The notes beneath the pieces were generated by a model, which was given only the letters and a program-made list of their open reading frames with translations, ran no database searches and was not told the origin of the DNA. From the NCBI GenBank assembly GCA_017620015.1, contig JAFZRE010000004.1, forward strand, positions 29,627-93,626: a stretch of 64,000 bases of DNA, in the 5' to 3' direction. The translations under genes were made by a program, and so were the position numbers. Source of the DNA: Bacteroidales bacterium (GTDB lineage: Bacteria; Bacteroidota; Bacteroidia; Bacteroidales; ML635J-15). Numbering within the stretch: position 1 is the stretch's first letter; each line of letters starts with the position of its first letter. This document shows, piece by piece, positions 1-64,000 of the stretch.

Positions 1-1037
1 TCATTGTCATCCGCGAAGACGGTAAATATCAGGTTTCGAAGGTGACAGACAAGGCGTTCTTCGGCAAGGGAATCATTCATGTGGCTGTGTATCGCAAGAA
101 CGACAAGCGCACCATCTACAATGTGGTTTACCGCGATGGTAAGACGGCGACTTCGTACATCAAGCGTTTTGCAATTACCAATGTCATCCGCGACAAGGAA
201 TACGACATGACCAAGGGTACGCCTGGCTCCAAGTTGTTGTATTTCAAGGCAAATCCTAATGGCGAGGCCGAGGTTATCTCGTGCAAGCTGAAGCCGAAGC
301 CGAAACTGCGCAAACTTACATTCGAAGTTGATTTCAAGGACATTGCCATCAAGAACCGCGATGCCCAGGGTAATATTTTCGCTCGTACCGAAATTCACAA
401 GATTACGCAGAAGGAGGAAGGTATTTCAACGCTCGGTGGTCGCAAGATTTGGTTCGACAAGGATGTTTTGCGTCTGAATGTAGATGGACGCGGACAGTAC
501 TTGGGCGAATTCTCTGGAACTGACAAGATTCTCGTTGTCACCAATGGAGGCGACTGCATTTTCACCAATTTCGACCTGTCGAACCACTACAACGATGACA
601 TTCTGATAATAGAAAAGTACAATCCCGATAAGGTTTTCACAGCCGTTCATTTTGATGCCGAGCAGAACTACTACTACCTCAAGCGTTTCAACATAATGGA
701 GATGACCAAGCCGCAGTCGTTCATTTCCGAGTACGAAGGTTCGCGGATGGTCGCCGTAAGCGAGGACAAGCATCCGCAGTTGAAGATAACCTTCGGAGGC
801 AAGGACGAAAAGCGCGAACCGGAAATTATTGATGCCGAAGAATTTATCGGGGTAAAGGGTATTACGGCACGAGGCAAGCGACTTACCACATACGCAGTTA
901 AGGAAATTTGTTTCATCGAACCGCTTGTCAAGCCCGAAGATGAGGAGCCAGAGGAAGAAGAACCGCAAGTAGAAGAAGCTCCCGCAACTGATGACGGCTT
1001 TATGCCCGACAGCGGGACGCAGATGAGCCTGTTTTAA
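1..1037 (+). CDS. parC: DNA topoisomerase IV / gyrase subunit A family protein, C-terminal beta-pinwheel part (5' end cut by the window edge)
   Basis: The frame is open from nt 3, and the GTG at 42 is internal (..IVIREDGKYQVSKVTDKAFFGKG..). It has blade-like repeated segments (YRDGKTATSYIKRF, GGRKIWFDKDVLRLN, YYYLKRFNI) and an acidic tail PEDEEPEEEEPQVEE, as I remember for Bacteroidota ParC C-termini. ParC versus GyrA is not proven. A hairpin terminator follows. Confidence 0.6.
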   Translation, partial: IVIREDGKYQVSKVTDKAFFGKGIIHVAVYRKNDKRTIYNVVYRDGKTATSYIKRFAITNVIRDKEYDMTKGTPGSKLLYFKANPNGEAEVISCKLKPKPKLRKLTFEVDFKDIAIKNRDAQGNIFARTEIHKITQKEEGISTLGGRKIWFDKDVLRLNVDGRGQYLGEFSGTDKILVVTNGGDCIFTNFDLSNHYNDDILIIEKYNPDKVFTAVHFDAEQNYYYLKRFNIMEMTKPQSFISEYEGSRMVAVSEDKHPQLKITFGGKDEKREPEIIDAEEFIGVKGITARGKRLTTYAVKEICFIEPLVKPEDEEPEEEEPQVEEAPATDDGFMPDSGTQMSLF

Positions 1038-1157
1038 TGTCTGACAGGCTCGCAGTCCAGCAGGCTAACTGCCTTGCAGACAGACTTTAAAGCCGTTTCT
1101 GTTTTCTATAGGCTTCGCCGTTTCTAGCTACGCGTTTCTAAGTTTCAAGGTTCAAAA

Positions 1158-1207
1158 AACGGAATGTCATGCTGAACTTGTTTCAGCATCTGATTCCGTT
1201 TTTTTTG
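1158..1207 (+). terminator. Rho-independent terminator after the parC-like gene
   Basis: AACGGAAT (1158-1165) pairs with ATTCCGTT (1193-1200), with an inner ATGCTGAA/TTCAGCAT pairing. A T-run follows at 1199-1206. Confidence 0.7.
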
Positions 1208-1301
1208 TTTCTAAGTATCAAGTTGTTTCAAATTGTTGCAATGTCTTGCGTCTGTACTATGTTATTCTGATAATATTATATTTATCAGGCAACAATAATA
1301 C

Positions 1302-1339
1302 AAAAACCAGCGGATCGCTATGTGTTCCGCTGGTTTTTG
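1302..1339 (-). terminator. Bidirectional hairpin terminator downstream of giant gene 1
   Basis: AAAAACCAGCGGA..TCCGCTGGTTTTT is a 13-nt perfect inverted repeat (8-bp CCAGCGGA/TCCGCTGG core) with A/T runs on both sides. It lies 22 nt beyond the stop at 1361. Confidence 0.7.
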
Positions 1340-1360
1340 TAAATGTAGCTTGCAACATCT

Positions 1361-4300
1361 TTACTGCTTTATCACCTGCTTGTTAATCACAAAATCGGCT
1401 GTGCTAACCCTTACCATGTAGGCTGCCGGAGGCAGATTGCTTAGGTTAAGGATTGTCTCGTAGCTGTTCTGTGGAGCATCGGCTTTTTCGAAAACGATCA
1501 TCTTGCCAAGCATGTCGTAAACTTCAATGCGTGCTGGACGGTTCTCGAAGTTGTCCAATACAACGGTCAGTTCGCCGTTGAACGGGTTCGGGAATGCCTG
1601 TACGTCGGGTTCGCTCACCTCGGTGTCTACGCAGGTTGCAACTACGATTTCCGACGCCGTGCGCGAACCGTCGTAGTCCATCTGGACAAGACGGTAGTAG
1701 TTGTCGCCACCCATGATTCCATAATCATTGTAGGTGTAGTCAATCAATTCGATTGAGGACCCTGCGCCTGCCACACGACCGACCTCGGTGAAGTTGATCG
1801 CATCTTCGGAACGCTCGATGATGAAGTAGTCGTTGTTGTGCTCTGAAGCGGTTGTCCATGCAAGTTTGGCGTACTTGCCGTTGCAGGTGGCCGTGAACGA
1901 CAGAAGTTCTATCGGAAGGACTGTCCCCCTGGACTTGGAGCCGAGCGTTACAAGGAAGTCGGCAACTGCCCGGTGCGGATCCTTCGGGATTCTTGCGCCA
2001 GTAATTGTAATAACATTATGGTCTGAGCCAGAAATGCCCGCTTCACCGCCAAAGTTTTTCCAGCATCCGTTGGTGTATGCAGCAACCTGGATTACATTTC
2101 CGTTATACTCGTTCGGACTGCTGAAATGCTCGGCGGATGTCGCAGCATTTGACATAAGCGTGACATTCGAAAGCTCGGCTGGTGAGCTTATGTCCCAGTA
2201 CTCGAAGTTGCTTACATGGTCGAAGCGGTTGCCTCCATCCTCCGGACACATATCGTTTATATGCCACCAACGGGGTATAACATCGGTAGTGTATCCGTGA
2301 GTACCATCGCCATTGTCGCTGGACTTGTGGTGGAACTTGGCATTCACTATATCTTCAGAACCAATCTGTGCAGTAATGCTACCAAGAACATTGTCATCAC
2401 CAGTCGGGAATGTAAACATATTTCCACCGCCTATCTTGGTGACCGTATCGGATGCGTAGCTTTCGTAACCGCTACATATTGCACGACCGCTGGCATTGAA
2501 GGTGATGTTACCATCCAAGATACCATATCCGAAAATGGCTGCTCTACCGAAGATTGTTCCATTGGGGAATACTGTGTGCGGAACATTGCCTGGCATCGAG
2601 CCGTTTCGCGGTCTTCTAAGCTCAACATTGTTCTTTATTGTTAAATCTGAACCAGTATTGTTTACAAGTCCATGCGCACCGTTTCCTGCGAAAACAAGAG
2701 TCCCGCCATTACCTAGCGAAGCGCCACTGTTGACAATAAGGTCGCCACCAATTATGACTGCACGCGTGGTATCGTCAGCGGCAGGTAAAACTGCTGGGAA
2801 GTTGAGTGAACCGTCAAGTGTGAGATTGCCGTCCGCATTCAGTGTGTCCCCGATAGCAAAGGTAACAGTAGAACCGCTTGCAATTGATGCGTTTCCTGTA
2901 GCGACTACTTGGCTCGAACCGTCAAGTATAAGGTTACCGACCAGGCTAAGGTCTCCGTTTACAGAAAGGCTATGGCCGTTGGATACCGTTAGACTATGAC
3001 CTTCGCGTACGGTAACATCGTTTGCTACGCCATCTACATTTACAGTAGGATTGTTGCTGATACAAGTCTCACCGGACCTTATTACAACCTTGTTGTATGT
3101 GGTAGGTGCATTTCTTGCAAAATCATATCCATTGTTGCTAAATATAACCCAGTTGCGCGAGTCGCTCCAGTCGCTGCTTTCACGACCTGTCCATATATGG
3201 CCGTGAACAGCATTTGTCGCTGGGACATTGCCGGGAACCAGAATGTTCTGTGTTACGGATGCGCTTGCCGTACAGCCGTCGCTGTTCTTAACAGTTACTG
3301 TGTACTCGGTATTGTCGGCGGGCGTAACTACATTTGTGTTTTCTGCCACAAATCCGTTGCCCCAGTCGTATGAAATGCCACCACCTGCAGTAAGGGTTGC
3401 TTCTGTGCCTATACATACAGCCTCACCGCTTGCAAGAGTTGGTTCAGGATTTACTTTCACGGTATAATCCCAGATTGCAGGGCATGCATGAGCACCATTT
3501 GTCACACTAACTGTGTAGGTTGTCGTTTCTGTTGGAGAAACTGTGATGGATGATCCTGTTGATGCATTACTCCATTCATAACTGCATGGACTTCCCTTAA
3601 TGAAAATAGTCGACAGCTTGTTTGTATATCTATTATGCGCGCTATAAGATGTTGCAGAAGACGGATTATAGTTAGTAGGATCACTATATACCATAATTGA
3701 CTGATAATCCGAGCAAGGATAAACCTTATAATTATTTATGCCTCTATATGTGCCTGTATTATCGTCATAACCTATCAAAAGGTTATTGATTCCATTATAA
3801 TAAAAAGGTTCGTCTAATTCGATAGTAATCCATCCAGAAGCAGATGCAGAAAAGTTTCCTACTCGATCGGAAGAGCTGAAGTTTTCCCAATCTATATTTG
3901 ATGCAAATCTAGATTTTGTAGTATGTTTCATGTAAACATCTATATTTCGAGTATCCTCGTATCTGTTCATATATAACTTAATGGACGTAATAGTACCTGC
4001 ACTTCCCATTTCTGCTGAAGTGTAAATCATTTCGGACAAAGAGTAGCAAAAATAGCTATATGTAGGCAAAAAATTATTCGTTTGGGCCGATTCTGCACCT
4101 AAACTAAGTTCGTACATTTCATGATTGGCAATATTCAAAGTTACTTCTGTCCCTATTGCCACACATTCGTCATTGTCGGAAACAATAGTTATATCAGGTG
4201 CATCTACCAAAATAGTTATTTCTTGAGAAGCGACAATGCAAGTCCCGTTAGTTACAGTCAATGTATATGTAGTTGTGTGTTCAGGATTAACAGTATGTGA

Positions 4301-7300
4301 TGGTTCTGCGGATATAGTGCCATCGCTCCACTGATAACTTATTATATCGGAAGACGGGTCTTCGGCAGTAAGCACTACAGCAGGAGCTCCTTCGCAATAG
4401 GAATCTGCAGAAGAAGACAATGTGAATGTAGGTGCAGGAACCGGGGTTAGCATTACGTTTGCTGATAGTGATGGACAATCGCTACCAACTACACTACGAA
4501 CATAATATGTTGTTTGAGCATCAACAGTTGGTGTAAAAGTAGCACCAGTAGCTTCAATAGTACTGAAGTCTGATGTTGTACTCCATTGGTAACTGAATCC
4601 ATCCATAGGATTTGAAACCACCAATTCGCTTGGCGTACCAATACATGCAGAGTTTATCTCCACAACAGGAGCAGGTGCTGTTGTAACAGTTACTGTTACA
4701 GGCATAAGCTCGGATGGACAAATATCTGCATGAACCAACATCTCAGTAATAGTAATACGCGCATAACCGTTTCCTGAGTGACCTGTCTCATTGGTTCCAT
4801 TTGGAGCAAGGAATGTCGTGTTGCCTGCAATAGTTTGAGCATCCGTAAGACAGTTATCTGTAGATGCATCAGGTGCTGTCGCAGATGTTCTAACATAACC
4901 GGAACCACCACCAGCAGAGTTGCAGTCACAGTTAGCAGTAGGATTAGTTTTTCCACCACTCCAGCCTCCGCCACCGCCAGCAACACCGTTCTGATTTCCA
5001 GTACCACTACCATTCTCTCCTCTACCAAAATCAGAAGAAGTAGGAGATTCTGTACCTCCAGCACCTCCAGCAACGCCGGAACTTCCTGTGGTTCCACCTC
5101 CATATCCGCCATTCTGTGCAAATGATCCGCCACCACCACCGCCAGCAACTATCAAGACATTGCTACGATTAGAATATCCAATATCTGACAACGTTCCTGT
5201 TATGATTGCTATATGTGTGGCACCACCGCCACCACCTGAAGATTCATCATCATTTTGGTCTTCCGTTCCATTACCACCTCCGTTATAACCACCTGGAGAG
5301 TTTGTCCGATTTGAACCATCAGTACCCTTTCCACCAACACCTATATAAAGAGTTTGTCCCGGAGTAGAAGCATAGTTGCCATAAGAATAGCCTCCTTTAC
5401 CTCCCGCAGCTCGTAAAGAACCATTATCCAACCCACGTCCTCCTTCTGCTCCCCAAACTTCAAGTTTTACTTGTGTGACACCAACTGGAACTTCCCAAGT
5501 CTGCACATGGCCTGTATAATCAAAATCAATAGGATTCAATGTCGGTTGTGCTTCTATAACCTGCAAATAGTATGTTGTAGTTGCATCCAAAGCTGGAGTT
5601 GTAAATTCGCTTCCTTCGTAAACCAAGTTCTGCCCTTCGGGATCGGAATACCAGCGATAGCGAAGGTTGCCAATAACATCAGAAGATGCTGTAAGTGTGG
5701 CTGCTTGACCACAATATATGGTTGTTGAACCACTTACAGTTGGCGGATTCATTGGCGGATTAATAGTAAGCGTTCCTGTTGTATTTCCAGAATTGCCACA
5801 TTCATCGCGATATTCGCGGGTAATATTATATGTGCCTATGCTAAATGTTGCACGCTCTGCTGCTGTAAGAGTATAAGTAGTCGCTTCGCTCCAATCTGTT
5901 GTAATGTTACCCACATTCCAACGATACTCCACAGTGCCACCGCCAATGGCTGCTATATTGGAAGTCAGGGTTATTTCATCATCGGAATAGCAAACATGAA
6001 CATCGGCAATCTCACCTGCAGATAGAACTGTTACTTCTGTTACTGTTGTTGCAACTTCTACCGAACATCTATCCGAATTGGTGGCAGTAACAGTATATGT
6101 ACCATCCCCAACAGTAATTTCGTTAGTATGTGCACCATTATTCCAAAGATATCCATCTGCAGTTGCCGCTGTTAGACTTATCGTTGTACCCGGACAAATC
6201 ATAGGATTCTCAGGCGAAATTTCCACTACAGGATTTACATGAACAGTATGTTCTACAATAGTATTACATGCATAATTATCACCCGAAACGGTTGCGGTAT
6301 ATGTAGTTGTTAATGATGGATTAGTATTTATAGATGATGTATTTTCTCCCGTTGACCATGCATAAATCTCCCCAAGACTACCACTGATTTGCAGGAACAT
6401 TGCCACTTGTGTACCGGCATCTAAACATAAGTCATTATCTGAGCTAATAATTGTAACATTGGGGGCATTTGCCGCAATAGTATATGACCGGCTTGCACTA
6501 CAATGGTCGTTATATGCTGTTACAACATAAGTAGTTGTATTCTCGGGTATTACAGTGTGATTAATATCCGTTGTGATTGTACCATCGCTCCACTCGTAAC
6601 GTAGAATATTGCCAGTAGCATCAGTTATTGTAAATTCTACTGGTGTATTGTTACATGATATGGGACTGGAAGCATTAAGTGTGAAAGAAGGGCGTATATA
6701 TAACTCGACAGGAACTTCTGTTATTTCCGAACTGCAGGTTAGTCCGTTATAATTAATACGTACGTAGTAAGTTGCATCACTTAGCATATTATTGATGGTA
6801 AATGATGTGCCTTCGTGTAAAGGCGCGCCTGTACATGAAGAATTGTTCCACCACCCGTAGTTAAGTCCATCTATGGGATTTGTTATCGTGAGTACTACAT
6901 CGTCGCCTTGACAAGCATTGGGATTGGGAACCTCTACCACAGGGGCAGGAGCTGTTGTAACGGTTACTGTTACAGGCATAAGTTCGGATGGACAAATAAC
7001 TGGTAGATCAGCCATCTCTGTAATAGTAATGCGGGCATAACCATTACCAGTATGACCTGTCTCATTGGTGCCGTCTGGAGCAGGGAATGATATGTTACCT
7101 GCAATAGTTTGCGCTTCGGTCAAATAATAAGAACTATTTAGCAGACATCCAGACGGATAATTGCTTGCTGTTGATGCAGTATATACATAACCCGAACCAC
7201 CACAACCACCGTCATAAGGATCCTTTGCCCCATATCCACCATACCAGCCACCGCCTCCATTACCGCCATATACATGCTCAGATGGGCCTCCTTGACCAAA

Positions 7301-10300
7301 TGAAAAGCCACTCGTTTGTGTACCAGCAGGGTTTTCGTTTCGATATCCAATTCCGCCAGATAATCCTCCACCGTAGCCATACATTGCATTACTATCCCCC
7401 CAAACATAATTATCAAAACCGCCTTGACCGCCACCGCCACCAGCGACAATCACTCTAGCGTATAGCGAACCACTTCCTACCCTTATATCCGATGCGCCAC
7501 CACCGCCTCCTCCATTACCAGCATGAAAAATCTGATAAAAGCCGCCACCATTAAAACCACTGGCGTCACTAAGACCTTGACCGCCGACATAAATATAGAG
7601 TTCTGTATTTTGTTGAAGAGTAATAGTTCCGCATGAATAGCCACCCTTTCCTCCTTGTTGATGGCTATCGATACCTGATGGAGCTCCACCCTGAGCACCC
7701 CAAACCTCAAGTTTTACCTGTGTAACACCAACAGGAACTTCCCAAGTCTGTACTTCGCCTGTATAGTCAAAATTAATTGGAATCGATGTTAGTGGCACAT
7801 CAACAGCCTGCAAATAGTATGTTGTATTTGCGTCCAAAGCTGGAGTTGTAAATTCGCTTCCTTCGTAAATCAAGTTTTGCCCTTCGGGGTCGGAATACCA
7901 GCGGTAGTGAAGATTTCCAACAACATCAGAAGACGCTGTAAGTGTGGCTGTTTGTCCGCAATATATACTTGTTGAACCGCTTACTGTTGGCGGATTCATG
8001 GGCGGATTAATAGTAAGCGTTCCTGTTGTACTTCCCCTCAGATTGCTACAGTCATCACGGTACTCACGTGTAATATTGTAGTTGCCACTACCAAGCGTTG
8101 CGCGATCGGCATCTGTAAGTGTATAGTTGGCCGCTACGCTCCAATCTTTTGTAATGCTACCAACAATCCAGCGATATTCCACAGTGCCAACGCCAATGGC
8201 TGCGGCATTGGAAGTCAAAGTTATTTCATCATCGAAGTAGCAAGCATCAACATCATCAATCTCACCTGCAGATGGCGTTGTTAGTTCTGTTACAGTCGAA
8301 GAAATTTCTACAGAACATCCATTCGAATTGGTGGCAGTAACAGTATAGGTGCCACCTCCAACTGTAATTTCGTTAGTGGTAGCGCCATTATTCCAAAGAT
8401 ATCCATCTGCTGTTGCCGCTCTAAGGGTTGTAGTTGTACCCGGACAAATCATAGGGTTCTCAGGATAAATTTCCACTACAGGAACAGCGTACAATTCGAC
8501 AGGAACTGTTGCTATTTCCGATGAATAAATGCAAGTAATTTTTGCATAACCATTACCAGTTCGAACGCCATTAGATGTAGAACCACCTGTTACTCCTCCT
8601 ATGTATCCCGAACCACCAGCTGAAGGTCTAGTATCTGAGTTTGGATTATTTCCTCCGCCGAACCAACCGCCGCCGCCACCGCCGGAACCATCACTATTTC
8701 CAGTAGCACCATAACCAAATCCTGCTCCATTGCCACCACTAGTTTGTGAACCACCAGTTGCCGTTGTTCCCTGTCCTCCGGCACTAGATGCATTACCACC
8801 ATTAGTTCCACCACCAGAACCACCAGGACCGCCCCAGTATCGACCTTCGTTTATGTTTCCCGATGCTCCACCACCGCCACCTGCAACTATAAGAATTTCG
8901 TTTCTGTACGAATTATAGTTTCTTAGCTCACCACGATTATTATCCTTTGCTATATGCGTAGCTCCTCCTCCAGAACCATAATGATAGTCAGTGTTCCCAT
9001 GTCTAGTTCCTGTTCCTCCGCCATTATATCCACCAGCGCGGTCTGAGCCAGAACAGTCATTAGCACCAGCTCCTCCAACAACTACATATATTTGTGTCCC
9101 AGCTATTAATGTAACATTACCATATGAATATCCGCCTTTGCCCCCGCTATCAGTTCCTCCCCTATATCGGGCATTTCCACCTTCAGCTCCCCATACTTCT
9201 AATTTATACTCTCCTGAATATTCAGGAGTATATGTTTGTACATTTCCTGTGTAATCAAAAGAGGACTCTATACCATAATATGCACGAACATAGTACGTCG
9301 CATTACTTTGCATATTATTAATAGTATACGATGTGCCTTCATGCAAAGGTGCGCCTGTACATGAAGAATTGTCCCACCATCCGTATGTAAATCTATCCTC
9401 GTCATTTGTTACCGTTAGTACTACATTACCGCCCGGACAGGCAGATGAAACATTAACGACGGGGGTTGGTATATCGCCAGATATATTAATTATCTCACCA
9501 ACAAAATTTGACTCTGAACCAGTCAATGACATATTTCTAAATGTACCGTTATGATTATTCCCACTTTTATCTATCAAAGATGTTATTCCTGTGTTGTCTC
9601 CACCAACTACACCTTGATTGAAATCATAATATGCGACCAATCCAGTCTGCGAAGTTGGAGTTGGAAGCTCGCGATTATAGTTTTCGGCAATTTGTGATTC
9701 TGTACGAGCGACATTCCATATACGCAATTCATCAACTGCACCTTTGAAGTATTCTTCCGCACCGGGACCTCCACTTCCTATTCTGATAATATTATTAGAA
9801 TTAGCAAGAACCGCACTGCAAGAAAAAGAAACGGTTGTTTTGTATTCTCCGTTAACATAAATAGAATAATTGCTTGATGTTACCACGTATGCTATATGAT
9901 ACCATGTATTAGTAGTATATGAGCTAGAGAAGTCTGCGTGGTCGGAACACCATGAACTGGCATTTCCTATATCGCAGTGCACCCTGTCACTTTCAATCTT
10001 AATATCGAAAGTTGACTGATTATTACGACTACCTATAAATGTATGAGTATTGCTCTCTCCTCCAATACCTTTCATTATTTCATATTTTACCCAACATTCC
10101 ACAGTAAAAGGTGCCGACACATCGGTTATAGTTGTCAAATCTACATAGTCGTTTGAACCGTCAAAATGCAACGCATTGCCGAATTTAGCAAGTTGACCAA
10201 ATGCAATCCCGCTAAAAAACAAAAGGAAAATTGCGAAGAGCGACTTACGAATTGTTGCATCAAATATGATCCTTGTAAAGAGTCGTCTATTATTGTTTTG

Positions 10301-10309
10301 TTTGTCCAT
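1361..10309 (-). CDS. Giant T9SS-secreted adhesin-like protein (about 2982 aa): LamG-like domain, 3 glycine-rich modules, many Ig-like repeats, an FN3-like domain and a T9SS C-terminal sorting domain
   Basis: The ORF is open to 10375, but Met at 10309 (MDKQNNNRRLF..) directly precedes the signal anchor RKSLFAIFLLFFSGIAFGQ. Domains seen: LamG/ConA-like (..AVDELRIWNVARTESQIAENY..); three modules FDYTG..KLEVWGA[EQ]GG..GGKGGYS..GGYNGGG..VAGGGGG..GNGYA[KR]IT; many Cys-bracketed 75-90-aa Ig-like units; LLSFTATCNGKYAKLAWTTASEHNNDYFIIERSED; and a C-terminal ..AFPNPFNGELTVVL..AAYMVRVSTADFVINKQVIKQ sorting domain. Confidence 0.85.
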   Translation of the reverse strand: MDKQNNNRRLFTRIIFDATIRKSLFAIFLLFFSGIAFGQLAKFGNALHFDGSNDYVDLTTITDVSAPFTVECWVKYEIMKGIGGESNTHTFIGSRNNQSTFDIKIESDRVHCDIGNASSWCSDHADFSSSYTTNTWYHIAYVVTSSNYSIYVNGEYKTTVSFSCSAVLANSNNIIRIGSGGPGAEEYFKGAVDELRIWNVARTESQIAENYNRELPTPTSQTGLVAYYDFNQGVVGGDNTGITSLIDKSGNNHNGTFRNMSLTGSESNFVGEIINISGDIPTPVVNVSSACPGGNVVLTVTNDEDRFTYGWWDNSSCTGAPLHEGTSYTINNMQSNATYYVRAYYGIESSFDYTGNVQTYTPEYSGEYKLEVWGAEGGNARYRGGTDSGGKGGYSYGNVTLIAGTQIYVVVGGAGANDCSGSDRAGGYNGGGTGTRHGNTDYHYGSGGGATHIAKDNNRGELRNYNSYRNEILIVAGGGGGASGNINEGRYWGGPGGSGGGTNGGNASSAGGQGTTATGGSQTSGGNGAGFGYGATGNSDGSGGGGGGWFGGGNNPNSDTRPSAGGSGYIGGVTGGSTSNGVRTGNGYAKITCIYSSEIATVPVELYAVPVVEIYPENPMICPGTTTTLRAATADGYLWNNGATTNEITVGGGTYTVTATNSNGCSVEISSTVTELTTPSAGEIDDVDACYFDDEITLTSNAAAIGVGTVEYRWIVGSITKDWSVAANYTLTDADRATLGSGNYNITREYRDDCSNLRGSTTGTLTINPPMNPPTVSGSTSIYCGQTATLTASSDVVGNLHYRWYSDPEGQNLIYEGSEFTTPALDANTTYYLQAVDVPLTSIPINFDYTGEVQTWEVPVGVTQVKLEVWGAQGGAPSGIDSHQQGGKGGYSCGTITLQQNTELYIYVGGQGLSDASGFNGGGFYQIFHAGNGGGGGGASDIRVGSGSLYARVIVAGGGGGQGGFDNYVWGDSNAMYGYGGGLSGGIGYRNENPAGTQTSGFSFGQGGPSEHVYGGNGGGGWYGGYGAKDPYDGGCGGSGYVYTASTASNYPSGCLLNSSYYLTEAQTIAGNISFPAPDGTNETGHTGNGYARITITEMADLPVICPSELMPVTVTVTTAPAPVVEVPNPNACQGDDVVLTITNPIDGLNYGWWNNSSCTGAPLHEGTSFTINNMLSDATYYVRINYNGLTCSSEITEVPVELYIRPSFTLNASSPISCNNTPVEFTITDATGNILRYEWSDGTITTDINHTVIPENTTTYVVTAYNDHCSASRSYTIAANAPNVTIISSDNDLCLDAGTQVAMFLQISGSLGEIYAWSTGENTSSINTNPSLTTTYTATVSGDNYACNTIVEHTVHVNPVVEISPENPMICPGTTISLTAATADGYLWNNGAHTNEITVGDGTYTVTATNSDRCSVEVATTVTEVTVLSAGEIADVHVCYSDDEITLTSNIAAIGGGTVEYRWNVGNITTDWSEATTYTLTAAERATFSIGTYNITREYRDECGNSGNTTGTLTINPPMNPPTVSGSTTIYCGQAATLTASSDVIGNLRYRWYSDPEGQNLVYEGSEFTTPALDATTTYYLQVIEAQPTLNPIDFDYTGHVQTWEVPVGVTQVKLEVWGAEGGRGLDNGSLRAAGGKGGYSYGNYASTPGQTLYIGVGGKGTDGSNRTNSPGGYNGGGNGTEDQNDDESSGGGGGATHIAIITGTLSDIGYSNRSNVLIVAGGGGGGSFAQNGGYGGGTTGSSGVAGGAGGTESPTSSDFGRGENGSGTGNQNGVAGGGGGWSGGKTNPTANCDCNSAGGGSGYVRTSATAPDASTDNCLTDAQTIAGNTTFLAPNGTNETGHSGNGYARITITEMLVHADICPSELMPVTVTVTTAPAPVVEINSACIGTPSELVVSNPMDGFSYQWSTTSDFSTIEATGATFTPTVDAQTTYYVRSVVGSDCPSLSANVMLTPVPAPTFTLSSSADSYCEGAPAVVLTAEDPSSDIISYQWSDGTISAEPSHTVNPEHTTTYTLTVTNGTCIVASQEITILVDAPDITIVSDNDECVAIGTEVTLNIANHEMYELSLGAESAQTNNFLPTYSYFCYSLSEMIYTSAEMGSAGTITSIKLYMNRYEDTRNIDVYMKHTTKSRFASNIDWENFSSSDRVGNFSASASGWITIELDEPFYYNGINNLLIGYDDNTGTYRGINNYKVYPCSDYQSIMVYSDPTNYNPSSATSYSAHNRYTNKLSTIFIKGSPCSYEWSNASTGSSITVSPTETTTYTVSVTNGAHACPAIWDYTVKVNPEPTLASGEAVCIGTEATLTAGGGISYDWGNGFVAENTNVVTPADNTEYTVTVKNSDGCTASASVTQNILVPGNVPATNAVHGHIWTGRESSDWSDSRNWVIFSNNGYDFARNAPTTYNKVVIRSGETCISNNPTVNVDGVANDVTVREGHSLTVSNGHSLSVNGDLSLVGNLILDGSSQVVATGNASIASGSTVTFAIGDTLNADGNLTLDGSLNFPAVLPAADDTTRAVIIGGDLIVNSGASLGNGGTLVFAGNGAHGLVNNTGSDLTIKNNVELRRPRNGSMPGNVPHTVFPNGTIFGRAAIFGYGILDGNITFNASGRAICSGYESYASDTVTKIGGGNMFTFPTGDDNVLGSITAQIGSEDIVNAKFHHKSSDNGDGTHGYTTDVIPRWWHINDMCPEDGGNRFDHVSNFEYWDISSPAELSNVTLMSNAATSAEHFSSPNEYNGNVIQVAAYTNGCWKNFGGEAGISGSDHNVITITGARIPKDPHRAVADFLVTLGSKSRGTVLPIELLSFTATCNGKYAKLAWTTASEHNNDYFIIERSEDAINFTEVGRVAGAGSSIELIDYTYNDYGIMGGDNYYRLVQMDYDGSRTASEIVVATCVDTEVSEPDVQAFPNPFNGELTVVLDNFENRPARIEVYDMLGKMIVFEKADAPQNSYETILNLSNLPPAAYMVRVSTADFVINKQVIKQ
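4665..6245 (-). repeat. Copy B of an intragenic segmental duplication of about 1.55 kb (3 Ig-like units + glycine-rich module + CPSELMPVTVTVTTAPAPVVE linker)
   Basis: Protein NPVVEISPENPMICPGTTISLTAATADGYLWNNGAHTNEITVG.. to ..GNGYARITITEM..CPSELMPVTVTVTTAPAPVVE parallels copy A. The flanks are near-identical at nucleotide level (6190-6240 vs 8440-8490; 4665-4725 vs 6945-7010). Confidence 0.8.
6945..8495 (-). repeat. Copy A of the intragenic segmental duplication
   Basis: Protein VPVVEIYPENPMICPGTTTTLRAATADGYLWNNGATTNEITVG.. to ..GNGYARITITEM..CPSELMPVTVTVTTAPAPVVE. See copy B. Confidence 0.8.
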
Positions 10310-10797
10310 ACTGGTATTTATAATGATACCAATAGTATGGCTACAATGCTGTTGAGTCATAATAGTCTCATTCATATAATAGAATAGTTAAAATAAAGTA
10401 TAAAGCAAAAAGTTAAATGGGCGCAAAAATAATGAGAAAGTAGGGTTGCTCAATGCTTCTATTCTAATTAATATAATACACAAAACAATATTTATACAAA
10501 ATATAATTTCATCATCACAAAATGAATACAATATTGCAACGGTGCAATCCGAGTTCTTGTCATGGAGCAAATGTTTCTATGTCTGTATTGTTTTCTAGTC
10601 AATGGTGTTTTTATTCTCAGTTTATTCAATAATTATATTTATCCGCCAACAATAAATATAATCTGCATAATATGCTCTAAAATTTAACACAAATCATCGT
10701 TTTGGAATGTCATTATAAGTATCTGATTTTTTGTATGTTGAACAATAGGTTGTGAGTAAAATATGTACCGAAAACAATTACGAGGGGAAAAATAAAT

Positions 10798-10805
10798 TAC
10801 TTTTG
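10798..10805 (+). promoter_or_regulatory. Candidate Bacteroidota -7 promoter box (TAnnTTTG) for the TonB receptor gene
   Basis: TACTTTTG lies 23 nt upstream of the ATG at 10829. Confidence 0.4.
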
Positions 10806-10828
10806 CAACTTGTAAAAAGGCAAACTAT

Positions 10829-13222
10829 ATGATAAAACGTTTATTATCAAGCACATTTGCTATTATCGCATGTATTATTATATGTGCGGACGGCTATTCG
10901 CAGTCGGCAAAACTGAAGGGAAAAGTAACAGACGAGGCAACTAAGGAAGGATTGTTCGGTGTGAATGTCATGGTGACAAGCACCAACGAGAAAGTGAAGA
11001 CAGGAACCAGTACCGATTTTGATGGAAACTACGAAATTGCACTGCCAGAAGGTTCTTACAAGGTTAAGTACAATTATATAGGGTACAAAAATCATAACGA
11101 GGACATAACCATTTCTGGTGCTGATGTTACAAAGAATGTCGTTCTTGCTCAGGATGCCGAAATCATTGATGAGGTAGTGGTAAGTGCCGGTAAGTACGAG
11201 CAGAAGTTGCAGGACATCACCATTTCGATGGAAGTCTTGAAACCGCAGGCGATTGAGAGCAAGAACACCTATAATATAGAATCGTCGCTCAACAAGGTTC
11301 CGGGTGTGGATGTAAACAACCACCAGCCGAGTATTCGTTCGTGTACAGGATGGAGTTACGGTGCAGGTAGCCGTGTTATGATATTGGTTGATGAAATGCC
11401 AATAATGTCGGCTGACATTGCGGATGCAAAATGGAACTATATTCCTACAGAGAACATTTCGCAAGTCGAGGTGCTGAAAGGCGCTTCATCGGCACTGTTC
11501 GGTTCGCAAGCGTTGGGCGGTGTGATAAACATCCGCACGGCATATCCTACTGCGGAGCCAATGACAAAGGTAAATGCATTCTTTGGTGTTTATGGTAATC
11601 CCGCAGACGAGCGTTTCAAGTGGTGGGGCGATGAGCAGAATCCTGCATATTATGGAGCAAGTTTCCTGCATAGCCAGCAGTTCGGCAACTTCGATTTCGT
11701 ACTCGGTGGAAATTTCTACAAGAACGAAGGCTTCCGCAATACCGAATACGAACGCCGTGCCCGACTGAACACAAACCTTCGTTACCGCTTCAAAAAGGTT
11801 GACGGCCTTTCGATTGGCGTAAATGCAAACTACATGCTCAATCAGATTAGCGACTTCTTCATGTGGCAATCAGATACGATGCCGTATGTTTCGAATACTA
11901 TGTTTGGCGGTTCGTCTGCTCCTACTCAGGGCTACAGGGTAAATGTTGACCCATCTGTTCAGTACATCTGTCCGAAAAACGAGGACCGTCACAGCCTTCG
12001 CACAAGATTCTTCCGCACATTGAACGAAATTTCCAACGACACTATGAAAAACAGCCTTGGTGATGTTTGGTACGCAGAGTATCAGTACCAGAAATCGTTG
12101 GAACACTGGAAAATTTCGGCAGGTGCTGTAGATAATTATCAGGTTGTGATATCAAATATGTTTAGCAACCACTATAGCAACGAGGTTGCTGCGTATGTAC
12201 AGGGCGATGCCCGTTATGGCAGACTGAAGTTCTCGCTAGGTGTACGATTCGAGTATTTCAAGGTCGATACATCAATGACCAAAACCGAACTTAAGTTTGG
12301 CAAGGATACCATTAATATTCCGATTAAGCCGGTTGCTCGTCTAGGTGTCAACTATCAGGTTGCCGAGGCTACTTTCCTGCGTGCTTCGTTCGGACAGGGC
12401 TACAGATTCCCTGCCGTTTCCGAGAAATTCATTTCGATGGCATTGGGTGCTGTAAAAGTCTTCCCGAACAACAATCTTAATCCTGAAACAAGCTGGAGCG
12501 TGGAAGTCGGAGCAAAGCAAGGCTACAAGTTTGGCAAGTGGAAAGGCTTTGCCGATGCTGCAGTGTATTTCCAACGCATGTACAATATGATGGAATTTGG
12601 CTTTGTTGTTCTTAATTCTCTTACAGGAGAACCTTACGAACTTGGTCAGGTTGGCGACCCCGAGATGGGATTCCAGTGTGCCAATGTTGGAAACGCTGAC
12701 ATCTTTGGTGTTGACCTTTCGGGCGTAATTACCGGTCCGCTTGGCAACTGGGGTGAACTTAATGCAATGGTCGGCTATACCTACAACAATCCGAAATACA
12801 TTTCCGATGACATTGACCCGTCAACATCAACCGACGACAAGACTTTGAAATACAGATATAAACATTCAGTAAAAGCCGATGTCAGCCTGACTGCAAAATG
12901 GTTTGAAGTTGGCTTCGACCTAGTATGGAAAAGCAAGGTCAAGAATGTTGACCGCCTGTTCTGCGATGAGCGTCCAGAGGAGGAAGTTATTGGTGATTAT
13001 GCAGTGCTGAGTTCTCTCATATTGCCAGGATATTGGGACTACCGCATCAGAACTGCTGAACAAAATTTCTGGAACATAGACTTCTATGTAGGAGCAAAAA
13101 TATACAAGGAAACAAAAATTTCATTCCACATAAAGAACCTTTTGAATCAGGTATATTGTGGTCGTCCGGGCGACATTTGCGCACCACGCCGCTTTGAAGT
13201 ATCATTATCGTCAAAATTTTAA
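10829..13222 (+). CDS. TonB-dependent outer-membrane receptor with an N-terminal carboxypeptidase-regulatory-like domain (not obviously SusC-type)
   Basis: Signal peptide, then CarboxypepD_reg pattern GKVTDEATKEGLFGVNVMV..TDFDGNYEIALPEGSYKVKYNYIGYK. There is a TonB-box-like IDEVVVSA, a plug (..VEVLKGASSALFGSQALGGVINIRT), a long beta-barrel and a terminal aromatic residue (..SLSSKF). Confidence 0.9.
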   Translation: MIKRLLSSTFAIIACIIICADGYSQSAKLKGKVTDEATKEGLFGVNVMVTSTNEKVKTGTSTDFDGNYEIALPEGSYKVKYNYIGYKNHNEDITISGADVTKNVVLAQDAEIIDEVVVSAGKYEQKLQDITISMEVLKPQAIESKNTYNIESSLNKVPGVDVNNHQPSIRSCTGWSYGAGSRVMILVDEMPIMSADIADAKWNYIPTENISQVEVLKGASSALFGSQALGGVINIRTAYPTAEPMTKVNAFFGVYGNPADERFKWWGDEQNPAYYGASFLHSQQFGNFDFVLGGNFYKNEGFRNTEYERRARLNTNLRYRFKKVDGLSIGVNANYMLNQISDFFMWQSDTMPYVSNTMFGGSSAPTQGYRVNVDPSVQYICPKNEDRHSLRTRFFRTLNEISNDTMKNSLGDVWYAEYQYQKSLEHWKISAGAVDNYQVVISNMFSNHYSNEVAAYVQGDARYGRLKFSLGVRFEYFKVDTSMTKTELKFGKDTINIPIKPVARLGVNYQVAEATFLRASFGQGYRFPAVSEKFISMALGAVKVFPNNNLNPETSWSVEVGAKQGYKFGKWKGFADAAVYFQRMYNMMEFGFVVLNSLTGEPYELGQVGDPEMGFQCANVGNADIFGVDLSGVITGPLGNWGELNAMVGYTYNNPKYISDDIDPSTSTDDKTLKYRYKHSVKADVSLTAKWFEVGFDLVWKSKVKNVDRLFCDERPEEEVIGDYAVLSSLILPGYWDYRIRTAEQNFWNIDFYVGAKIYKETKISFHIKNLLNQVYCGRPGDICAPRRFEVSLSSKF

Positions 13223-13232
13223 ATTTTAGAAT

Positions 13233-14516
13233 ATGAAGAATTTTTTATCAGTATTTTTGTTTGTCGTTCTTGCATTTGTAGCAAGTGCGCAATATGATGG
13301 AGCTGCGGGTCCGCTTGTCGTTTGCGGAGAAGGCGAGTCTTGTCCTCCAGATATTAACGGTGTATATTCTACAGGTATAGTACCATATTCTCCAACGGTG
13401 GAAAATTTCCCAGAAATTCGAGCTTGCGAGCCGGTGGATATGTGCGTAACCATGCATTGTCCATCATCAATTAACTTGGGTAATGTAGGATTAGGTACGG
13501 GAACAATTACTTTACGCGGAGTTGAAGTCAAAGGGTTCGGTGGATTGCCTGCTGGTATAAACTATTGCATTTCGAATCCAAACTGGCAACCAGACGGTTA
13601 CTATACACTTCATTTGACAGGTACTCCTACTGAATCTGGACCTTTCCAGTTGAAGTTGAGCGCGGTACTATCAGGAACTTTAATATCGGTAAATACCGAC
13701 ACTTTCTTCCCCAACGGAATGGATGCTATTCAGGTTACAGTGCAAGAAGCTACACCTCTTGTCGCTGGATTCTCTGCTGATGCAACCAATATAACAGCAG
13801 GTAGCGCCATCAACTTTACAAACACATCGACGGGTTATCAGGCAACCCGCACATGGACTTTCGAAGGTGGCAATCCAGCAACTTCGACAGAGGAAAATCC
13901 ACGCGTAATATATTCTACCCCTGGTACATATCAGGTTTCGTTGACTATTACTAATGCTTGCGGAGAAAATACAAAGACCGAAACTTCATACATAACAGTT
14001 ACTGAACAGCAACAAGGCGAAGCTCCTGTTGCAGAGTTTTCGTATGCAGTAACACAGCTGGAAGAAGGATTTTCGGTTCAGTTTAACGATGGTAGCACCA
14101 ACTTGCCGACATCATGGAGCTGGACATTTGCTAATGGAACACCAGAAACATCTACCGAACAAAACCCAGTGGTAACATTTGCAGAAGATGGCGATTACCT
14201 TGTTACGCTTGTTGCCGAAAACGAGTTTGGTCGTGATTCAATAGCGCGTACAATTACACTTTCAAGTATAGAGGAATATAACATTGACGAGCTTGTTAAT
14301 ATATATCCTAATCCGACAAGCAGTATCCTTAACATTGAGGCAGAAGACCTTGTTTCGGTTAGCATTATTGATATGTTGGGAAGAGTAGTATATTTTGCAG
14401 ACGAAAATTGCTCGGCAGCAAGCATCGACCTCAGCGGTTTCGCAAATGCCGAATATATGGTAAAGGTTGAAACTAAAAAAGGAAGTTCTTTGAAACGAAT
14501 AATAAAGACAAAATAA
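13233..14516 (+). CDS. T9SS-secreted surface protein, paralog 1: Cys-patterned He_PIG-like N-module, 2 PKD domains, T9SS CTD
   Basis: Signal peptide MKNFLSVFLFVVLAFVASAQ. N-module motifs ..GLPAGINYC..LHLTGTPTESGPFQL. PKD units (..WTFEGGNPATSTEENPRVIYSTPGTYQVSLTI..). CTD VNIYPNPTSSILNIEAED..AEYMVKVETKKGSSLKRIIKTK. It starts 10 nt after the receptor stop. Confidence 0.85.
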   Translation: MKNFLSVFLFVVLAFVASAQYDGAAGPLVVCGEGESCPPDINGVYSTGIVPYSPTVENFPEIRACEPVDMCVTMHCPSSINLGNVGLGTGTITLRGVEVKGFGGLPAGINYCISNPNWQPDGYYTLHLTGTPTESGPFQLKLSAVLSGTLISVNTDTFFPNGMDAIQVTVQEATPLVAGFSADATNITAGSAINFTNTSTGYQATRTWTFEGGNPATSTEENPRVIYSTPGTYQVSLTITNACGENTKTETSYITVTEQQQGEAPVAEFSYAVTQLEEGFSVQFNDGSTNLPTSWSWTFANGTPETSTEQNPVVTFAEDGDYLVTLVAENEFGRDSIARTITLSSIEEYNIDELVNIYPNPTSSILNIEAEDLVSVSIIDMLGRVVYFADENCSAASIDLSGFANAEYMVKVETKKGSSLKRIIKTK

Positions 14517-14606
14517 TTATTTATAGCTCGTTGAGCGTAGTCGAAACGGCGATTGAATAGCAAATCGATTTCCTTCACTTCGACCCTTCGACAGGCTCTG
14601 GGTGCG

Positions 14607-14646
14607 ATGCTCAGTGGGCGGGGAAAAGACTATGCTCAGTGGGCGG
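14607..14646 (+). repeat. 15-bp perfect direct repeat (ATGCTCAGTGGGCGG x2, 25-bp period) in the intergenic spacer
   Basis: Copies at 14607-14621 and 14632-14646, preceded by CTTCGACCCTTCGACAGGCTCTGGGTGCG. Confidence 0.8.
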
Positions 14647-14683
14647 AAATAAACAAGAGTATAATTTTAAAATTAGTATAGAT

Positions 14684-16591
14684 ATGAAAAAGTTTTTACT
14701 TTCAGCAATTGCAATATTTGCAATGAGTTTGTGCAGTTTCGCACAGATTCCTGTTTGTCAGGATGCTTGTGAACCACATGCTAATGATGCAGACTATTCA
14801 ACAGGTGTAATACCTACATATCCAACAGCATTTGCACCTTTGACAGTTGGTGTGCCGGTTGACGAATGTATCAGCATTAAGATTCCGTCACAAATAAGCG
14901 GTTCTGCTATAAGTTCAGCATTAAGTTGGGTTACTTTATCAATTACAAGTATCACTGCAAACGAACTTGTTAATCTTCCTGATGGTTTGACAGCTTGTGC
15001 AAGTGCTAACCCGATGTATGCCAATAACACATATACCTTGCGTATTACAGGAACTCCGACCACTCCAGGAACTTACAATTTGAATATGAGAGCAGAATTG
15101 GAAGGAGGAACAGGAACAAGTTTGGCAAATACTTATACAAATGGTACTAATGGTGTTTCGACCAACATTACCATTACAGTTGTTGAAGCTGGTGATATGG
15201 CGGCAAACTTCTCAACCACTCCTTCTGCTACAGGTATGTTGACACAAGCAGTTCACATTAATGAAGGTGAAACTGTTACATTTGCCGACCTCAGCACAGG
15301 TGCTGACCACATTGCATGGACATTCGAAGGTGGTTCACCTGCGACTTCAACAGATGCTAATGTTACCGTTACATACGCAACTGCTGGTACTTACACAGCA
15401 ACTCTCACAGCTTACAATGCTGACGAATCGCAGAGCGACAGCAAGTCGGTAACAATTGAAGTTTCGGAAGTTGTAATTGACGCAAGTTTCACAACCGACC
15501 CTGCTGCATCAGGTTTATTTACTCAGTCGGTAACTATCGAACAAGGTCAGACTATTACTTACACCAACACTAGCACCAACGCTCATCATATTGCTTGGTC
15601 GTTCCAGGGTGGAGATCCAACAACTTCGACAAACAACGAGGTCACTGTAACATACAATACCGTTGGTACATTCACAACTGAACTTGTTGCATACAACGAG
15701 GACGAAACCGATTCTGACGCTGCAACTCTTACCGTTACCGTAAATGTATCGGCAGAAAATGCTGTTACTGCCGACTTCACCACCGACCCAGAAGCAACTA
15801 ACATGTATGTTATTTCATACATTGCAATAAATCAAGGCGAAACCGTTACATTTACTAACGCAAGCACAAATGCTCACCATATTGCATGGACGTTCGAAAG
15901 CGGTTCACCTGCAACTTCAACCGAAGATGTTGTTACAGTTACCTACGCAGAAGCAAGCGACACCTACTTCACCGCAACACTTACCGCTTACAACGAAGAC
16001 GAAACTATCAGCGACACCAAATCGGTATATGTAAGAGTTGCTTCTAATGACCCGAATGCTGTTGAGGCAAGTTTCACAACCGACCCAGCTTATACTGACT
16101 TGTATATCACCAGAATGCTTACCATTGAAACTGGAACAACCGTTACCTATACAAGCACTTGCAGTGAAAATACCGACCATATTTCTTGGAATTTTGAAGG
16201 CGGTTCTCCTGCAACTTCAACCGAAAATGTTGTCAGTGTAACATACAGCACAGCAGGTAGCTACACAACCACTCTTACTGCTTACAGCGCAGACGGAACA
16301 AATACCGATGAGTTCACACTTTCAGTAACCGTTACCGACCCAGTTGCAGTAGAAGAAAATGCTATCAGCGAAATCAGCGTTTATCCTAACCCGACAAGCT
16401 CAATTATCAACATTGCTGCAGAAGGAATGCAGAACATTACTATCATCGACATGACTGGCCGCGTAGTAATGAGCAAGGATGTAAATTCCAACTTTGAGAC
16501 TATCAGTGCAGAAGGTTTTGCAAAGGCTAACTATATGGTTAGAATTGCAACTGCCGATGGTGTGGTTGTTAAGAACATTGTTGTAGAATAA
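14684..16591 (+). CDS. T9SS-secreted surface protein, paralog 2: He_PIG-like N-module, 4 PKD-like domains, T9SS CTD
   Basis: Met at 14684 begins the signal peptide MKKFLLSAIAIFAMSLCSFAQ; the ORF-track start at 14639 is an upstream extension. N-module motifs ..LPDGLTACAS..LRITGTPTTPGTYNL. It has 4 units of ..HIAWTFEGGSPATST..VTVTY..AG.YT.TLTAYN.DE... CTD SVYPNPTSSIINIAAEGMQNITIIDMTGRVV... Confidence 0.85.
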   Translation: MKKFLLSAIAIFAMSLCSFAQIPVCQDACEPHANDADYSTGVIPTYPTAFAPLTVGVPVDECISIKIPSQISGSAISSALSWVTLSITSITANELVNLPDGLTACASANPMYANNTYTLRITGTPTTPGTYNLNMRAELEGGTGTSLANTYTNGTNGVSTNITITVVEAGDMAANFSTTPSATGMLTQAVHINEGETVTFADLSTGADHIAWTFEGGSPATSTDANVTVTYATAGTYTATLTAYNADESQSDSKSVTIEVSEVVIDASFTTDPAASGLFTQSVTIEQGQTITYTNTSTNAHHIAWSFQGGDPTTSTNNEVTVTYNTVGTFTTELVAYNEDETDSDAATLTVTVNVSAENAVTADFTTDPEATNMYVISYIAINQGETVTFTNASTNAHHIAWTFESGSPATSTEDVVTVTYAEASDTYFTATLTAYNEDETISDTKSVYVRVASNDPNAVEASFTTDPAYTDLYITRMLTIETGTTVTYTSTCSENTDHISWNFEGGSPATSTENVVSVTYSTAGSYTTTLTAYSADGTNTDEFTLSVTVTDPVAVEENAISEISVYPNPTSSIINIAAEGMQNITIIDMTGRVVMSKDVNSNFETISAEGFAKANYMVRIATADGVVVKNIVVE

Positions 16592-16611
16592 ATTAGTACT
16601 ATTGTTTATTT

Positions 16612-16647
16612 AATGGTGTGGAGCGGTTGCTTCACACCATTTTTTTT
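16612..16647 (+). terminator. Rho-independent terminator after paralog 2
   Basis: AATGGTGTG (16612-16620) pairs with CACACCATT (16633-16641), followed by a T-run to 16647. Confidence 0.75.
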
Positions 16648-16680
16648 GTAAAAATCGTTCACACACGCAAAAATTTTCTT

Positions 16681-16688
16681 TACATTTG
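16681..16688 (+). promoter_or_regulatory. Candidate -7 box (TACATTTG) for paralog 3
   Basis: It matches TAnnTTTG and lies 36 nt upstream of the ATG at 16725. Confidence 0.4.
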
Positions 16689-16724
16689 CTGAAATTTGTT
16701 GATGTTTAATTAAAGCTTACTGAC

Positions 16725-18839
16725 ATGAAAAGATTTTTACTTTCAGCAATTGCAATCTTTGCAATAAGTATGTGCAGCTTCGCACAAAGCATCGTGTGTA
16801 CCGACAATGCATGCACAGCAATTACCGACCAGACTTTCAGCAATACAAGCGTACCGTATTACTGTCCGCAGTCGCTTACATTCGAGCATGGACAAGCCGT
16901 TGATGTGTGTATTACTATCAAATGTCCGCAAACTACAAATGTTACTGTTTCTACAATGATTGGACCAGTAGATGCTGATGCTACGATTGAAAGTCTTACA
17001 ATAACAGGCTTTTCCAATATGCCAAACGGCTTGACTTACTGCGTAAACAGAGTTGATATGGATCCGACAAACTATAATTATGCAACTATTCACATTACAG
17101 GTACAGCTCCTTCAACAAATGGAGACTATAATCTTGAAATGTCCTGTTATTTCACAGGTACGGCAAGCGCATACGGATTTAGCAACAATTTTGACAATGA
17201 AGCTATTAGTTTTACAACTGGTATTGTCCTAACCATTGGAGAAGGAAACGATACTCCTGAGCCATCGGAAATTGTTTGCGACGAACCATGTCCAGCCGTA
17301 ACCAACCAGCCGATGAGCCAGACAACAATCCCATACTATGCCCCCGAAGAGCTTAACTACAATGTGAACGAAGCCGTTGATGTTTGCATCACCATCCAAT
17401 GCCCGGCAAATACCAATGTCGAATATATGGGAATGCAGGCTGCCGCAACAATTACAAGCTTGACAATCACAGGTTTTGCCAACTTACCAGAAGGACTTTC
17501 ATACTGCGTAAGCCGTACCGAGATGGACCCGACAACCAACAATTTCGCAACATTGCATCTTACAGGAACACCAACCACGGCAGGCGAATACAACCTTAAC
17601 CTTTCGTGCAATGTAACAGGAACAGCAAATGTTTTTGGAAGTGATATGCCCCTTAACAATCAAGCAATAACATTCCCGACTGGCATCGTTGTAACAATCG
17701 AGGAAGAAACTTCAGAATTTATTGAGGCTCATTTCACCGCTAATCCCGAAATACATGACAACTACGGAGATATGGGGTTCGTTTCAATCTATCAAGGCGA
17801 ATCCATTACATTCACTAATGCCAGTACAAATGCCCATCATATAGTTTGGACATTTACAGGTGGTGATATTGAAACCTCTACAGAAAATGTAGTAACAGTG
17901 ACTTACGCAGAAGTTGGTTCTTTTTCTACAACTCTTACTGCATACAATGCTGATGAATCAGAAAGTAGCACTAAGACCGTAACCATTGGAGTAACACCAC
18001 AGCCACAAAATGAAGTTGTTGCCAATTTCACAACCAATCCCGAAGCAACCCAACTGCTCGGCGGTTCATCAATTTATATTACTGCTGGCGAAACAATTAC
18101 CTACACCAATACCAGTGAAAACGCAACAAGCATAGCATGGACATTCGAAGGAGGAAGCCCAGAAACTTCAACAGACAATACCGTCGAAGTAACTTACGCA
18201 ACAGCAGGAGTATATACCACTACACTTGTTGCATACGGAGGAAACAACACGCCAAGTGTAAAGACCGTAGGTGTAAATGTAAGCGAACCGCAACCACAGA
18301 ATGAAGTTGTTGCTGATTTTACTACAAATCCCGGAGCAACAGACGGAATAATATATATTCTTATGGGAGAAACAATAACATTTACTAATACAAGCATTAA
18401 TGCTCATCATATTTTATGGACATTCCCGGGCGGAAATCCAGAATCATCCAATGAGAATGTAGTTACTGTTGAATATTTGGATCTCAATCATACTGCCGAT
18501 TATACAACAACAGCAACACTTACTGCATACAACGAAGATGAATCTGAAAGTGACACGAAAACCATACCTATATATGTTTTTGTAATATATGATAATGTTG
18601 ACGAATCCGCTATCAGCGAAATCAGTGTTTATCCTAACCCGACAAGTTCTGTCATCAACATCTCTGCCGAAGGTATGCAGAACATTACCATCATCGATAT
18701 GACTGGTCGCGTAGTAATGAGCAAGGATGTAAACTCCAACTTCGAAACTATCAGCGCAGAAGGTTTTGCAAAGGCTAACTATATGGTTAGAATCGCAACT
18801 GCCGATGGTGTGGTTGTAAAGAACATAGTTGTTGAATAA
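16725..18839 (+). CDS. T9SS-secreted surface protein, paralog 3: two tandem He_PIG-like N-modules, 3 PKD-like domains, T9SS CTD
   Basis: Signal peptide MKRFLLSAIAIFAISMCSFAQ. N-module motifs ..MPNGLTYCVNR..IHITGTAPSTNGDYNL and ..LPEGLSYCVSR..LHLTGTPTTAGEYNL. PKD units follow. The last 76 aa differ from paralog 2 at only 2 positions. Confidence 0.85.
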   Translation: MKRFLLSAIAIFAISMCSFAQSIVCTDNACTAITDQTFSNTSVPYYCPQSLTFEHGQAVDVCITIKCPQTTNVTVSTMIGPVDADATIESLTITGFSNMPNGLTYCVNRVDMDPTNYNYATIHITGTAPSTNGDYNLEMSCYFTGTASAYGFSNNFDNEAISFTTGIVLTIGEGNDTPEPSEIVCDEPCPAVTNQPMSQTTIPYYAPEELNYNVNEAVDVCITIQCPANTNVEYMGMQAAATITSLTITGFANLPEGLSYCVSRTEMDPTTNNFATLHLTGTPTTAGEYNLNLSCNVTGTANVFGSDMPLNNQAITFPTGIVVTIEEETSEFIEAHFTANPEIHDNYGDMGFVSIYQGESITFTNASTNAHHIVWTFTGGDIETSTENVVTVTYAEVGSFSTTLTAYNADESESSTKTVTIGVTPQPQNEVVANFTTNPEATQLLGGSSIYITAGETITYTNTSENATSIAWTFEGGSPETSTDNTVEVTYATAGVYTTTLVAYGGNNTPSVKTVGVNVSEPQPQNEVVADFTTNPGATDGIIYILMGETITFTNTSINAHHILWTFPGGNPESSNENVVTVEYLDLNHTADYTTTATLTAYNEDESESDTKTIPIYVFVIYDNVDESAISEISVYPNPTSSVINISAEGMQNITIIDMTGRVVMSKDVNSNFETISAEGFAKANYMVRIATADGVVVKNIVVE

Positions 18840-18861
18840 GTTATTGTCATAGTTTATATTA

Positions 18862-18893
18862 AAGGCGAGAGTATAATGCTTTCGCCTTTTTTT
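18862..18893 (+). terminator. Rho-independent terminator after paralog 3
   Basis: AAGGCGA..TCGCCTT hairpin followed by a T-run (18887-18893). Confidence 0.65.
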
Positions 18894-18915
18894 GTTATGC
18901 AAACGATTTATGTTG

Positions 18916-18923
18916 TATTTTTG
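18916..18923 (+). promoter_or_regulatory. Candidate -7 box (TATTTTTG)
   Basis: It lies 21 nt upstream of the ATG at 18945, which supports the shorter start. Confidence 0.4.
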
Positions 18924-18944
18924 AGGCAAGAATTTGACTGTAAA

Positions 18945-19736
18945 ATGGAAACTACAAACAATTATATGCAATCGGCTATCCTTCGGCATCTGGAAGATAT
19001 TGAAAAACAATACGATGTAAGAATACTACTGGCCGTTGAATCGGGAAGCAGGGCTAGAGGTCTTAATTCCAACGAAAGCGACTGGGATTTGCGGTTCGTC
19101 TATGTAAACAAACTCGACTGGTACCTTAGGGTGAACGAAGACCGCGATGTAATAGAAGAAATGTACGACGACAATGTTGACCTTGTTGGATGGGAATTGC
19201 GCAAGACACTACGTCTGTTCCAAAAGTCTAACCCATCGCTGATGGAATGGCTACATTCTCCAGTAATATATCGCGCCGACGAGGATTTCCTATCACGGAT
19301 GCTGGGTTTAGAAACCGTTTATTTCAACCCCATCAAAACAATGTACCACTACGAAAGCCTTTATATAAAGCACGACAAACGCTATCTTCAAGACTCTGCA
19401 AATCCGCTGAAGCGCTTTCTGCACTATCTGCGGGGAATATTGTCTTGCCGTTGGATAGAAAAGTTTAATACTATGCCCCCAATGCTTTTTAGCGAATTAG
19501 TGCAAGGCACTGTAGATGATGATTTTATACTCAAAGAAATTGACAAGTTAATTAACTTGAAAAAGCAAAGCAAGGGAAATGATAATCTTGAGGTAAATGC
19601 AAATCTAGTGGATTATGCACGTAATTTGGCAGAACATTTTGAACGAAACATTTCAAATTTCCGTCCCGACATGAACCACACCGGCAATGCAACGAACTTG
19701 GATGCACTGCTACAGGAAATGATATTGCGGAAATAG
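18945..19736 (+). CDS. Pol-beta-superfamily nucleotidyltransferase domain protein (PF10127/RlaP-like)
   Basis: ILLAVESGSRARGLNSNESDWDLRFVYV matches the GS-x9-12-D-x-D NTase signature. The start is set at METTNNY.. (18945) rather than 18876. Confidence 0.7.
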   Translation: METTNNYMQSAILRHLEDIEKQYDVRILLAVESGSRARGLNSNESDWDLRFVYVNKLDWYLRVNEDRDVIEEMYDDNVDLVGWELRKTLRLFQKSNPSLMEWLHSPVIYRADEDFLSRMLGLETVYFNPIKTMYHYESLYIKHDKRYLQDSANPLKRFLHYLRGILSCRWIEKFNTMPPMLFSELVQGTVDDDFILKEIDKLINLKKQSKGNDNLEVNANLVDYARNLAEHFERNISNFRPDMNHTGNATNLDALLQEMILRK

Positions 19737-19740
19737 TTCC

Positions 19741-20991
19741 CTACTCTATCACGAATCTAGCCGTCTTACGGCTCTTCTGCGTCATATAGACCTTATGCCC
19801 CGAAATCATTCGGTTGATGGCTTCGTCGGTGTAGTAGCGGATGGTGATAAGCTGCAGATTTTCGTTGTACTTCACAAAGTATTCCTTCTGCAAATCGGCG
19901 ACAAGAGCATCGAAGTTGCGGTTGTTGGCATCGATGGAAGCCGAAAAGTCGATTGCTGAGTTCTGCATCACATTCACCTTTACCTTGTACTTGGCAAACA
20001 GTCCGAAAATGTTGCTCATGTTCTCCTCCACGATGAACGAAAAGTCCTTCGGTGAAATCGAAATCAGCACTTGATTCTGCTTCAAGATGTACACTGGCAC
20101 AAGGTCGAGATAGTAGTCCAATTTGCGTATTACGGTTCCTTTTGCCGACGGGTCCTTGAACGAGCGCACATAAAGCGGAATGTTCTTGTTTTCGATAGGC
20201 TTGATGGTCTTGGGGTGGATGACCTTAGCTCCGTAGAAGGCAAGTTCGATGGCTTCGTGGAACGAGATTTCGTCCAACTTCTCGGCAAAGTCGCACCAAG
20301 CCGGGTCGGCGTTCATAATGCCTGGCACATCCTTCCAGATTGTAACGCTTTCGGCATCAATGATATGTGCAATCGACGAGGCCGAGTAGTCCGAACCCTC
20401 GCGTCCGAGCGTGGTGGTGTGATGGCTGATGTCGCTACCGATGAAGCCTTGCGTTACAAAAACATTGTTGTTTGCATCCGAAAATGCCTTGCGCACCTTC
20501 TTTTCCGAAAGTTTCCAGTCGATTTTCGCATCGCGGAAATTGGAGTCGGTGACCATATAGCGGCGTATGTCGATGAATTTGTTCTGTTTTCCCCTATAGC
20601 GAAGGTATTCCGAGAAAATGGTAGTGCTGAGAAGTTCGCCGTACGATACGATGGAGTCGTACTCGAAATCGTAATCGTCGGTTGGAATGCCGTCGATGCG
20701 TTCGGCAATTTCCTCGAAAAGCGCATTCAGCTTCTTGCATACTGTTTCGGTCTTGCCGCCAAAGGCTTCGGTGACATAGTCAAGATGGAACTTCTTGATG
20801 TTCTCGAACTCGACATTTTTCTGCTCGTCGCCGTTGAAATAGTAGTTGACGAGGCGTTCCAGATGGTTGGTTGTCTTGTCGATTGCCGAAACTACAATTA
20901 CCAGTTCGTTTTCGTCCTTTATTATGTTATAGACATTCTCTATTGCCTGTGGCGTCTTTACCGATGCACCGCCGAATTTATATACCTTCAT
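19741..20991 (-). CDS. lysC: Aspartate kinase
   Basis: MKVYKFGGASVKT.. N-terminal amino-acid-kinase motif, ..TLGREGSDYSA.., and C-terminal ACT-like repeats. Length is 416 aa. Confidence 0.85.
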   Translation of the reverse strand: MKVYKFGGASVKTPQAIENVYNIIKDENELVIVVSAIDKTTNHLERLVNYYFNGDEQKNVEFENIKKFHLDYVTEAFGGKTETVCKKLNALFEEIAERIDGIPTDDYDFEYDSIVSYGELLSTTIFSEYLRYRGKQNKFIDIRRYMVTDSNFRDAKIDWKLSEKKVRKAFSDANNNVFVTQGFIGSDISHHTTTLGREGSDYSASSIAHIIDAESVTIWKDVPGIMNADPAWCDFAEKLDEISFHEAIELAFYGAKVIHPKTIKPIENKNIPLYVRSFKDPSAKGTVIRKLDYYLDLVPVYILKQNQVLISISPKDFSFIVEENMSNIFGLFAKYKVKVNVMQNSAIDFSASIDANNRNFDALVADLQKEYFVKYNENLQLITIRYYTDEAINRMISGHKVYMTQKSRKTARFVIE

Positions 20992-21002
20992 ACAATTATT
21001 TT

Positions 21003-21112
21003 GTTTCTAAGTTTATATGGGCTACGCCCGTTTCTAAGTTTCTATGGCTAACGCCGTTTCTATGTTTCTCGCTACGCTGTTTGATGGCTAACGCCGTTTA
21101 TAAGTTTTTAAT
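21003..21112 (+). repeat. Tandem array of 22-27-bp units (GGCTAACGCCGTTTCTAAGTTTC family), 4 degenerate copies
   Basis: gtttctaagtttatatGGGCTACGCCCGTTTCTAAGTTTCtatGGCTAACGCCGTTTCTATGTTTCtcGCTACGCTGTTTGatGGCTAACGCCGTTTATAAGTTTTT. Related units occur at 1091-1150 and, inverted, at about 54045-54085. Confidence 0.75.
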
Positions 21113-21378
21113 GTTCAGGGTTTAACAGTTCAAAGTCGTAGCGACGCAACACTTTGCGTCGATTGTTTTTTATGGTTTGATATGACACTATTCCTTACCA
21201 TTGCTTTTCGTTTGTGTTGCAAACTTATATAAAAATTACGATTTATATGCCAGTGTAATAAAGAAAATTCATTGTTGACAATCAAATAGTTGCAAATTTT
21301 CTTTAGAAGACAAGATTCTTGATTATCTGCTGTTAACTCATTTTCCGAATCACTTAGCAGCAAGTTATATGGTGTAAT

Positions 21379-21945
21379 TTACAAACAGAATATTTTCGGT
21401 TCCCTGACCAGACGGTTCATGTCGTCAAGCAAGGCGGCGTTTGAGAAAACAATGCCGTTGCGTTCTACAGTACCGTAACCATTGTGTGCGTGACCGAAAA
21501 GATGGTAGCGGGGATTAACCTGCAAAATTCGGTTTCGCAATGGCGCATTTCCCCAATGTACTCCAGCCGACTCGTCGAGTATCATAATTGGCGGTTCGTG
21601 GGTGACCACCACATCAGCATCGGCAGGAATCAGCTCTTCCGGATGGTTGTACGCCAGCCCGAAGAACTTGACGCCATCGATTGTTACGCTTTTGTCCTGC
21701 AGGAAATGAACATTGTCGGGTAGGTCTTCGATGTTTTCCGCATCCCAGAGGCAAAGGTCGTGGTTGCCAGTTACGAAAATCTTGTGTTGGTAAGGCAGTT
21801 CTATCAGCCAGTTTAGAAAGTCGAGCACCTCTTCCTCGGTGCCACTATTGCTGATGTCACCGCTATGAACGATGACATCAGCACTTGGCAAGTCTTTTAT
21901 CTTTCGGTGAAGACCGTGAGTATCGGAGAGGTGGAGGAGTTTCAT
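21379..21945 (-). CDS. Metallophosphoesterase (calcineurin-like phosphoesterase superfamily)
   Basis: Motifs LSDTHG, HSGDISN, GNHD, VTHEPP and GHAHNG appear in the canonical order. Confidence 0.85.
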   Translation of the reverse strand: MKLLHLSDTHGLHRKIKDLPSADVIVHSGDISNSGTEEEVLDFLNWLIELPYQHKIFVTGNHDLCLWDAENIEDLPDNVHFLQDKSVTIDGVKFFGLAYNHPEELIPADADVVVTHEPPIMILDESAGVHWGNAPLRNRILQVNPRYHLFGHAHNGYGTVERNGIVFSNAALLDDMNRLVREPKIFCL

Positions 21946-21962
21946 AGATGCAATTATATAAA

Positions 21963-22826
21963 TTACAAGTTATATCTATCTTTCATATAATCCAAGTACT
22001 TCCCATGTTCTTGCATCTTCAATTTTAACTTGCTAAAAAATTCTTGATATGACATCGCTTTAAAATTTATGCAATCATCGAGATGCTTCTGAAAATCCTC
22101 CAATTCTTCACTATGCTTTTTCATTTCGTCAGAAGCAACGCAATAATACAAATAGCAAAGTTTATATTTTTTATTCTGACTAGACAAACCAAGCAAGTGC
22201 TTAATCAATTGAGCTGCATCAAGGTATTTATATGTATATGGGCAAACCCTAGCTATCTTATTCTCATCATATTTTTCTGTTTCCCAAGTATCAATCCATT
22301 CTTTTAACTTTGAGAAACGCTTTATTATAAATTCATAATTTGAATTCGGATCTAAGTATGACTGCTTCAAAAGTCTTGAATCTCCACTAACTTTTCCATA
22401 AGGTTCAGTGAACTTACTCTCAATAGCTATTAACTCATTAGCTCCCTCAATTACGAAATCCAAATTTGCAGGGAAACGATTACCAGTCTTTGTGCCTTTG
22501 ATTGGAAATTTATATTCAAAATCTCCATTCAAAGGATTATTCATCCTTACACCAAACACATCAGAAACAATATCCAACATTTGTTTTTCTAATAAATACT
22601 GAAAAACATTTACACAAAACGCAGAAGAAGAATGCAAAGCCCTCATTTTTGCTTTATCCGAGTCTATCAACTCATTACCATTTGCTTTTTTGAATCTGGC
22701 TTCTACTTTTTCAAGTAATTTATTACTAAAAATATTGTCATAAACATTTACACAATACAACCCTTTTGTTCCTATCTTATTCTTTGCCCAATCTTGTTGG
22801 TGCTTCTTAATTTCATTTACAATCAT
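21963..22826 (-). CDS. Hypothetical protein with a PD-(D/E)xK nuclease-like motif (orphan restriction-endonuclease-like)
   Basis: ..NLDFVIEGANELIAIESKFTEP.. gives D-x12-E-x-K in a predicted beta-hairpin context. The gene is very AT-rich compared with its neighbours. No adjacent DNA methyltransferase was seen. Confidence 0.5.
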   Translation of the reverse strand: MIVNEIKKHQQDWAKNKIGTKGLYCVNVYDNIFSNKLLEKVEARFKKANGNELIDSDKAKMRALHSSSAFCVNVFQYLLEKQMLDIVSDVFGVRMNNPLNGDFEYKFPIKGTKTGNRFPANLDFVIEGANELIAIESKFTEPYGKVSGDSRLLKQSYLDPNSNYEFIIKRFSKLKEWIDTWETEKYDENKIARVCPYTYKYLDAAQLIKHLLGLSSQNKKYKLCYLYYCVASDEMKKHSEELEDFQKHLDDCINFKAMSYQEFFSKLKLKMQEHGKYLDYMKDRYNL

Positions 22827-23111
22827 ATCTCAAAAATTTTAATTTATAATCCACAAATTTAATCATAAAGTACATATATCCTAACACATTATGCGAAAAA
22901 AGATTCTTTGTTGTAGTCACATAAACTTCCGTTTCAAAGGAGATTTCGGACAGGTTAATTCACACAGCTCTCCGTTCCGTATCGCTGGTTCATTATACCT
23001 TCCGAAATGACGGAGAGAAGTCATTCCACAAAGCTGAACAAACCGACTAAGGAACGTGTCGTGTGAGTTCGCTTGTGCGGAATCTCCTTCTTTGGACCCA
23101 TTATGCAATTT

Positions 23112-23549
23112 TCATTCAGATTTTCGCATCCTATCCCTTTCATCATCCACCTCCGTCCTGTACTTTTGCAGTTTCTGTTTTTCTGCGAGATACCACTTGG
23201 CTATGAGTTGCAACTGGTATTCGTAGGCAGTTCCCGGGTCAACAAGCAAACTTGCACCCAAAAAGTTCCCTAAAAAATGTTCGTACGCGACATAAAGCTC
23301 GACACCGTTATTGGCTTGCATCACTGGCTCCAAATATTTCGCCAGCATTAAACCAAACACAAACTGCTCCTCGGGCGTTGCATACTCCCTATAAACATCT
23401 GCCATTTTTTTCGCAGTTTCACCATCCAACCACAAACATTGATCCTCGTAGGGAGTTGTTGTAATTTCTTGCGCGTTAACACTCCGCACGCCAAACAATC
23501 CAATCACTAATACCAACAAAATGTTCACTACAATTCTTTTCATAATCAT
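23112..23549 (-). CDS. Small secreted hypothetical protein
   Basis: Signal peptide M(IM)KRIVVNILLVLVIGLFGVRSVNAQ, with no recognisable domain. It starts 9 nt after the stop of the DnaE-like gene. Confidence 0.6.
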   Translation of the reverse strand: MIMKRIVVNILLVLVIGLFGVRSVNAQEITTTPYEDQCLWLDGETAKKMADVYREYATPEEQFVFGLMLAKYLEPVMQANNGVELYVAYEHFLGNFLGASLLVDPGTAYEYQLQLIAKWYLAEKQKLQKYRTEVDDERDRMRKSE

Positions 23550-23557
23550 TCAACATT

Positions 23558-25732
23558 TTAATTTTCATCAAAAAACTCAAAATAATTCGCTTTTAAGTAT
23601 GCCAATCGGTATTCGAGCATACAATCACCTACATATACCGACTTCATAGCCAAATTTTCCCAGCGTTTAAGCATTTCCCAAAATTCATCTATGCTATCGA
23701 CACTAAAACCTCTCTCAAATCCTCTTCGGACAAATTCTTCTTTTTGGAACAGCAAATCATCAATTGAATCCAATATGTCATTATACAGTTTCAATGCCAT
23801 ATTGGAATTATAACCCAACACATCAATAAGCAACTGATACAATTGCTCCCTGTATAAAGGCATTCCACCAGTAGGTTTGAATATTGCCTCAACAGCGGGA
23901 GACGGATACATTTTTTGTGGATTGTTCTTCTCCGAAATGTATTCTGCTACAATTTGTTTCCATTGAGGACGTCCGGCAACAGCCCACAAGTCAACCAATT
24001 CACAAAAAGAAACTCTGTTAAGTTGTTTTAGGTAAGGCATTATGCTTTCGACAGGCAACAAATAATCGCCACTGCAAATCAAGTCAAATGTAGACTTGTC
24101 GTTCATTGGAATATCTTCGGCGCGTATGTCGTAACCGTTCTTGTCTTTAATCCGCTTCAATATCTCATCGATTCTCGACAATTTATCTTCGTTATATATT
24201 CCAATGGCGCAAACTTCGGAACAATCTATTTCATACATCTTGTACTGAGAAACAATATTATCGCCCACACGGCACAACGGCAGTTTCGACATCATATCGT
24301 TTGCACAAATAAGCACACTGCTATACGAAACCCAGTCTTGCCTTACAGTTCCCTCCAAAATTGCAATATTGTTTATGCAGTTGTTCTTCAACGAGTTTTC
24401 TTTCCACGGCACAAAAGAAACTGCTCCTGCAAAATTTTCACTCCCATACTTTTCTGTAAGGTATCTACTAATCTTTCCAATGTCATCAATCCCAACTTCC
24501 ATAGCAATAGGCAAGTGGTTTGCATCCTTGAAAAACAACCAATTCGTAAGTCCATATTTTATCGGGTCAATATCGGTTAAGTGCAAACAGTAGCAAACAA
24601 TAGAACCATTCATAAATCCACGCCCCCTGACCTGCAAACCGAGTTCAATTCTTATTGACTTGTAAATGTCATATACAAGCAACATGTAGTCGGCGAAATT
24701 TTTGTTTTCCGTCAAATACTTCATTTCTTCTTCGATACGGTTGAGCACTTCGGCAGGAATTGTTTTCCCATAATGCGCCATAGCACCCTGCATCACCAAG
24801 AATTTCAAATATTCCTTGCTGTTTTCAAAATCGTTGGGAACGGACGCTTCTAGACAACTATCGTGCAAGGAAAGAATATCCACATCCACCTTGTCCACAA
24901 TTTCCCGAACATTGTATATTGCTTCGGGAATGTCGGCAAACAACTCTGCCATTTCCTCTGGCGACTTTAGATATTCCTGTCCTGTATAGTGAATGCCAGT
25001 ACGCAACTTCTTGTACTTTCGCGAGAAGTTCATAAATTCATCCTGAGCATCGGCATCTTCGGCATTAATAAAATGCACATCGTTGGTTGCAATAATATTA
25101 GCGCCGTGCCTGTTCGCTAATCTCAAAAGGACCTCGTTTACATACTGCTGTGTGCGATAAGTTTCTGTGTCGCTTACATGGCGTTGCATCTCAATGTAGA
25201 AATCATAACCAAACAAATCCATATACCACAACAGAACTTTCTCTGCTTCATCTTCCCTGCCATCGATAATAAGGCGCGGAATTTCGCCTCCTAGACAAGC
25301 GGAACAAGCAATTATACCCTCGTGATACTTTTCAAGCATTTTGTGGTCGATGCGTGGAATCCGATTGAAGCCTTCGAGATAACCGAGCGAACTAAGTCGG
25401 CACAAATTTCTGTAACCGACTTCCGACTTCGCCAGCAAAACCAAATGGCGAACCGAACTATTGTCGTGCGCGGTCTCCAAATCTTCAACTATGTACGCCT
25501 CCGTACCAGGAATAAACTTGAACGAAGAATCAATGCGACCTCGTTCCTTTTGCTTTTGGACAAATTTTGCCATCTCCATAACGGCCTTCATACTGCCGTG
25601 GTCGGTAATGGCAATTGCATTCATACCAAGTTCAACACTACGCCGAATCAATTCGTCCGGCTTACAAATTGCATCAATCTCCGAATAAATGGAGTGAACA
25701 TGCAAGTGGGAAAATTTTATTTCTCTTTTCAT
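23558..25732 (-). CDS. DnaE (Pol III alpha)-derived protein: intact PHP domain, degenerate polymerase active site, C-terminally truncated architecture
   Basis: HLHVHS, AITDHG, PGTEAY, HLVLLA, CSAC and ATNDVHF match the PHP metal-ligand motifs. ELFADIPEA and [21 protein letters not shown] are colinear with DnaE. [9 protein letters not shown] replaces MPDFDVDF and AIGIYNE replaces KFDFLGL. The ORF ends at ..[14 protein letters not shown], the equivalent of the end of the fingers domain. Confidence 0.75.
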   Translation of the reverse strand: [724 protein letters not shown]

Positions 25733-26206
25733 AACAAAAAAAATCTATCCCTATTCAATACGATTTCGAAATTTAAAACTGGACAACGGAAGGCATTTTG
25801 GGGGCTAAATCGCCTATTTTTGCCTGTTTTTGAAATGTGAAAATTTGTATTTATATTATTATGATTATTTTTTAATAGTAAAAACAACCAAATTGCGTAT
25901 AATATTTTTCAAGGATGGCAAAAACAGGCATTTTTGGGCACTTTTTGGGGTAAAAATAGCCCAAAACTTACGACATATTTTGTCACAAAAAGGCAAATTC
26001 TTCGCGAAAACAGGAAAAATCGGGAAAAAGCAGATTTTTTTAGAGTAGTAAGGCTATGATTATTTTCAATAGCATCACAATCATTTGCACTCGCCAAACA
26101 AAACAAAAATGCGCACTCCATTGCGCACATTTTGCAAAATATTGCGCAGTCTATTGCGCAGTTTTGAACCCCCGAAGTGCTCAAACTGCTAAATTCTCAG
26201 CTGTAT

Positions 26207-27430
26207 CTATTCCTTTTTGTCCACAGTTGCCTGCTTGTTCGGCCCTCTTCTATAGTGCCGTCTGTTAGGACGCTTCTGGGGGGAGGCGCCGCTTGTAATA
26301 TCCTTTGTTTTCTGCGGTTTTTCATCGTCAATGCCACGCGTAAGCTTGCGGACAATCTTGTACTCCGACAGAAATTCCTTCGCCACCACGCGCAACACGG
26401 TATAGACAGGGATTGCAAGCATCATACCCACAATGCCATAGAGCGTTCCTGCCACAATTATCACAACGAAAATCTCGAGTGGATGGGCGTTTACACTGCG
26501 CGAATAGAAGAACGGCTGGAAGACAAAGTCATCAATCAGCCTTACAACAACAACCGTTATCAGCAAGCCGTAAATCTGCGGCATAGTGTAGGTGTAGAAG
26601 TCGAGGTTCACATTGGCGGCACCAATGAAAGCGATTCCGATTGCCGCGCCAATCCACGGTCCGATGTACGGGATAATGTTGAGGAAACCGCAGAGCATAC
26701 CAATCAGCAGCGAAAGTCCAAAGTTCTGTCCGCAAATCAGCATTCCGATGGTTATCAATGTTGTAACCGACAGCATCTCGAAGAAAATCCCATGTAGGTA
26801 GTTCTTGATGAGCTTCGGAAGCTTGTCGAGGATATGGGTTGCCTTTTCCTCGTAGCGAGTTGGCACAAGCGCCATAATCAGGCTGCGGAAAAGTTTGGTC
26901 TCCTTGAGGAAGAAATAGGTGAAGAATGTTATCGAAAACAGCGACAAAAACAGCGCGATTGCCGTGCTTCCAAGGTTGCCGGCAATGTTGCCGAGCGCCG
27001 AGAAGTTGATGACATCCTTTACATTTTCAATAATTACATCTTCGGTCGAAAATTCGGGCATCCCGAAAATAGGGTACGAGCGTACAAACTCGTCAATCTT
27101 TTGAATAGGCTGGCTAAGACCTGCCTGCAGGCTTTCGATGTCGATGTTCTGGAACTGTGCAATCTGCTTACCGACAAACGGAACTGTCAGCACAACAAAC
27201 AGAACTAGCACACCCCATATAAGTATGGTGGTAATCATTGCCGACACCCAGCGAGGCATCTGGAAGCGACCGAAATGAATCTTGTCCAAAAGTTTTACAA
27301 TCGGGCTCGAAATTGCCGCTATGAAACCAGCAATTAGCAGCCACCACACTATGTTGGAAAAATATATACAGAACAGCACAAGAATTGCTGCGCCAATAAG
27401 TCCTATGATATATTTGCGGTATTTCTCCAT
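26207..27430 (-). CDS. AI-2E family (PerM/YhhT/TqsA-like, UPF0118) transporter
   Basis: About 8 TM segments, the family-typical C-terminal segment ..GIVGMMLAIPVYTVLRVVAKEFL.., and a basic cytoplasmic tail. Confidence 0.75.
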   Translation of the reverse strand: MEKYRKYIIGLIGAAILVLFCIYFSNIVWWLLIAGFIAAISSPIVKLLDKIHFGRFQMPRWVSAMITTILIWGVLVLFVVLTVPFVGKQIAQFQNIDIESLQAGLSQPIQKIDEFVRSYPIFGMPEFSTEDVIIENVKDVINFSALGNIAGNLGSTAIALFLSLFSITFFTYFFLKETKLFRSLIMALVPTRYEEKATHILDKLPKLIKNYLHGIFFEMLSVTTLITIGMLICGQNFGLSLLIGMLCGFLNIIPYIGPWIGAAIGIAFIGAANVNLDFYTYTMPQIYGLLITVVVVRLIDDFVFQPFFYSRSVNAHPLEIFVVIIVAGTLYGIVGMMLAIPVYTVLRVVAKEFLSEYKIVRKLTRGIDDEKPQKTKDITSGASPQKRPNRRHYRRGPNKQATVDKKE

Positions 27431-27434
27431 ATTT

Positions 27435-28646
27435 CTATTTTTCTGTTGTATTGTTTTCGTCTGAATTTTCCTTGCCTTTGGTGTTCTTCATAAAAAGCGA
27501 GAAGAAGGCGCCTGTCGGACAGAGGAAAGTACACCACGGACGGTTTATGAATATCGAAAGCACAAGCATCACACCTGCCAAAATCAGCACTGCCAGCGAA
27601 GCAAACTGGAACTTGAATGCCGAGAAAGGCTCAAAGTTCTCGATGCTGATGTCAAGCGAAGTACAGAGCAATGCTCCTAGTGCTACAAGCAGAACATAAC
27701 GCAGGTAGCGCAGCCATTTTGCAACTTTGGGCGAAATTTTCAGCTTGTGCTTGGGATTTACCTTGCCGACAAGTTCCTGGCAAGCCCCGAACGGACAAAC
27801 ATACATGCAATAGAATTGTTTGCCTAGGAAAAGCGGAGCAATAATTCCAGCTACAAGCACAATGAACAGGAAAATTTCCATCTGCCAGTTAACACCCGAA
27901 ACAAGCCATGCCGACAATTTTGCAATGCTGATGAACTGTCCGAGCCAGAAGCCAAGTATTCCGATTGATGCCAGTAGCAGTACGATGCGGAATTTCCTTG
28001 TGCGCTGTGGTTCCCAGAAGCAGAATCCAGCGAACAGCAGGAATACCATCGAGGCGATGAATTCCACGAGGTTGCCCATATTCTCCGTTTCGGCAGAAGT
28101 TGTGGCACTGCCGGCGTATGTTTCGAGGCGAATTCGTAACGATTTCGATATTGCCGAACTAGAATAGGTCGCACCAGTCACAGCATCAACAACTTTTGCT
28201 TTTGCCTCGTCGATCGAAAGACCATTCCAGCTTTCGAGGAAACCTTTTGCCACTACGCGGTCGAGGAAGGATGGCGTTTCGTTGTTGTCGAGCAGATGTA
28301 CTTTCTGCACTTTGTCATCGGGCGAAAGTAGCACTACAAGCGGAATATTTCCAGCATAGCCCTTTATGTCGGCACAGTATGGCATCGAGAAAAGAGCTTT
28401 GCCTACCAGTTTTTCCGACTTGTCGTAAAGCAGGTAGCAGTCGTTGTCGGCTGTATATTCGTAGTACGAGAAATTTTCAACTATTTCGGCAAAGCAGGCT
28501 GTTGAATCACCAAGTTCGGCAATGCGTTCGGGCTGCTTTGTTCCTATTTCGTAGTTGAACACCTTGCCCGATGTCAGGCAGATAGCCACGGCAAAGACGA
28601 GAAGGAGTCCTATTTTGATGAAACGGTTCATAAAATGATATTGCAA
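27435..28646 (-). CDS. Membrane FMN-binding / 4Fe-4S (polyferredoxin, NosR/NapH-like) protein
   Basis: FMN_bind flavinylation-type motif VDAVTGATYSSSAI. TM segments carry CMYVCPFGACQ and CTFLCPTGAF cysteine motifs. An alternative start, MNRFIKIG.., lies at 28631. Confidence 0.75.
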   Translation of the reverse strand: MQYHFMNRFIKIGLLLVFAVAICLTSGKVFNYEIGTKQPERIAELGDSTACFAEIVENFSYYEYTADNDCYLLYDKSEKLVGKALFSMPYCADIKGYAGNIPLVVLLSPDDKVQKVHLLDNNETPSFLDRVVAKGFLESWNGLSIDEAKAKVVDAVTGATYSSSAISKSLRIRLETYAGSATTSAETENMGNLVEFIASMVFLLFAGFCFWEPQRTRKFRIVLLLASIGILGFWLGQFISIAKLSAWLVSGVNWQMEIFLFIVLVAGIIAPLFLGKQFYCMYVCPFGACQELVGKVNPKHKLKISPKVAKWLRYLRYVLLVALGALLCTSLDISIENFEPFSAFKFQFASLAVLILAGVMLVLSIFINRPWCTFLCPTGAFFSLFMKNTKGKENSDENNTTEK

Positions 28647-28987
28647 TTATTTTTTTCAATCAAGTCTTCAATATCTTTTTTCAGAGCAGGAATATGTTTT
28701 ATTACCAAACTCCACAAAAATTCAGGTGTAACGCTATCATAACCATGAATAACCCTGTTCCTCGTCTGAATAATAGCCTTTGATTCTGGCAATAGAAATT
28801 TTTCATCTCTTTGAGCAATACACCCCATTGCTTCTCCCATAATCTCAACATTCCGTTCAACGGCGCGAATTTTCATAGTGTCATGCCTAAATTCTTCAAA
28901 TATTTTGGGCTTATCTGCGAAAAACAATTCTACTTCTTTGCAGGCATTCCAAATATCAACTAGGCATGTAAGTATATACTCATCCAT
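28628..28987 (-). CDS. hepT: HepT (DUF86) RNase toxin of a type VII MNT/HepT module
   Basis: R-x4-H-x-Y motif in ..TRNRVIHGYDSV... The start, MDEYILT.. at 28987, overlaps the MNT stop within ATGGATGA (8-nt overlap). The ORF-track start at 29053 would overlap MNT by 74 nt. Confidence 0.8.
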   Translation of the reverse strand: MDEYILTCLVDIWNACKEVELFFADKPKIFEEFRHDTMKIRAVERNVEIMGEAMGCIAQRDEKFLLPESKAIIQTRNRVIHGYDSVTPEFLWSLVIKHIPALKKDIEDLIEKNNCNIIL

Positions 28988-29279
28988 ATATCTGCTTTTT
29001 TGTGTTGTCAATATTTCTGCGCAATACTGCATTATGTATTCCAGCATCCTCAATAAGGTCGATTTCTCTGCACAACAGAAGCGACAAACTTTCTTTAAGA
29101 TTCAAATAATTGTCTGCATAATCGTATGCAGAAATGTCTTTAAAGGATACAAGCATATCAACATCGCTATCGCTATTGAACCTGTCGGTAAGAACCGAAC
29201 CAAATACAAAAAGACTACTTACATTGTGGGAACGGCACAATGCAGAAATGCTATCAATATTCGACTCAATAATGTTCAT
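28980..29279 (-). CDS. mntA: MNT (MntA-like) nucleotidyltransferase antitoxin
   Basis: FVFGSVLTDRFNSDSDVDMLV matches the GS-x10-D-x-D minimal NTase motif. It is 99 aa and lies directly upstream of HepT. Confidence 0.8.
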   Translation of the reverse strand: MNIIESNIDSISALCRSHNVSSLFVFGSVLTDRFNSDSDVDMLVSFKDISAYDYADNYLNLKESLSLLLCREIDLIEDAGIHNAVLRRNIDNTKKQIYG

Positions 29280-29289
29280 ATTGCAAAAA

Positions 29290-29550
29290 TTATTCGTAGT
29301 GCCCCTTCATGGCGAGAACCATTATATGATCGCTATGAACCTCATACACTATGCGGTTTCCTTGGTTGATATGACGAGACCATACACCAGAAAGTTCATG
29401 TTTCAGTTGTTCTGGTTTTCCAATACCAGTAGTAGGATGCTCCGCAATGTCGTCAAGAAGACTGGAGATTTTGCGCATAATGGATTTCTGCCCACTCTGT
29501 CTCCAAAAGTCACGGTGTTCCAGTGCCGTTTCGGTATACCTTATTTCCAT
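29290..29550 (-). CDS. yoeB: Txe/YoeB-family mRNA interferase toxin
   Basis: ..GIGKPEQLKHELSGVWSRHINQGNRIVYEV..KGHYE is colinear with E. coli YoeB (..[28 protein letters not shown]..RYHY). Confidence 0.85.
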   Translation of the reverse strand: MEIRYTETALEHRDFWRQSGQKSIMRKISSLLDDIAEHPTTGIGKPEQLKHELSGVWSRHINQGNRIVYEVHSDHIMVLAMKGHYE

Positions 29551-29750
29551 AAGTCTTCGGTTCTTATGGTCTTGTACTTGCCTTCCCGTGCTTCTTTTTG
29601 GCTGCGCTTTATCATTGCTACATATTCTGGATTGTATGGTTTTTCTTCCTTGGCGATGTCCTTGCGTTTCGCCCCATACTTTTCAAGCAATGCAATGAGA
29701 TCCTGCATCAACTTGTTTCTTCCATCATATTCAAGTGTTATCGTTGCCAT
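29541..29750 (-). CDS. Antitoxin partner of YoeB (DUF2683-like)
   Basis: This 69-aa ORF overlaps the toxin start by 10 nt. The pattern ..ITLEYDGRN..PYNPEYVAMIKRS..GKYKTIRTEDLW is as remembered for Bacteroidota DUF2683 antitoxins. Confidence 0.65.
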   Translation of the reverse strand: MATITLEYDGRNKLMQDLIALLEKYGAKRKDIAKEEKPYNPEYVAMIKRSQKEAREGKYKTIRTEDLWK

Positions 29751-29775
29751 ATTTTTCTCCCAGTTTATTTTGTTG

Positions 29776-29783
29776 CAAATTTA
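29776..29783 (-). promoter_or_regulatory. Candidate -7 box (TAAATTTG on the minus strand) for the toxin-antitoxin / redox / transporter gene string
   Basis: The plus strand reads CAAATTTA. It lies 25 nt upstream of the antitoxin ATG at 29750. Confidence 0.4.
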
Positions 29784-29808
29784 CATAATTTTTTCAAATA
29801 TCACTCTG

Positions 29809-30513
29809 TCATATTATGAAAATACAAGGTTTTTTGTTTAAATCAAGTTTTTCTCGCTTCCACTCGGCGATGGATTTTGTGCAGATAAACTCGTCGTCGG
29901 AAGTAATATTGAGAGCGATACAAAGCATTGTCTGTGGCGAAAGCGTTGCCTTCAGGTCGTCGAGCAGACGGTTGTTGCGGTAGGGCGTGTCCATGAATAT
30001 CTGCGACTGGCCTTCCTTTCGCGAACGGGCCTCCAAATCGCGCAACTTGCGGGTGCGTTCTGGCTGGTCGATGGGAATGTAGCCGTTGAATGCAAAGTTC
30101 TGTCCGTTCAGTCCCGAAGCCATCAGCGCCATCATCATAGAACAAGGACCGACAAGCGGCACGACCTTAATCCCCTTGCGATGAGCCATTGCCACAATCA
30201 CATTTCCCGGGTCGGCGACGCAGGGAAGTCCAGCTTCGCTGATAAGTCCGATGTTTTCACCATTTTCGGCAGCATCAAGGTAGTTGGAAATGTCGGTGTC
30301 GATGGTGTGCTTGTTGAGTTCGTAGAAGGTTGTCGAGTCGATGTCAACCTCACGGTTAAGCTGGCGCAGATAGCGACGCACAGTACGCACGTCCTCCACA
30401 ATGTAGTGCTTTATGGTTGGCACTAGCGCCACAAGTCTCTGTGGCACAACCTCGTCAAGCGGAGCCTCGCTTATCTTGTTGGGTATGAGATATAGAATAC
30501 CTTTTGAATCCAT
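29809..30513 (-). CDS. SAM-dependent methyltransferase, tetrapyrrole-methylase/RsmI-like fold
   Basis: GLISEAGLPCVADPGNVIV resembles the RsmI motif SDAGTP.ISDPG. The start is set at MDSKGILYLIPN (30513), because a -7 box (30534-30541) lies inside the longer ORF. Confidence 0.7.
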   Translation of the reverse strand: MDSKGILYLIPNKISEAPLDEVVPQRLVALVPTIKHYIVEDVRTVRRYLRQLNREVDIDSTTFYELNKHTIDTDISNYLDAAENGENIGLISEAGLPCVADPGNVIVAMAHRKGIKVVPLVGPCSMMMALMASGLNGQNFAFNGYIPIDQPERTRKLRDLEARSRKEGQSQIFMDTPYRNNRLLDDLKATLSPQTMLCIALNITSDDEFICTKSIAEWKREKLDLNKKPCIFII

Positions 30514-30533
30514 CGTAAAACTATTACAATTTG

Positions 30534-30541
30534 CAAAAATA
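30534..30541 (-). promoter_or_regulatory. Candidate -7 box (TATTTTTG on the minus strand)
   Basis: The plus strand reads CAAAAATA. It lies 20 nt upstream of the ATG at 30513. Confidence 0.4.
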
Positions 30542-30636
30542 GGGAAAAAACATGGCATAACTTGTATGCATAAGTTTTTTTCTTCACTTTTTGTTTTTTA
30601 TATCAAAAAACTCAACCGCCAAAGCACAATTATTTT

Positions 30637-30644
30637 TAATTTTG
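30637..30644 (+). promoter_or_regulatory. Candidate -7 box (TAATTTTG) for leuS
   Basis: It lies 19 nt upstream of the ATG at 30664. Confidence 0.45.
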
Positions 30645-30663
30645 CGACTTAAAATTTTAGAAG

Positions 30664-33600
30664 ATGGAATACAACTTTACGGAAATTGAACGCAAATGGC
30701 GCGAATACTGGAAGAAACACGACACCTACAAGGCTGTTATCGACAAATCTAAGCCCAAATACTACGTCCTCGACATGTTCCCTTATCCTTCTGGAGCAGG
30801 TTTGCACGTAGGACATCCGCTTGGATACATCGCTTCCGACATCTTTTCAAGATACAAGACTCTGAAAGGCTTCAACGTTTTGCACCCGATGGGCTATGAT
30901 GCCTTCGGTTTGCCAGCCGAACAGTACGCTATACAGACGGGCACTCACCCTGCAATAACAACAGAAAAGAACATTAACAAGTACCGCGAACAGCTCGACA
31001 ACCTCGGCTTTTCGTTCGACTGGAGCCGCGAAGTGCGCACCAGCGACCCGAAGTACTACAAGTGGACACAGTGGACTTTCATTCAGCTTTTCAACAGTTT
31101 CTACTGCAACAAATGCCAGAAAGCCCGTCCAATCGCTGAACTCGTTGCCGAATTTGCACAAAACGGCACAAAAAACATTGATGCAGCTTGCACCGAAGAC
31201 CTTTCGTTCACAGCAGATGAATGGAATTCGTGGGACGAAAAAAAGCAGCAGCAAGTTCTTATGAACTACCGCCTTGCATACCTTGCCGACATTCCTGTGA
31301 ACTGGTGTCCGAAACTCGGCACCGTGCTTGCCAACGACGAAGTTGTCGATGGTCTGTCGGTACGCGGCGGCTACCCTGTTGAGCGCAAGAAGATGCGCCA
31401 GTGGTCGTTGAGAATTACAGCCTACGCACAGAGACTACTCGACGGACTAAACACCGTTGATTTCCCAGAACCCGTAAAGGACATACAGAACAACTGGATA
31501 GGTCGTAGCGAAGGTGCTTCGGTATTCTTCGAAATCGAAGGCCGCAGCGAAAAAATGGAAATCTTCACCACCCGTCCCGATACCATTTTCGGCGTTTCGT
31601 TCATGGTAATTGCACCCGAACACGACCTTGCTCTTTCTCTCGCTACCGACGAGTATCGCGCAAAGGTTGAGGAGTATGTAACTTGGGCAAAGAACCGTTC
31701 TGATGTTGAGCGTATGGCCGAGAAGAAAGTCAGCGGACAAATGACAGGTTCCTACGCAATTAACCCATTCACAAAGGAACGTATTCCAATCTTCATCGCC
31801 GACTATGTATTAATAGGTTATGGTACTGGCGCAATTATGGCAGTTCCGGCACACGATAGCCGCGACTTTGCTTTCGCACGTCACTTCAATCTGCCTATTT
31901 CGCAGGTTGTTGCTAAGGAAGGAGCCGAAATCGTTCCAACCGACCAATGGACAGAATCGTTCGATTCGAAGGACGGCATTCTTATGAATTCCGATTTTCT
32001 CAACGGATTGCGCGTAAAGCAGGCTATCAAGGCTATGAACGACCGCATCGAGGAGATGGGCATAGGCAAGCGCAAAGTTAACTACCGTCTGCGCGATGCT
32101 ATTTTCAGCCGTCAGCGCTACTGGGGCGAACCGTTCCCAATTTACTACAAGGACGGCATCCCGTATCCGCTCGACGAGTCGAAACTTCCGCTCGAACTTC
32201 CCGAAGTTGACAAATATTTGCCAACCGAAACTGGTGAGCCACCACTGGCACGCGCAAAGAACTGGTGTACACCCGAAGGCTACAAGTACGAAACCTCGAC
32301 AATGCCAGGATTTGCTGGTTCGTCGGCATATTACCTGCGCTACACTGACCCGCACAACGACGAGATGATTTTCTCGCCAGAGGCAGTAAACTACTGGCAG
32401 AATGTTGACCTCTACATCGGTGGTCGCGAACACGCAACCGGACACCTTATATATTCGCGCTTCTGGAACAAGTTCCTCTACGACCTCGGATTGGTTCCCA
32501 ACGAAGAACCATACAAGAAGCTCATCAACCAGGGTATGATTCAGGGTCGTTCGAACTTCGTTTACCGCGTCAGCAGTTTCGAGAAGATGGCTGAATATAA
32601 GGTTTGGCAGTTGTTGAAAGACAAGAAGTTGGGCGTTGAATTCAAGCAGGACTACAAGGATGGCAAACGCCGTTTCGACTTCTACTGCGATGAAAAGAAA
32701 ATCCTTATTGAAATTAAGCGCGAACATTCGCTCGAAAAGGTTGCCGAAGCATACAGCGAATACGCAAAGGACAAGGGCTACAGGATTCTGCTTATCTCTA
32801 TCTTCGATGTTATGAACCGCATCAATGTGGTTGAGCAGAAGATTAAGGATTTGGTTGCAGGCGGTGATGTTCCAGAATTCGAGGAAGGCGAAGCATTTGT
32901 TCCGATTAACCTATTCATTTCGAAGAACATTCCAGGTCGCGAAGAATTCACCGTTCCGATTCATGTTGACATCAACATTGTAAGCAACGACATCCTCGAC
33001 ATTGACAAGTTCCGCCAGTGGAGGCCAGACTTCAACGACGCACAGTTCGTTCTTGAAGACGGAAAGTATGTTTGCGGATGGGAAATCGAGAAGATGTCGA
33101 AGTCGATGTACAACGTTCAGAACCCCGACGACCTTGTAGAACGCTACGGAGCCGACACCTTGAGGCTTTACGAAATGTTCCTAGGTCCTGTTGAGCAGGC
33201 TAAACCATGGGATACCAACGGAATAGAAGGTGTTGCAAGGTTCATAAAGAAGTTCTGGCGTATGTTCCACGACGAGGACAACAATTTCTGCATTTCGAAT
33301 GAAAAGGCTACGCCTGCAGAACTGAAGACTTTGCACAATACTATCAAGAAAGTTACCGACGACATTGAAAGGTTCTCGTTCAATACTTGTGTAAGCTGCT
33401 TCATGATTTGCTGCAACGAACTTGGCAAGTGCAACAAGCGCGAAATCCTTGAACCGCTTTGCGTTCTTATTTCGCCCTACGCTCCGCATATCGCCGAGGA
33501 ACTGTGGCACGAATTCGGACACGATACATCGGTAACCAAGGCTCAATGGCCAGAATATAACGAGGCTTACACCAAGGAAACAACATTCACTTACCCGATT

Positions 33601-33771
33601 TCGTTCAACGGAAAGATGCGTTTTAACCTCGAACTTCCGCTTGACATGAACCCGAAGCAAATCGAGGACACCGTAATGGCTAACGAATACACAAAGAAAT
33701 ACACCGACGGAAAACAGGTAGCAAAGGTTATCGTTGTTCCGAAGAAGATTGTGAACATCGTGGTTAAATAA
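30664..33771 (+). CDS. leuS: Leucine--tRNA ligase carrying an extra in-frame DUF559-like insertion of about 114 aa
   Basis: [16 protein letters not shown] (HIGH motif), the CP1 editing region and [10 protein letters not shown] (KMSKS motif). It is 1035 aa, longer than the roughly 920-950 aa I remember for Bacteroidota LeuRS. The insert spans aa 636-749. Confidence 0.95.
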
Positions 33772-33791
33772 TCGAACGTCTAAAAATAAAG

Positions 33792-33841
33792 AACGGCACT
33801 CCAGATTCTGAAACGAATTCAGATGACGGGTGCCGTTTTTT
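33792..33841 (+). terminator. Rho-independent terminator after leuS
   Basis: AACGGCAC (33792-33799) pairs with GTGCCGTT (33830-33837), with an inner TCTGAA/TTCAGA pairing, followed by a T-run. Confidence 0.75.
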
Positions 33842-33895
33842 ATTACCTCCAACAAAATATTTTTTTACATCGCACATACATAATAGAATTTCTCT

Positions 33896-33903
33896 TAAAT
33901 TTG
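33896..33903 (+). promoter_or_regulatory. Candidate -7 box (TAAATTTG)
   Basis: It lies 16 nt upstream of the ATG at 33920. Confidence 0.4.
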
Positions 33904-33919
33904 TGTGAAATTTTTTATA

Positions 33920-34537
33920 ATGGAAAACATACGAAACCTGATATTCGACTTGGGCAATGTTATCCTCAACATCGATACAAAGTTGAGCGAAATCGCTTTT
34001 GCCAAATACGGGATGAACGATTTTGAAAAACTATATACACTTGCATCCCAAAACGAACTTTTTGACCGTCTAGAAGTGGGAAGCATCACCGAAAACGAGT
34101 TCTACGACGAGTTTCGCAAGGTAACAGGCTGCAAGTTGGACAACCAAATCCTAGAGCAATGCTGGAATGCACTAATTATGGATTTTCCTGCTGCACGAAT
34201 CGAAATGCTGAAACGGCTGAAAAAAGAAGGTAAATACCGCACATTCATCCTCAGCAACACCAACATAATCCACTACCGATTTTACACTGCACTGCTAAAG
34301 CGAACATACGGCATCAACGGCCTCGATAGCCTTGTTGAACATGCCTATTTCTCGCACGAAATCGGCCTAAAGAAGCCCAACCGCGATATTTTCGACTACG
34401 TCGTCGCCAAATCGCACATCAAGCCCGAAGAAAGCATCTTCATCGATGACAACGAAGCCAACATAAAAGCAGCAAATGCATTGGGATTCAATACTATATT
34501 CCTGAAGGACAACAACATGGAAAACTTAAAATTTTAG
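33920..34537 (+). CDS. HAD-superfamily hydrolase (subfamily IA-like)
   Basis: LIFDLGNVIL (motif I), ILSNTN (motif II) and IFIDDNEANIKAA (motif IV). The start is at MENIRN... Confidence 0.8.
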   Translation: MENIRNLIFDLGNVILNIDTKLSEIAFAKYGMNDFEKLYTLASQNELFDRLEVGSITENEFYDEFRKVTGCKLDNQILEQCWNALIMDFPAARIEMLKRLKKEGKYRTFILSNTNIIHYRFYTALLKRTYGINGLDSLVEHAYFSHEIGLKKPNRDIFDYVVAKSHIKPEESIFIDDNEANIKAANALGFNTIFLKDNNMENLKF

Positions 34538-34563
34538 ATAATAAACTTAAAATCATCAGCACA

Positions 34564-35829
34564 ATGAAACTAAACATCGAAAAAGCACTCGGCAACAACG
34601 CCAAATATCAGGAAATGCTCAAACTTGCACAGGAAAAGTTTGAAACACTTACAGCAGGCACTGGCGAAGGGAACGACTTCCTCGGCTGGCTTGACTTGCC
34701 AACATCATACAGCGACGAAGATATCGAAGATATACTTAACATCGCTGACCGTATGCGTAAACTTGACTGCGTAGTTGTAATAGGCATCGGTGGCTCGTAC
34801 CTCGGAGCAAAGGCAACAATTGAAGCGTTAAGGCCTCATTTCGGAAAGATGGATACCGAAATGATTTTCGCAGGACATACCCTCAGCGGCAACTACCACG
34901 CAGAACTCATGGAATACTTGAGCGACAAGGAATTCGGTATAGTTGTAATTTCGAAGTCGGGAACTACAACCGAACCGGCAGTTGCATTCAGGCTTCTCTA
35001 CAACGAAATGAAGAAACGCTTCGACAACGCTACAATCCGCGACCGTATCGTAGTAATTACCGATGAAAATAAAGGCGCACTCCGCACACTTTGCGACAAG
35101 GAAGGTTTCGACGACTTCATCATTGCTGACAATGTTGGCGGCCGCTTCTCGGTATTGTCGCCTGTAGGACTTGTGCCGATCGCAATTGCAGGTTTTGACA
35201 TCGAAGAAATGCTTCACGGCGCATCGCTTGCACAAGACATTTGCCTAGAAAACAACGAGAAAAACCCGGCAATTCAATACGCTGCAGTAAGAAATATGCT
35301 TTTCAGCGAAGGCAGAAAGGTCGAACTAATGGTTAACTACAATCCGCGTCTATGCTACTTTGCAGAATGGTGGAAACAACTCTACGGCGAAAGCGAAGGC
35401 AAGAATGGCAAGGGCTTGTTCCCTGCATCGGTATCGTACACAACCGACCTTCACTCGCTCGGACAATTCGTTCAGGATGGCAGCCCAATCCTTTTCGAGA
35501 CCGTACTCTGGGTTGACGACGACTGCGACGCTCCTGTTGTTCCCCACGATGACGAAAACCTCGACAAGCTCAACTACCTTGAAGGCAAGAACATGGAATA
35601 CATCAACAGCAAGGCTGCCGAAGGCACAATGAACGCACACGTGGCAGGCAACGTTCCAAACCTCCGCATCGAAATTGATGCTGTAGATGAGTTCAACCTC
35701 GGATATATGATGTTCTTCTTTGAGTTTGCTTGCGGTATCAGCGCATATATGCTTGGCGTAAATCCATTCAACCAGCCAGGCGTTGAAGCATACAAGAAGG
35801 AAATGTTCAGGCTACTGGGGAAAGAATAA
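34564..35829 (+). CDS. pgi: Glucose-6-phosphate isomerase (short Firmicutes/Bacteroidota type)
   Basis: ..VVIGIGGSYLGA.., ..ISKSGTTTEP.., ..GGRFSVLSPVGL.. and ..WKQLYGESEGK.. are SIS/PGI signatures. Confidence 0.9.
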   Translation: MKLNIEKALGNNAKYQEMLKLAQEKFETLTAGTGEGNDFLGWLDLPTSYSDEDIEDILNIADRMRKLDCVVVIGIGGSYLGAKATIEALRPHFGKMDTEMIFAGHTLSGNYHAELMEYLSDKEFGIVVISKSGTTTEPAVAFRLLYNEMKKRFDNATIRDRIVVITDENKGALRTLCDKEGFDDFIIADNVGGRFSVLSPVGLVPIAIAGFDIEEMLHGASLAQDICLENNEKNPAIQYAAVRNMLFSEGRKVELMVNYNPRLCYFAEWWKQLYGESEGKNGKGLFPASVSYTTDLHSLGQFVQDGSPILFETVLWVDDDCDAPVVPHDDENLDKLNYLEGKNMEYINSKAAEGTMNAHVAGNVPNLRIEIDAVDEFNLGYMMFFFEFACGISAYMLGVNPFNQPGVEAYKKEMFRLLGKE

Positions 35830-35840
35830 TGACTAAAAGC

Positions 35841-35930
35841 TAACAGGCTAAAAAGGTTGCCCCCAAACGTTAAAGCCTTTAAAGGCGTTAACGACCTTAA
35901 GGCTTGGGGGCAATAACTTTAGCCTGTTAA
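35841..35930. repeat. Compound intergenic palindrome of about 90 nt between pgi and idi
   Basis: TAACAGGCTAAA and TTGCCCCCAA pair with TTGGGGGCAA and TTTAGCCTGTTA. Inner palindromes are CGTTAA/TTAACG, GCCTTTAAAGGC and CCTTAAGG. No clean T-run follows. Confidence 0.7.
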
Positions 35931-35943
35931 CCTTATAAAAAAA

Positions 35944-36438
35944 ATGGAAAACATCGCCCTCGTATCGCACGACGACCAAATAACCGGATATGCGCCGAAA
36001 CTCCTTGTCCACCAGCAGGGCTTACTACATCGTGCTTTTTCGATAGTGGTGTTCAACGACAAAGGCGAAATCCTGATGCAGAAACGCGCTGCAACAAAAT
36101 ACCACTCTGGTGGACTATGGACAAACACCTGCTGCAGCCACCTTGTCGAAGGCAAGGAGATGGAGACCTATATGCACGAGCGACTGCAACACGAAATGGG
36201 ATTCGACTGCGAACTGCAATTTGCGTTCAGTTTCCACTATACGGCCAAGTTCGAAAATGGTCTAACCGAGAACGAGATAGACCATGTATATACTGGCAAA
36301 TGGAACGGCACTCCACTACCCGACCCCACCGAAGCCGACGGCTACCGATGGGCACCGCTGAACGAAATAAAATCTGAAATTGAAAAGAACCCAGATTCGT
36401 TTACATATTGGTTCAAAGAGATTATCGGAAAATTATAA
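35944..36438 (+). CDS. idi: Isopentenyl-diphosphate delta-isomerase, type 1 (Nudix fold)
   Basis: ..LLHRAFSIVVFN..GEILMQKRAATKYHSGGLWTNTCCSH..E..E.. is colinear with type-1 IDI. Confidence 0.85.
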   Translation: MENIALVSHDDQITGYAPKLLVHQQGLLHRAFSIVVFNDKGEILMQKRAATKYHSGGLWTNTCCSHLVEGKEMETYMHERLQHEMGFDCELQFAFSFHYTAKFENGLTENEIDHVYTGKWNGTPLPDPTEADGYRWAPLNEIKSEIEKNPDSFTYWFKEIIGKL

Positions 36439-36443
36439 AAAAA

Positions 36444-36476
36444 CAAAAAATGCAGCCAAAACGACTGCATTTTTTT
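36444..36476. terminator. Bidirectional hairpin terminator between idi (+) and the PKD lipoprotein gene (-)
   Basis: A-run, ATGCAG (36450-36455) pairing with CTGCAT (36465-36470), then a T-run. Confidence 0.65.
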
Positions 36477-36496
36477 GTTATTATAAGTATAACTTT

Positions 36497-37234
36497 TTAG
36501 ACCGTTGCTGTTATTGTGCATTCTACATAACCAGTTACCTTTACTCCGTTATCGTCTGTAAACTCAATATCGAAAGTGTAATTATTACCATCTTTAGTAA
36601 CAACAACGGAACCAGAATTAGCATATATTGAAGAACCATTATCTGTATCAAAATTATAATCGGTAAATAATTCAAGCCAATTGCATGTTCCTAAAATCGG
36701 AGTAACACTTGTATTGTACCTATATGTTCCTGCGACTAAAGAATTGGCATACAAATCAATTTCTAACATATTTCCACTTCCGGAAAACCACTCTGTTGAA
36801 GAATTGTAAATCAATTCATTTTTGTTGTAAAAATACAAGTAATAATTCATTCCACCATTAACAGCCTCCTCACGAATAACCTGAAATTCTGTTATAGGAT
36901 AATGTATATTGTTAACTACAAACTCATTATGTTTCTTAACAGTAATAACCAAAGAAGCAACGGAAGCATTCTTTTTTGTGTTAGCATGAAGATATACAGT
37001 ATATGTTCCTGCCACTTCATATGTATGCTTTGGACTAAACTCGGTCGATGACTTTCCATCACCGAAATCCCAGTAATAAGAATCTGCGTCAACTGAAGCA
37101 TTTTTAAAAGTTACCTCATCACCAACATAAACCACATCACTATCTACACTAAATAAAGCCAATGGGTCTTTGGCACATCCAGAAAAAACAATAGCAGAAA
37201 TTGCTACAATCAATAATAATTTTAAGCTTTTCAT
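36497..37234 (-). CDS. PKD-domain lipoprotein
   Basis: Lipobox MKSLKLLLIVAISAIVFSGC at the Met at 37234. PKD unit ..VTFKNASVDADSYYWDFGDGKSSTEFSPKHTYEVAGTYTVYLHA... Confidence 0.8.
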   Translation of the reverse strand: MKSLKLLLIVAISAIVFSGCAKDPLALFSVDSDVVYVGDEVTFKNASVDADSYYWDFGDGKSSTEFSPKHTYEVAGTYTVYLHANTKKNASVASLVITVKKHNEFVVNNIHYPITEFQVIREEAVNGGMNYYLYFYNKNELIYNSSTEWFSGSGNMLEIDLYANSLVAGTYRYNTSVTPILGTCNWLELFTDYNFDTDNGSSIYANSGSVVVTKDGNNYTFDIEFTDDNGVKVTGYVECTITATV

Positions 37235-37343
37235 TATTCTAATTTTTTTAAATTTATGATGCAAATGTAATAATTACTGCAATAATATTACAATTATTTC
37301 TGCAATAAAAATACAATAAATATTATAACTAAATTATAAAACA

Positions 37344-37691
37344 TTGATTTCTAATAGAATAACAGAAATAAGAAAGCTAAAGAAAATTACAGAAAAAGAA
37401 CTATCCGAAAAGATAGGAATGAGTCTTACTGGCTTTCGACAAGCACTTGCCAACGATGATTTCAAGGTTCGTACATTGCAAAAAATTGCAAAATGCTTAA
37501 ATGTTGACATTTCTGTTCTGCTAAAGGAAATCGAAATTGAAAGTCTAAACGACACTACTGCAGAATGTCCGAACTGCAAATTAAAAGATGACATTATTGA
37601 AAGCAAAAATCAGATAATCAAGGAACAGGAAACTCTTATTCAACAGATGCAGAATTTCATTGAGAAAACAAATCAAAACACAGAAAACTAA
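37344..37691 (+). CDS. XRE-family helix-turn-helix regulator with a C-terminal coiled-coil
   Basis: ITEIRKLKKITEKELSEKIGMSLTGFRQAL is the HTH. It uses a TTG start, since no in-frame ATG lies upstream of the HTH and there is a stop at 37326. Confidence 0.7.
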   Translation: MISNRITEIRKLKKITEKELSEKIGMSLTGFRQALANDDFKVRTLQKIAKCLNVDISVLLKEIEIESLNDTTAECPNCKLKDDIIESKNQIIKEQETLIQQMQNFIEKTNQNTEN

Positions 37692-37765
37692 ACTGTTGTT
37701 TACACATTCCATCTTTACAAAATTCTCTTTTTAGTTTACTCACATAAAATCCCGAAAATTTTATG

Positions 37766-37773
37766 TAAGTTTG
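37766..37773 (+). promoter_or_regulatory. Candidate -7 box (TAAGTTTG) for clpP-clpX
   Basis: It lies 19 nt upstream of the ATG at 37793. Confidence 0.45.
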
Positions 37774-37792
37774 CATCCTAAAAAAATGACGC

Positions 37793-38473
37793 ATGAACTA
37801 TAATAATGATTTTCGCAAGTACGCCGTAAAGCACAGAGGCGTAAACGGTCTAGTTTTCGACCAGTACACAAGCATTTACAACGGTTATATCAACCCTACC
37901 ATCATTGAGGAGAGAACACTAAACGTTGCACAGATGGACGTATTTTCACGACTGATGATGGATAGGATAATTTTCCTTGGCACACCTATAAACGATGATG
38001 TTGCAAACATTATTCAGGCACAGTTGCTTTTCCTCGAAAGCAGCGACCCCAACAAGGACATACAGATATATTTCAACTCTCCGGGCGGTTCGGTTTACGC
38101 TGGTCTCGGCATCTACGACACAATGCAGTACATACGTTCCGACGTGGCTACCATCTGCACAGGCATGGCCGCTTCGATGGCTGCAGTATTGCTTTGCGCT
38201 GGCGCACACGGAAAGCGCTCGGCACTGAAGCATTCGCGCGTGATGATTCACCAGCCTATGGGTGGAGCCGAAGGTCAGGCATCCGACATCGAAATCACAG
38301 CAAAGGAAATCTTGAAGCTCCGCGAAGAACTGTATGAAATCATCGCCAACCACTCACACCAGTCAATCGAAAAGGTACGTGTAGATTCCGACCGCGACCA
38401 CTGGATGATTGCAGAGGAAGCAAAGGAATACGGAATGATTGACGAAATTTTGTATAGGGAAATCGAATACTAA
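37793..38473 (+). CDS. clpP: ATP-dependent Clp protease proteolytic subunit
   Basis: ..[41 protein letters not shown].. gives the Ser/His catalytic motifs. Confidence 0.95.
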
Positions 38474-38509
38474 ATAATGTACAATTGACAATGAATAATG
38501 GATAATTTT

Positions 38510-38537
38510 GTAGCGACGCGCCATGGCACGTCGCTAC
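38510..38537. repeat. GTAGCGACG...CGTCGCTAC palindromic intergenic element (family member 2 of 3)
   Basis: GTAGCGACG cgccatggca CGTCGCTAC, followed by AT-rich ATTATCAA-type short repeats to about 38590. Confidence 0.75.
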
Positions 38538-38590
38538 TACAGATTATCAAATTATCAAATCATCGAATTTTCAAATTTTTGAATCATCTA

Positions 38591-39814
38591 ATGGACAAAA
38601 ACGATAGGTGTTCGTTGTGCGGACGTTCGCGTAAGGAAGTTGGAATCCTATTCCAGGGTGTCAACGGAAACATCTGTGACGACTGCATAAGACGAGGATA
38701 CGAGATACTGAAGGAAGAAGAGCAGTTTCATAAAAACGACAAGCCTGCAAAAGCTGCTGTCAACTTAAAGAAGCCCAAGGAAATAAAGGCCTTCCTCGAT
38801 GACTATGTAATCGGGCAGGACTATGCAAAGAAAGTATTGTCGGTAGCCGTATATAACCACTACAAGCGCATCAGCCAGGAAAAGAACGATGTTGACATCG
38901 AAAAATCGAACATAATAATGGTCGGAGAAACAGGCACAGGCAAGACATTGCTGGCCAAGACAATAGCCAAAATGCTCAATGTACCGTTCGCAATAGTTGA
39001 TGCAACCGTGCTTACCGAAGCCGGTTATGTCGGCGAAGACATCGAAAGTTTGCTAACCCGTCTGCTTCAGGCTGCCGACTACGATGTGGCATCGGCAGAA
39101 CAAGGCATTGTCTTCATTGACGAAATAGATAAGATTGCCCGCAAAGGCGACAATCCAAGCATCACCCGCGATGTTTCGGGCGAAGGTGTACAGCAGGGAC
39201 TTCTAAAGTTGCTCGAAGGTTCGATAGTGAACGTCCCACCGCAAGGTGGCCGCAAGCACCCCGAACAGAAGATGATTCCCGTAGATACAAAGAACATATT
39301 GTTTATCTGCGGAGGAGCATTCGAAGGTCTCGACAAGATTATCGCACGTCGCATGAATACGCAGGTGGTGGGCTACGGAACGCAGAAAAACATAGAGAAA
39401 ATCGACAGCAAGAACATGTTGCAGTACGTTATTCCCGAGGACATCCGCAAGTTCGGCCTTATCCCCGAAATAGTAGGTCGTTTGCCAGTTCTTGCCTACC
39501 TTAACCCACTAGACCGCGAAACTCTGAGGATGATTCTTACAGAGCCTAAGAATTCCATTGTAAACCAGTACATAAAGCTGTTCAAGATTGATGGAATTGA
39601 CATCAAGTTCGATGATGATGCGTTGGACTATATTGTTGACCAGGCAATTTCGTTCAAACTGGGAGCAAGAGGTCTGCGTTCTATTTGCGAATCAATAATG
39701 CTAGAGGCTATGTTTGAAATGCCGTCGGAAAAGAAAAAGTCGTTTGTCGTAACAAAGGAATATGCCGAAAGCAAAATCGACAAGACTGCGGCAATTAAAT
39801 TTAGGAACGCGTAA
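38591..39814 (+). CDS. clpX: ATP-dependent Clp protease ATP-binding subunit ClpX
   Basis: Zinc ribbon CSLCGRS..C.DC, Walker A GETGTGKT, Walker B VFIDEIDK and the pore loop GYVG. The start is set at [11 protein letters not shown] (38591), because the upstream ORF extension runs through the palindromic repeat. Confidence 0.95.
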
Positions 39815-39832
39815 AATACGCTAAAATACTGG

Positions 39833-39873
39833 TAACCCATCATGTTCCGATGAACATTGATGGGTTATTTTTT
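39833..39873. terminator. Bidirectional terminator between clpX (+) and the lipoprotein gene (-)
   Basis: TAACCCATCA (39833-39842) pairs with TGATGGGTTA (39858-39867), followed by T6. Confidence 0.8.
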
Positions 39874-39876
39874 CCA

Positions 39877-40542
39877 TTAGTAATTCCATGTATAATTTAT
39901 TGTTGAGTCCTGTTCACAAATGAACTTCTTGCTCCTGAACTCAGAAGTTCCCTTACGTACTAGGTAACGGTTTACTGTTATTTCGTCGCCAGCGACAATG
40001 TTACACACAAATTCTTCGTTAACGCCTAGACCTTCAAACGAATAATAATCCGATGAGCAACACTCGGAACATAGCGGATTTATTCCCTCAACTTTAATCC
40101 TTGCAACATCGTTTTCATCGCCCTGATATGCACCGTATGCGTTGCGAATCTTAAAATGTATGTAGCCAGCCTTGGGAATTGCCATATTTTTTTCGTACTC
40201 CGAAGCGGTTTCTTCTGGCATAAAGTCCAATACATTGGGATGATAGCCGTCCTTTGAAATGCGCAGGCTATATTCACCAGCAGCAACAGGTTCAAATTCA
40301 AGGCTGTAGTTTCCTTCGGCATCGGTAACCGTTGATGCAAATTTTTCAAAAGTGCCCGAATAGCTGCCAGAAGTTATCCTTGTCAAATATAAATCAACAT
40401 TCACATTGCCTACCGCTTCGCCAGTTGACATATCGGAAACTTTTCCATAAATGTGATTTTCAGCCTTTTTGCACGAACTTACACCAACTCCAAATGCAAT
40501 GATAATCAATGCGATGAAAAAAATATTTTTTATTCCGTTCAT
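39877..40542 (-). CDS. Lipoprotein with a carboxypeptidase-regulatory-like (CarboxypepD_reg) domain
   Basis: The true start is MNGIKNIFFIALIIIAFGVGVSSC (lipobox) at 40542. Domain pattern YGKVSDMSTGEAVGNVNVDL..TDAEGNYSLEF... The 434-aa ORF-track version is extended antisense through pepD. Confidence 0.75.
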   Translation of the reverse strand: MNGIKNIFFIALIIIAFGVGVSSCKKAENHIYGKVSDMSTGEAVGNVNVDLYLTRITSGSYSGTFEKFASTVTDAEGNYSLEFEPVAAGEYSLRISKDGYHPNVLDFMPEETASEYEKNMAIPKAGYIHFKIRNAYGAYQGDENDVARIKVEGINPLCSECCSSDYYSFEGLGVNEEFVCNIVAGDEITVNRYLVRKGTSEFRSKKFICEQDSTINYTWNY

Positions 40543-40603
40543 TTTTTTTGCTGTTAGTCCGATAAGTATTAATTTCGTTGTCAAAATTAATAAAAATTTT
40601 TCT

Positions 40604-42061
40604 ATGGAAGTATTAAGTAATCTTGAGCCGAAAAAAGTTTGGCAGTATTTCGAACAGATAACAAAAGTTCCGCGTCCTTCTAAAAAAGAGGAGAAAATGG
40701 TGGAATTCCTGATGAAGTTTGCAAAGGACAATAACCTTGAAGCACACCGTGACAAGGTTGGCAACGTAGTAATCCGTAAGCCTGCAACCAAGGGCATGGA
40801 AAACCGCAAGACAGTGGTTTTGCAATCGCACATGGATATGGTTTGCGAGAAGAACCGCGATGTAAAGATTGACTTCGACAACGAAGGCATCACTCCATAC
40901 ATCGACGGCGAATGGGTAAAGGCAAAAGGAACAACCCTGGGTGCCGACGACGGCATGGGCTGTGCAGCCGAAATGGCAATCCTTACCGACGACAGCGTTG
41001 AGCACGGACCAATAGAATGTTTGTTTACAATCGACGAGGAAACAGGTCTTACAGGTGCTTTTGCACTTGAAGCAGGATTTTTTGATGGCGAAATCCTTCT
41101 CAACCTTGATTCAGAGGACGAAGGCGAAATGTTCATCGGCTGTGCCGGCGGTATTGACACTGTTGCCGACTTCTCATACAAGAAGGAAGCCGTTCCCGAG
41201 CATCATGTTGCATACAAGTTCATAATCAACGGACTTGCAGGTGGACATAGCGGCGATGAAATCAACAAAGGACTTGGCAACTCAAACAAAATAGCCAACC
41301 GTTTCCTTCAGAAAATCACAAGCAAGTATTTTGCTCGCCTTGCACATTTCGACGGAGGCAACAAGCGCAACGCCATTCCGCGTGAAGCAGAATTCATTTT
41401 CACCGTTAAGGCTGACTTTGCCGAGGATGTAAGAAAGGAATTTGCAAAATTCAAGGAAGACATCATTAAGGAAATAAAGATAACCGAGCCTAACATCAAC
41501 TTGGAACTTCACGAAGAGGCTATGCCTGCTTTCGTAATTGACGAGGAAACGCAGCGCAATCTTGTGATGGCAGTTTCGGCGTGTCCTCACGGAGTACACG
41601 CATGGAGCCCAGCAATTAAGGGTTTGGTCGAAACATCAACCAACCTTGCTTCGGTAAAGTTCTTCGACGACAAGATTCAGGTTACGACCAGCCAGCGTAG
41701 TTCGCTCGAATCGGGCAAGGAAGACATCAACACTATGGTACGCAACGTGTTCCTGCTTGCAGGTGCAAAGGTTGAGTCGGGTGACGGATATCCTGGATGG
41801 GCACCTAATACCGATTCGGAAATCCTGAAGATTGTTGTTGCTTCGTACGAAAGGTTGTTCGGCAAGACTCCGGTTGTACGTGCAATCCACGCAGGACTTG
41901 AGTGCGGTCTCTTCCTCGAGAAGTACCCGAACCTTGATATGGTTTCGTTCGGTCCGACTTTGCGTGGTGTTCACTCGCCGGACGAGAAGGTCGAAATCAA
42001 GACCGTGGATATGTGGTACAGACATCTGCTTGATGTACTGAAGAACATTCCTGTAAAATAA
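40604..42061 (+). CDS. pepD: Aminoacyl-histidine (Xaa-His) dipeptidase, M20 family
   Basis: MEVLSNLEPKKVWQYFEQITKVPRPSKKEEKM.. is a typical PepD N-terminus. It also has ..LQSHMDMV.., ..GADDGMG.. and ..IDEETGLTGA... The 485-aa length is canonical. Confidence 0.9.
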   Translation: MEVLSNLEPKKVWQYFEQITKVPRPSKKEEKMVEFLMKFAKDNNLEAHRDKVGNVVIRKPATKGMENRKTVVLQSHMDMVCEKNRDVKIDFDNEGITPYIDGEWVKAKGTTLGADDGMGCAAEMAILTDDSVEHGPIECLFTIDEETGLTGAFALEAGFFDGEILLNLDSEDEGEMFIGCAGGIDTVADFSYKKEAVPEHHVAYKFIINGLAGGHSGDEINKGLGNSNKIANRFLQKITSKYFARLAHFDGGNKRNAIPREAEFIFTVKADFAEDVRKEFAKFKEDIIKEIKITEPNINLELHEEAMPAFVIDEETQRNLVMAVSACPHGVHAWSPAIKGLVETSTNLASVKFFDDKIQVTTSQRSSLESGKEDINTMVRNVFLLAGAKVESGDGYPGWAPNTDSEILKIVVASYERLFGKTPVVRAIHAGLECGLFLEKYPNLDMVSFGPTLRGVHSPDEKVEIKTVDMWYRHLLDVLKNIPVK

Positions 42062-42081
42062 CATAACTAAGAGGAATCCAA

Positions 42082-42117
42082 AAACGAATGCACCAGTTAC
42101 GATGCATTCGTTTTTTT
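42082..42117 (+). terminator. Rho-independent terminator after pepD
   Basis: AAACGAATGCA pairs with TGCATTCGTTT, followed by a T-run to 42117. Confidence 0.8.
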
Positions 42118-42162
42118 GTATGGTTACAAATAGTTACCACCGTGGTATCGCATAGTTTCTCT

Positions 42163-43266
42163 TTAAAACAATTCAATCCCGCTTTTCTGAACTTCATCCC
42201 GAATGAACCCAAGAATTTCACTGGCTTGCTTTCTGTTAAGACCAACATTTACGGCAAGGTCGATTAAATCATTGTCGGTTGGTTCTGTGCGGTCGTTGAA
42301 TGTGGTAGTGTGGTAGCCGTTGAAACCTTCGCTCGGCAGTATGTCGTAGGCAGGGGCAAAGTGCCAGTCGCCGTCCCTATAAATAAATGCAAAGTTCTTC
42401 GCGTGGTCGTCCTTGTTGCCTATCAGATAGTTGAAAACCATAAGACGATAAATTTTCCACATTTCGTTTATGCTGTGCGTTAGCATTTTGCAAGCTTGAA
42501 ATATGTGCAGGTAATCTATGCTTGGGCTTCGGTAGTCGGCACATACCAGACCTGCCATGCTTACGACGTGGAGTTTGCAAGAATTTGTCCTATCAAATCT
42601 TTTAGTACCAAAGTATTTGCCTTCGAACAACTTTGTATCGGGCATTTCGATTCCACATTTGCAGGCTAGTTGCGAACATTCGTATTCCAATTTTCCAATG
42701 TCGTGCCTATCGTATTTTGCAGGGAACTTGACAAGCCATTCGCCATCGTCATCCTTTACAAAAATTTTCGGTCTTGCTCCGCCAGGAGAACCGCCACGAG
42801 CATAAAGAGAATCAATGTCGTTGCCGCCATAATCTTCAGTCGAAAGAATCTGCTCTATTTCGGTTGAAATTACCGAAAAATCCGCTTTGGTTTCATCTAG
42901 CATTTCGCTTTTGTCGGGGACAAACTCAAGTGCGCCACGTCCGTTTGATCCGACAAGCGATAGTCTGTCGAGCAATGTCAGCGAATTTGGATTTATATTT
43001 CGTTTGCGCAGGTATCTGTCAAGGAGCAAAAACCCCCAACCATCTGGAAGACAATCATCGAAAACACCGAATCCACCGTCGAAAGGACTTTTGCGGGCAA
43101 TGAAAGTTCCTGTTTTCAACGGCAATTCAAAAGGAGAAATAGAAATGCCTTCTACCAAAAATCGCGTGTCGTACTCGAATGCGCAAAGTCCGCTTGGTTC
43201 AAGAGCAATACGTCCAACGAGGCGCTTGCCCCACCAAACCTCAACAACTTTTACCATACTACTCAT
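42163..43266 (-). CDS. hipA: HipA-family serine/threonine kinase toxin
   Basis: ..LPDGWGFLLLDR.., ..GGSPGGARPK.., ..RFDR.. and ..IGNKDDHAKNFAF.. are the HipA N-terminal and catalytic motifs. Confidence 0.85.
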   Translation of the reverse strand: MSSMVKVVEVWWGKRLVGRIALEPSGLCAFEYDTRFLVEGISISPFELPLKTGTFIARKSPFDGGFGVFDDCLPDGWGFLLLDRYLRKRNINPNSLTLLDRLSLVGSNGRGALEFVPDKSEMLDETKADFSVISTEIEQILSTEDYGGNDIDSLYARGGSPGGARPKIFVKDDDGEWLVKFPAKYDRHDIGKLEYECSQLACKCGIEMPDTKLFEGKYFGTKRFDRTNSCKLHVVSMAGLVCADYRSPSIDYLHIFQACKMLTHSINEMWKIYRLMVFNYLIGNKDDHAKNFAFIYRDGDWHFAPAYDILPSEGFNGYHTTTFNDRTEPTDNDLIDLAVNVGLNRKQASEILGFIRDEVQKSGIELF

Positions 43267-43585
43267 TTTTCTTTCCTCTCTTTCTTTTTGTTTTTGAACC
43301 GTTTAGGATTTCGTCTATGGTTTCGTATTTGCGCTGTGCAAAAAGTTCGTTGAAATCGCTAAGAGCGTCCAATGCCTCTGCAATGCGTAGCAATGCCGAC
43401 AAGGAAATTTCACCAGTCTGCTCAAAATGCCTGTATGTTGGCAACTTTATATCTGCCCGCAATGCCAATCCGCTCTGTGTGAGATTCAATTCAAGCCTGC
43501 GTTGCCTTACACGTGTGGCAATATCTTTTGCAACTTCGTGCGGATTCAAGCAATTAGGTAATATTATATTATTATTTAATGGCAT
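43259..43585 (-). CDS. hipB: HipB-like XRE-family HTH antitoxin
   Basis: ..VRQRRLELNLTQSGLALRADIKLPTYRHFEQTG.. is the HTH. It overlaps the hipA start by 8 nt. Confidence 0.75.
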   Translation of the reverse strand: MPLNNNIILPNCLNPHEVAKDIATRVRQRRLELNLTQSGLALRADIKLPTYRHFEQTGEISLSALLRIAEALDALSDFNELFAQRKYETIDEILNGSKTKRKRGKKNE

Positions 43586-43596
43586 AAAATCATATT

Positions 43597-43627
43597 TACT
43601 AATAATATTTTAGTATTTGCAAAAGTA
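43597..43627 (-). promoter_or_regulatory. Candidate hipBA promoter/operator: -7 box plus palindrome
   Basis: The minus-strand TACTTTTG (plus strand CAAAAGTA, 43620-43627) lies 34 nt upstream of the ATG. The palindrome TACTAA-N7-TTAGTA (43597-43615) sits between the box and the start codon. Confidence 0.4.
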
Positions 43628-43746
43628 ATGTTTTTTTCGTTTATAGCAAAACTTACACAATTGTTTTTCGCTTACGGCACAAACAACAGCGGTTATATTA
43701 ACGGCTGCTGCATTCCAATCCCACTCTTTTGCAACTTTCTAATTCA

Positions 43747-43777
43747 ACAAAAAAAGGCGGACCGAAATCCGCCTTTT
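43747..43777 (-). terminator. Rho-independent terminator after giant gene 2
   Basis: AAAGGCGGA (43753-43761) pairs with TCCGCCTTT (43768-43776). On the minus strand it is followed by T7. Confidence 0.8.
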
Positions 43778-43796
43778 CTATTTAATCCAAACTGGA

Positions 43797-46700
43797 TTAT
43801 TCCTTTGTAAATTTGATGTTGTGAACTTCGCTGTCGGTTGTAATCCTAAGGATATACACGCCAGATACAAGGTTGCTTACATCAACTGTGTGAACCGACT
43901 CGCCTGCTACGGCAACAGTCTCAAAGGTCATTTCCCTACCGCTCAGGTCAACAACCGTGTAAGAGATTGCGCCTTCGTAGCCTGTTACGGTGAATGTTGC
44001 CATGTCGCGTACTGGGTTCGGGTAGAGTTGAATTTCCATTGCTGCCATTTCGTCAACAGAAGTGCAAGTTCCAACCGTTACCGTTATTGTGTCGGTGGTT
44101 TCACATTCGCCGTTGCTAACCGTTACCCAAACAAGATATTCGCCTGCGTACGGATAAGTCTGAGCATAAGTGTTGCCTTCTGTTTCGCCGAACCACAATA
44201 CTTCGTCTTCAGTTTCAACGCTCAAAACGATTTCTTCGTTTACACAAACAGAAGTATCGCTGATAGCAAATGTAGGAGCAGCCAATATTGATACGGCAAT
44301 AGTGTCGGATGCTGCACAGCCATATTCGTTGAATACTGTTACCGAATATTCACCTGCTGCAGAAACCATTATCGACTGAGTCATTTCGCCAGTACTCCAG
44401 TTATACCAGTTATAACCTTCACCAGCATTTATTTCTGCTTCCGAATTTTCGCAGACATCAATGTCGGCACCAAGTGAAATTTCAGGAACTGGAGCCATTG
44501 TCATTTCAAAAGCAGCAGTTGCCGAACATCCGTGCTCGTCGGTTATGGTAAGAGTATATACACCTGCTTCAGTAACTACTGTAGTGCTTTCTGTAGAACC
44601 ATTGCTCCATTCGTATGAAATATTAGCATCATTCCATACTGTTATTTCGCTTGATGAACCTTCGCAGATTATCGATTGTTGTTGTTCTGGTACAATTACA
44701 GTCGGGGTAGCATAAACGCGTATTACAGCAGTTTCAACATCGGTTCCATCCAAGTTCGAAACAATAAGTGTTACGGTGTAGGTACCCGGTTCGTTGAAGG
44801 TATATACAGGGTTCTGCTCCGATGAAGTAGCTTCGCCGAAGTACCAAGTCCAAGTCTGCGGGAAGTTGGTGCTGTTGTCGGTGAAGTTGACAGTAAGAGG
44901 TGCGCAGCCAGATTCTACATCTGGAGTAAATGCTGCAATAGGAGGAGTATTCAGCGAGTTGACATCAACAGCGCCATTTACTGCACATCCGTGGCCATCG
45001 GTTACCACTACTGTATAGTGACCGTTGGTAAGACCAGTAATCTGTGCTGTGGTTTCGTTGTTGTTCCAGAGGATTGCGTAAGGTGAAGTACCGCCAGATA
45101 TTTCAACCGATGCAGTACCATCAGCAACACCGTGACCTGATTCTGGAGTTGACGACATTGCAAGTACTGGCAGTTCGTAATGGTTAACCGTTACGACATC
45201 GCTTGCAGTACATCCGTTGTTGTCGGCTACGACTACGGTATAGTCGCCAGCTTCAGTTGCGGCGAACGACTGCGAACCAGCCTCGCCGTTCCATGTGTAG
45301 GATACAAAACCTGCTGTTGCATTGAGTGTTGCCTCAACATTTGCACAAACCGTAACATCGTCGCCAAGGCTTACTGTAGGAGCAGCATTGACCACAAGTT
45401 CAGTGTGGAAGGTATTTCCACAGCCAGTAGCGACATTTTCTACTGCGAGGGTATATGTACCAGCATTAGCCATGATTGCACCAGAAATCACAGGAGAAGC
45501 CTCAGTAGAAGCAAATCCGTTAGGACCGCTCCACGAATAACTCAATGTTTCGGTACTTGAAACTGTGAATGTTACATCGCCACCTTCGCAAACTGGACTG
45601 TTGCTTGAAATTTCAACTGTTGGATTAGCATTTACAACTACTGTAATTGTGCTGCTTGCTTCACATCCGTTTGCTGCAACTACCGATGCCGAGTATATAC
45701 CGGCATTGTCTGCTGTTGCATTCGGAATATTAATTGTTGCTGTTGAAGCGGTGTATCCGTTAGGACCAGCCCATGTGTAGGTTACTGGAACATTCGAACT
45801 AGCAGATAGTGAAATTGATGCGCCTTCGCAGTATGTTGTATTTCCATCGATAGAAACTGTTGGAACATCACCGTCGGCTGTTATTGTTACTGATGCTTCT
45901 GCAGTACAGTTGTTTTCATTTGTAACAACTACTGTGTAGTCACCAGCAGCTGATGCGATGAATTCTGCTGTATTAGCAACGCCGTTATTCCACGAATATG
46001 AAGTTCCGCCGTTTGCAACAAGTTCTATTGAAGTCATTGAACATGTCAATGTTGTTGTTCCGCTGTTGTTTGTAATAGTAGCAACAGGATTTGCACCAAC
46101 TGTAACATTTGTGCTTGCCTCAACCGAGCAGCCTTCTGCACTTGTTGCAACTACTGTATATGTACCGCTATTTGCTGGGGTTGCGTTAGCGATTGTCGGG
46201 TTCTGCATTGCTGAAATATATCCGTTAGGACCATTCCATACAAATGAAGTTACACCCGAATTTGCTGTCAGCGAAACGGTCTCGCCTGCACAATATGTAG
46301 CAGCTTCCGAAACTGTTAATGTCGGATTTGCATTTACTACTACTGTTGTGGGTGCCTGTGCCGAACATTCGCTTTCGTTAGAAACTATAAGCGTGTATTC
46401 GCCAGCATTTGCAAGAGTTGCATTTTCAATTGTCGGGTTCTGCAAGGTTGATGTAAATCCGTTAGGACCGCTCCAAGCGTAGGTGCCAGTTGCGGTTGTC
46501 TGCAATGTTATTGTTGCGCCTTCGCAGTAAGCACCGGTGTTCGATGCATTGGCTATAGGATTAGCATTAACAACTACATCGGTTGATGCAACTGCCGAAC
46601 AACCATTTGCACTAGTTACGACAACCGAATAAGTTCCAGCATAGTTGGTTGTTGCATTTGGACGAGTAGCATTCTGCATTGCGCTGCTGAAGCCCATAGG

Positions 46701-49700
46701 ACCTGTCCACTGGTATTCGGTTGCAATGTCGCTCGAAACAGAAAGTTCTATTGTTTCGCCACCGCAATATGCACCAGAGTTCGATGCTGTTGCTGTCGGA
46801 ACAGCGTTTACAACTACGCAGTTTGTAATCTGCTTGCTGTCTGTTCCGTCCTGATTTGCAACTGTGAGCGAAACATTGTAGCTTCCAGCTTCTGCGTAAG
46901 TGTGGGTTGGGTTCTGTACATTGGATGTCTGACCATCACCGAAGTTCCAAGTCCACTGTGTAGGAGTATTTGTCGAAAGGTCAGCAAATACGACTTCTGC
47001 ACCAAGGCATATCGTTACATTTTCGGCATTGTTGACCGAGAAATCAGCAACAGGAGGAGTATTCATAGTTGCAACATTTACGATTGCTGTAGAAACACAT
47101 CCATTGCCATCTGTTACGGTAACGCTGTAGTTGCCACCTGCAAGTCCGCTGATTGTTGCGGTATTGCCATTGTTCGACCAGTTGTACTGGAATGGAGAAG
47201 CACCAGTAGGCGTTACAGTAGCTGTACCATCGTGAGAATTACTATGTGTTTCTGCTGTAGATGTTGTTACAAGTGTTGTCTGCGGATAGTTTGCAACCGA
47301 AATATTATCGGTAGCAGAACATTCGTTTGCATTGTAAACTGTTACATAGTAGTCGCCTGCTGCTACGGAAATAGTCTGGGTTGTTGCATTGGTTGACCAA
47401 TGATATGTAAGTCCTGCGCCAGCATCAAGAGTTGCGTTTTCGCCTGAACATACTGTTACATTGTTACCAAGTTCAACTGTCGGATTAGCATTTACAACAA
47501 CTGTTGTTGTTGCATCTGCTGTACAATTGTTTGCATTTGTTACAACCAATGTGTAAGTACCTGCATCAGCAAGAGTTGCATTAGCGATTGTCGGGTTCTG
47601 CATGGTTGATGTGAATCCGTTAGGACCTCTCCATGCGTATGCGCCTGTTGCGGTTGTCTGCAAGGTTATTGTTGCGCCTTCGCAGTATGCACCAGTGTTC
47701 GATGCATCAACCAGAGGGTTAGCATTTACTATGACAACAGTGCTTGCATTTGCCGTACAACCAGCTGCGCTTGTTGCAACAACTGTGTACGAAGCACCAT
47801 TTGTAGCAACTGCATTTTCAATTGTTGGGTTCTGCAATGCTGATGTGAATCCGTTAGGACCGTTCCATGCGAATGAGGTAGCATCAGAAATTGCATTCAA
47901 CGAGATTGTCTCGCCTGCGCAATATGCGCCAGTGTTCGATGCGGTTACAGTAGGTGTTGTATTTACTACTACTGTTGTTGTTGCCTGTGCTGTACAATTG
48001 TTTGCATTTGTAGCAACTACAGTGTATGTACCTTCATTCGATACTGTTGAATTTGCAATTGTCGGGTTCTGCAAGGTTGATGAGAATCCGTTAGGACCGC
48101 TCCATGCAAATGATGTTGCATTGGATGTTGCCGACAACGAAATTGTCTGACCTTCGCAGTATGCACCGGTATTTGATGCGGTGATTGTAGGAACAGCATT
48201 TACAACAACATTTGTACTTGCCTCGGCTGTACAATTGTTTGCATTTGTTACAACCACTGTGTAAGCACCGCCGTTTGTGGTGGCAGCATTTGCTATTGTC
48301 GGGTTCTGTGTTGTGGATGTGAATCCGTTAGGACCGTTCCATGCGAATGAGGTTGCATCGGATGTTGCTGACAAGGAGATTGTCTCGCCTGCACAATATG
48401 CACCAGTGTTGGATGCAGTTACTGTCGGAGTTGCATTTACTACAACTGTTGTTGTTGCATTAGCTGTACAGTTGTTTGCATTTGTTACAACCAATGTGTA
48501 AGTACCAGCATTAACTGTTGTTGCATTAGCAACTGTCGGATTCTGTGTTGTTGATGAGAATCCGTTAGGACCGCTCCAAGCATAAGTTCCAGTTGCGGTT
48601 GTCTGCAAGGTAATTGTCTGTCCTTCGCAATAAGCACCAGTGTTGGAAGCATTTGCTGTAGGATTTGCATTTACGGTTACAACAGTGCTAGCCTGTGCTG
48701 TACAATTGTTTGCATTTGTTGCAACTACGGTGTAGGAACCGCCGTTATTTGTTGCTGCATTTGCAATAGTCGGGTTCTGCTGAGCCGAAGAGTATCCGTT
48801 AGGACCGCTCCAAGCAAACGAGGTTGCATCAGCCGAAACAGCCGACAATGCTATTGTCTGTCCAGCGCAATATGCACCAGTGTTCGATGCGGTTACTGTA
48901 GGATTTGCATTTACTTCGACGATAGTGCTTGCTTCAACCGAGCAACCTGTTGTCGGGTTGGTAAGCCTTACAGTATAGGTACCTGCATTTGTCGTGGTCG
49001 AGTTCGCAATAGTCGGGTTAGCAACATTTGCAGTATATCCGTTAGGACCTGACCAAGCGTAAACTGTTCCGCCTGTACCATTTGCTGAGAGTGTGATTGT
49101 TGTGCCCTCGCAATACGGACCGTTGTTGGATGCATTTAGCGTTGGAAGTGCATTTACTGCTACAACCGTACTAGCCGAAACCGAACAACCTGTTGTAGTG
49201 TTAGTAAGTGTAGCGGTGTAAGTACCTGCATTGTCGCCATCGGCATTTGCGATGGTCGGGTTCTGGATGTTGGAAGTGAATCCATCAGGACCGCTCCACG
49301 AATAAGCAGTACCGCCGTTGCCATTTGCATTAAGTGCTATTGTTGCACCTTCGCAGTAAGGACCGCCATTCGAGACATTCAATGTAGGATTAGCGTTTAC
49401 GGTTAAGCTTGTCGAAGCGGTTGCCATACACGATGCTACGTTTTCAACTGTGATTGTGTAAGTACCAGAATTGCTTGCAGTAGCATTTGCTATCGAAACA
49501 TTCTGTGTTGATGCTGTATAGCTGTTAGGACCGCTCCATGCATAAGTTGTTGCACCCGAAACTGTAGCATTGATTTGTGCAGTTTCGCCAGCGCAGTAGG
49601 TTTCGGGAGTTGCAATCGAAACGGTCGGATTAGCATTTACAGTAATGTAATTGGTCTTGGTTTCGGTATCATTGCCAGAATTATTTGTAGCAACCAATGT

Positions 49701-52700
49701 TACAGTGTATGTACCAGCTGTTGCGTAAGTGTGAGTCGGGTTCTGCTCGGTTGAAGTATTACCATCGCCAAAGTTCCAAGCCCAAGATGTAGGAGTATTT
49801 GTACTCTGATCGGTGAAAGTTACCGTTGTACCAGCACAAACGCTAGTAGTATTTGCTGTAAATTCTGCAACTGGAGCAGCCGCTATTTGAATACCCTTCA
49901 CAACAATGTCATCAATGTAAGAATAAGAAGTTCTTCCAACTGTTCCACTAATTGCATTATTCGAAGTCATTATCCATCTCAGATATACATTAGCTTGATT
50001 GTTACAAGCATCCGGCAGTGAAATTTCATCAAGAACTCCAGAAGTCCAGTTTGCAGCACAAGTTACAGTAGCACCTGTAACATCCGTCCACGTAGAATTA
50101 TTTAGACTATACTGAACCTTGAAGTTCTTTGGAGAGTAGTTATTCGTTGAAACACCACTCTGTTTTGACCATAACTTTATGCTTTCGTAACCTGTGGTAG
50201 TAAAGTTTACCTTCCAGTATTTAGCATTATTTCCATTCCTCCAACCAGAAGCATTTGCACACAATGTTGAAGCGCCATCAGTAGTATATGTTATTGTTCC
50301 TACACCACCGCCGACAGATATTGTCTTAGTGAGGTTAGCAGAGATACCACCATCGGCAGTTGCATCGGCACTGTCTTCGGGGAAGTTCCATTCAACTAAC
50401 ACCTCAGACTGTGGAGTTACAGTAATGTAACCAGTCTTGGTTTCAGTGTCAGTTCCTTGAGCATTTGTAACGGTAAGGCTTACCGAGTATGTACCAGGAG
50501 CATTGTAAACTACTCTTGGATTCTGTACGGTGCTTGTAGCAGGAGTTCCGCCATTGAAAGTCCACGACCACGATGTTGGCATATTGGTTGAAAGATCGGT
50601 AAAGCTAACAGTAGAACCAACTTCAGCAGTAGTATTATCAGCCATAAAGTCGGCAGTTGGTGCCGAATTACAATCACCTGTTATTTCAATATCATCAATC
50701 ATGAACGCATAAGCATCATTCGAAACGCACTGTATTGCCACGTATACGGTCCGACCTGCGTATGCCGACAAACTATAGGTATATTGCGTCCAAGTAGTAG
50801 GTGCTTGAATGTATGTATTTCCACTAAGCTTTACGGTAAAACTCGATATACTATTGTCGGTTGTAGAAAGCAATACATTGAATCTTTCAAGACCGTAATT
50901 ATCGGTAATAGATTTTGCCCAGAACGAGATTGATGCATTTGAGCACAATGTAAGTGGTGCAGATATCAACCAGTCGTTATTAGGAGGCGTAGTGGATGCA
51001 AAGCATATACCGCAGCGATCGCCACCATGAGCATCCCAGCCCGTTGCTTCAGGACTTGTTGACGAAGAATTGAAAGCAATGAACGAACCTGTATAAGCCT
51101 CATTGAGAAAATCAAAACCTGAAGACTCGTATGTCGCTGCACCATCTCCATCGTAGGTAGTCCATGGATGGAAGTTATCGACCTGAAAATCTCCACAGGC
51201 CTCGAAATCGAGAGAGAAAGAACCACTGGATGCATTCGGATCAAAAACATTGATGTAAGCAGCTACTGTCCTAGTGTTACTTCCGTTAGCATTTGTAACG
51301 GTAAGAGAAACCTGATAACTACCAGGAGCAGAATATGTAACTACAGGATTTTCTTCCGTACTCGTTGATGGACTACCTCCTTCAAATGACCATGAGCGCG
51401 ATGTAACATTTCCTGCCGATATATCGTAGAAGTTTACACTTTCTCCTACATTTACCTGACGAGTATCTGAAGTAAAGTTTGCTGTTGGAGCAATAGAACC
51501 ATCATAGCATACAAATGGGAACATCGGATATTGCAAACCTGTTGAGCCTAACAAAGATGAATAGTCTGCCCATCCGCCATAGTTAACATACGCTGTACTA
51601 TATTCTCCATCCTCACTATTTGTATATGTTGCAAGCGTATCCCCTGAACTAGGATCACCAGGACGGTCGAATCCGACAGCAAAACCTTCGGCAGGAATAT
51701 CATATACTGCCCCAAAATCAATGTCTATATATCCGGTACTATTCATTGCCGAAATAACATTTGCCATAGTAATTGTCTTAGATGCAATTACCTCGCTTGG
51801 AGCATCATTAGCGACACTCCACAAATTGAATGTCACATCACAATTTGTACCGTTTGTTGCTACTACAGGGAAAAATCTGAATCCAGAAACTTTGTTATAA
51901 GGACTATAAGCCGTAAACTTTTCCGCCCATGATGTCATATCATAACCATTAGTACCAGAAAGGTAGCCGGCATAAGCATTATCAAGTGTTAATGAATATA
52001 CAGCAGGCTCTCCGCCAAACTGTGACACCGTATCGCAGAACGAACCTGTTGGCGAAATAACATTTATGTAGTCGCTCTTTGTCATTGAGTTTGTTCCGTT
52101 TGCGTTTGTTGATGAAAGAGTTACATCGTATGTGCCTGCAGTATTATAGGTAATTCCTGTAGGCTCGGTTGCTGTACTTGACGATGGCGTTCCACCCTCA
52201 AAAGTCCATGAATACGAAACAGGATTGTTTACGGTATAGTTGTAGAAGTCGATACTTCCACCTTCGAGAATAGTGGTTGTTGATGCACCGAAATTAACCT
52301 CAGGCGGCTGGTTTGCGAACGGGTCGTAACCGGGGCAATTTGTCACACCCGTATTTGTAGGGTCGAGCCACGGTTTCAACTGCTTGGCATTTGTATTGCC
52401 GTTAGACTGCCAGTGATACGAGATTTTTCCGTAGTAGTCCTGACCCGAAGTCATTGTACAATACGAAGAACCACCTGTAAGAGTACCAACGACAAAACCA
52501 TTGCTATCGAACAAAGGCGAACCAGATGAACCACCTTCGGTAACACCATATCCATTTGAATTACGAGTCCAAGTCAAACGCCAGTGAGCGCTACTTGCAG
52601 AACCTGTATAAGAACCTGTCGAAGCTGTTGAATAAGTAGAAATCTTCTTTATGTCGCCAGCAGGATGGTGAATACCAACGCCATTCGACGGAGCGGTAGT

Positions 52701-53783
52701 AGAACGGCTCCAACCATTGTAATAAGGTTCGTATGCTGCCGTAGGCGTTGAATTGAGAAGTAATAGCAAAAAGTCGGAACCACCACTTATGTCACCGCTG
52801 GCCTTCTTTGTACAGCCAGTGATTGACCTAGAACCTGTCGGTTCGCTTGTAATTGTGGTACCACTACCCGAAGCCTGAGCTGCAGGTGCTTCATACTTGA
52901 ACTTGAAAATCCACTGGTTGAATTCATTTGTAGTTGTATTGTCTTCTCCACAATGGAAAGCTGTAAGGAAATACGGAGTACCATCGTTGTTGGTATTGTT
53001 CATAAGAGAACCAGTACATACATACCAGCTTCCACCCGATTTCAGTGTAATCTGTGCAACGCCGCGCTTTTCGTCCTGCCAGTCATCACCAACAGGTGAG
53101 CAGTTGACATCAACCTCGCACGATTCCGATTCCTGTACCCTAGTCGGAGTATCCTTATAAGGTTTCAGGTCGGTGAATTCGCGGTAGAAATAGCCGACAT
53201 CGAAAATGCGGAAAGTGGTCTTGTCGGTACTGCTAGCCTTCTTGTATGCTGGTTCGTAGTACTCAATGCAAACAACTTCACCTTGCACCTGCTCGATAGC
53301 AAAAGACCCATTCTCAAGGTTGTTCTCGCTAGTGAATGCACCAAGCACTTGCTTGCGGTTCTCGTTGTAGAAGAACAGCTTGCTACCTTCGGCAAGATGG
53401 AAATCCTCGAAACCAAGGGTAAGAGCCTTTGCTCCGGGCACCCTCACCTTCAGAGTCCACAACCTTGCTCCCATAGGAAGGTCGGTCCAAGTACCTGCAT
53501 TTTGCATTGTGATGTCTGCATCGAGCGACACACCAACACGCATAGGCAAATCTTTGCTTGTGTTTGCCAAGTCCTCTGCAATTAACGGTTCAACATCGGG
53601 AGCCTTGAGACTAATCTCGTCGAACTCCACATTTATAAAGGAAGCTGGGCCTCCCTTTTCGGAACTGAAAGTCCACGGCTTCCCACCGTGAGATATCTGT
53701 GCGTTAAGACCGCTGCCAGAGCCTATCAGCAATAGCAACAAAGTCAGCACAAACATTGACTTGATGATAAAATTTCTGCTCAT
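43797..53783 (-). CDS. Giant T9SS-secreted protein (about 3328 aa): S1 (lysyl-endopeptidase-like) serine protease, PKD and cleaved-adhesin/MAM-like domains, more than 20 Ig-like repeats, T9SS CTD
   Basis: Start at MSRNFIIKSMFVLTLLLLLIGSGSGLNAQ (53783; the ORF is open to 53843). Protease motifs ..FLTAFHCGED.. and ..GGSSGSPLFDSNG... PKD units (..WTFEGGTPSSST..). Adhesin-like motifs ..PPNNDWLISAPL..FWAKS..ERFNVLLS... Repeats of about 78 aa (..AYC.G.TI.L....FAWSGPNGF.S..QNPTIANA....G.YT..). CTD IQLYPNPVRDMATF..GVYILRITTDSEVHNIKFTKE. Confidence 0.85.
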   Translation of the reverse strand: MSRNFIIKSMFVLTLLLLLIGSGSGLNAQISHGGKPWTFSSEKGGPASFINVEFDEISLKAPDVEPLIAEDLANTSKDLPMRVGVSLDADITMQNAGTWTDLPMGARLWTLKVRVPGAKALTLGFEDFHLAEGSKLFFYNENRKQVLGAFTSENNLENGSFAIEQVQGEVVCIEYYEPAYKKASSTDKTTFRIFDVGYFYREFTDLKPYKDTPTRVQESESCEVDVNCSPVGDDWQDEKRGVAQITLKSGGSWYVCTGSLMNNTNNDGTPYFLTAFHCGEDNTTTNEFNQWIFKFKYEAPAAQASGSGTTITSEPTGSRSITGCTKKASGDISGGSDFLLLLLNSTPTAAYEPYYNGWSRSTTAPSNGVGIHHPAGDIKKISTYSTASTGSYTGSASSAHWRLTWTRNSNGYGVTEGGSSGSPLFDSNGFVVGTLTGGSSYCTMTSGQDYYGKISYHWQSNGNTNAKQLKPWLDPTNTGVTNCPGYDPFANQPPEVNFGASTTTILEGGSIDFYNYTVNNPVSYSWTFEGGTPSSSTATEPTGITYNTAGTYDVTLSSTNANGTNSMTKSDYINVISPTGSFCDTVSQFGGEPAVYSLTLDNAYAGYLSGTNGYDMTSWAEKFTAYSPYNKVSGFRFFPVVATNGTNCDVTFNLWSVANDAPSEVIASKTITMANVISAMNSTGYIDIDFGAVYDIPAEGFAVGFDRPGDPSSGDTLATYTNSEDGEYSTAYVNYGGWADYSSLLGSTGLQYPMFPFVCYDGSIAPTANFTSDTRQVNVGESVNFYDISAGNVTSRSWSFEGGSPSTSTEENPVVTYSAPGSYQVSLTVTNANGSNTRTVAAYINVFDPNASSGSFSLDFEACGDFQVDNFHPWTTYDGDGAATYESSGFDFLNEAYTGSFIAFNSSSTSPEATGWDAHGGDRCGICFASTTPPNNDWLISAPLTLCSNASISFWAKSITDNYGLERFNVLLSTTDNSISSFTVKLSGNTYIQAPTTWTQYTYSLSAYAGRTVYVAIQCVSNDAYAFMIDDIEITGDCNSAPTADFMADNTTAEVGSTVSFTDLSTNMPTSWSWTFNGGTPATSTVQNPRVVYNAPGTYSVSLTVTNAQGTDTETKTGYITVTPQSEVLVEWNFPEDSADATADGGISANLTKTISVGGGVGTITYTTDGASTLCANASGWRNGNNAKYWKVNFTTTGYESIKLWSKQSGVSTNNYSPKNFKVQYSLNNSTWTDVTGATVTCAANWTSGVLDEISLPDACNNQANVYLRWIMTSNNAISGTVGRTSYSYIDDIVVKGIQIAAAPVAEFTANTTSVCAGTTVTFTDQSTNTPTSWAWNFGDGNTSTEQNPTHTYATAGTYTVTLVATNNSGNDTETKTNYITVNANPTVSIATPETYCAGETAQINATVSGATTYAWSGPNSYTASTQNVSIANATASNSGTYTITVENVASCMATASTSLTVNANPTLNVSNGGPYCEGATIALNANGNGGTAYSWSGPDGFTSNIQNPTIANADGDNAGTYTATLTNTTTGCSVSASTVVAVNALPTLNASNNGPYCEGTTITLSANGTGGTVYAWSGPNGYTANVANPTIANSTTTNAGTYTVRLTNPTTGCSVEASTIVEVNANPTVTASNTGAYCAGQTIALSAVSADATSFAWSGPNGYSSAQQNPTIANAATNNGGSYTVVATNANNCTAQASTVVTVNANPTANASNTGAYCEGQTITLQTTATGTYAWSGPNGFSSTTQNPTVANATTVNAGTYTLVVTNANNCTANATTTVVVNATPTVTASNTGAYCAGETISLSATSDATSFAWNGPNGFTSTTQNPTIANAATTNGGAYTVVVTNANNCTAEASTNVVVNAVPTITASNTGAYCEGQTISLSATSNATSFAWSGPNGFSSTLQNPTIANSTVSNEGTYTVVATNANNCTAQATTTVVVNTTPTVTASNTGAYCAGETISLNAISDATSFAWNGPNGFTSALQNPTIENAVATNGASYTVVATSAAGCTANASTVVIVNANPLVDASNTGAYCEGATITLQTTATGAYAWRGPNGFTSTMQNPTIANATLADAGTYTLVVTNANNCTADATTTVVVNANPTVELGNNVTVCSGENATLDAGAGLTYHWSTNATTQTISVAAGDYYVTVYNANECSATDNISVANYPQTTLVTTSTAETHSNSHDGTATVTPTGASPFQYNWSNNGNTATISGLAGGNYSVTVTDGNGCVSTAIVNVATMNTPPVADFSVNNAENVTICLGAEVVFADLSTNTPTQWTWNFGDGQTSNVQNPTHTYAEAGSYNVSLTVANQDGTDSKQITNCVVVNAVPTATASNSGAYCGGETIELSVSSDIATEYQWTGPMGFSSAMQNATRPNATTNYAGTYSVVVTSANGCSAVASTDVVVNANPIANASNTGAYCEGATITLQTTATGTYAWSGPNGFTSTLQNPTIENATLANAGEYTLIVSNESECSAQAPTTVVVNANPTLTVSEAATYCAGETVSLTANSGVTSFVWNGPNGYISAMQNPTIANATPANSGTYTVVATSAEGCSVEASTNVTVGANPVATITNNSGTTTLTCSMTSIELVANGGTSYSWNNGVANTAEFIASAAGDYTVVVTNENNCTAEASVTITADGDVPTVSIDGNTTYCEGASISLSASSNVPVTYTWAGPNGYTASTATINIPNATADNAGIYSASVVAANGCEASSTITVVVNANPTVEISSNSPVCEGGDVTFTVSSTETLSYSWSGPNGFASTEASPVISGAIMANAGTYTLAVENVATGCGNTFHTELVVNAAPTVSLGDDVTVCANVEATLNATAGFVSYTWNGEAGSQSFAATEAGDYTVVVADNNGCTASDVVTVNHYELPVLAMSSTPESGHGVADGTASVEISGGTSPYAILWNNNETTAQITGLTNGHYTVVVTDGHGCAVNGAVDVNSLNTPPIAAFTPDVESGCAPLTVNFTDNSTNFPQTWTWYFGEATSSEQNPVYTFNEPGTYTVTLIVSNLDGTDVETAVIRVYATPTVIVPEQQQSIICEGSSSEITVWNDANISYEWSNGSTESTTVVTEAGVYTLTITDEHGCSATAAFEMTMAPVPEISLGADIDVCENSEAEINAGEGYNWYNWSTGEMTQSIMVSAAGEYSVTVFNEYGCAASDTIAVSILAAPTFAISDTSVCVNEEIVLSVETEDEVLWFGETEGNTYAQTYPYAGEYLVWVTVSNGECETTDTITVTVGTCTSVDEMAAMEIQLYPNPVRDMATFTVTGYEGAISYTVVDLSGREMTFETVAVAGESVHTVDVSNLVSGVYILRITTDSEVHNIKFTKE
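45370..46815 (-). repeat. In-frame tandem array B of units of about 234-240 nt (Ig-like repeats, about 6 copies)
   Basis: The GGTCCTAACGG-type (GPNG) landmark recurs about every 235 nt (about 45520, 45755, 46225, 46460, 46690). Confidence 0.75.
47480..49645 (-). repeat. In-frame tandem array A of units of about 234 nt (Ig-like repeats, about 9-10 copies, several highly similar)
   Basis: It runs from VNANPTVSIATPETYCAGE.. to ..VVVNANPTVELGNN. The landmark recurs at about 47625, 47860, 48100, 48325, 48560, 48800, 49040, 49290 and 49530. Confidence 0.8.
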
Positions 53784-53942
53784 AGTATAGAAACTAAAAG
53801 TTATTAACGAATTTTTATAAAATATGGAAGGGTAAAAATACAAAATTTATATATATGTACAACACCACCAGATTATATTATACAAAAATCATATTATTAC
53901 AGATATACGACAACATCAAACATATCATTAATTAATATCAAA

Positions 53943-53970
53943 CAAAAAGGGATGGTTTTTGACCATCCCA
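53943..53970 (-). terminator. Rho-independent terminator downstream of giant gene 3
   Basis: GGGATGGT (53949-53956) pairs with ACCATCCC (53962-53969). On the minus strand a T-run (TTTTTGTTT) follows. Confidence 0.7.
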
Positions 53971-53991
53971 TAAATTTATTATTTGCAATTT

Positions 53992-54020
53992 GTAGCGACG
54001 CGGCGCGCTACGTCAGCTAC
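53992..54020. repeat. GTAGCGACG palindromic intergenic element (family member 3 of 3, imperfect)
   Basis: GTAGCGACG cggcgcgcta CGTCAGCTAC. It is followed by the GCTTCGC-gagaacg-GCGAAGC hairpin (about 54054-54074) and by ACAAATT / ATTTGTTTAATTT short repeats. Confidence 0.65.
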
Positions 54021-54181
54021 AATTGCTCATTATTCTTTTTACCTTTTTCAGTCGCTTCGCGAGAACGGCGAAGCCCTCAACGAAGTTAAATCTTACAAAT
54101 TGACACAAATTTTACAAATTCTATTTTGTTTAATTTGAAACATATTTGTTTAATTTCTGCCCTTTAGGGCACTCAAAACAT

Positions 54182-57100
54182 TTATCTGCCTATTACTATC
54201 CGTTTTACAACCGAACGTGAATCGGACAGAATTATTCTTACTGCATAAACACCCGGTGCAAAGCCTGAAACATCTATCGGAAGCCTATCGTCTGATATGT
54301 TGTCAAGTTCGTAAACGACCTGTCCTGCAAAGTTCACAATCTGCAGTCCTTGCATCTGACGACCTTCCACGAAGAACATTTCTGCCGCTGGATTTGGATA
54401 CAACTCGAAATTGTCGGCATCGAGCAATTCGACAGCATTCTCCTCTATGACTTCCGCATCGGTAGTTGCACAAGCGGTTTCGGACAAGCCGTAGTTACCG
54501 TAACCACAATCGATTTCAACAACATAGCAGTATTCCGTTTCAAAATCGAGCATCATATCGTAGAAAATTGTATCGGAAGTGCTGGTAAGGTACTTGTCGT
54601 CCCTATACAACGAATACGACTGCACGCCACCTACCCTTGTCCAGGTTACAGCCACCGAATTTCCAACAGCCTTTGCTGCTGCAACAGGAAGTTCGCCACA
54701 ACCAGCAGATGCAATTCTTGCACAGGCATCGTTGGACGAAACCGAATTGCACTCATTGTTCCTAAAGAATGCCATCACCCGATAGCAATAGTCCGTCTCA
54801 ACATTTACGCCATCGACCTCGAATGATGACACATCGCCAGAAACAGACACTGCATCAGAACCATCCAAGGAAAGTATTGCGTAGTACGACACACCATACA
54901 ACTCGGTCCATTCAAGCCTTATGCGGTTGCCGTAGGCACGTGCCGTAAGTGACAACTGTACATTGCACGGGAATTCCAATATTTCGACACAAGCTGTATT
55001 GGAAGCCTCCGAAACACAGTCGGCCTCGCCACGCATAAATGCGCGAACATAGTAGCAATGATTGCCAACCTCCGGATTACTTATAGTGTAGGTGGTTGCA
55101 TCAACGGTGTCAATAGGCATAGCCGTGCCCTCCTCGTAGATCAAATATGAAACACTTTCGTAGTCGCCAAGCTCAGCAGCCTCCCAACTAAGGTTTACAG
55201 TGTGGAAAGTATCGGTTTCGGCAACCAAATTGGCAACAGGTGAGCATTGCGGTGTAGAAACTGCCATCGACAGACCGACTTCTGTTACCTCGGGCATACA
55301 AACAACCGGCTTGAACTTGACATTTGCCGTATAGTTGCCGTTTTCAACCGCATATTCGGTTACGGTGACATCGATGCTGCCACCAACAGGAATAACGCCA
55401 CCCTTAACATCGGTGCTTACCCACGAATTCTTGCGTCCAAGTTCATATACGGCAATATTGTTTGTGGCATTGGTGTTCTGTACATTTGCCAAAAGTACAT
55501 ATCTGTCGTCGTACAAGTACTGCGAAACACAGATTCCACCAGCCAACGAACTTGCTGTTGCCAGCGAAGCATCGTTGATGTAATGTACCATTCCTTCAAC
55601 CTGAACGCCGTTGGTGTTGAGCTTGTAAATCTTGGCAAACGGGCCGTTATTTTCCGAAACCTGAGAGAATGCCCACAGGCAAGGAGTTGTGCCCGAGAAC
55701 GCATCGTATGCAATGCTATACACATTGTCCATAGTGTATGAAAGCGGTATCAATGTAGGATATGCTGTGTTGTATGCCACCAACTTATAGAGGTTTGTCC
55801 AGTTGCCGATGTAGAGCAAATCCTCGGCGGTAGAGTACGCGCAGTAACGGATTTGCAGGTCGGGGTCGTTGAGGGTAATCACATCCTCAAGGCTCTGGCT
55901 GTCCATATTAATCTTGTAAATCTTGTTGGTGTTGTCGGTAGCGAAGAAGAATCCGTTTCCGTAGGTCATATTCCTAATTCCGCCAACGCCTTCAATGATA
56001 AACGTCTCCAAATATCCGTTGTCGATTGAGTACCTGCTGAACTCGCCAGCCCTCTGCCACGAAGCGGTATAGATGTAATATCCGTCGGTAGCGATTGCCT
56101 GCTCAGCGTTGTTGTAGGTGCGGATTACGGTGTCGGCATATTCCCACATAGTAGTGTTGTTGCGACTATGCATCACATTGCGCGTCTGCTCTGTTTCGAC
56201 AAGCGAACTCCAAGCCATCGGACCGTCGCCAGTATTGCTAAGCTGAACGGTAAATTGTCTCATCACATACGGATTTGTTTCGTAGGAATCATCCGACAAC
56301 GAAACACTCATTTCGGGCTTAAGCATTAGTACATTGTGCTGTCCGCTTTCGGCAATGGTGTCGCATACGAAGTTGTAGCCAGGCTTTGCAAACTGCAAAA
56401 TAGGATTAGCCCGCTGAACCATAATCACATAATAACCGGCCTCATCGGTAACCGTAGAAGCACCGCCCGAAACCACATTCACGCCCGAAAGCCGCGAAAC
56501 GCCGTCGCTCTCGGCAACATTGCCATAAACAGCAAATTCAGTTTCGGTATTAGCGATTGTCAAGTGAACCGTAACAACGCTGTCGCAACCGCTGACAGAA
56601 GTAAAACGCTGCTCGTAATCGCCAGTAGCAGTGTAGGTTTCGCCGTTCCATACAAATTCGCTGTCGAGCACAATGGTGTCGAACGAAATGCTATACGACT
56701 GGTTAACAGTGACATTTATTGTCTTTTCTTCGCGGCAAGTATCACCAACACCTATTAAAGTAATGTTGTAGATTCCGCTTTCTGCTATCATAAAGGTCTG
56801 ACCTTCAAGCACCTCATCGCCAAGCATAACAGTTACATCTTCCTTTGCAATGGTAAAGCTTACCGAATCGCAAACCGTAGTGTCCTGCGGCATATAGAAC
56901 GCCAAATCCTTTACCTTTACTTCCAAAGTATCGTGGCATGAGCCATACTCATCGGTTCCGACGGCGATATAACTTCCTTCGGGAAGCACGGCAACACCGT
57001 TTTCGACAACAACCTGCTCGTCGGAATTAATAGTATTGTACCAGTCCACAACCGAATATTCGGTTTCGATGGCAACGTGTGCGGTGTCGGTGTTACAAAG

Positions 57101-60100
57101 AACATCATCGGTGCTGATAGACATTTCATGCCTGTCGCTTACGATAATGTCAATCGAACCAGTACGGTTTATGTTGGATGTACGACCAACCATATTGACA
57201 ACATCACTTTTTGCAATCTTCTTGAAGCCCATTGCGGTGGCGATTTCGGTCTTCGGATATTCCATCATCCGTCCGTAGTTCACATTAAACACGTAAACCG
57301 TATTTGCATCCTTTTCGGTTGACGAAAGCATAATCGGAAGGTCGTATTCCAAAGCGAAATAGAACTTGTCGTAGTTGTTGAGTATATATCCCAGTTCGCC
57401 AGCCGACGGCAGATACATATCTTCATCATCAAGAATTGCTGCCGCCGATGTTTCGTCATCGGCAAGAAGCATTGAATTTCTGCGTCCATTCATGTCGTTC
57501 ATTGCATCTGCAACCGTAGCATAGTTTGTATTGCCCGAAACATCTATTGTGTCATACGACCATACGATTTCCTCCAACTTCGAAAGCGACATCAGCAACA
57601 GACTATCCTGCTCAACATTCGCAATCATATATCCAGTTTGGTAATCATACACGGAGATTTCGGTATTCTTGCGCATCGAATATGCATTTTCGCCAAGTTG
57701 CTCATCCAAATATACATAGTCGCCAATCTCAAATTCGCCATACATGCGCTTTCCGCCGCAAGCGACTTCGTAAGTGGAAGTTCCCAGCGGTGGAATCACA
57801 TTGATTCGTGAACCTGTACCAACCGTATCTTCTTCCAAAGTCCACACATATTCGCCCCCGTATGCACCAGGACGCTCGACTGTTGTAAGGGTAGCCGTCT
57901 CGCCAACGCATAAGGTTGTACTGAGTGCAGTAGCAGACAAGTCTTCGGTATCGTAAACACCAAGGAAATTGTCGTAAACTATAACGGGACAAGCACCATT
58001 TTCTGGAATAGTAATATGATAAATGAATTCGCCTGGCATCTGTGGTGTTCCTGAAAGGAAATCAATCCTATCAATATTCGAAATGTACAAGCCTAAATCC
58101 TCGGTTGTAAAAGTTTCAGTACCATCAAGGCTTTCTACGGTTATGTAATATTCCCAACCAGTATCCTCCAGCCTTATATCATCCAATTCGTCGCCAAGGT
58201 TAAGGACCTGCGAGAAACTACCGTCAGTGTGAATCCTTGTGCGCTTCGAAACGTCAATTGAACCGCTATAAGTACTACCGCAACCATAAATTGTATATGA
58301 ATAGTCATACTGCGAATTGTAGAACGGACGTCCAGAAAGCGTAAGCAGAGCCTCATCGTCATTGTAATCAGCATAAATTCCTTCCGGCAGGTAGTAGGTA
58401 GGCCTTTCGACCGAGAATACGACCGGCTCCATAAATTCGCCTTGACATATCGACTGGTTAGGCTCGCCGCTGACAATCGTAATTGGAACAACATCTATTG
58501 CCGATAATTGGGCGGTAATGATTGTTGCCGAGCATCCTGTTACCCCTACAGTTACAGTCCTGTCGGCATTCATCGAAGGTATATAATAGCTTGGACCTTC
58601 GCCCAATACAATATTTTCATCGTATTCGCTATCGGACCACTGATAGTCGAAACCATCAATATAATCCTCGTATCCCTCATCGGCATAGCACGAAAGCGTA
58701 ACTTCACTTCCTACGCATATAGCAGTGTCGTTCAGCCTTATATGAGTTGCCGACGGCAATATGTTATATCTAAAGTCGTACGTCTTTTCGCAACCTTCGA
58801 ACATTGCCGTAATAGTAACTACAAACTGCGAGTTGCCATAGTTGGTTGCCAGATAGTCAATAGGAATACTTACTGCCACGCTGTCGGTACCAAATTCGTT
58901 GATTTGCAGTTCCGGTTCCGACGACCATTGATATTCGGCATCTCCATAAAATGGATTTATAACCGTTATATTTTCGCCCTCGCATAATGGCAATGGGTCT
59001 GAATTGTTGCTATTATCGACAGATAACATTCCCTTAGTAACCATTATCGGACGAGTAAAGATATATGTTGTACTTGTGTCTGTTAACGTTGCCACAATTT
59101 CGGCAGGAAGCGGCGAGTCAACACAAGCTACCGTCAAGTCGGCTGTTACACCCGAATCGCTTTGTGCCGACCACTGTACTTCACCTTCAACCTGTTCTGG
59201 AGAAATACCAAGAGATGTAACTTCCATCACATTCCTGTCGTTTTCGCCGATTAGCATAGGGGTAGAAACGAGTGTCGCAAGCAAGAAGTCTTCCGTGCCA
59301 GCAGGTACAGGGTATTTGTCATCTGCGTGAACCCAGTTTGCCGAGCCAGCAAAAATGCCGTTGCCAACGAGTTCGCGAGTCATCTTGCCAATAGCGGGCA
59401 AGCTGTTGTTGTCATCGGAGAAATTCCACTGCTGATTGTCGTAATAAATGCTGCTCCCTTCGTTTCCAATGCTTGGACATACGGAAGTTGGAATATCCTG
59501 CAAGTAAGAACCTATTATCAAGCACGAATCCACAACGTTATTATAGCCCGAATATACAAAGGCTGCAACATCCTCCTGCTCTGCACCAGTTGAGTTATTG
59601 GCGCTAATCATCGAAATAGAGTTTACGATTCGCGTATCCTTGGCATTGGAAACAAATCCTCCGCTATGCTTTGTCACAATGTTTCCGGCAACTATACAGC
59701 CGTCGATAAGCGTGCCGTCGGACGATTCGCCAACCAAACCTCCAGCATTTTCAGCACTTGAAATATTCGTATATACGGCACAGTTCCTTATTGTAGTCTC
59801 CTTTGCATTATCAATAAGTGCGGTATTACTGCCACAGGTCGAAAGATTGGATATTTCTGCACCCGTGGTGTTGCGGAACAAACATTTACGATTAACATTA
59901 TTTCCCCAAGTTATGGTGTAACCTCCGCCATCAAAGTGACCATTGAAAGAAGACAATGATCCCGATATTTCTATTGAATTACCAAGTCTAAAGTAAAGTC
60001 CATAGCAATAACTTGGGTAATCTGTTCCCAGTTCTTCAAAATCGTCACTCGACGATATTATGATTGGGTCGTCGGCGGAAGAACCTCTTGCACGATGGAC

Positions 60101-63100
60101 AGTAAATGTGTAAGATTTCGTAAAGCCCTCGCAAGTCGCAGTAATTCTAACTGTTGAATCTGCTTGGGGATTCGTCACAGTAGCCACACCTCCACCCGAA
60201 GGCGCCGAAACTATATTGGGGTTGGACGATTCCCAAGTTACACCTTCGACCTGCGGAAGTATAATGTCAGATAGTACCGATGTCATATACTCGCAACGGC
60301 TCAGCCCCTCGGACCTTAGGATTATAGGCATACGAGCAAGTTTGTTGCGTGGGTCGTTGGGGTCAATTCCTGCCGGCAAAGGATAAAGGTTTTCGGCAAA
60401 ATCCCAGTCGCCCGGAAGTTCGTTGGCCAATGCACTGCCCACCATTTGACGCGTTGTACGCGGCGTTCCACCATTATTGAAATTAATTCGTAGCGAATCG
60501 ACCCTTATATCGGTTATTTCAGAATCGAAGAAATCATCTTCGTCGGCATCCGGAGAGATTAAACTTTCCGTATAATCATTGTAATAGTTATATTCATTTA
60601 TAACCATACCAACTTCTATATTTCCCACGCTACTACTGCTACCTTGTAAACATTTAATAGCTGCAACGTCTCCAGTACTCTCTACGATTCCATAATTTGC
60701 ACAGTTGGAAACTTCGCCCTTTATATGGTACGCGATTCCAGCGGCAGCATCGCCACCATAAATATAACCTGAGTTTACACAATTTTTTACCTTTACCGAC
60801 GCATTTCCGCTCGATGTGTTATATCCGCAAATAATGCCGGCAGCTACACCTCTGCTGTTATTGTTAGCATAAATCCTACCATTGTTCACTGCATTTGTTA
60901 TAGAGTTATACTCTGGGGAATAATTGTCATCCAACTTGCCGACTATACCAGCCGTATAGGTTAAATATGCAGCTTGGCTATTCATTATCTCCGCATTGTT
61001 GGTGCAGTTTTCCAATATAAGCGAATAGGCTCTCGACACTATGCCGGCAGATACACAACCAACCTGCGAATATAGGCTCATACCATTGGTACAATTGCTA
61101 ATCGTCGAGTTTTTTGAGCAGGCTACAAGACCACCTGCGTAGTCGCCCGATTGTATCGTATAATTTCCATTGCCCTGAGTGCTGCATCCGATAAGCCTTG
61201 AATTTTGTAACAGACCACAAATAAGTCCACAGTTGATGTAACTAGAAAAGGTTCCATCCGTTATCACAACGGTGCAGTTGCTTATTGTAGAGTTGATAGC
61301 ATTTGTACATAGTATTGATGCGTATGATGCATTTGTCCCTCTCGGGGCACTAGCATTTCCACTTAAAGCCACATTAAGGCTGTCAATCCTGGCATACGAA
61401 ATTGATGTAAACAAACCGCAAACTGAATTCTGGTACAAATCGTTATTAGTAACCGTTATTGTATGTCCGCCACCATTGAAATTACCAGAGAAACCATTCA
61501 TCTGACTTATTTGGACAACATTGGTGGAACCCTGCTCCGCCTCGATGTCGGCAGTGAGTCTGAAGTAAAGACCTGCACCACCATCGTTGATTACCATTCC
61601 TTTGTAAGTATAGGCATCGTATTGTGCGGCAACAGCCTGTGCAAGCTCGTTGAAGTCGCTGAGCGATTCGACCAGCAACGGATTATCGGGAGTTCCCAGC
61701 ATTGGGGACAGAATTATGTTGTATGGTTTGCTATTTTCACCAATGTGTGAATAAAGTGTCAGCGAAACACTTTCCGTTTCAGTCCTGAGCGAATCCAGAT
61801 TGACTGATGTTCCTGCCAGCGGAATGCTGTCGAGCGTCCACGAAATGCCATTGGTCGAAGGCAATATGATATTGCCGTAAACCGACTTTACAGTTTGGTA
61901 ACTTTCATCGTTGGTAGCGGCAAGGAAGATTGGAGTAGTAGCCAACTTGACAATGTCGTTGTCAAGGTCGGTTCCAATAGGCATAGGATAACGGCCGCTG
62001 GTGAAAACCCAGTCGTCGGCAGAAAGTTCATCAGCATTCCCCGATATAAGGTCGTTTGTGAGAATTCCCTTGATGCCATAGGTGTTTCCTGCAAACGGAG
62101 CCAACTGCTTGTCGGTGTAGTTGTCAAAGAAATAGTTCAATGAATTGTCACTATCACTTCCAGTAGAATTCATCAATATGAGCGAAATAATTTCTGCATC
62201 ATAAGGCTGAGAACAAATATTGTTCGGTACATTTATATTGTTTGAAAATTCACAATCGTTAGCATCTATGGCAAGCGGAATTATGTTGTCGCCGTAGTTT
62301 GCACAACCGTATATTTCCGACGACTGCACGCTACCAACTATTGCGCATGGGATTGTATATACATTAGGAGCGTCTGCGAAACTTCCATAATTTGCGCAGT
62401 TGATAATCGAAGAATTAGTAACTTCGCCAATTATACCGGCTATATAAGTATTGCTATATCCCGAAGAACCTACCAAAGTACCGGTATTTACGCACGAACG
62501 CAAAATCAAATCTTCGCCTTGACCGACAATGCCACCAAAGACTGAATTTGATGAATATATCGATGCCTCGTTTACGCAATTGATGAACGATGTTGAATTT
62601 GCAATACCAGCAATGCCTCCGTAGTAACTGTAGCATTCACCACCCATATAAAAAGCAAGATTACCCTTAATTGTTGCGTTGGATATAACAGAATTATAAA
62701 CTTCTCCAATTAAACCTGCCCCTCCGCAAGTACCCATACCTAGATTCTCGCAAACAACAGTAATGTTCGATATGGTAGAATTACCTACATATCCGAACAA
62801 AATACCATTGCCATAATCAACTTCCAGACTATCCGCAAAGGTTATAGTATGGTTTCCTCCATCGAAATGCCCAGTAAAGGAACTGTATTCGCTAGAGTAA
62901 CCATAACCTCCTATTGGCGTCCAGTATGGCCCGGTTACAGTAATGTCAGAATCCACAAGGATATAAATATCATCATCCAGCTGACTAATAAGAGTGTTCC
63001 AATCGTAATCAGCCATACCCTTTGAATATCCGTCCCATGGGTCTTCGTCGCCACCGAACAGCCTTGACAAAGCCTGAAGGTCATTCTCGTTGCTTATGCG

Positions 63101-64000
63101 GAGCGGATTGCCCTTAGAGCCGAGCCTGTCGCCAAGTATATAAACGCCAAGGTTCTTGACAAGGTTGTTGCGGTAGGCATAGATTTCGGCTAGCGAATCG
63201 GGACGAACCTGCAACGAAACATTGTTACCAGAAACCTGCAAGTAGCTGCTTTCGGAATCCCAATTCACACCGTTTGCCGTGCTTACAGTAAAGTCGGACC
63301 TCACAGCACCAATGCCATCGGCCGAGTTCAAGGTCATTGGCGTAGCGGCAAGAATTGCTGCATTGGTATTTGCAATAGCAGCCGGACGCGGATACAAGCC
63401 TGCAGTTTCAACCCAGTTGTCATCGTTGAACAACGAACCCGAAACTAGCAACGAAGTTGGTTTTGCATAGAAACCATCAATAAAGCTCTCCTGTATTGGA
63501 AATTCGACAATCAGTGTGTTCTGATGGTCAAAATAACAGTCGTTGTATGTAACGTCTTCTGTCATAGTGGCCATTACATTTGACTCGGCAACCAAACATT
63601 TTGTTGCGGTTCCTTTGTCAACTATCGGATATAAGGTTGAACAAACGCCACGGACAAATGTAGAAACAAAGCAGTTGGCAACGGTTGTGCGCGAATCAGC
63701 CTTTGCAATACCAGCAACCTCGGTAGAATTGAACTGGGCATTTGAAACATCGACAGAAAGCATACACAAGCTTCCCGAAATCGAAGTGCAAGTTGCCTGA
63801 CCGACCATTCCCGCAAAATGGAGTTCCGTCATTTCGCCCGAAGCCGACATCAGTCCGCTTACGGTAACATTTGAAATCGTCGAGTTGCTTGCCGACGCTA
63901 CCAATCCTGAAACAATGGAATAGCCGTTGACATTGATGTTTAGATTTTCGAGATTCAAATTTTTAATGCAACCATTCTGCAAGTTGGTAAACATCGCCAC
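54182..64000 (-). CDS. Giant T9SS-secreted protein (>3272 aa; N-terminus lies beyond the window): GLUG-motif beta-helix arrays, Ig-like, propeller-like, CarboxypepD_reg-like and FN3 domains, T9SS CTD
   Basis: The ORF is open to nt 64000. It has many ..S.I.NC.N.G.I....GG(L/I)(V/A)G.. units (GLUG-like), FN3 units (..NLSWEAAELGDYESVSYLIYEEG..), and the CTD FELYPNPAAEMFFVEGRQ..GVYAVRIILSDSRSVVKRIVIGR. Confidence 0.85.
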   Translation of the reverse strand: MAMFTNLQNGCIKNLNLENLNINVNGYSIVSGLVASASNSTISNVTVSGLMSASGEMTELHFAGMVGQATCTSISGSLCMLSVDVSNAQFNSTEVAGIAKADSRTTVANCFVSTFVRGVCSTLYPIVDKGTATKCLVAESNVMATMTEDVTYNDCYFDHQNTLIVEFPIQESFIDGFYAKPTSLLVSGSLFNDDNWVETAGLYPRPAAIANTNAAILAATPMTLNSADGIGAVRSDFTVSTANGVNWDSESSYLQVSGNNVSLQVRPDSLAEIYAYRNNLVKNLGVYILGDRLGSKGNPLRISNENDLQALSRLFGGDEDPWDGYSKGMADYDWNTLISQLDDDIYILVDSDITVTGPYWTPIGGYGYSSEYSSFTGHFDGGNHTITFADSLEVDYGNGILFGYVGNSTISNITVVCENLGMGTCGGAGLIGEVYNSVISNATIKGNLAFYMGGECYSYYGGIAGIANSTSFINCVNEASIYSSNSVFGGIVGQGEDLILRSCVNTGTLVGSSGYSNTYIAGIIGEVTNSSIINCANYGSFADAPNVYTIPCAIVGSVQSSEIYGCANYGDNIIPLAIDANDCEFSNNINVPNNICSQPYDAEIISLILMNSTGSDSDNSLNYFFDNYTDKQLAPFAGNTYGIKGILTNDLISGNADELSADDWVFTSGRYPMPIGTDLDNDIVKLATTPIFLAATNDESYQTVKSVYGNIILPSTNGISWTLDSIPLAGTSVNLDSLRTETESVSLTLYSHIGENSKPYNIILSPMLGTPDNPLLVESLSDFNELAQAVAAQYDAYTYKGMVINDGGAGLYFRLTADIEAEQGSTNVVQISQMNGFSGNFNGGGHTITVTNNDLYQNSVCGLFTSISYARIDSLNVALSGNASAPRGTNASYASILCTNAINSTISNCTVVITDGTFSSYINCGLICGLLQNSRLIGCSTQGNGNYTIQSGDYAGGLVACSKNSTISNCTNGMSLYSQVGCVSAGIVSRAYSLILENCTNNAEIMNSQAAYLTYTAGIVGKLDDNYSPEYNSITNAVNNGRIYANNNSRGVAAGIICGYNTSSGNASVKVKNCVNSGYIYGGDAAAGIAYHIKGEVSNCANYGIVESTGDVAAIKCLQGSSSSVGNIEVGMVINEYNYYNDYTESLISPDADEDDFFDSEITDIRVDSLRINFNNGGTPRTTRQMVGSALANELPGDWDFAENLYPLPAGIDPNDPRNKLARMPIILRSEGLSRCEYMTSVLSDIILPQVEGVTWESSNPNIVSAPSGGGVATVTNPQADSTVRITATCEGFTKSYTFTVHRARGSSADDPIIISSSDDFEELGTDYPSYCYGLYFRLGNSIEISGSLSSFNGHFDGGGYTITWGNNVNRKCLFRNTTGAEISNLSTCGSNTALIDNAKETTIRNCAVYTNISSAENAGGLVGESSDGTLIDGCIVAGNIVTKHSGGFVSNAKDTRIVNSISMISANNSTGAEQEDVAAFVYSGYNNVVDSCLIIGSYLQDIPTSVCPSIGNEGSSIYYDNQQWNFSDDNNSLPAIGKMTRELVGNGIFAGSANWVHADDKYPVPAGTEDFLLATLVSTPMLIGENDRNVMEVTSLGISPEQVEGEVQWSAQSDSGVTADLTVACVDSPLPAEIVATLTDTSTTYIFTRPIMVTKGMLSVDNSNNSDPLPLCEGENITVINPFYGDAEYQWSSEPELQINEFGTDSVAVSIPIDYLATNYGNSQFVVTITAMFEGCEKTYDFRYNILPSATHIRLNDTAICVGSEVTLSCYADEGYEDYIDGFDYQWSDSEYDENIVLGEGPSYYIPSMNADRTVTVGVTGCSATIITAQLSAIDVVPITIVSGEPNQSICQGEFMEPVVFSVERPTYYLPEGIYADYNDDEALLTLSGRPFYNSQYDYSYTIYGCGSTYSGSIDVSKRTRIHTDGSFSQVLNLGDELDDIRLEDTGWEYYITVESLDGTETFTTEDLGLYISNIDRIDFLSGTPQMPGEFIYHITIPENGACPVIVYDNFLGVYDTEDLSATALSTTLCVGETATLTTVERPGAYGGEYVWTLEEDTVGTGSRINVIPPLGTSTYEVACGGKRMYGEFEIGDYVYLDEQLGENAYSMRKNTEISVYDYQTGYMIANVEQDSLLLMSLSKLEEIVWSYDTIDVSGNTNYATVADAMNDMNGRRNSMLLADDETSAAAILDDEDMYLPSAGELGYILNNYDKFYFALEYDLPIMLSSTEKDANTVYVFNVNYGRMMEYPKTEIATAMGFKKIAKSDVVNMVGRTSNINRTGSIDIIVSDRHEMSISTDDVLCNTDTAHVAIETEYSVVDWYNTINSDEQVVVENGVAVLPEGSYIAVGTDEYGSCHDTLEVKVKDLAFYMPQDTTVCDSVSFTIAKEDVTVMLGDEVLEGQTFMIAESGIYNITLIGVGDTCREEKTINVTVNQSYSISFDTIVLDSEFVWNGETYTATGDYEQRFTSVSGCDSVVTVHLTIANTETEFAVYGNVAESDGVSRLSGVNVVSGGASTVTDEAGYYVIMVQRANPILQFAKPGYNFVCDTIAESGQHNVLMLKPEMSVSLSDDSYETNPYVMRQFTVQLSNTGDGPMAWSSLVETEQTRNVMHSRNNTTMWEYADTVIRTYNNAEQAIATDGYYIYTASWQRAGEFSRYSIDNGYLETFIIEGVGGIRNMTYGNGFFFATDNTNKIYKINMDSQSLEDVITLNDPDLQIRYCAYSTAEDLLYIGNWTNLYKLVAYNTAYPTLIPLSYTMDNVYSIAYDAFSGTTPCLWAFSQVSENNGPFAKIYKLNTNGVQVEGMVHYINDASLATASSLAGGICVSQYLYDDRYVLLANVQNTNATNNIAVYELGRKNSWVSTDVKGGVIPVGGSIDVTVTEYAVENGNYTANVKFKPVVCMPEVTEVGLSMAVSTPQCSPVANLVAETDTFHTVNLSWEAAELGDYESVSYLIYEEGTAMPIDTVDATTYTISNPEVGNHCYYVRAFMRGEADCVSEASNTACVEILEFPCNVQLSLTARAYGNRIRLEWTELYGVSYYAILSLDGSDAVSVSGDVSSFEVDGVNVETDYCYRVMAFFRNNECNSVSSNDACARIASAGCGELPVAAAKAVGNSVAVTWTRVGGVQSYSLYRDDKYLTSTSDTIFYDMMLDFETEYCYVVEIDCGYGNYGLSETACATTDAEVIEENAVELLDADNFELYPNPAAEMFFVEGRQMQGLQIVNFAGQVVYELDNISDDRLPIDVSGFAPGVYAVRIILSDSRSVVKRIVIGR

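Follow-up and report, generated by a model that had tools for sequence, protein, structure and literature searches.

The α subunit of DNA polymerase III (Pol III, DnaE) is usually viewed either as the essential replicase or as DnaE2, a mutasome polymerase. Its N-terminal PHP domain is a trinuclear-metal phosphoesterase, and true DnaE1 enzymes rely on the DNA grip of their polymerase part to feed the PHP exonuclease. In the E. coli α subunit several PHP ligands are lost, and the protein still folds. Polymerase homologues that are kept without catalytic residues have been described in other families. The best functional analogue of the protein considered here, a short DnaE, is provided by noncanonical prokaryotic PolX proteins without polymerase activity, which are PHP exonucleases (Prostova et al., 2022, PMC9226535); “PolX-like” proteins, in which polymerase activity was lost, set a further precedent for the PHP exonuclease (PMC12926913). 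As in PolX, the polymerase site of the short DnaE has decayed and the PHP nuclease site is conserved. However, PolX belongs to family X and carries its PHP domain at the C-terminus, whereas the short DnaE belongs to family C and carries it at the N-terminus, which makes PolX an analogue and not a fellow member; in addition, the PolX exonuclease was shown biochemically, and the short DnaE is known from its sequence and predicted structure. ImuB resembles the short DnaE in being retained without catalytic residues, but it comes from another family and serves as an adaptor, with a motif that binds the clamp. DnaE2 is similar as a non-essential DnaE paralogue; it keeps the catalytic triad while its PHP domain is usually inactive, the opposite of the short DnaE. 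Two surveys of C-family polymerases describe no equivalent of the short DnaE, and such sequences were excluded from them.

The gene lies in a 64-kb window, i.e., the whole stretch of DNA that was analysed:

23558..25732, minus strand: short DnaE-like ORF of 724 aa (PHP, palm, no thumb, fingers, stop), interpreted as a truncated, putatively polymerase-dead DnaE1 paralogue

Pfam searches of the 724-aa protein detected PHP (PF02811, 2e-45), DNA_pol3_alpha (PF07733, 5e-21), and DNA_pol3_finger (PF17657, 6e-18), and the top phmmer match in the PDB was Taq Pol III α (6.5e-64). A Foldseek comparison with a Pol III α structure, as suggested in the original prediction, placed the AlphaFold model (pLDDT 85) on E. 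coli α 2hnh with a TMq of 0.86; TM values ranged from 0.76 to 0.86 across Pol III α structures. Judging from these profile matches and the model, the short DnaE is genuinely homologous to Pol III α, with a similarity far above chance. The PHP, palm, and fingers fold is common to it and to DnaE1 (E. coli 2HNH, Taq 2HPI/3E0D, M. tuberculosis 5LEW/7PU7), and the nine-ligand PHP site is common to it and to the PHP-proofreading DnaE1 of Taq, M. tuberculosis (Mtb), and canonical Bacteroidales. Unlike DnaE1, it has no Asp triad, thumb, β-binding/HhH, OB, or τ-binding domain. Its TIGR00594 score (410.7 bits) was below the cutoff of 434.35, and its score for the NF004226 equivalog was 369 against a cutoff of 1002. 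An identity with DnaE2/ImuC was rejected because the triad is lost, the NF004225 (DnaE2) score was 206 against a cutoff of 939, and no imuA/imuB-like genes were found beside the gene, where the neighbours are an AI-2E transporter gene, an orphan ORF, a REase gene, and a metallophosphoesterase gene. A lineage-specific paralogue of the replicative DnaE1, presumably present as a second copy, is the best explanation of the short dnaE.

The motif and nucleotide coordinates of the original prediction were all reproduced exactly. The collinearity with Pol III α was shorter than the first ~900 residues expected there and covered ~785 E. coli residues: in the alignment, the C-terminal end corresponded to Taq residue ~836–841 or E. 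coli residue ~780–785. The expected stop at the end of the fingers and the absence of the C-terminal domains held, as Pfam gave no match in the short DnaE for PF14579 (β-binding/HhH), PF01336 (OB fold), or the τ-binding domain, and the canonical DnaE profile found no DnaE-like segment corresponding to this half in any other ORF of the window. The truncation falls at a domain boundary, where gene splits could occur; nevertheless, we give practically no credence to the ideas that the ORF arose through misassembly or a frameshift error, or that a canonical dnaE was split and this is its N-terminal half. The same ORF and stop codon recur in assemblies from ENA, Logan, JGI, and NCBI that are independent of each other, which rules out an assembly artefact and with it the fragment of a normal dnaE that had been allowed for beforehand; the window contains no DnaE C-terminal homology, Pfam showed no intein/Hint domain, and the catalytic residues are missing inside the ORF itself. 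A cyanobacterial-type split-intein DnaE-N was likewise rejected, since neither a Hint domain in the protein nor a DnaE-C half in the window was found; the tail after the YLKANY motif consists of six residues and is non-intein.

The N-terminal part of the protein retained the features of an active PHP domain:

24863..25732, minus strand: PHP domain, aa 1–290 (Pfam PHP, 2e-45), with nine metal ligands present

All the PHP ligand motifs proposed earlier were intact, namely HLHVHS (9–14), AITDHG (41–46), PGTEAY (75–80), HLVLLA (96–101), CSAC (143–146), and ATNDVHF (215–221). The nine ligands (H11, H13, D20, H45, E78, H96, C146, D218, and H220) were invariant across 7 short and 110 canonical sequences and read HHDHEHCDH, in agreement with the pattern HHDHEH[C/H]DH used to recognise an “active PHP” (PMC12926913). 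The PHP part kept 81% of the canonical invariant columns, compared with 21–27% in the palm and fingers.

The remainder of the protein consists of the following segments:

24413..24862, minus strand: N-terminal palm segment, aa 291–440, with a degenerate nucleotide-binding loop (GRGFMNGS) and the strand due for the first two catalytic Asp residues
24488..24514, minus strand: LPIAMEVGI, aa 407–415, in place of canonical MPDIDIDF, with a 3-residue deletion (HMMER, MAFFT, and hmmalign)
24362..24412, minus strand: linker, aa 441–457, 17 residues in place of the ~70-residue thumb
24188..24208, minus strand: AIGIYNE, aa 509–515, in place of canonical KMDFLGL; the third Asp is Gly511
23561..24172, minus strand: fingers remnant, aa 521–724 (Pfam finger, 6e-18), aligning with Taq 666–836 and stopping at the fingers/β-binding boundary

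The catalytic columns (E. coli D401/D403/D555, equivalent to Taq D463/D465/D618) were aligned by HMMER against Taq and Mtb, by MAFFT with 110 canonical sequences, and by hmmalign to a canonical profile. All three columns were Asp in 110/110 canonical sequences and non-Asp throughout the clade formed by the short DnaE and its orthologues (the short clade). The first Asp was deleted or replaced by Ala, the second was Ala409 or Glu411 depending on the aligner, and the third was Gly511 in the query and Lys in most orthologues. Thus, the replacement of all three palm aspartates stood, with the reservation that one of these positions at most can hold an acidic residue, E411; acidic residues occupied all three positions in none of the alignments (Taq, Mtb, 110 canonical sequences, canonical profile). 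In the model, predicted strands at 409–413 and 507–514 span LPIAMEVGI and the AIGIYNE region, respectively. The Pfam DNA_pol3_alpha match covered only positions 1–140 of the 260 in the profile. Among the short-clade orthologues, the GRGS motif has R, L, S, or C at the position of its conserved Arg.

Query positions 438 and 457 aligned with Taq 493 and 563, which delimits the thumb gap, and the deletions in this region were mapped against positions 441–520 of the canonical DnaE P0009. The thumb is 17–19 residues long in the short DnaE; in 57 full-length representatives it has at least 52 residues (median 68). In the polymerase half, 16 of the 24 conserved basic positions were lost and some of them are now acidic; the fingers remnant kept 27% of the canonical invariant columns and had a pI of 4.9, compared with 6.7 in the canonical enzymes. 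The palm and fingers were 27–28% identical to the canonical sequences, whereas canonical enzymes share ~65% identity among themselves. The thumb deletion and the loss of basic residues had not been part of the original prediction. Its polymerase-dead reading is supported at the sequence level by the lost triad, the variable GRGS Arg, the deleted thumb, and the TIGR00594 score below the cutoff. Since the triad, the thumb, and the C-terminal domains are gone, the short DnaE is probably neither a polymerase nor a replisome subunit; because of the missing thumb and basic positions, canonical DNA binding is also doubtful.

The analysis of substitution rates showed that the short dnaE is not a pseudogene. 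The ORF of 724–740 aa was unbroken in all full-length copies recovered at a synonymous divergence of 0.3–0.9, including the orthologues in loci L003, L005–L008, and L019–L022, and ~25 further full-length cluster members had an intact ORF. Omega was significantly below 1 in every region: 0.13 (CI 0.08–0.21) in the PHP domain of the short clade, 0.20–0.26 in the polymerase half (bootstrap upper bounds ≤0.34), and 0.18–0.40 in the fingers remnant. The corresponding values in canonical dnaE were 0.055 (PHP) and 0.031 (polymerase core). The order of constraint was thus inverted, with the short clade tightest on PHP and canonical dnaE tightest on the polymerase core, although the PHP value of 0.13 is ~2.5 times that of canonical PHP. 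The intact ORFs and an omega that is lowest on PHP, the reverse of canonical dnaE, favour the earlier proposal that the gene is retained for its PHP domain, in which catalysis is predicted from sequence. An omega of ~0.23 on the dead polymerase half suggests that this half does more than fill space. The dS of the short dnaE (0.48) was close to that of the flanking genes (0.21–0.44), so the gene was inherited vertically with its neighbourhood.

These data bear on the reading of the short dnaE as a slowly decaying, functionless relic of a partial dnaE duplication. Such a relic would agree with the overall omega of 0.21, which is 3–10 times that of the housekeeping neighbours, and with the base composition (GC 0.406, GC3 0.441, against a GC3 of 0.53–0.66 in the flanking housekeeping genes), by which the gene is indeed more AT-rich than its flanks, as noted before. 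Moreover, fingers-terminated short DnaEs elsewhere are variously decayed; one of them, P0130, lacks the triad and has also lost 3 of the 9 PHP ligands. However, a 2.2-kb ORF that stays intact in all full-length copies over such synonymous divergence, with constraint in every region and nine invariant PHP ligands, is difficult to reconcile with decay. The relic reading is therefore disfavoured, and we consider it very unlikely.

Taken together, the short DnaE would be a DnaE1 paralogue stripped of the Asp triad, the thumb, the nucleotide-binding Arg, and most conserved basic residues. It would also have shed the β-clamp/HhH domain, the OB fold, and the τ-binding domain, and would be expected neither to synthesise DNA nor to enter the replisome. 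The N-terminal PHP domain would be the reason for its retention, most likely as a free-standing Mn/Zn-dependent 3′–5′ exonuclease or a 3′-end-cleaning phosphoesterase on DNA ends. The leftover palm and fingers would mainly form a folded scaffold under the PHP barrel, without a canonical primer–template clamp. By analogy with polymerase-dead PolX and from the sequence features described, we put the chances at about even that the protein is such a stand-alone PHP nuclease or phosphoesterase on a dead polymerase scaffold; both catalysis at the PHP site and the substrate are inferred. The PHP omega above the canonical value, the selection on the dead polymerase half, the narrow distribution, and the doubtful DNA grip were counted against this reading, as was the ability of PHP domains to act on RNA, nucleotides, or pyrophosphate too.

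In another reading, the short DnaE would be a non-catalytic pseudo-enzyme acting as a scaffold, regulator, or decoy, with PHP ligands needed for metal-dependent folding only. It could sequester a partner of the α PHP/palm, e.g., a DnaQ-type proofreader, or lure away a phage factor directed against Pol III. The purifying selection on the dead palm and fingers (omega 0.20–0.26), the preserved shape of the α core (TM 0.86), and the location in a variable islet with toxin–antitoxin pairs, a restriction-type nuclease, and a PADLOC candidate are consistent with this, as is the documented structural role of the PHP domain in E. coli α (PMC3666897). On the other hand, nine invariant ligands in the most constrained domain are more than a structural role usually needs, and E. 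coli α folds despite the loss of several of them. Furthermore, no partner gene is conserved but the one for an orphan secreted protein, and the short DnaE had no PADLOC match. A pseudo-enzyme of this kind appears unlikely to us.

Downstream of the short dnaE, three further genes lie on the same strand:

23112..23549, minus strand: orphan ORF of 145 aa with a signal peptide, 9 nt downstream of the short dnaE
21963–22826, minus strand: REase-ARP/PGN_0703-family PD-(D/E)xK nuclease, adjoining gene
21379–21945, minus strand: metallophosphoesterase, PADLOC candidate PDC-S10 (5.5e-67)

As first proposed, the 145-aa ORF is a signal-peptide protein and not a displaced DnaE C-terminus; the canonical DnaE profile did not match it. 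Its signal peptide is conserved, its homologues were found within the short clade only, and it had no family match in Pfam, NCBIfam, PADLOC, or PHROGs. The co-occurrence envisaged for it was observed: in all relatives with contigs that run beyond the short dnaE, the ORF comes next. For the PD-(D/E)xK gene, the same comparison revealed no dedicated partner: the REase allele was swapped (25% identity) between otherwise syntenic relatives, and REase homologues elsewhere occur in R-M/PLD islands without a DnaE-like or Metallophos neighbour. A dedicated partnership with the REase was therefore rejected.

The four genes might alternatively constitute an anti-phage module of the short DnaE, the small secreted protein, the REase-ARP nuclease, and the PDC-S10 metallophosphoesterase. 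Their adjacency and order are the same in all relatives with a sufficiently long contig, the metallophosphoesterase is the PADLOC candidate named above, the REase family is found in R-M/PLD islands elsewhere, and MNT/HEPN and other toxin–antitoxin pairs were gained and lost around the block. However, all members are close relatives with flanks 92–99.5% identical, so the adjacency amounts to inherited synteny. The REase and metallophosphoesterase genes are set apart from the short dnaE and the small ORF by 285 nt, and the REase changed independently of the short dnaE, its homologues elsewhere having no such neighbours. In addition, no relatives were detected on viral contigs, and among these genes PADLOC matched only the metallophosphoesterase, with no match for the short DnaE or the 145-aa ORF. 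A module of this composition thus seems quite improbable.

At 50% identity, the short clade fell into a single cluster among 1.84 billion representatives, and its hosts were uncultured rumen Bacteroidales only. When the degenerate C-terminal half was used as the seed of an exhaustive HMMER search, only the clade and two fragments below 1e-30 were recovered, which excluded a wider family beyond the clade. A phage origin was rejected as no relatives were found in IMG/VR. The canonical DnaEs P0009, P0043, P0073, and P0012 were traced to assemblies other than those carrying the short dnaE; we infer that the latter genomes have a separate canonical dnaE.

Other fingers-terminated short DnaEs (P0130, P0194, P0208, P0254, and others) end 1–11 residues from the same AYLKAxY motif, and their genomic contexts differ from that of the query. 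Their catalytic columns were scored with indel-tolerant windows. P0194 and P0254 are also thumbless; in some members catalytic Asp residues are lost, and P0194 retains D-x-D. The combination of an intact nine-ligand PHP, complete triad loss, and thumb deletion occurred in no other fingers-terminated short DnaE found. These proteins do not constitute a single family, since most of them are closest to canonical DnaEs that differ from case to case, and not to one another or to the query. Such genes are annotated as “DNA polymerase III subunit alpha” and discarded by comparative surveys.

A polymerase-dead DnaE with a PHP site kept under selection is unusual for this polymerase family. We tentatively suggest, as a possibility with less than even chances, that the short DnaE is the first C-family polymerase shown to have been converted to a stand-alone PHP nuclease pseudo-polymerase, and one outcome of recurrent dnaE truncation at the fingers/β-binding boundary, sometimes with thumb loss, followed by exaptation or decay. 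If so, the PHP nuclease found in C-family polymerases can live independently, as recently shown for PolX, and the short DnaE would offer a natural separation-of-function variant for the study of the DnaE-type PHP without the polymerase. The practical reach would be limited by the restriction of the clade to uncultured rumen Bacteroidales.

The region upstream of the short dnaE was also inspected:

25733..26206, minus strand: intergenic region of 474 nt, with terminator-like hairpins of the AI-2E transporter gene at 26106–26160

No Rfam family was found in positions 19000–31000 of the window. These terminator-like hairpins, which belong to the gene upstream, suggest that the short dnaE is probably transcribed from a promoter of its own.

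The ORF at 23558..25732 on the reverse strand (724 aa) was confirmed as real, and every motif and coordinate quoted for it in the original prediction was reproduced exactly. Pfam recognised three regions in the encoded DnaE homologue, hereafter the short DnaE:

aa 9-185, full PHP domain (2e-45)
aa 307-445, Pol III alpha palm model, positions 1-140 of 260 only
aa 518-656, fingers model

The nearest NCBIfam models were all DnaE models, and all scored under cutoff: 410.7 against 434.35 for TIGR00594, and 270-380 against 1000-1800 for the equivalog DnaE models. The closest solved structures were the Taq, E. coli, and M. tuberculosis Pol III alpha subunits (6.5e-64 to 1e-45). A confident AlphaFold2 model (pLDDT 85, pTM 0.83; 45-sequence alignment) retrieved only Pol III alpha cores in Foldseek, including E. 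coli 2hnh (TMq 0.86, rmsd 3.9 A) and Taq 2hpi (E = 2e-46). In NCBI, proteins of this clade are named “PHP domain-containing protein” or “DNA polymerase III subunit alpha.”

For comparison of the active sites, 110 full-length Bacteroidota DnaEs were aligned with seven cluster representatives from the short clade. The PHP metal site had been described as intact, and its nine ligands (H11, H13, D20, H45, E78, H96, C146, D218, and H220) were indeed invariant in 117/117 sequences; the set HHDHEHCDH is exactly that by which a 2026 survey of bacterial polymerases defined an active PHP domain (PMC12926913). The three palm aspartate columns contained D in all 110 canonical sequences. In the short clade, the canonical strand MPDIDIDF was replaced by LPIA(M/L)E(V/I)GI with a 3-residue deletion. 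HMMER against Taq placed a gap opposite D463 and Ala409 opposite D465, MAFFT placed a gap at the first catalytic Asp and Glu411 at the second, and hmmalign to the canonical DnaE profile gave Ala, Glu, and Gly in the triad columns. The third Asp (Taq D618, in KMDFLGL) corresponded to Gly511 in the window protein and to Lys in most orthologues. Thus, at most one conservative Glu could fill a catalytic position: no alignment restored the triad, as predicted, although the second position is possibly Glu411 and its replacement conservative. In addition, the Arg of the invariant GPGRGSAAGS loop was R, L, S, or C across the clade, HAGG had become YSS/G, and FNKSH had become AMK-SV. At the sequence level, loss of polymerase function was effectively shown. 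In the P0002 sub-lineage (739-740 aa; L006:10001-12190 in a relative), the degenerate HAGG region was interrupted by an insertion containing a repeated VLI-AN motif (GGVLIHANVLICAN), so the dead palm tolerates insertions; this sub-lineage also had a 15-aa C-terminal extension.

A further loss, overlooked in the original prediction, was that of the thumb. Residues 438 and 457 of the short DnaE aligned with Taq 493 and 563, and the deleted canonical segment (GTMA..AIKD.GRV...LSKL.P) corresponds to the thumb, about residues 433-510 in E. coli. The interval comprised 19 residues (a 17-residue linker, aa 441-457), whereas 57 full-length representatives had a median of 68 there and never fewer than 52. 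In the polymerase half, canonical enzymes have 24 positions with Lys/Arg in at least 95% of sequences; only 8 of these were kept, and several of the others are now Asp or Glu. Of the canonical invariant columns, PHP retained 81%, the stretch aa 291-400 53%, the palm core 21%, and the fingers 27%. The protein ended at Taq ~836-841 (E. coli ~780-785), the boundary between the fingers and the beta-binding domain, so that it covers about 785 E. coli residues instead of the approximately 900 first proposed. The canonical DnaE profile matched no other segment among the ORFs of the 64 kb; hence, there was neither a displaced C-terminus, in accordance with the earlier reading of the next ORF and of the lost C-terminal domains, nor a canonical dnaE in the window.

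The short DnaE ORF is a genuine gene, and an artefact was excluded. A word-indexed search of 5.8 billion proteins yielded eight close clusters, all at least 77% identical (one a 405-aa fragment, the other seven 724-739 aa long), beyond which all matches were full-length DnaEs with about 32-43% identity. With the degenerate C-terminal half as seed, an exhaustive HMMER search of 1.84 billion representatives at 50% identity returned one cluster and two fragments below 1e-30. Clade members belonged to four GTDB species, in every case MAGs of uncultured Bacteroidales from the rumen, and also occurred in many ENA, Logan, JGI, and NCBI assemblies; another 25 or so members of the cluster were full-length (724-743 aa).

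Among six orthologues, the overall omega was 0.18-0.27 (Nei-Gojobori). At dS 0.36-0.91, bootstrapped omega was 0.13-0.15 for PHP (CI 0.08-0.21) and 0.20-0.26 for the polymerase half (upper bounds 0.34 or less). When the window was compared with an 82%-identical relative, the short dnaE had a dS of 0.48, comparable to the flanks (0.21-0.44), and an omega of 0.21, which was higher than in the genes for aspartokinase, the AI-2E transporter, and the methylase by a factor of 3-10. Canonical dnaE orthologues at similar dS (0.72) had an omega of 0.055 in PHP and 0.031 in the polymerase core. The pattern of constraint is therefore inverted in the paralogue: relative to canonical dnaE, constraint was relaxed about seven-fold in the polymerase half and about 2.5-fold in PHP, now the most conserved part. 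A decaying relic, with which such relaxation could agree, is less likely alongside these omegas and full-length relatives. The dS between the short dnaE genes of relatives L003 and L007 was mosaic (0.64 in PHP, 0.03 in the palm core), which suggests intragenic recombination among clade alleles.

The best-supported reading is that of a dead Pol III alpha core carrying a PHP domain that would work on its own as a metal-dependent nuclease or phosphoesterase. The putative activity and substrate of this domain are proposed from ligand conservation and from what has been learnt about proofreading by the PHP of DnaE1 enzymes and about the PHP domains of PolX. Because the thumb and most basic residues are gone, what is left of the palm and fingers probably does not hold a primer-template canonically; being under selection, however, it may stabilise the PHP barrel or form a surface for new interactions. 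The chief alternative is that the protein is a scaffold or decoy without catalysis, its PHP ligands being kept only for metal-dependent folding. We infer that genomes with the short form also carry a separate canonical dnaE, since a replicative C-family polymerase was found in every one of about 2000 and >3000 surveyed bacterial genomes (PMC3919608; PMC12926913), relatives have a holB-type gene (DNA_pol3_delta2) at a distance of about 9 kb, and the short DnaE would be unable to replicate DNA.

The short DnaE differed from the DnaE1 replicase in its triad, thumb, clamp/OB/tau domains, and family cutoffs, and it also lacked the defining features of DnaE2/ImuC and split-intein DnaE-N. No description of a polymerase-dead DnaE was found in the literature searched; two large C-family surveys had explicitly filtered out fragments whose polymerase site was not intact, or sequences that were strongly diverged or truncated (PMC3919608, PMC12926913). 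Among the best 150 representatives matched by the C-terminal half of the query, eleven other proteins of 708-814 aa, from other lineages, stopped 1-11 residues from the AYLKAxY motif:

P0130 (L015:2545-4887), P0194 (L016:4749-7013), and P0208 (L023:2102-4486), the three with loci examined
P0131, P0139, P0173, P0188, P0223, P0249, P0254, and P0266, the remainder

The first three were complete genes with stop codons, those of P0130 and P0194 interior to their contigs and that of P0208 one base from a contig end. P0194 and P0254 were thumbless, and at least one catalytic Asp was lost in P0130, P0188, P0208, and P0223. None of the eleven combined an intact PHP site with complete triad loss as in the query clade, and triad and thumb were kept in 57/57 full-length representatives. 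Since their nearest neighbours were mostly different canonical DnaEs, truncation at the fingers/beta-binding boundary seems recurrent and polyphyletic. In the block L016:119-11679, P0194 was flanked by a WYL-WCX regulator on one side and a DnaB_C/AAA_25 RecA-like protein on the other. An AAA_21/ABC ATPase was encoded upstream; downstream were two unknown ORFs, another DnaB_C-like protein, and DprA. The block is possibly a replication cassette of a mobile element or a mutasome-like one.

The short dnaE was preceded by a 474-nt spacer and by a terminator-like hairpin belonging to the AI-2E transporter gene. Several copies of TGCGCAAT at 26106-26170 (reverse strand), just downstream of the transporter gene, formed two or three such hairpins. 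The orphan 145-aa ORF 9 nt downstream of the short dnaE was found in this clade only, as two allele types about 50% identical; the signal peptide noted earlier was conserved among relatives. The other features of the surroundings were:

21379-21945, calcineurin-like metallophosphoesterase, 188 aa (PADLOC phage-defence candidate PDC-S10, 5.5e-67)
21963-22826, REase-ARP/“PGN_0703 family” PD-(D/E)xK nuclease, after a 285-nt gap (GC 0.31; mean of the window, 0.435)
28628-29550 region, toxin-antitoxin pairs DUF2683/YoeB and MNT/HepT

The gene order was constant in all relatives and their shared flanks were 92-99.5% identical, so the adjacency is no more than inherited synteny. The metallophosphoesterase was 93-95% identical within the clade (omega 0.08). 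At the nuclease position, other members (e.g., L003:12833-13696) carried a 25%-identical allele between flanking genes that were 93-99.5% identical, which looks like allelic replacement of a restriction-type gene. Homologues of the nuclease in other places stood alone or belonged to type I R-M/PLD islands, and neither DnaE-like nor metallophosphoesterase genes were found beside them; a dedicated partnership with the short DnaE was rejected. A role in a defence module, to which the PDC-S10 match might point, is less likely: PADLOC did not recognise the short DnaE, no relatives were found in viral contigs, and the neighbourhood comparison gave no evidence that it works with the nuclease/metallophosphoesterase pair. 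Toxin-antitoxin pairs around the block varied between relatives (including L019:14234-15119): L003 and L019 had a YafQ/ParE-type pair in place of those of the window, and an extra MNT/HEPN pair was inserted after the metallophosphoesterase in L019-L022. The locus is a variable accessory islet. Elsewhere in the window, giant ORFs occupied the reverse strand at 1361-10375 (3004 aa), 43797-53843 (3348 aa), and 54182-64000 (>3272 aa), and a forward-strand gene run at 13233-18839 (within 10829-18839) encoded PKD and Por_Secre_tail (T9SS cargo) domains.

Follow-up and report, generated by a model that had tools for sequence, protein, structure and literature searches.

Bacterial aminoacyl-tRNA synthetases are thought to take up few foreign domains. 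The leuS gene in a 64,000-nucleotide stretch of DNA from a Bacteroidales bacterium (contig JAFZRE010000004.1; this whole stretch is called the window below) encodes a leucyl-tRNA synthetase (LeuRS) with an additional segment, and the question arises what this segment is, how it came to lie there, and whether it serves the enzyme. A first-pass annotation had described it as an in-frame extra segment of about 114 residues with the character of a complete DUF559/Vsr-like endonuclease domain, and had proposed that a nuclease-fold domain was domesticated, or once-mobile DNA fixed, in an essential synthetase. The leuS product of 1035 aa matched TIGR00396 (leuS_bact) with 955 bits (E 3e-287), PDB entries for LeuRS with an E value of 3e-195, and the Pfam families tRNA-synt_1, tRNA-synt_1_2 (editing domain), and Anticodon_1. 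The extra segment was confirmed by the open reading frame and by the breaks in the alignments: nt 32569-32910 map exactly to aa 636-749. Alignments to TIGR00396 and to Thermus thermophilus LeuRS (1h3n) both stopped at aa 632-635 and restarted at aa 799, which places the extra material in the leucine-specific domain (LSD) just upstream of the KMSKS motif. The features of the locus are as follows.

30664..33771, + strand: leuS, leucyl-tRNA synthetase, 1035 aa, reading frame uninterrupted according to the ORF list.
32530..32568, + strand: end of the catalytic core and first LSD hairpin strand (aa 623-635, 13 residues), the 5' host flank of the insertion.
32569..32580, + strand: short N-terminal junction of the insert, VSSF (aa 636-639).
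32581..32868, + strand: folded DUF559/Vsr-like core (aa 640-735), with a helix, three strands, a helix, a strand, and two helices.
32593..32595, + strand: E644, the helix-1 Glu of the DUF559 motif E..LW, equivalent to Vsr E25 and I-Bth0305I E170 (hhalign columns; residue roles from PMC3239194).
32677..32679, + strand: D672 (in FDF), the metal-binding Asp, equivalent to Vsr D51 and I-Bth0305I D196 (hhalign columns; residue roles from PMC3239194).
32710..32718, + strand: E683-I684-K685, where DUF559 has E-x-D.
32869..32913, + strand: acidic linker of 15 residues back to the LSD hairpin (aa 736-750), poorly conserved.
32914..33090, + strand: remainder of the Bacteroidales-type LSD (aa 751-809), which aligns with insert-free Bacteroidales LeuRS.
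33091..33105, + strand: KMSKS catalytic loop motif (aa 810-814), read from the sequence and invariant in the LeuRS alignment.

In the alignment to 1h3n, aa 633-798 stand in place of T. thermophilus residues 584-626, and the host context is that of the LSD, a module within the catalytic domain located immediately upstream of KMSKS and linked by a beta-ribbon. This domain, whose length varies, places the KMSKS loop in position and contributes to the binding of tRNA-Leu (PMC3643597). The insert occupies the turn of the first LSD beta-hairpin, between the strands NFVYR and F-I-S. Insert-free Bacteroidales LeuRS read ..FVYR-IKDTNT-FVS.. at this site, with the same 5' flank peptide preceding the short turn. 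The distance from the QGM motif to KMSKS is 82 aa (mode) in these insert-free enzymes but 192 aa in the window, corresponding to a net insertion of ~110 aa that replaced a 6-residue turn. The N-terminal junction varies within the insert-bearing clade in both length and sequence (V-S-S-F versus V/A-N-M/F), and the C-terminal linker, with a net charge of about −2, shows a pairwise identity of 46-55% compared to 60-74% for the core. Known LSD variants, such as the extended hairpin of Escherichia coli, the very large split LSD of Aquifex aeolicus, and the GKDG tetrapeptide of Mycoplasma mobile, share the pre-KMSKS location, but they elaborate their own beta structure, whereas the window LeuRS harbours an entire foreign domain from an unrelated superfamily.

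The assignment of the insert to DUF559 and the Vsr-like fold was borne out by profile and fold comparisons. Pfam PF04480 (DUF559) matched aa 641-729 with 24.6 bits in the whole protein and with 28.7 bits (E 1.2e-6) when the piece was excised, both above the gathering cut-off of 20.6 bits. An hhalign comparison of 21 inserts with 50 free-standing DUF559 proteins gave a probability of 99.5% and an E value of 4e-22. A search against representatives clustered at 50% identity returned free-standing and nested DUF559 relatives and no full-length LeuRS, as the LeuRS cluster representatives presumably lack the insert. The AlphaFold2 model of the insert had a core pLDDT of ~90 and an alpha-beta-beta-beta-alpha-beta-alpha topology, the predicted order of secondary structure elements (H-E-E-E-H-E-H-H) being that of the Vsr-like fold. 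The best Foldseek match of this model was 3hrl, a DUF559 protein (probability 1.00, TM 0.80 normalised to the target, rmsd 2.1 Å, 94 columns), followed by 3r3p_B (I-Bth0305I), with 1vsr lower in the ranking and mitoribosomal proteins of the RAP type as third, fourth, sixth, and eighth matches. In the full-length model, the core of the insert again reached a pLDDT of ~90, although the model as a whole was weak (pTM 0.32), with a catalytic core poorly predicted from a shallow alignment; the linker aa 736-750 had pLDDT values of 48-60. According to these models, the insert is a domain that still folds as an independent Vsr-like module, with a short N-terminal junction and a flexible acidic C-terminal tether of ~15 residues.

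If the insert were a standard part of the LSD in Bacteroidota, an equivalent segment would be expected in LeuRS throughout the phylum. Instead, 64 genes from other Bacteroidales and ~80 fragments, all of them insert-free, had 61-107 residues between QGM and KMSKS, with 82-102 as the range for ordinary Bacteroidales LeuRS, whereas the insert-bearing clade had 191-208; a Bacteroides-like LeuRS segment served as bait in the search for such sequences, and the comparison rests on the real sequences obtained. Insert carriers were found in at least 80 species genomes (up to 192 matched), and among the matches listed all were uncultured Bacteroidales of the gut or rumen, 'bacterium F082' and Ca. Limimorpha being two of them. 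In a phylogenetic tree, 69 of 69 complete insert-bearing LeuRS fell into one clade, with 58 insert-free Bacteroidales LeuRS outside of it. The insert is thus a trait of a whole uncultured family-level lineage and not unique to the window, and it provides a clean molecular marker for this lineage. A word search with the insert alone recovered a single fragment of 156 aa from apparently length-limited candidates, a result that is no measure of rarity.

Across the carriers, the insert is always present in frame at the same site, and it has diverged together with its host protein: within the clade, identity falls as low as 67%, and in pairwise comparisons the identity values of the insert and of the remaining protein are correlated (r = 0.89). 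Its GC3 is practically that of the remainder of leuS (0.579 versus 0.580), in line with the earlier remark that its composition resembles the host gene. The single clade, the co-divergence, the equal GC3, and the absence of repeat ends (see below) support one old event. In 693 pairs, the insert had a dN/dS of 0.075, between the values for the rest of LeuRS (0.050) and for the remainder of the LSD (0.089). Selection on the insert about as strong as that on the synthetase suggests that it most likely works as an enlarged LSD. We consider it reasonably probable that the insert is an anciently fixed, exapted LSD appendage which probably no longer acts as a nuclease. Its history would have begun with one in-frame insertion of a DUF559 endonuclease cassette into the first LSD beta-hairpin turn of LeuRS in an ancestor of the gut and rumen lineage to which 'bacterium F082' and Ca. 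Limimorpha belong; the insert would then have been fixed, would have lost its mobile-element ends, and would have been inherited vertically since. In function, it would belong to the mobile module responsible for positioning the KMSKS loop and contacting tRNA-Leu, and it may contact nucleic acid through a retained acidic pocket and the new conserved basic residues K641, R669, K678, and K692. A whole family of abundant uncultured rumen bacteria has kept a nuclease-fold domain, under strong selection, in the part of LeuRS that guides the KMSKS loop and makes contact with tRNA-Leu.

The competing explanation that survives best is that the insert is a tolerated passenger with no function of its own, retained since an essential gene seldom loses such an insert by exact deletion and selected for nothing other than that a nested domain must fold fast, stay soluble, and not poison LeuRS; strong purifying selection could indeed stem only from the clean folding of a nested domain in an essential enzyme. 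The LSD tolerates large variation and can be replaced even by a tetrapeptide (PMC3643597), and the turn at the insert site comprises 6 to ~21 residues in other Bacteroidales. Evolution of the insert is also somewhat faster, with 60% identity in distant pairs compared to 70% for the rest of the enzyme, many of its conserved positions belong to the hydrophobic core or are glycine, and its net charge is about zero. The mean net charge of the insert core was +0.7, compared to about +4 in free-standing DUF559 proteins; the nearly neutral core means that charge gives no support to general nucleic-acid binding. Against a mere passenger, however, the dN/dS of the insert is lower than that of the native remainder of the LSD, and no loss or truncation was found in 69 complete genes with identities down to 67%. 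Furthermore, 22 insert positions reached at least 97% conservation. Charged residues of the surface type are among them (E640, K641, R669, K678, E691, and K692), and together with E644 and D672 these six form a set of invariant charged residues outside the hydrophobic core. In a functionless domain, a cluster of three acidic residues (E644, D672, E683) would normally be free to change or be destabilising. We regard the passenger explanation as unlikely for these reasons.

A second alternative is that the insert is an active nuclease, with D672...E683-x-K685 as a classical PD-(D/E)xK site or with an E/D/E triad binding metal, which would give LeuRS a second activity as a homing-type endonuclease or in the cleavage of DNA or RNA. 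The first-pass annotation had seen a complete domain with a triad completed by the E-I-K sequence. The D...ExK arrangement is present in the window and its close relatives, and the subclade of the window scored best against canonical DUF559 (68 bits, compared to 38-48 bits for other members of the clade). Counted over 136 distinct insert sequences, E644 and D672 were present in all 136 and position 683 was E in 132 and D in 4, so that all three acidic positions are at least 97% conserved. Position 685, however, was K in 73 and N in 63 sequences, the two residues being interspersed among related genomes; the lysine of the proposed triad is therefore present in the window but not conserved. Similarly, completeness held for the fold and not for the catalytic set. 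Of the hallmarks of free-standing DUF559 proteins, E..LW, (V)DF, E-x-D-G-x-x-H, and D-x-x-R, each at least 90% conserved in 50 members, the insert has kept three (E644, D672, E683), whereas four of seven positions are replaced or variable: the Asp of ExD by K/N, the His by G/T/H/S, the helix-2 Asp by Ala in 111 of 136 inserts, and the Arg by W/Y. In Vsr, the equivalents of the His and Asp lost here are H69, the proposed general base, and D97 (PMC3239194). Of the five positions of the EDxHD active site, the equivalents of the His and the second Asp are absent.

Since half of the catalytic constellation has been replaced, DNA cutting by the Vsr/DUF559 mechanism has most likely been lost. As judged from residue conservation, nuclease activity of the insert is probably lost, and a working classical triad as its conserved function appears unlikely, although the invariance of three acidic residues leaves room for a surviving metal site and some residual catalysis. 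For the DUF559 family itself, activity is mostly deduced from Vsr and I-Bth0305I. The nearest folds of the insert are DUF559 and a real homing endonuclease domain, I-Bth0305I, whose crystal structure was obtained with the catalytically inactive double mutant D196A/H213A (PMC3239194). The insert has the catalytic-domain fold of the EDxHD/Vsr-like enzymes (I-Bth0305I, 3R3P; Vsr, 1VSR and 1CW0), but it lacks an intron, an intein, the zinc site, and a DNA-binding accessory region like the NUMOD/HTH region of I-Bth0305I: the 114 aa comprise only the nuclease-fold domain in a continuous frame. Nor is there a sign of mobility, the insert being found at one site, in one clade, and with no repeat ends; its distribution is fixed and not sporadic as that of homing endonucleases, with monophyletic carriers in which it co-diverges with the host protein. 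A constitutive nuclease on an abundant essential enzyme would presumably also be hazardous. We consider an active nuclease quite improbable.

The preferred reading, an LSD appendage that is probably nuclease-dead, has its best functional analogy in the RAP domain of FASTKD4. In this protein, which binds RNA, the Vsr-like pocket has no catalytic activity (PMC11879112), and the LeuRS insert would be a parallel case. The common fold is likeness at the superfamily level of homology only: FASTKD4 is eukaryotic and has FAST motifs and a positively charged cavity, whereas the insert is bacterial, nested, and about neutral. Free-standing DUF559 proteins such as NGO0050 of Neisseria gonorrhoeae (3HRL) have the same fold and have in common with the insert a Glu in helix 1, an Asp in beta-2, and a Glu in beta-3; the insert differs from them by the K/N exchange, the loss of the His, helix-2 Asp, and Arg, its lower net charge, its new clade-specific invariant residues, and its location in a loop of an essential enzyme. 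Reports that connect DUF559 or Vsr-like domains to LeuRS, or to any other tRNA synthetase, did not turn up in a literature search. The insert is a natural experiment of domain insertion into an essential enzyme and a testable case of a nuclease fold reused in a module that is likely non-catalytic, for which the RAP/FASTKD proteins are the precedent. Regarding a co-evolved tRNA-Leu, none was apparent: the window contains no tRNA genes, and in a single case (locus L024) an ordinary 85-nt tRNA-Leu(CAA) was located near an insert-bearing leuS.

That the insert is an artefact of assembly or annotation, either a chimeric contig or the read-through of a separate gene, is practically negligible in probability, because, although the window and its relatives are metagenome assemblies, the same insert, in frame and at an identical codon position, recurred in 80 genomes assembled independently from samples of cattle, buffalo, yak, goat, sheep, deer, and others, and in 120 protein clusters, with a substitution pattern at the codon level that is that of coding sequence. 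The window and 79 of 80 genome loci had an intact reading frame; in the remaining one (L028), the frame shifts directly after KMSK, which probably reflects an assembly error in this metagenome-assembled genome.

An intein, an intron, or a separate gene was also ruled out, given the continuous frame, the lack of junction residues, and the lack of a Hint match. Like inteins with a homing endonuclease, the insert represents an endonuclease domain in frame in a conserved essential protein, but it lacks Hint/splicing blocks and junction nucleophiles. It starts with V-S-S-F after R635 and ends with ..P-I-N-L before F751; its first residue is thus a Val and not the Cys, Ser, or Thr of an intein, its end lacks a His-Asn followed by Cys, Ser, or Thr, and no Hint or intein family of Pfam matched LeuRS at E values up to 10, in agreement with the first-pass annotation, which had seen no splice motifs. 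Without Hint blocks and junction nucleophiles, the domain stays in the mature protein.

The proposal that the insert is domesticated, once-mobile DNA gained support from the single clade, the co-divergence, the strong purifying selection, the fully ameliorated codon usage, and the occurrence of recent, mobile-looking cassettes in other LeuRS genes. Canonical DUF559 cassettes are found in frame in another LeuRS loop, the hairpin turn at the CP1 site, of other Bacteroidales with a patchy distribution, where they are flanked by the strands EMEF(T)V and (H)FTIFTT. In those of the loci L081 to L084, GC-rich terminal inverted repeats with arms of 28-43 nt, 76-93% complementary and 367-383 nt apart, enclose a complete DUF559 endonuclease reading frame. 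Such cassettes are a plausible source of the insert, and its origin from a mobile cassette is probable in our view. As in this class, the insert is located in a beta-hairpin turn and is read through in frame; GC-rich inverted-repeat ends, however, are missing. No pair of terminal inverted repeats comparable to the cassette arms was present at the insert, and the hairpin motif of the cassettes was absent across the whole 64-kb window. The missing ends fit an old, eroded cassette copy without proving it. A likeness between a ten-residue peptide of the window linker and the end peptides of the cassettes (VPSFGGDLGEV) was too weak to count.

Beyond such an origin, we tentatively put forward that the insert might descend, as a domesticated relic, from mobile elements of a class not described before, ~450 bp in size and with a DUF559 frame between GC-rich terminal inverted repeats. 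One copy would have been fixed and exapted in the LSD of the F082 lineage. Elements of this class would insert in frame, or home, into beta-hairpin turns of conserved housekeeping proteins (LeuRS, UvrC, QueA, HsdS, RecO). Their repeats would be translated as Pro/Gly-rich linkers, and the mature protein would retain them with no intron or intein involved; derivatives reduced to a 'solo' repeat would resemble Rickettsia palindromic elements (RPEs) in their behaviour. Like other intragenic MITEs with in-frame insertion, RPEs are selfish palindromic DNA located in frame in housekeeping genes and translated with the protein (PMC10969869). They carry no enzyme, whereas the Bacteroidales cassettes carry a DUF559 endonuclease frame and, like homing endonuclease genes, sit at conserved sites of conserved genes; the window insert lacks ends of this kind. 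If the cassettes are autonomous elements, they would provide a function for the large uncharacterised DUF559 family and an intein-free and intron-free route for endonuclease genes inside coding sequences. DUF559 domains were also found nested in UvrC, QueA, HsdS, and other proteins, and GC-rich hairpin elements in Bacteroidales LeuRS loops act like in-frame palindromic elements.

The following features of the window were relevant for the analysis.

30664-33771, + strand, leuS, open reading frame of class I leucyl-tRNA synthetase (LeuRS), 1035 aa
32569-32910, + strand, extra segment within leuS (aa 636-749), termed the insert
leuS neighborhood, genes for an RsmI-like methylase, a HAD hydrolase and a NUDIX protein, and pgi

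The encoded LeuRS matched TIGR00396 with 955 bits, and its catalytic, editing, and anticodon-binding domains were all recognized by Pfam. The surroundings of leuS are ordinary chromosome. Just upstream of this neighborhood, genes of the toxin-antitoxin type encode a HepT-like RNase with an MntA-like nucleotidyltransferase and a YoeB-like toxin (28628-29550, - strand).

The first-pass annotation had claimed a DUF559/Vsr-like nuclease domain at aa 636-749 of LeuRS, and the segment indeed lies there. Pfam DUF559 (PF04480, gathering cut-off 20.6 bits) matched aa 641-729 with 24.6 bits in context and with 28.7 bits (E = 1.2e-6) when the piece was excised; other PD-(D/E)xK families gave sub-threshold matches. 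PF04480 is also among the precomputed Pfam labels of the closest LeuRS relatives. An exhaustive phmmer search of 1.84 billion representatives with the insert yielded 123 matches at E <= 1e-3, nearly all of them proteins of 100-200 aa, and DUF559 was present in every one tested. When a profile of 21 inserts was compared by hhalign with 50 free-standing DUF559 proteins, a probability of 99.5% was obtained (E = 4e-22, 94 columns). AlphaFold2, run with the insert alignment, predicted aa 640-735 with a pLDDT of ~90 as a helix followed by three strands, a second helix, a fourth strand, and two further helices; confidence was low for the 15 residues following this core. In a full-length LeuRS model, which was poor overall, the insert residues were the best-predicted part. 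A Foldseek search against the PDB ranked the DUF559 protein 3hrl first (TM 0.80 normalised to target, rmsd 2.1 A) and the homing endonuclease I-Bth0305I (3r3p, catalytic domain) second, followed by RAP-type proteins of apicomplexan and ciliate mitoribosomes and then by Vsr. A DUF559-like domain within LeuRS is thus confirmed and not a chance similarity. Profile and fold make the insert a divergent DUF559 member, and it fails the catalytic signature of the family.

Alignments to a bacterial LeuRS model and to Thermus thermophilus LeuRS (1h3n) broke off at aa 632-635 and restarted at aa 799, which places aa 633-798 in lieu of Thermus residues 584-626, i.e., in the leucine-specific domain (LSD) before the KMSKS loop. 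The distance from QGM to KMSKS is 192 residues in the window LeuRS and 191-208 in its insert-bearing relatives, compared to a mode of 82 (range 61-107) in other Bacteroidales LeuRS, fragments and complete genes included. This length and the sequence of the insert-free enzymes indicate that the insert replaces a short turn joining strand NFVYR to strand F(V/I)S, for which other Bacteroidales have 6 to ~21 residues. Counting back from KMSKS, this turn would correspond to loop 578-584 of the Escherichia coli enzyme. The mapping agrees with the positions of R595, K598, and R600 as named in PMC3643597. The LSD is variable, positions the KMSKS loop, and participates in tRNA-Leu binding (PMC3643597). 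The Vsr-like module folds independently and is nested in the LSD turn with a short N-terminal junction and a flexible acidic C-terminal linker. Elsewhere in the protein, ~59 residues (aa 144-202, window 31093-31269) between the first and second matched blocks did not align to the T. thermophilus enzyme and were poorly predicted in the full-length model; the stretch, which includes C148-N-K-C151, probably represents the zinc-binding insertion in a form particular to this lineage.

The 120 LeuRS sequences of the protein collection most closely related to that of the window (1035-1072 aa, 66-99% identical) all contained a homologous insert. Scanning one genome for each of 185,579 species with the insert alignment gave 192 matches, the best 80 of which span the whole query with 55-99% identity and stem from uncultured rumen or gut Bacteroidales/Bacteroidia MAGs, among them 'bacterium F082' and Ca. 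Limimorpha. In a neighbor-joining tree (915 shared columns), 69 complete insert-bearing LeuRS formed one clade that excluded 58 insert-free Bacteroidales LeuRS. Its deepest split corresponds to 67% identity, about the distance to the nearest insert-free LeuRS. Pairwise identities of the insert and of the rest of the protein were correlated (r = 0.89), and GC3 was 0.579 for the insert and 0.580 for the host gene, in line with the earlier remark on their similar composition. This distribution, the single clade, the correlation, and the equal GC3 point to one old insertion that has been inherited vertically since. Judging from record names, the whole clade would belong to GTDB family F082.

A typical insert-bearing Bacteroidales leuS was deposited in a Methanobrevibacter sp. 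MAG (L063, NZ_JAFSNZ010000003.1), where it is almost certainly a binning contaminant. Outside the listed clade, the insert is most closely related to the 180-aa protein P0122 (46% identity), which reads E-V-R where the insert has E-I-K. Both ends of P0122 resemble LeuRS sequence out of frame, and it may derive, through an error-prone assembly, from a more distant insert-bearing LeuRS of higher GC.

The hallmark positions of free-standing DUF559 proteins were compared with 136 distinct insert sequences.

Hallmark positions of DUF559 and their state in the inserts
Helix-1 Glu (E..LW), E644: E in 136 of 136
Beta-2 Asp (VDF), D672: D in 136 of 136
Beta-3 Glu (ExDG), E683: E in 132, D in 4
Beta-3 Asp (ExDG): K in 73, N in 63, interspersed among related genomes
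His: G, T, H, or S, unconserved
Helix-2 Asp: Ala in 111 of 136
Helix-2 Arg: Trp or Tyr

The lost His corresponds to H69 of Vsr and H213 of I-Bth0305I, the proposed general base, and the lost Asp to D97 and D222, respectively (PMC3239194). The 'classical' D...ExK triad noted in the first-pass annotation does occur in the window sequence, but given the alternation of K and N the domain as such does not conserve it. Newly invariant, and specific to the clade, are E640, K641, R669, K678, and L690-E691-K692. The simplest reading of these sequences is a nuclease-dead domain with a retained acidic pocket; a residual nuclease activity is possible.

The window and 79 of 80 loci have an undisrupted reading frame. 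The sole broken copy (RUG358, L028:4560-4600) carries a frameshift and a short deletion directly after KMSK; this is probably a fault of the assembly and not a pseudogene. Nei-Gojobori estimates over 693 gene pairs with unsaturated dS put the dN/dS of the insert core at 0.075, between the rest of LeuRS (0.050) and the native LSD remainder (0.089). Purifying selection thus acts on the insert and on the host enzyme with comparable strength.

On balance we favor an anciently fixed, exapted, and probably nuclease-dead DUF559 domain that extends the LSD. The descriptive parts of this explanation are close to certain, while its functional part is an even call. As an LSD extension, the insert may provide a further contact to tRNA-Leu or influence how the LSD and the KMSKS loop move. 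A model for such a role is RAP/FASTKD4, a Vsr-like module with a catalytically inactive pocket that binds RNA (PMC11879112). Weak points are the nearly neutral net charge of the insert core and the single tRNA-Leu gene found nearby, which is ordinary. The main rival, a tolerated passenger constrained only to fold, is rated lower, since the insert has a lower dN/dS than the native LSD remainder and charged residues outside the hydrophobic core are invariant. An EDxHD homing endonuclease was rejected because the His, the second Asp, and a DNA-binding region are missing, no intron or intein is involved, and the occurrence is not sporadic; an intein was likewise rejected. The initial proposal of a domesticated or fixed nuclease-fold domain is thus upheld with two qualifications, namely, that the catalytic set is incomplete and that the trait is lineage-wide. 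Our literature search found no paper connecting LeuRS or any other tRNA synthetase with DUF559 or a Vsr-like domain; the fold family is known, and its conserved placement within the architecture of an essential enzyme is new.

Among the relatives of the insert, canonical DUF559 domains were nested in frame in UvrC, QueA, HsdS (between its two target-recognition domains), HsdM-like and RecO-like proteins, a MetH fragment, and another LeuRS (P0150). The non-LeuRS cases (P0219, P0202, P0205, P0211, P0139, P0228, P0127) are known from protein sequence. In QueA and UvrC, the peptide on one side of DUF559 is directly repeated on the other (23 and about 39 residues). The DNA of P0150 was found on a sloth gut contig (L081), and three further LeuRS genes carry such a cassette.

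L081:1208-1675, cassette in LeuRS (sloth gut)
L082:3377-3815, cassette in LeuRS
L083:3365-3787, cassette in LeuRS (Tara Oceans)
L084:284-722, cassette in LeuRS
L095:3331-3468, solo hairpin element in LeuRS (also in L100, L107, L119, L126, L133, L134, L151, L157)

The four cassettes occupy another hairpin turn than the window insert, GRSEGxE(M)xF / (F)TIFTTR(A/P)DT where the editing domain begins, and retain the full E/D/ExDG..H/D..R motif. GC-rich terminal inverted repeats lie on either side (28-43 nt, 76-93% complementary, 367-383 nt apart), e.g., CTAGCCCCC...GGGGGCTAG in L083 and CACCTCCCC...GGGGAGGTG in L081; each end could also form its own hairpin, and the repeats are translated into Pro/Gly-rich peptides such as PLAPSKRGG and VPSFGGDLGEV. 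Their occurrence is patchy: the L081 LeuRS shares 88% identity with enzymes whose site is empty (L086), as against only 69% and 59% with the other filled ones. In nine LeuRS with 79-82% identity to L082/L084, the cassette spot holds only a 16-residue solo hairpin element (..CLSPDPSPKREGS..), GC-rich, ~48 nt long, and encoding in-frame Pro/Ser/Gly-rich peptides such as SPDPSPKREGS. A comparable peptide occurs within the LSD turn itself in fragment P0323. The solo elements look like non-autonomous derivatives, and cassettes and solos together look like a small mobile element inserted in frame into loop-coding DNA. They resemble the Rickettsia palindromic elements (PMC10969869), from which the cassettes differ in carrying their own endonuclease. 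If confirmed, the mobile-cassette reading would be further from known systems than the insert itself. Descent of the window insert from a DUF559 cassette element is plausible; a search revealed no remaining cassette-like terminal repeats at the insert, nor the hairpin motif anywhere in the window. A similar solo element lies in a different LeuRS loop in L116 (near position 3831), and one in L143 (near 2516) coincides with a frameshift.

Apart from leuS, the window contains three giant open reading frames with C-terminal type IX secretion sorting domains.

1361-10375, - strand, 3004 aa, three ALK/LTK glycine-rich domain repeats with Ig-like and laminin-G domains
43797-53843, - strand, 3348 aa, PKD and Ig repeats
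54182-64000, - strand, >3272 aa, sorting domain as the only Pfam match
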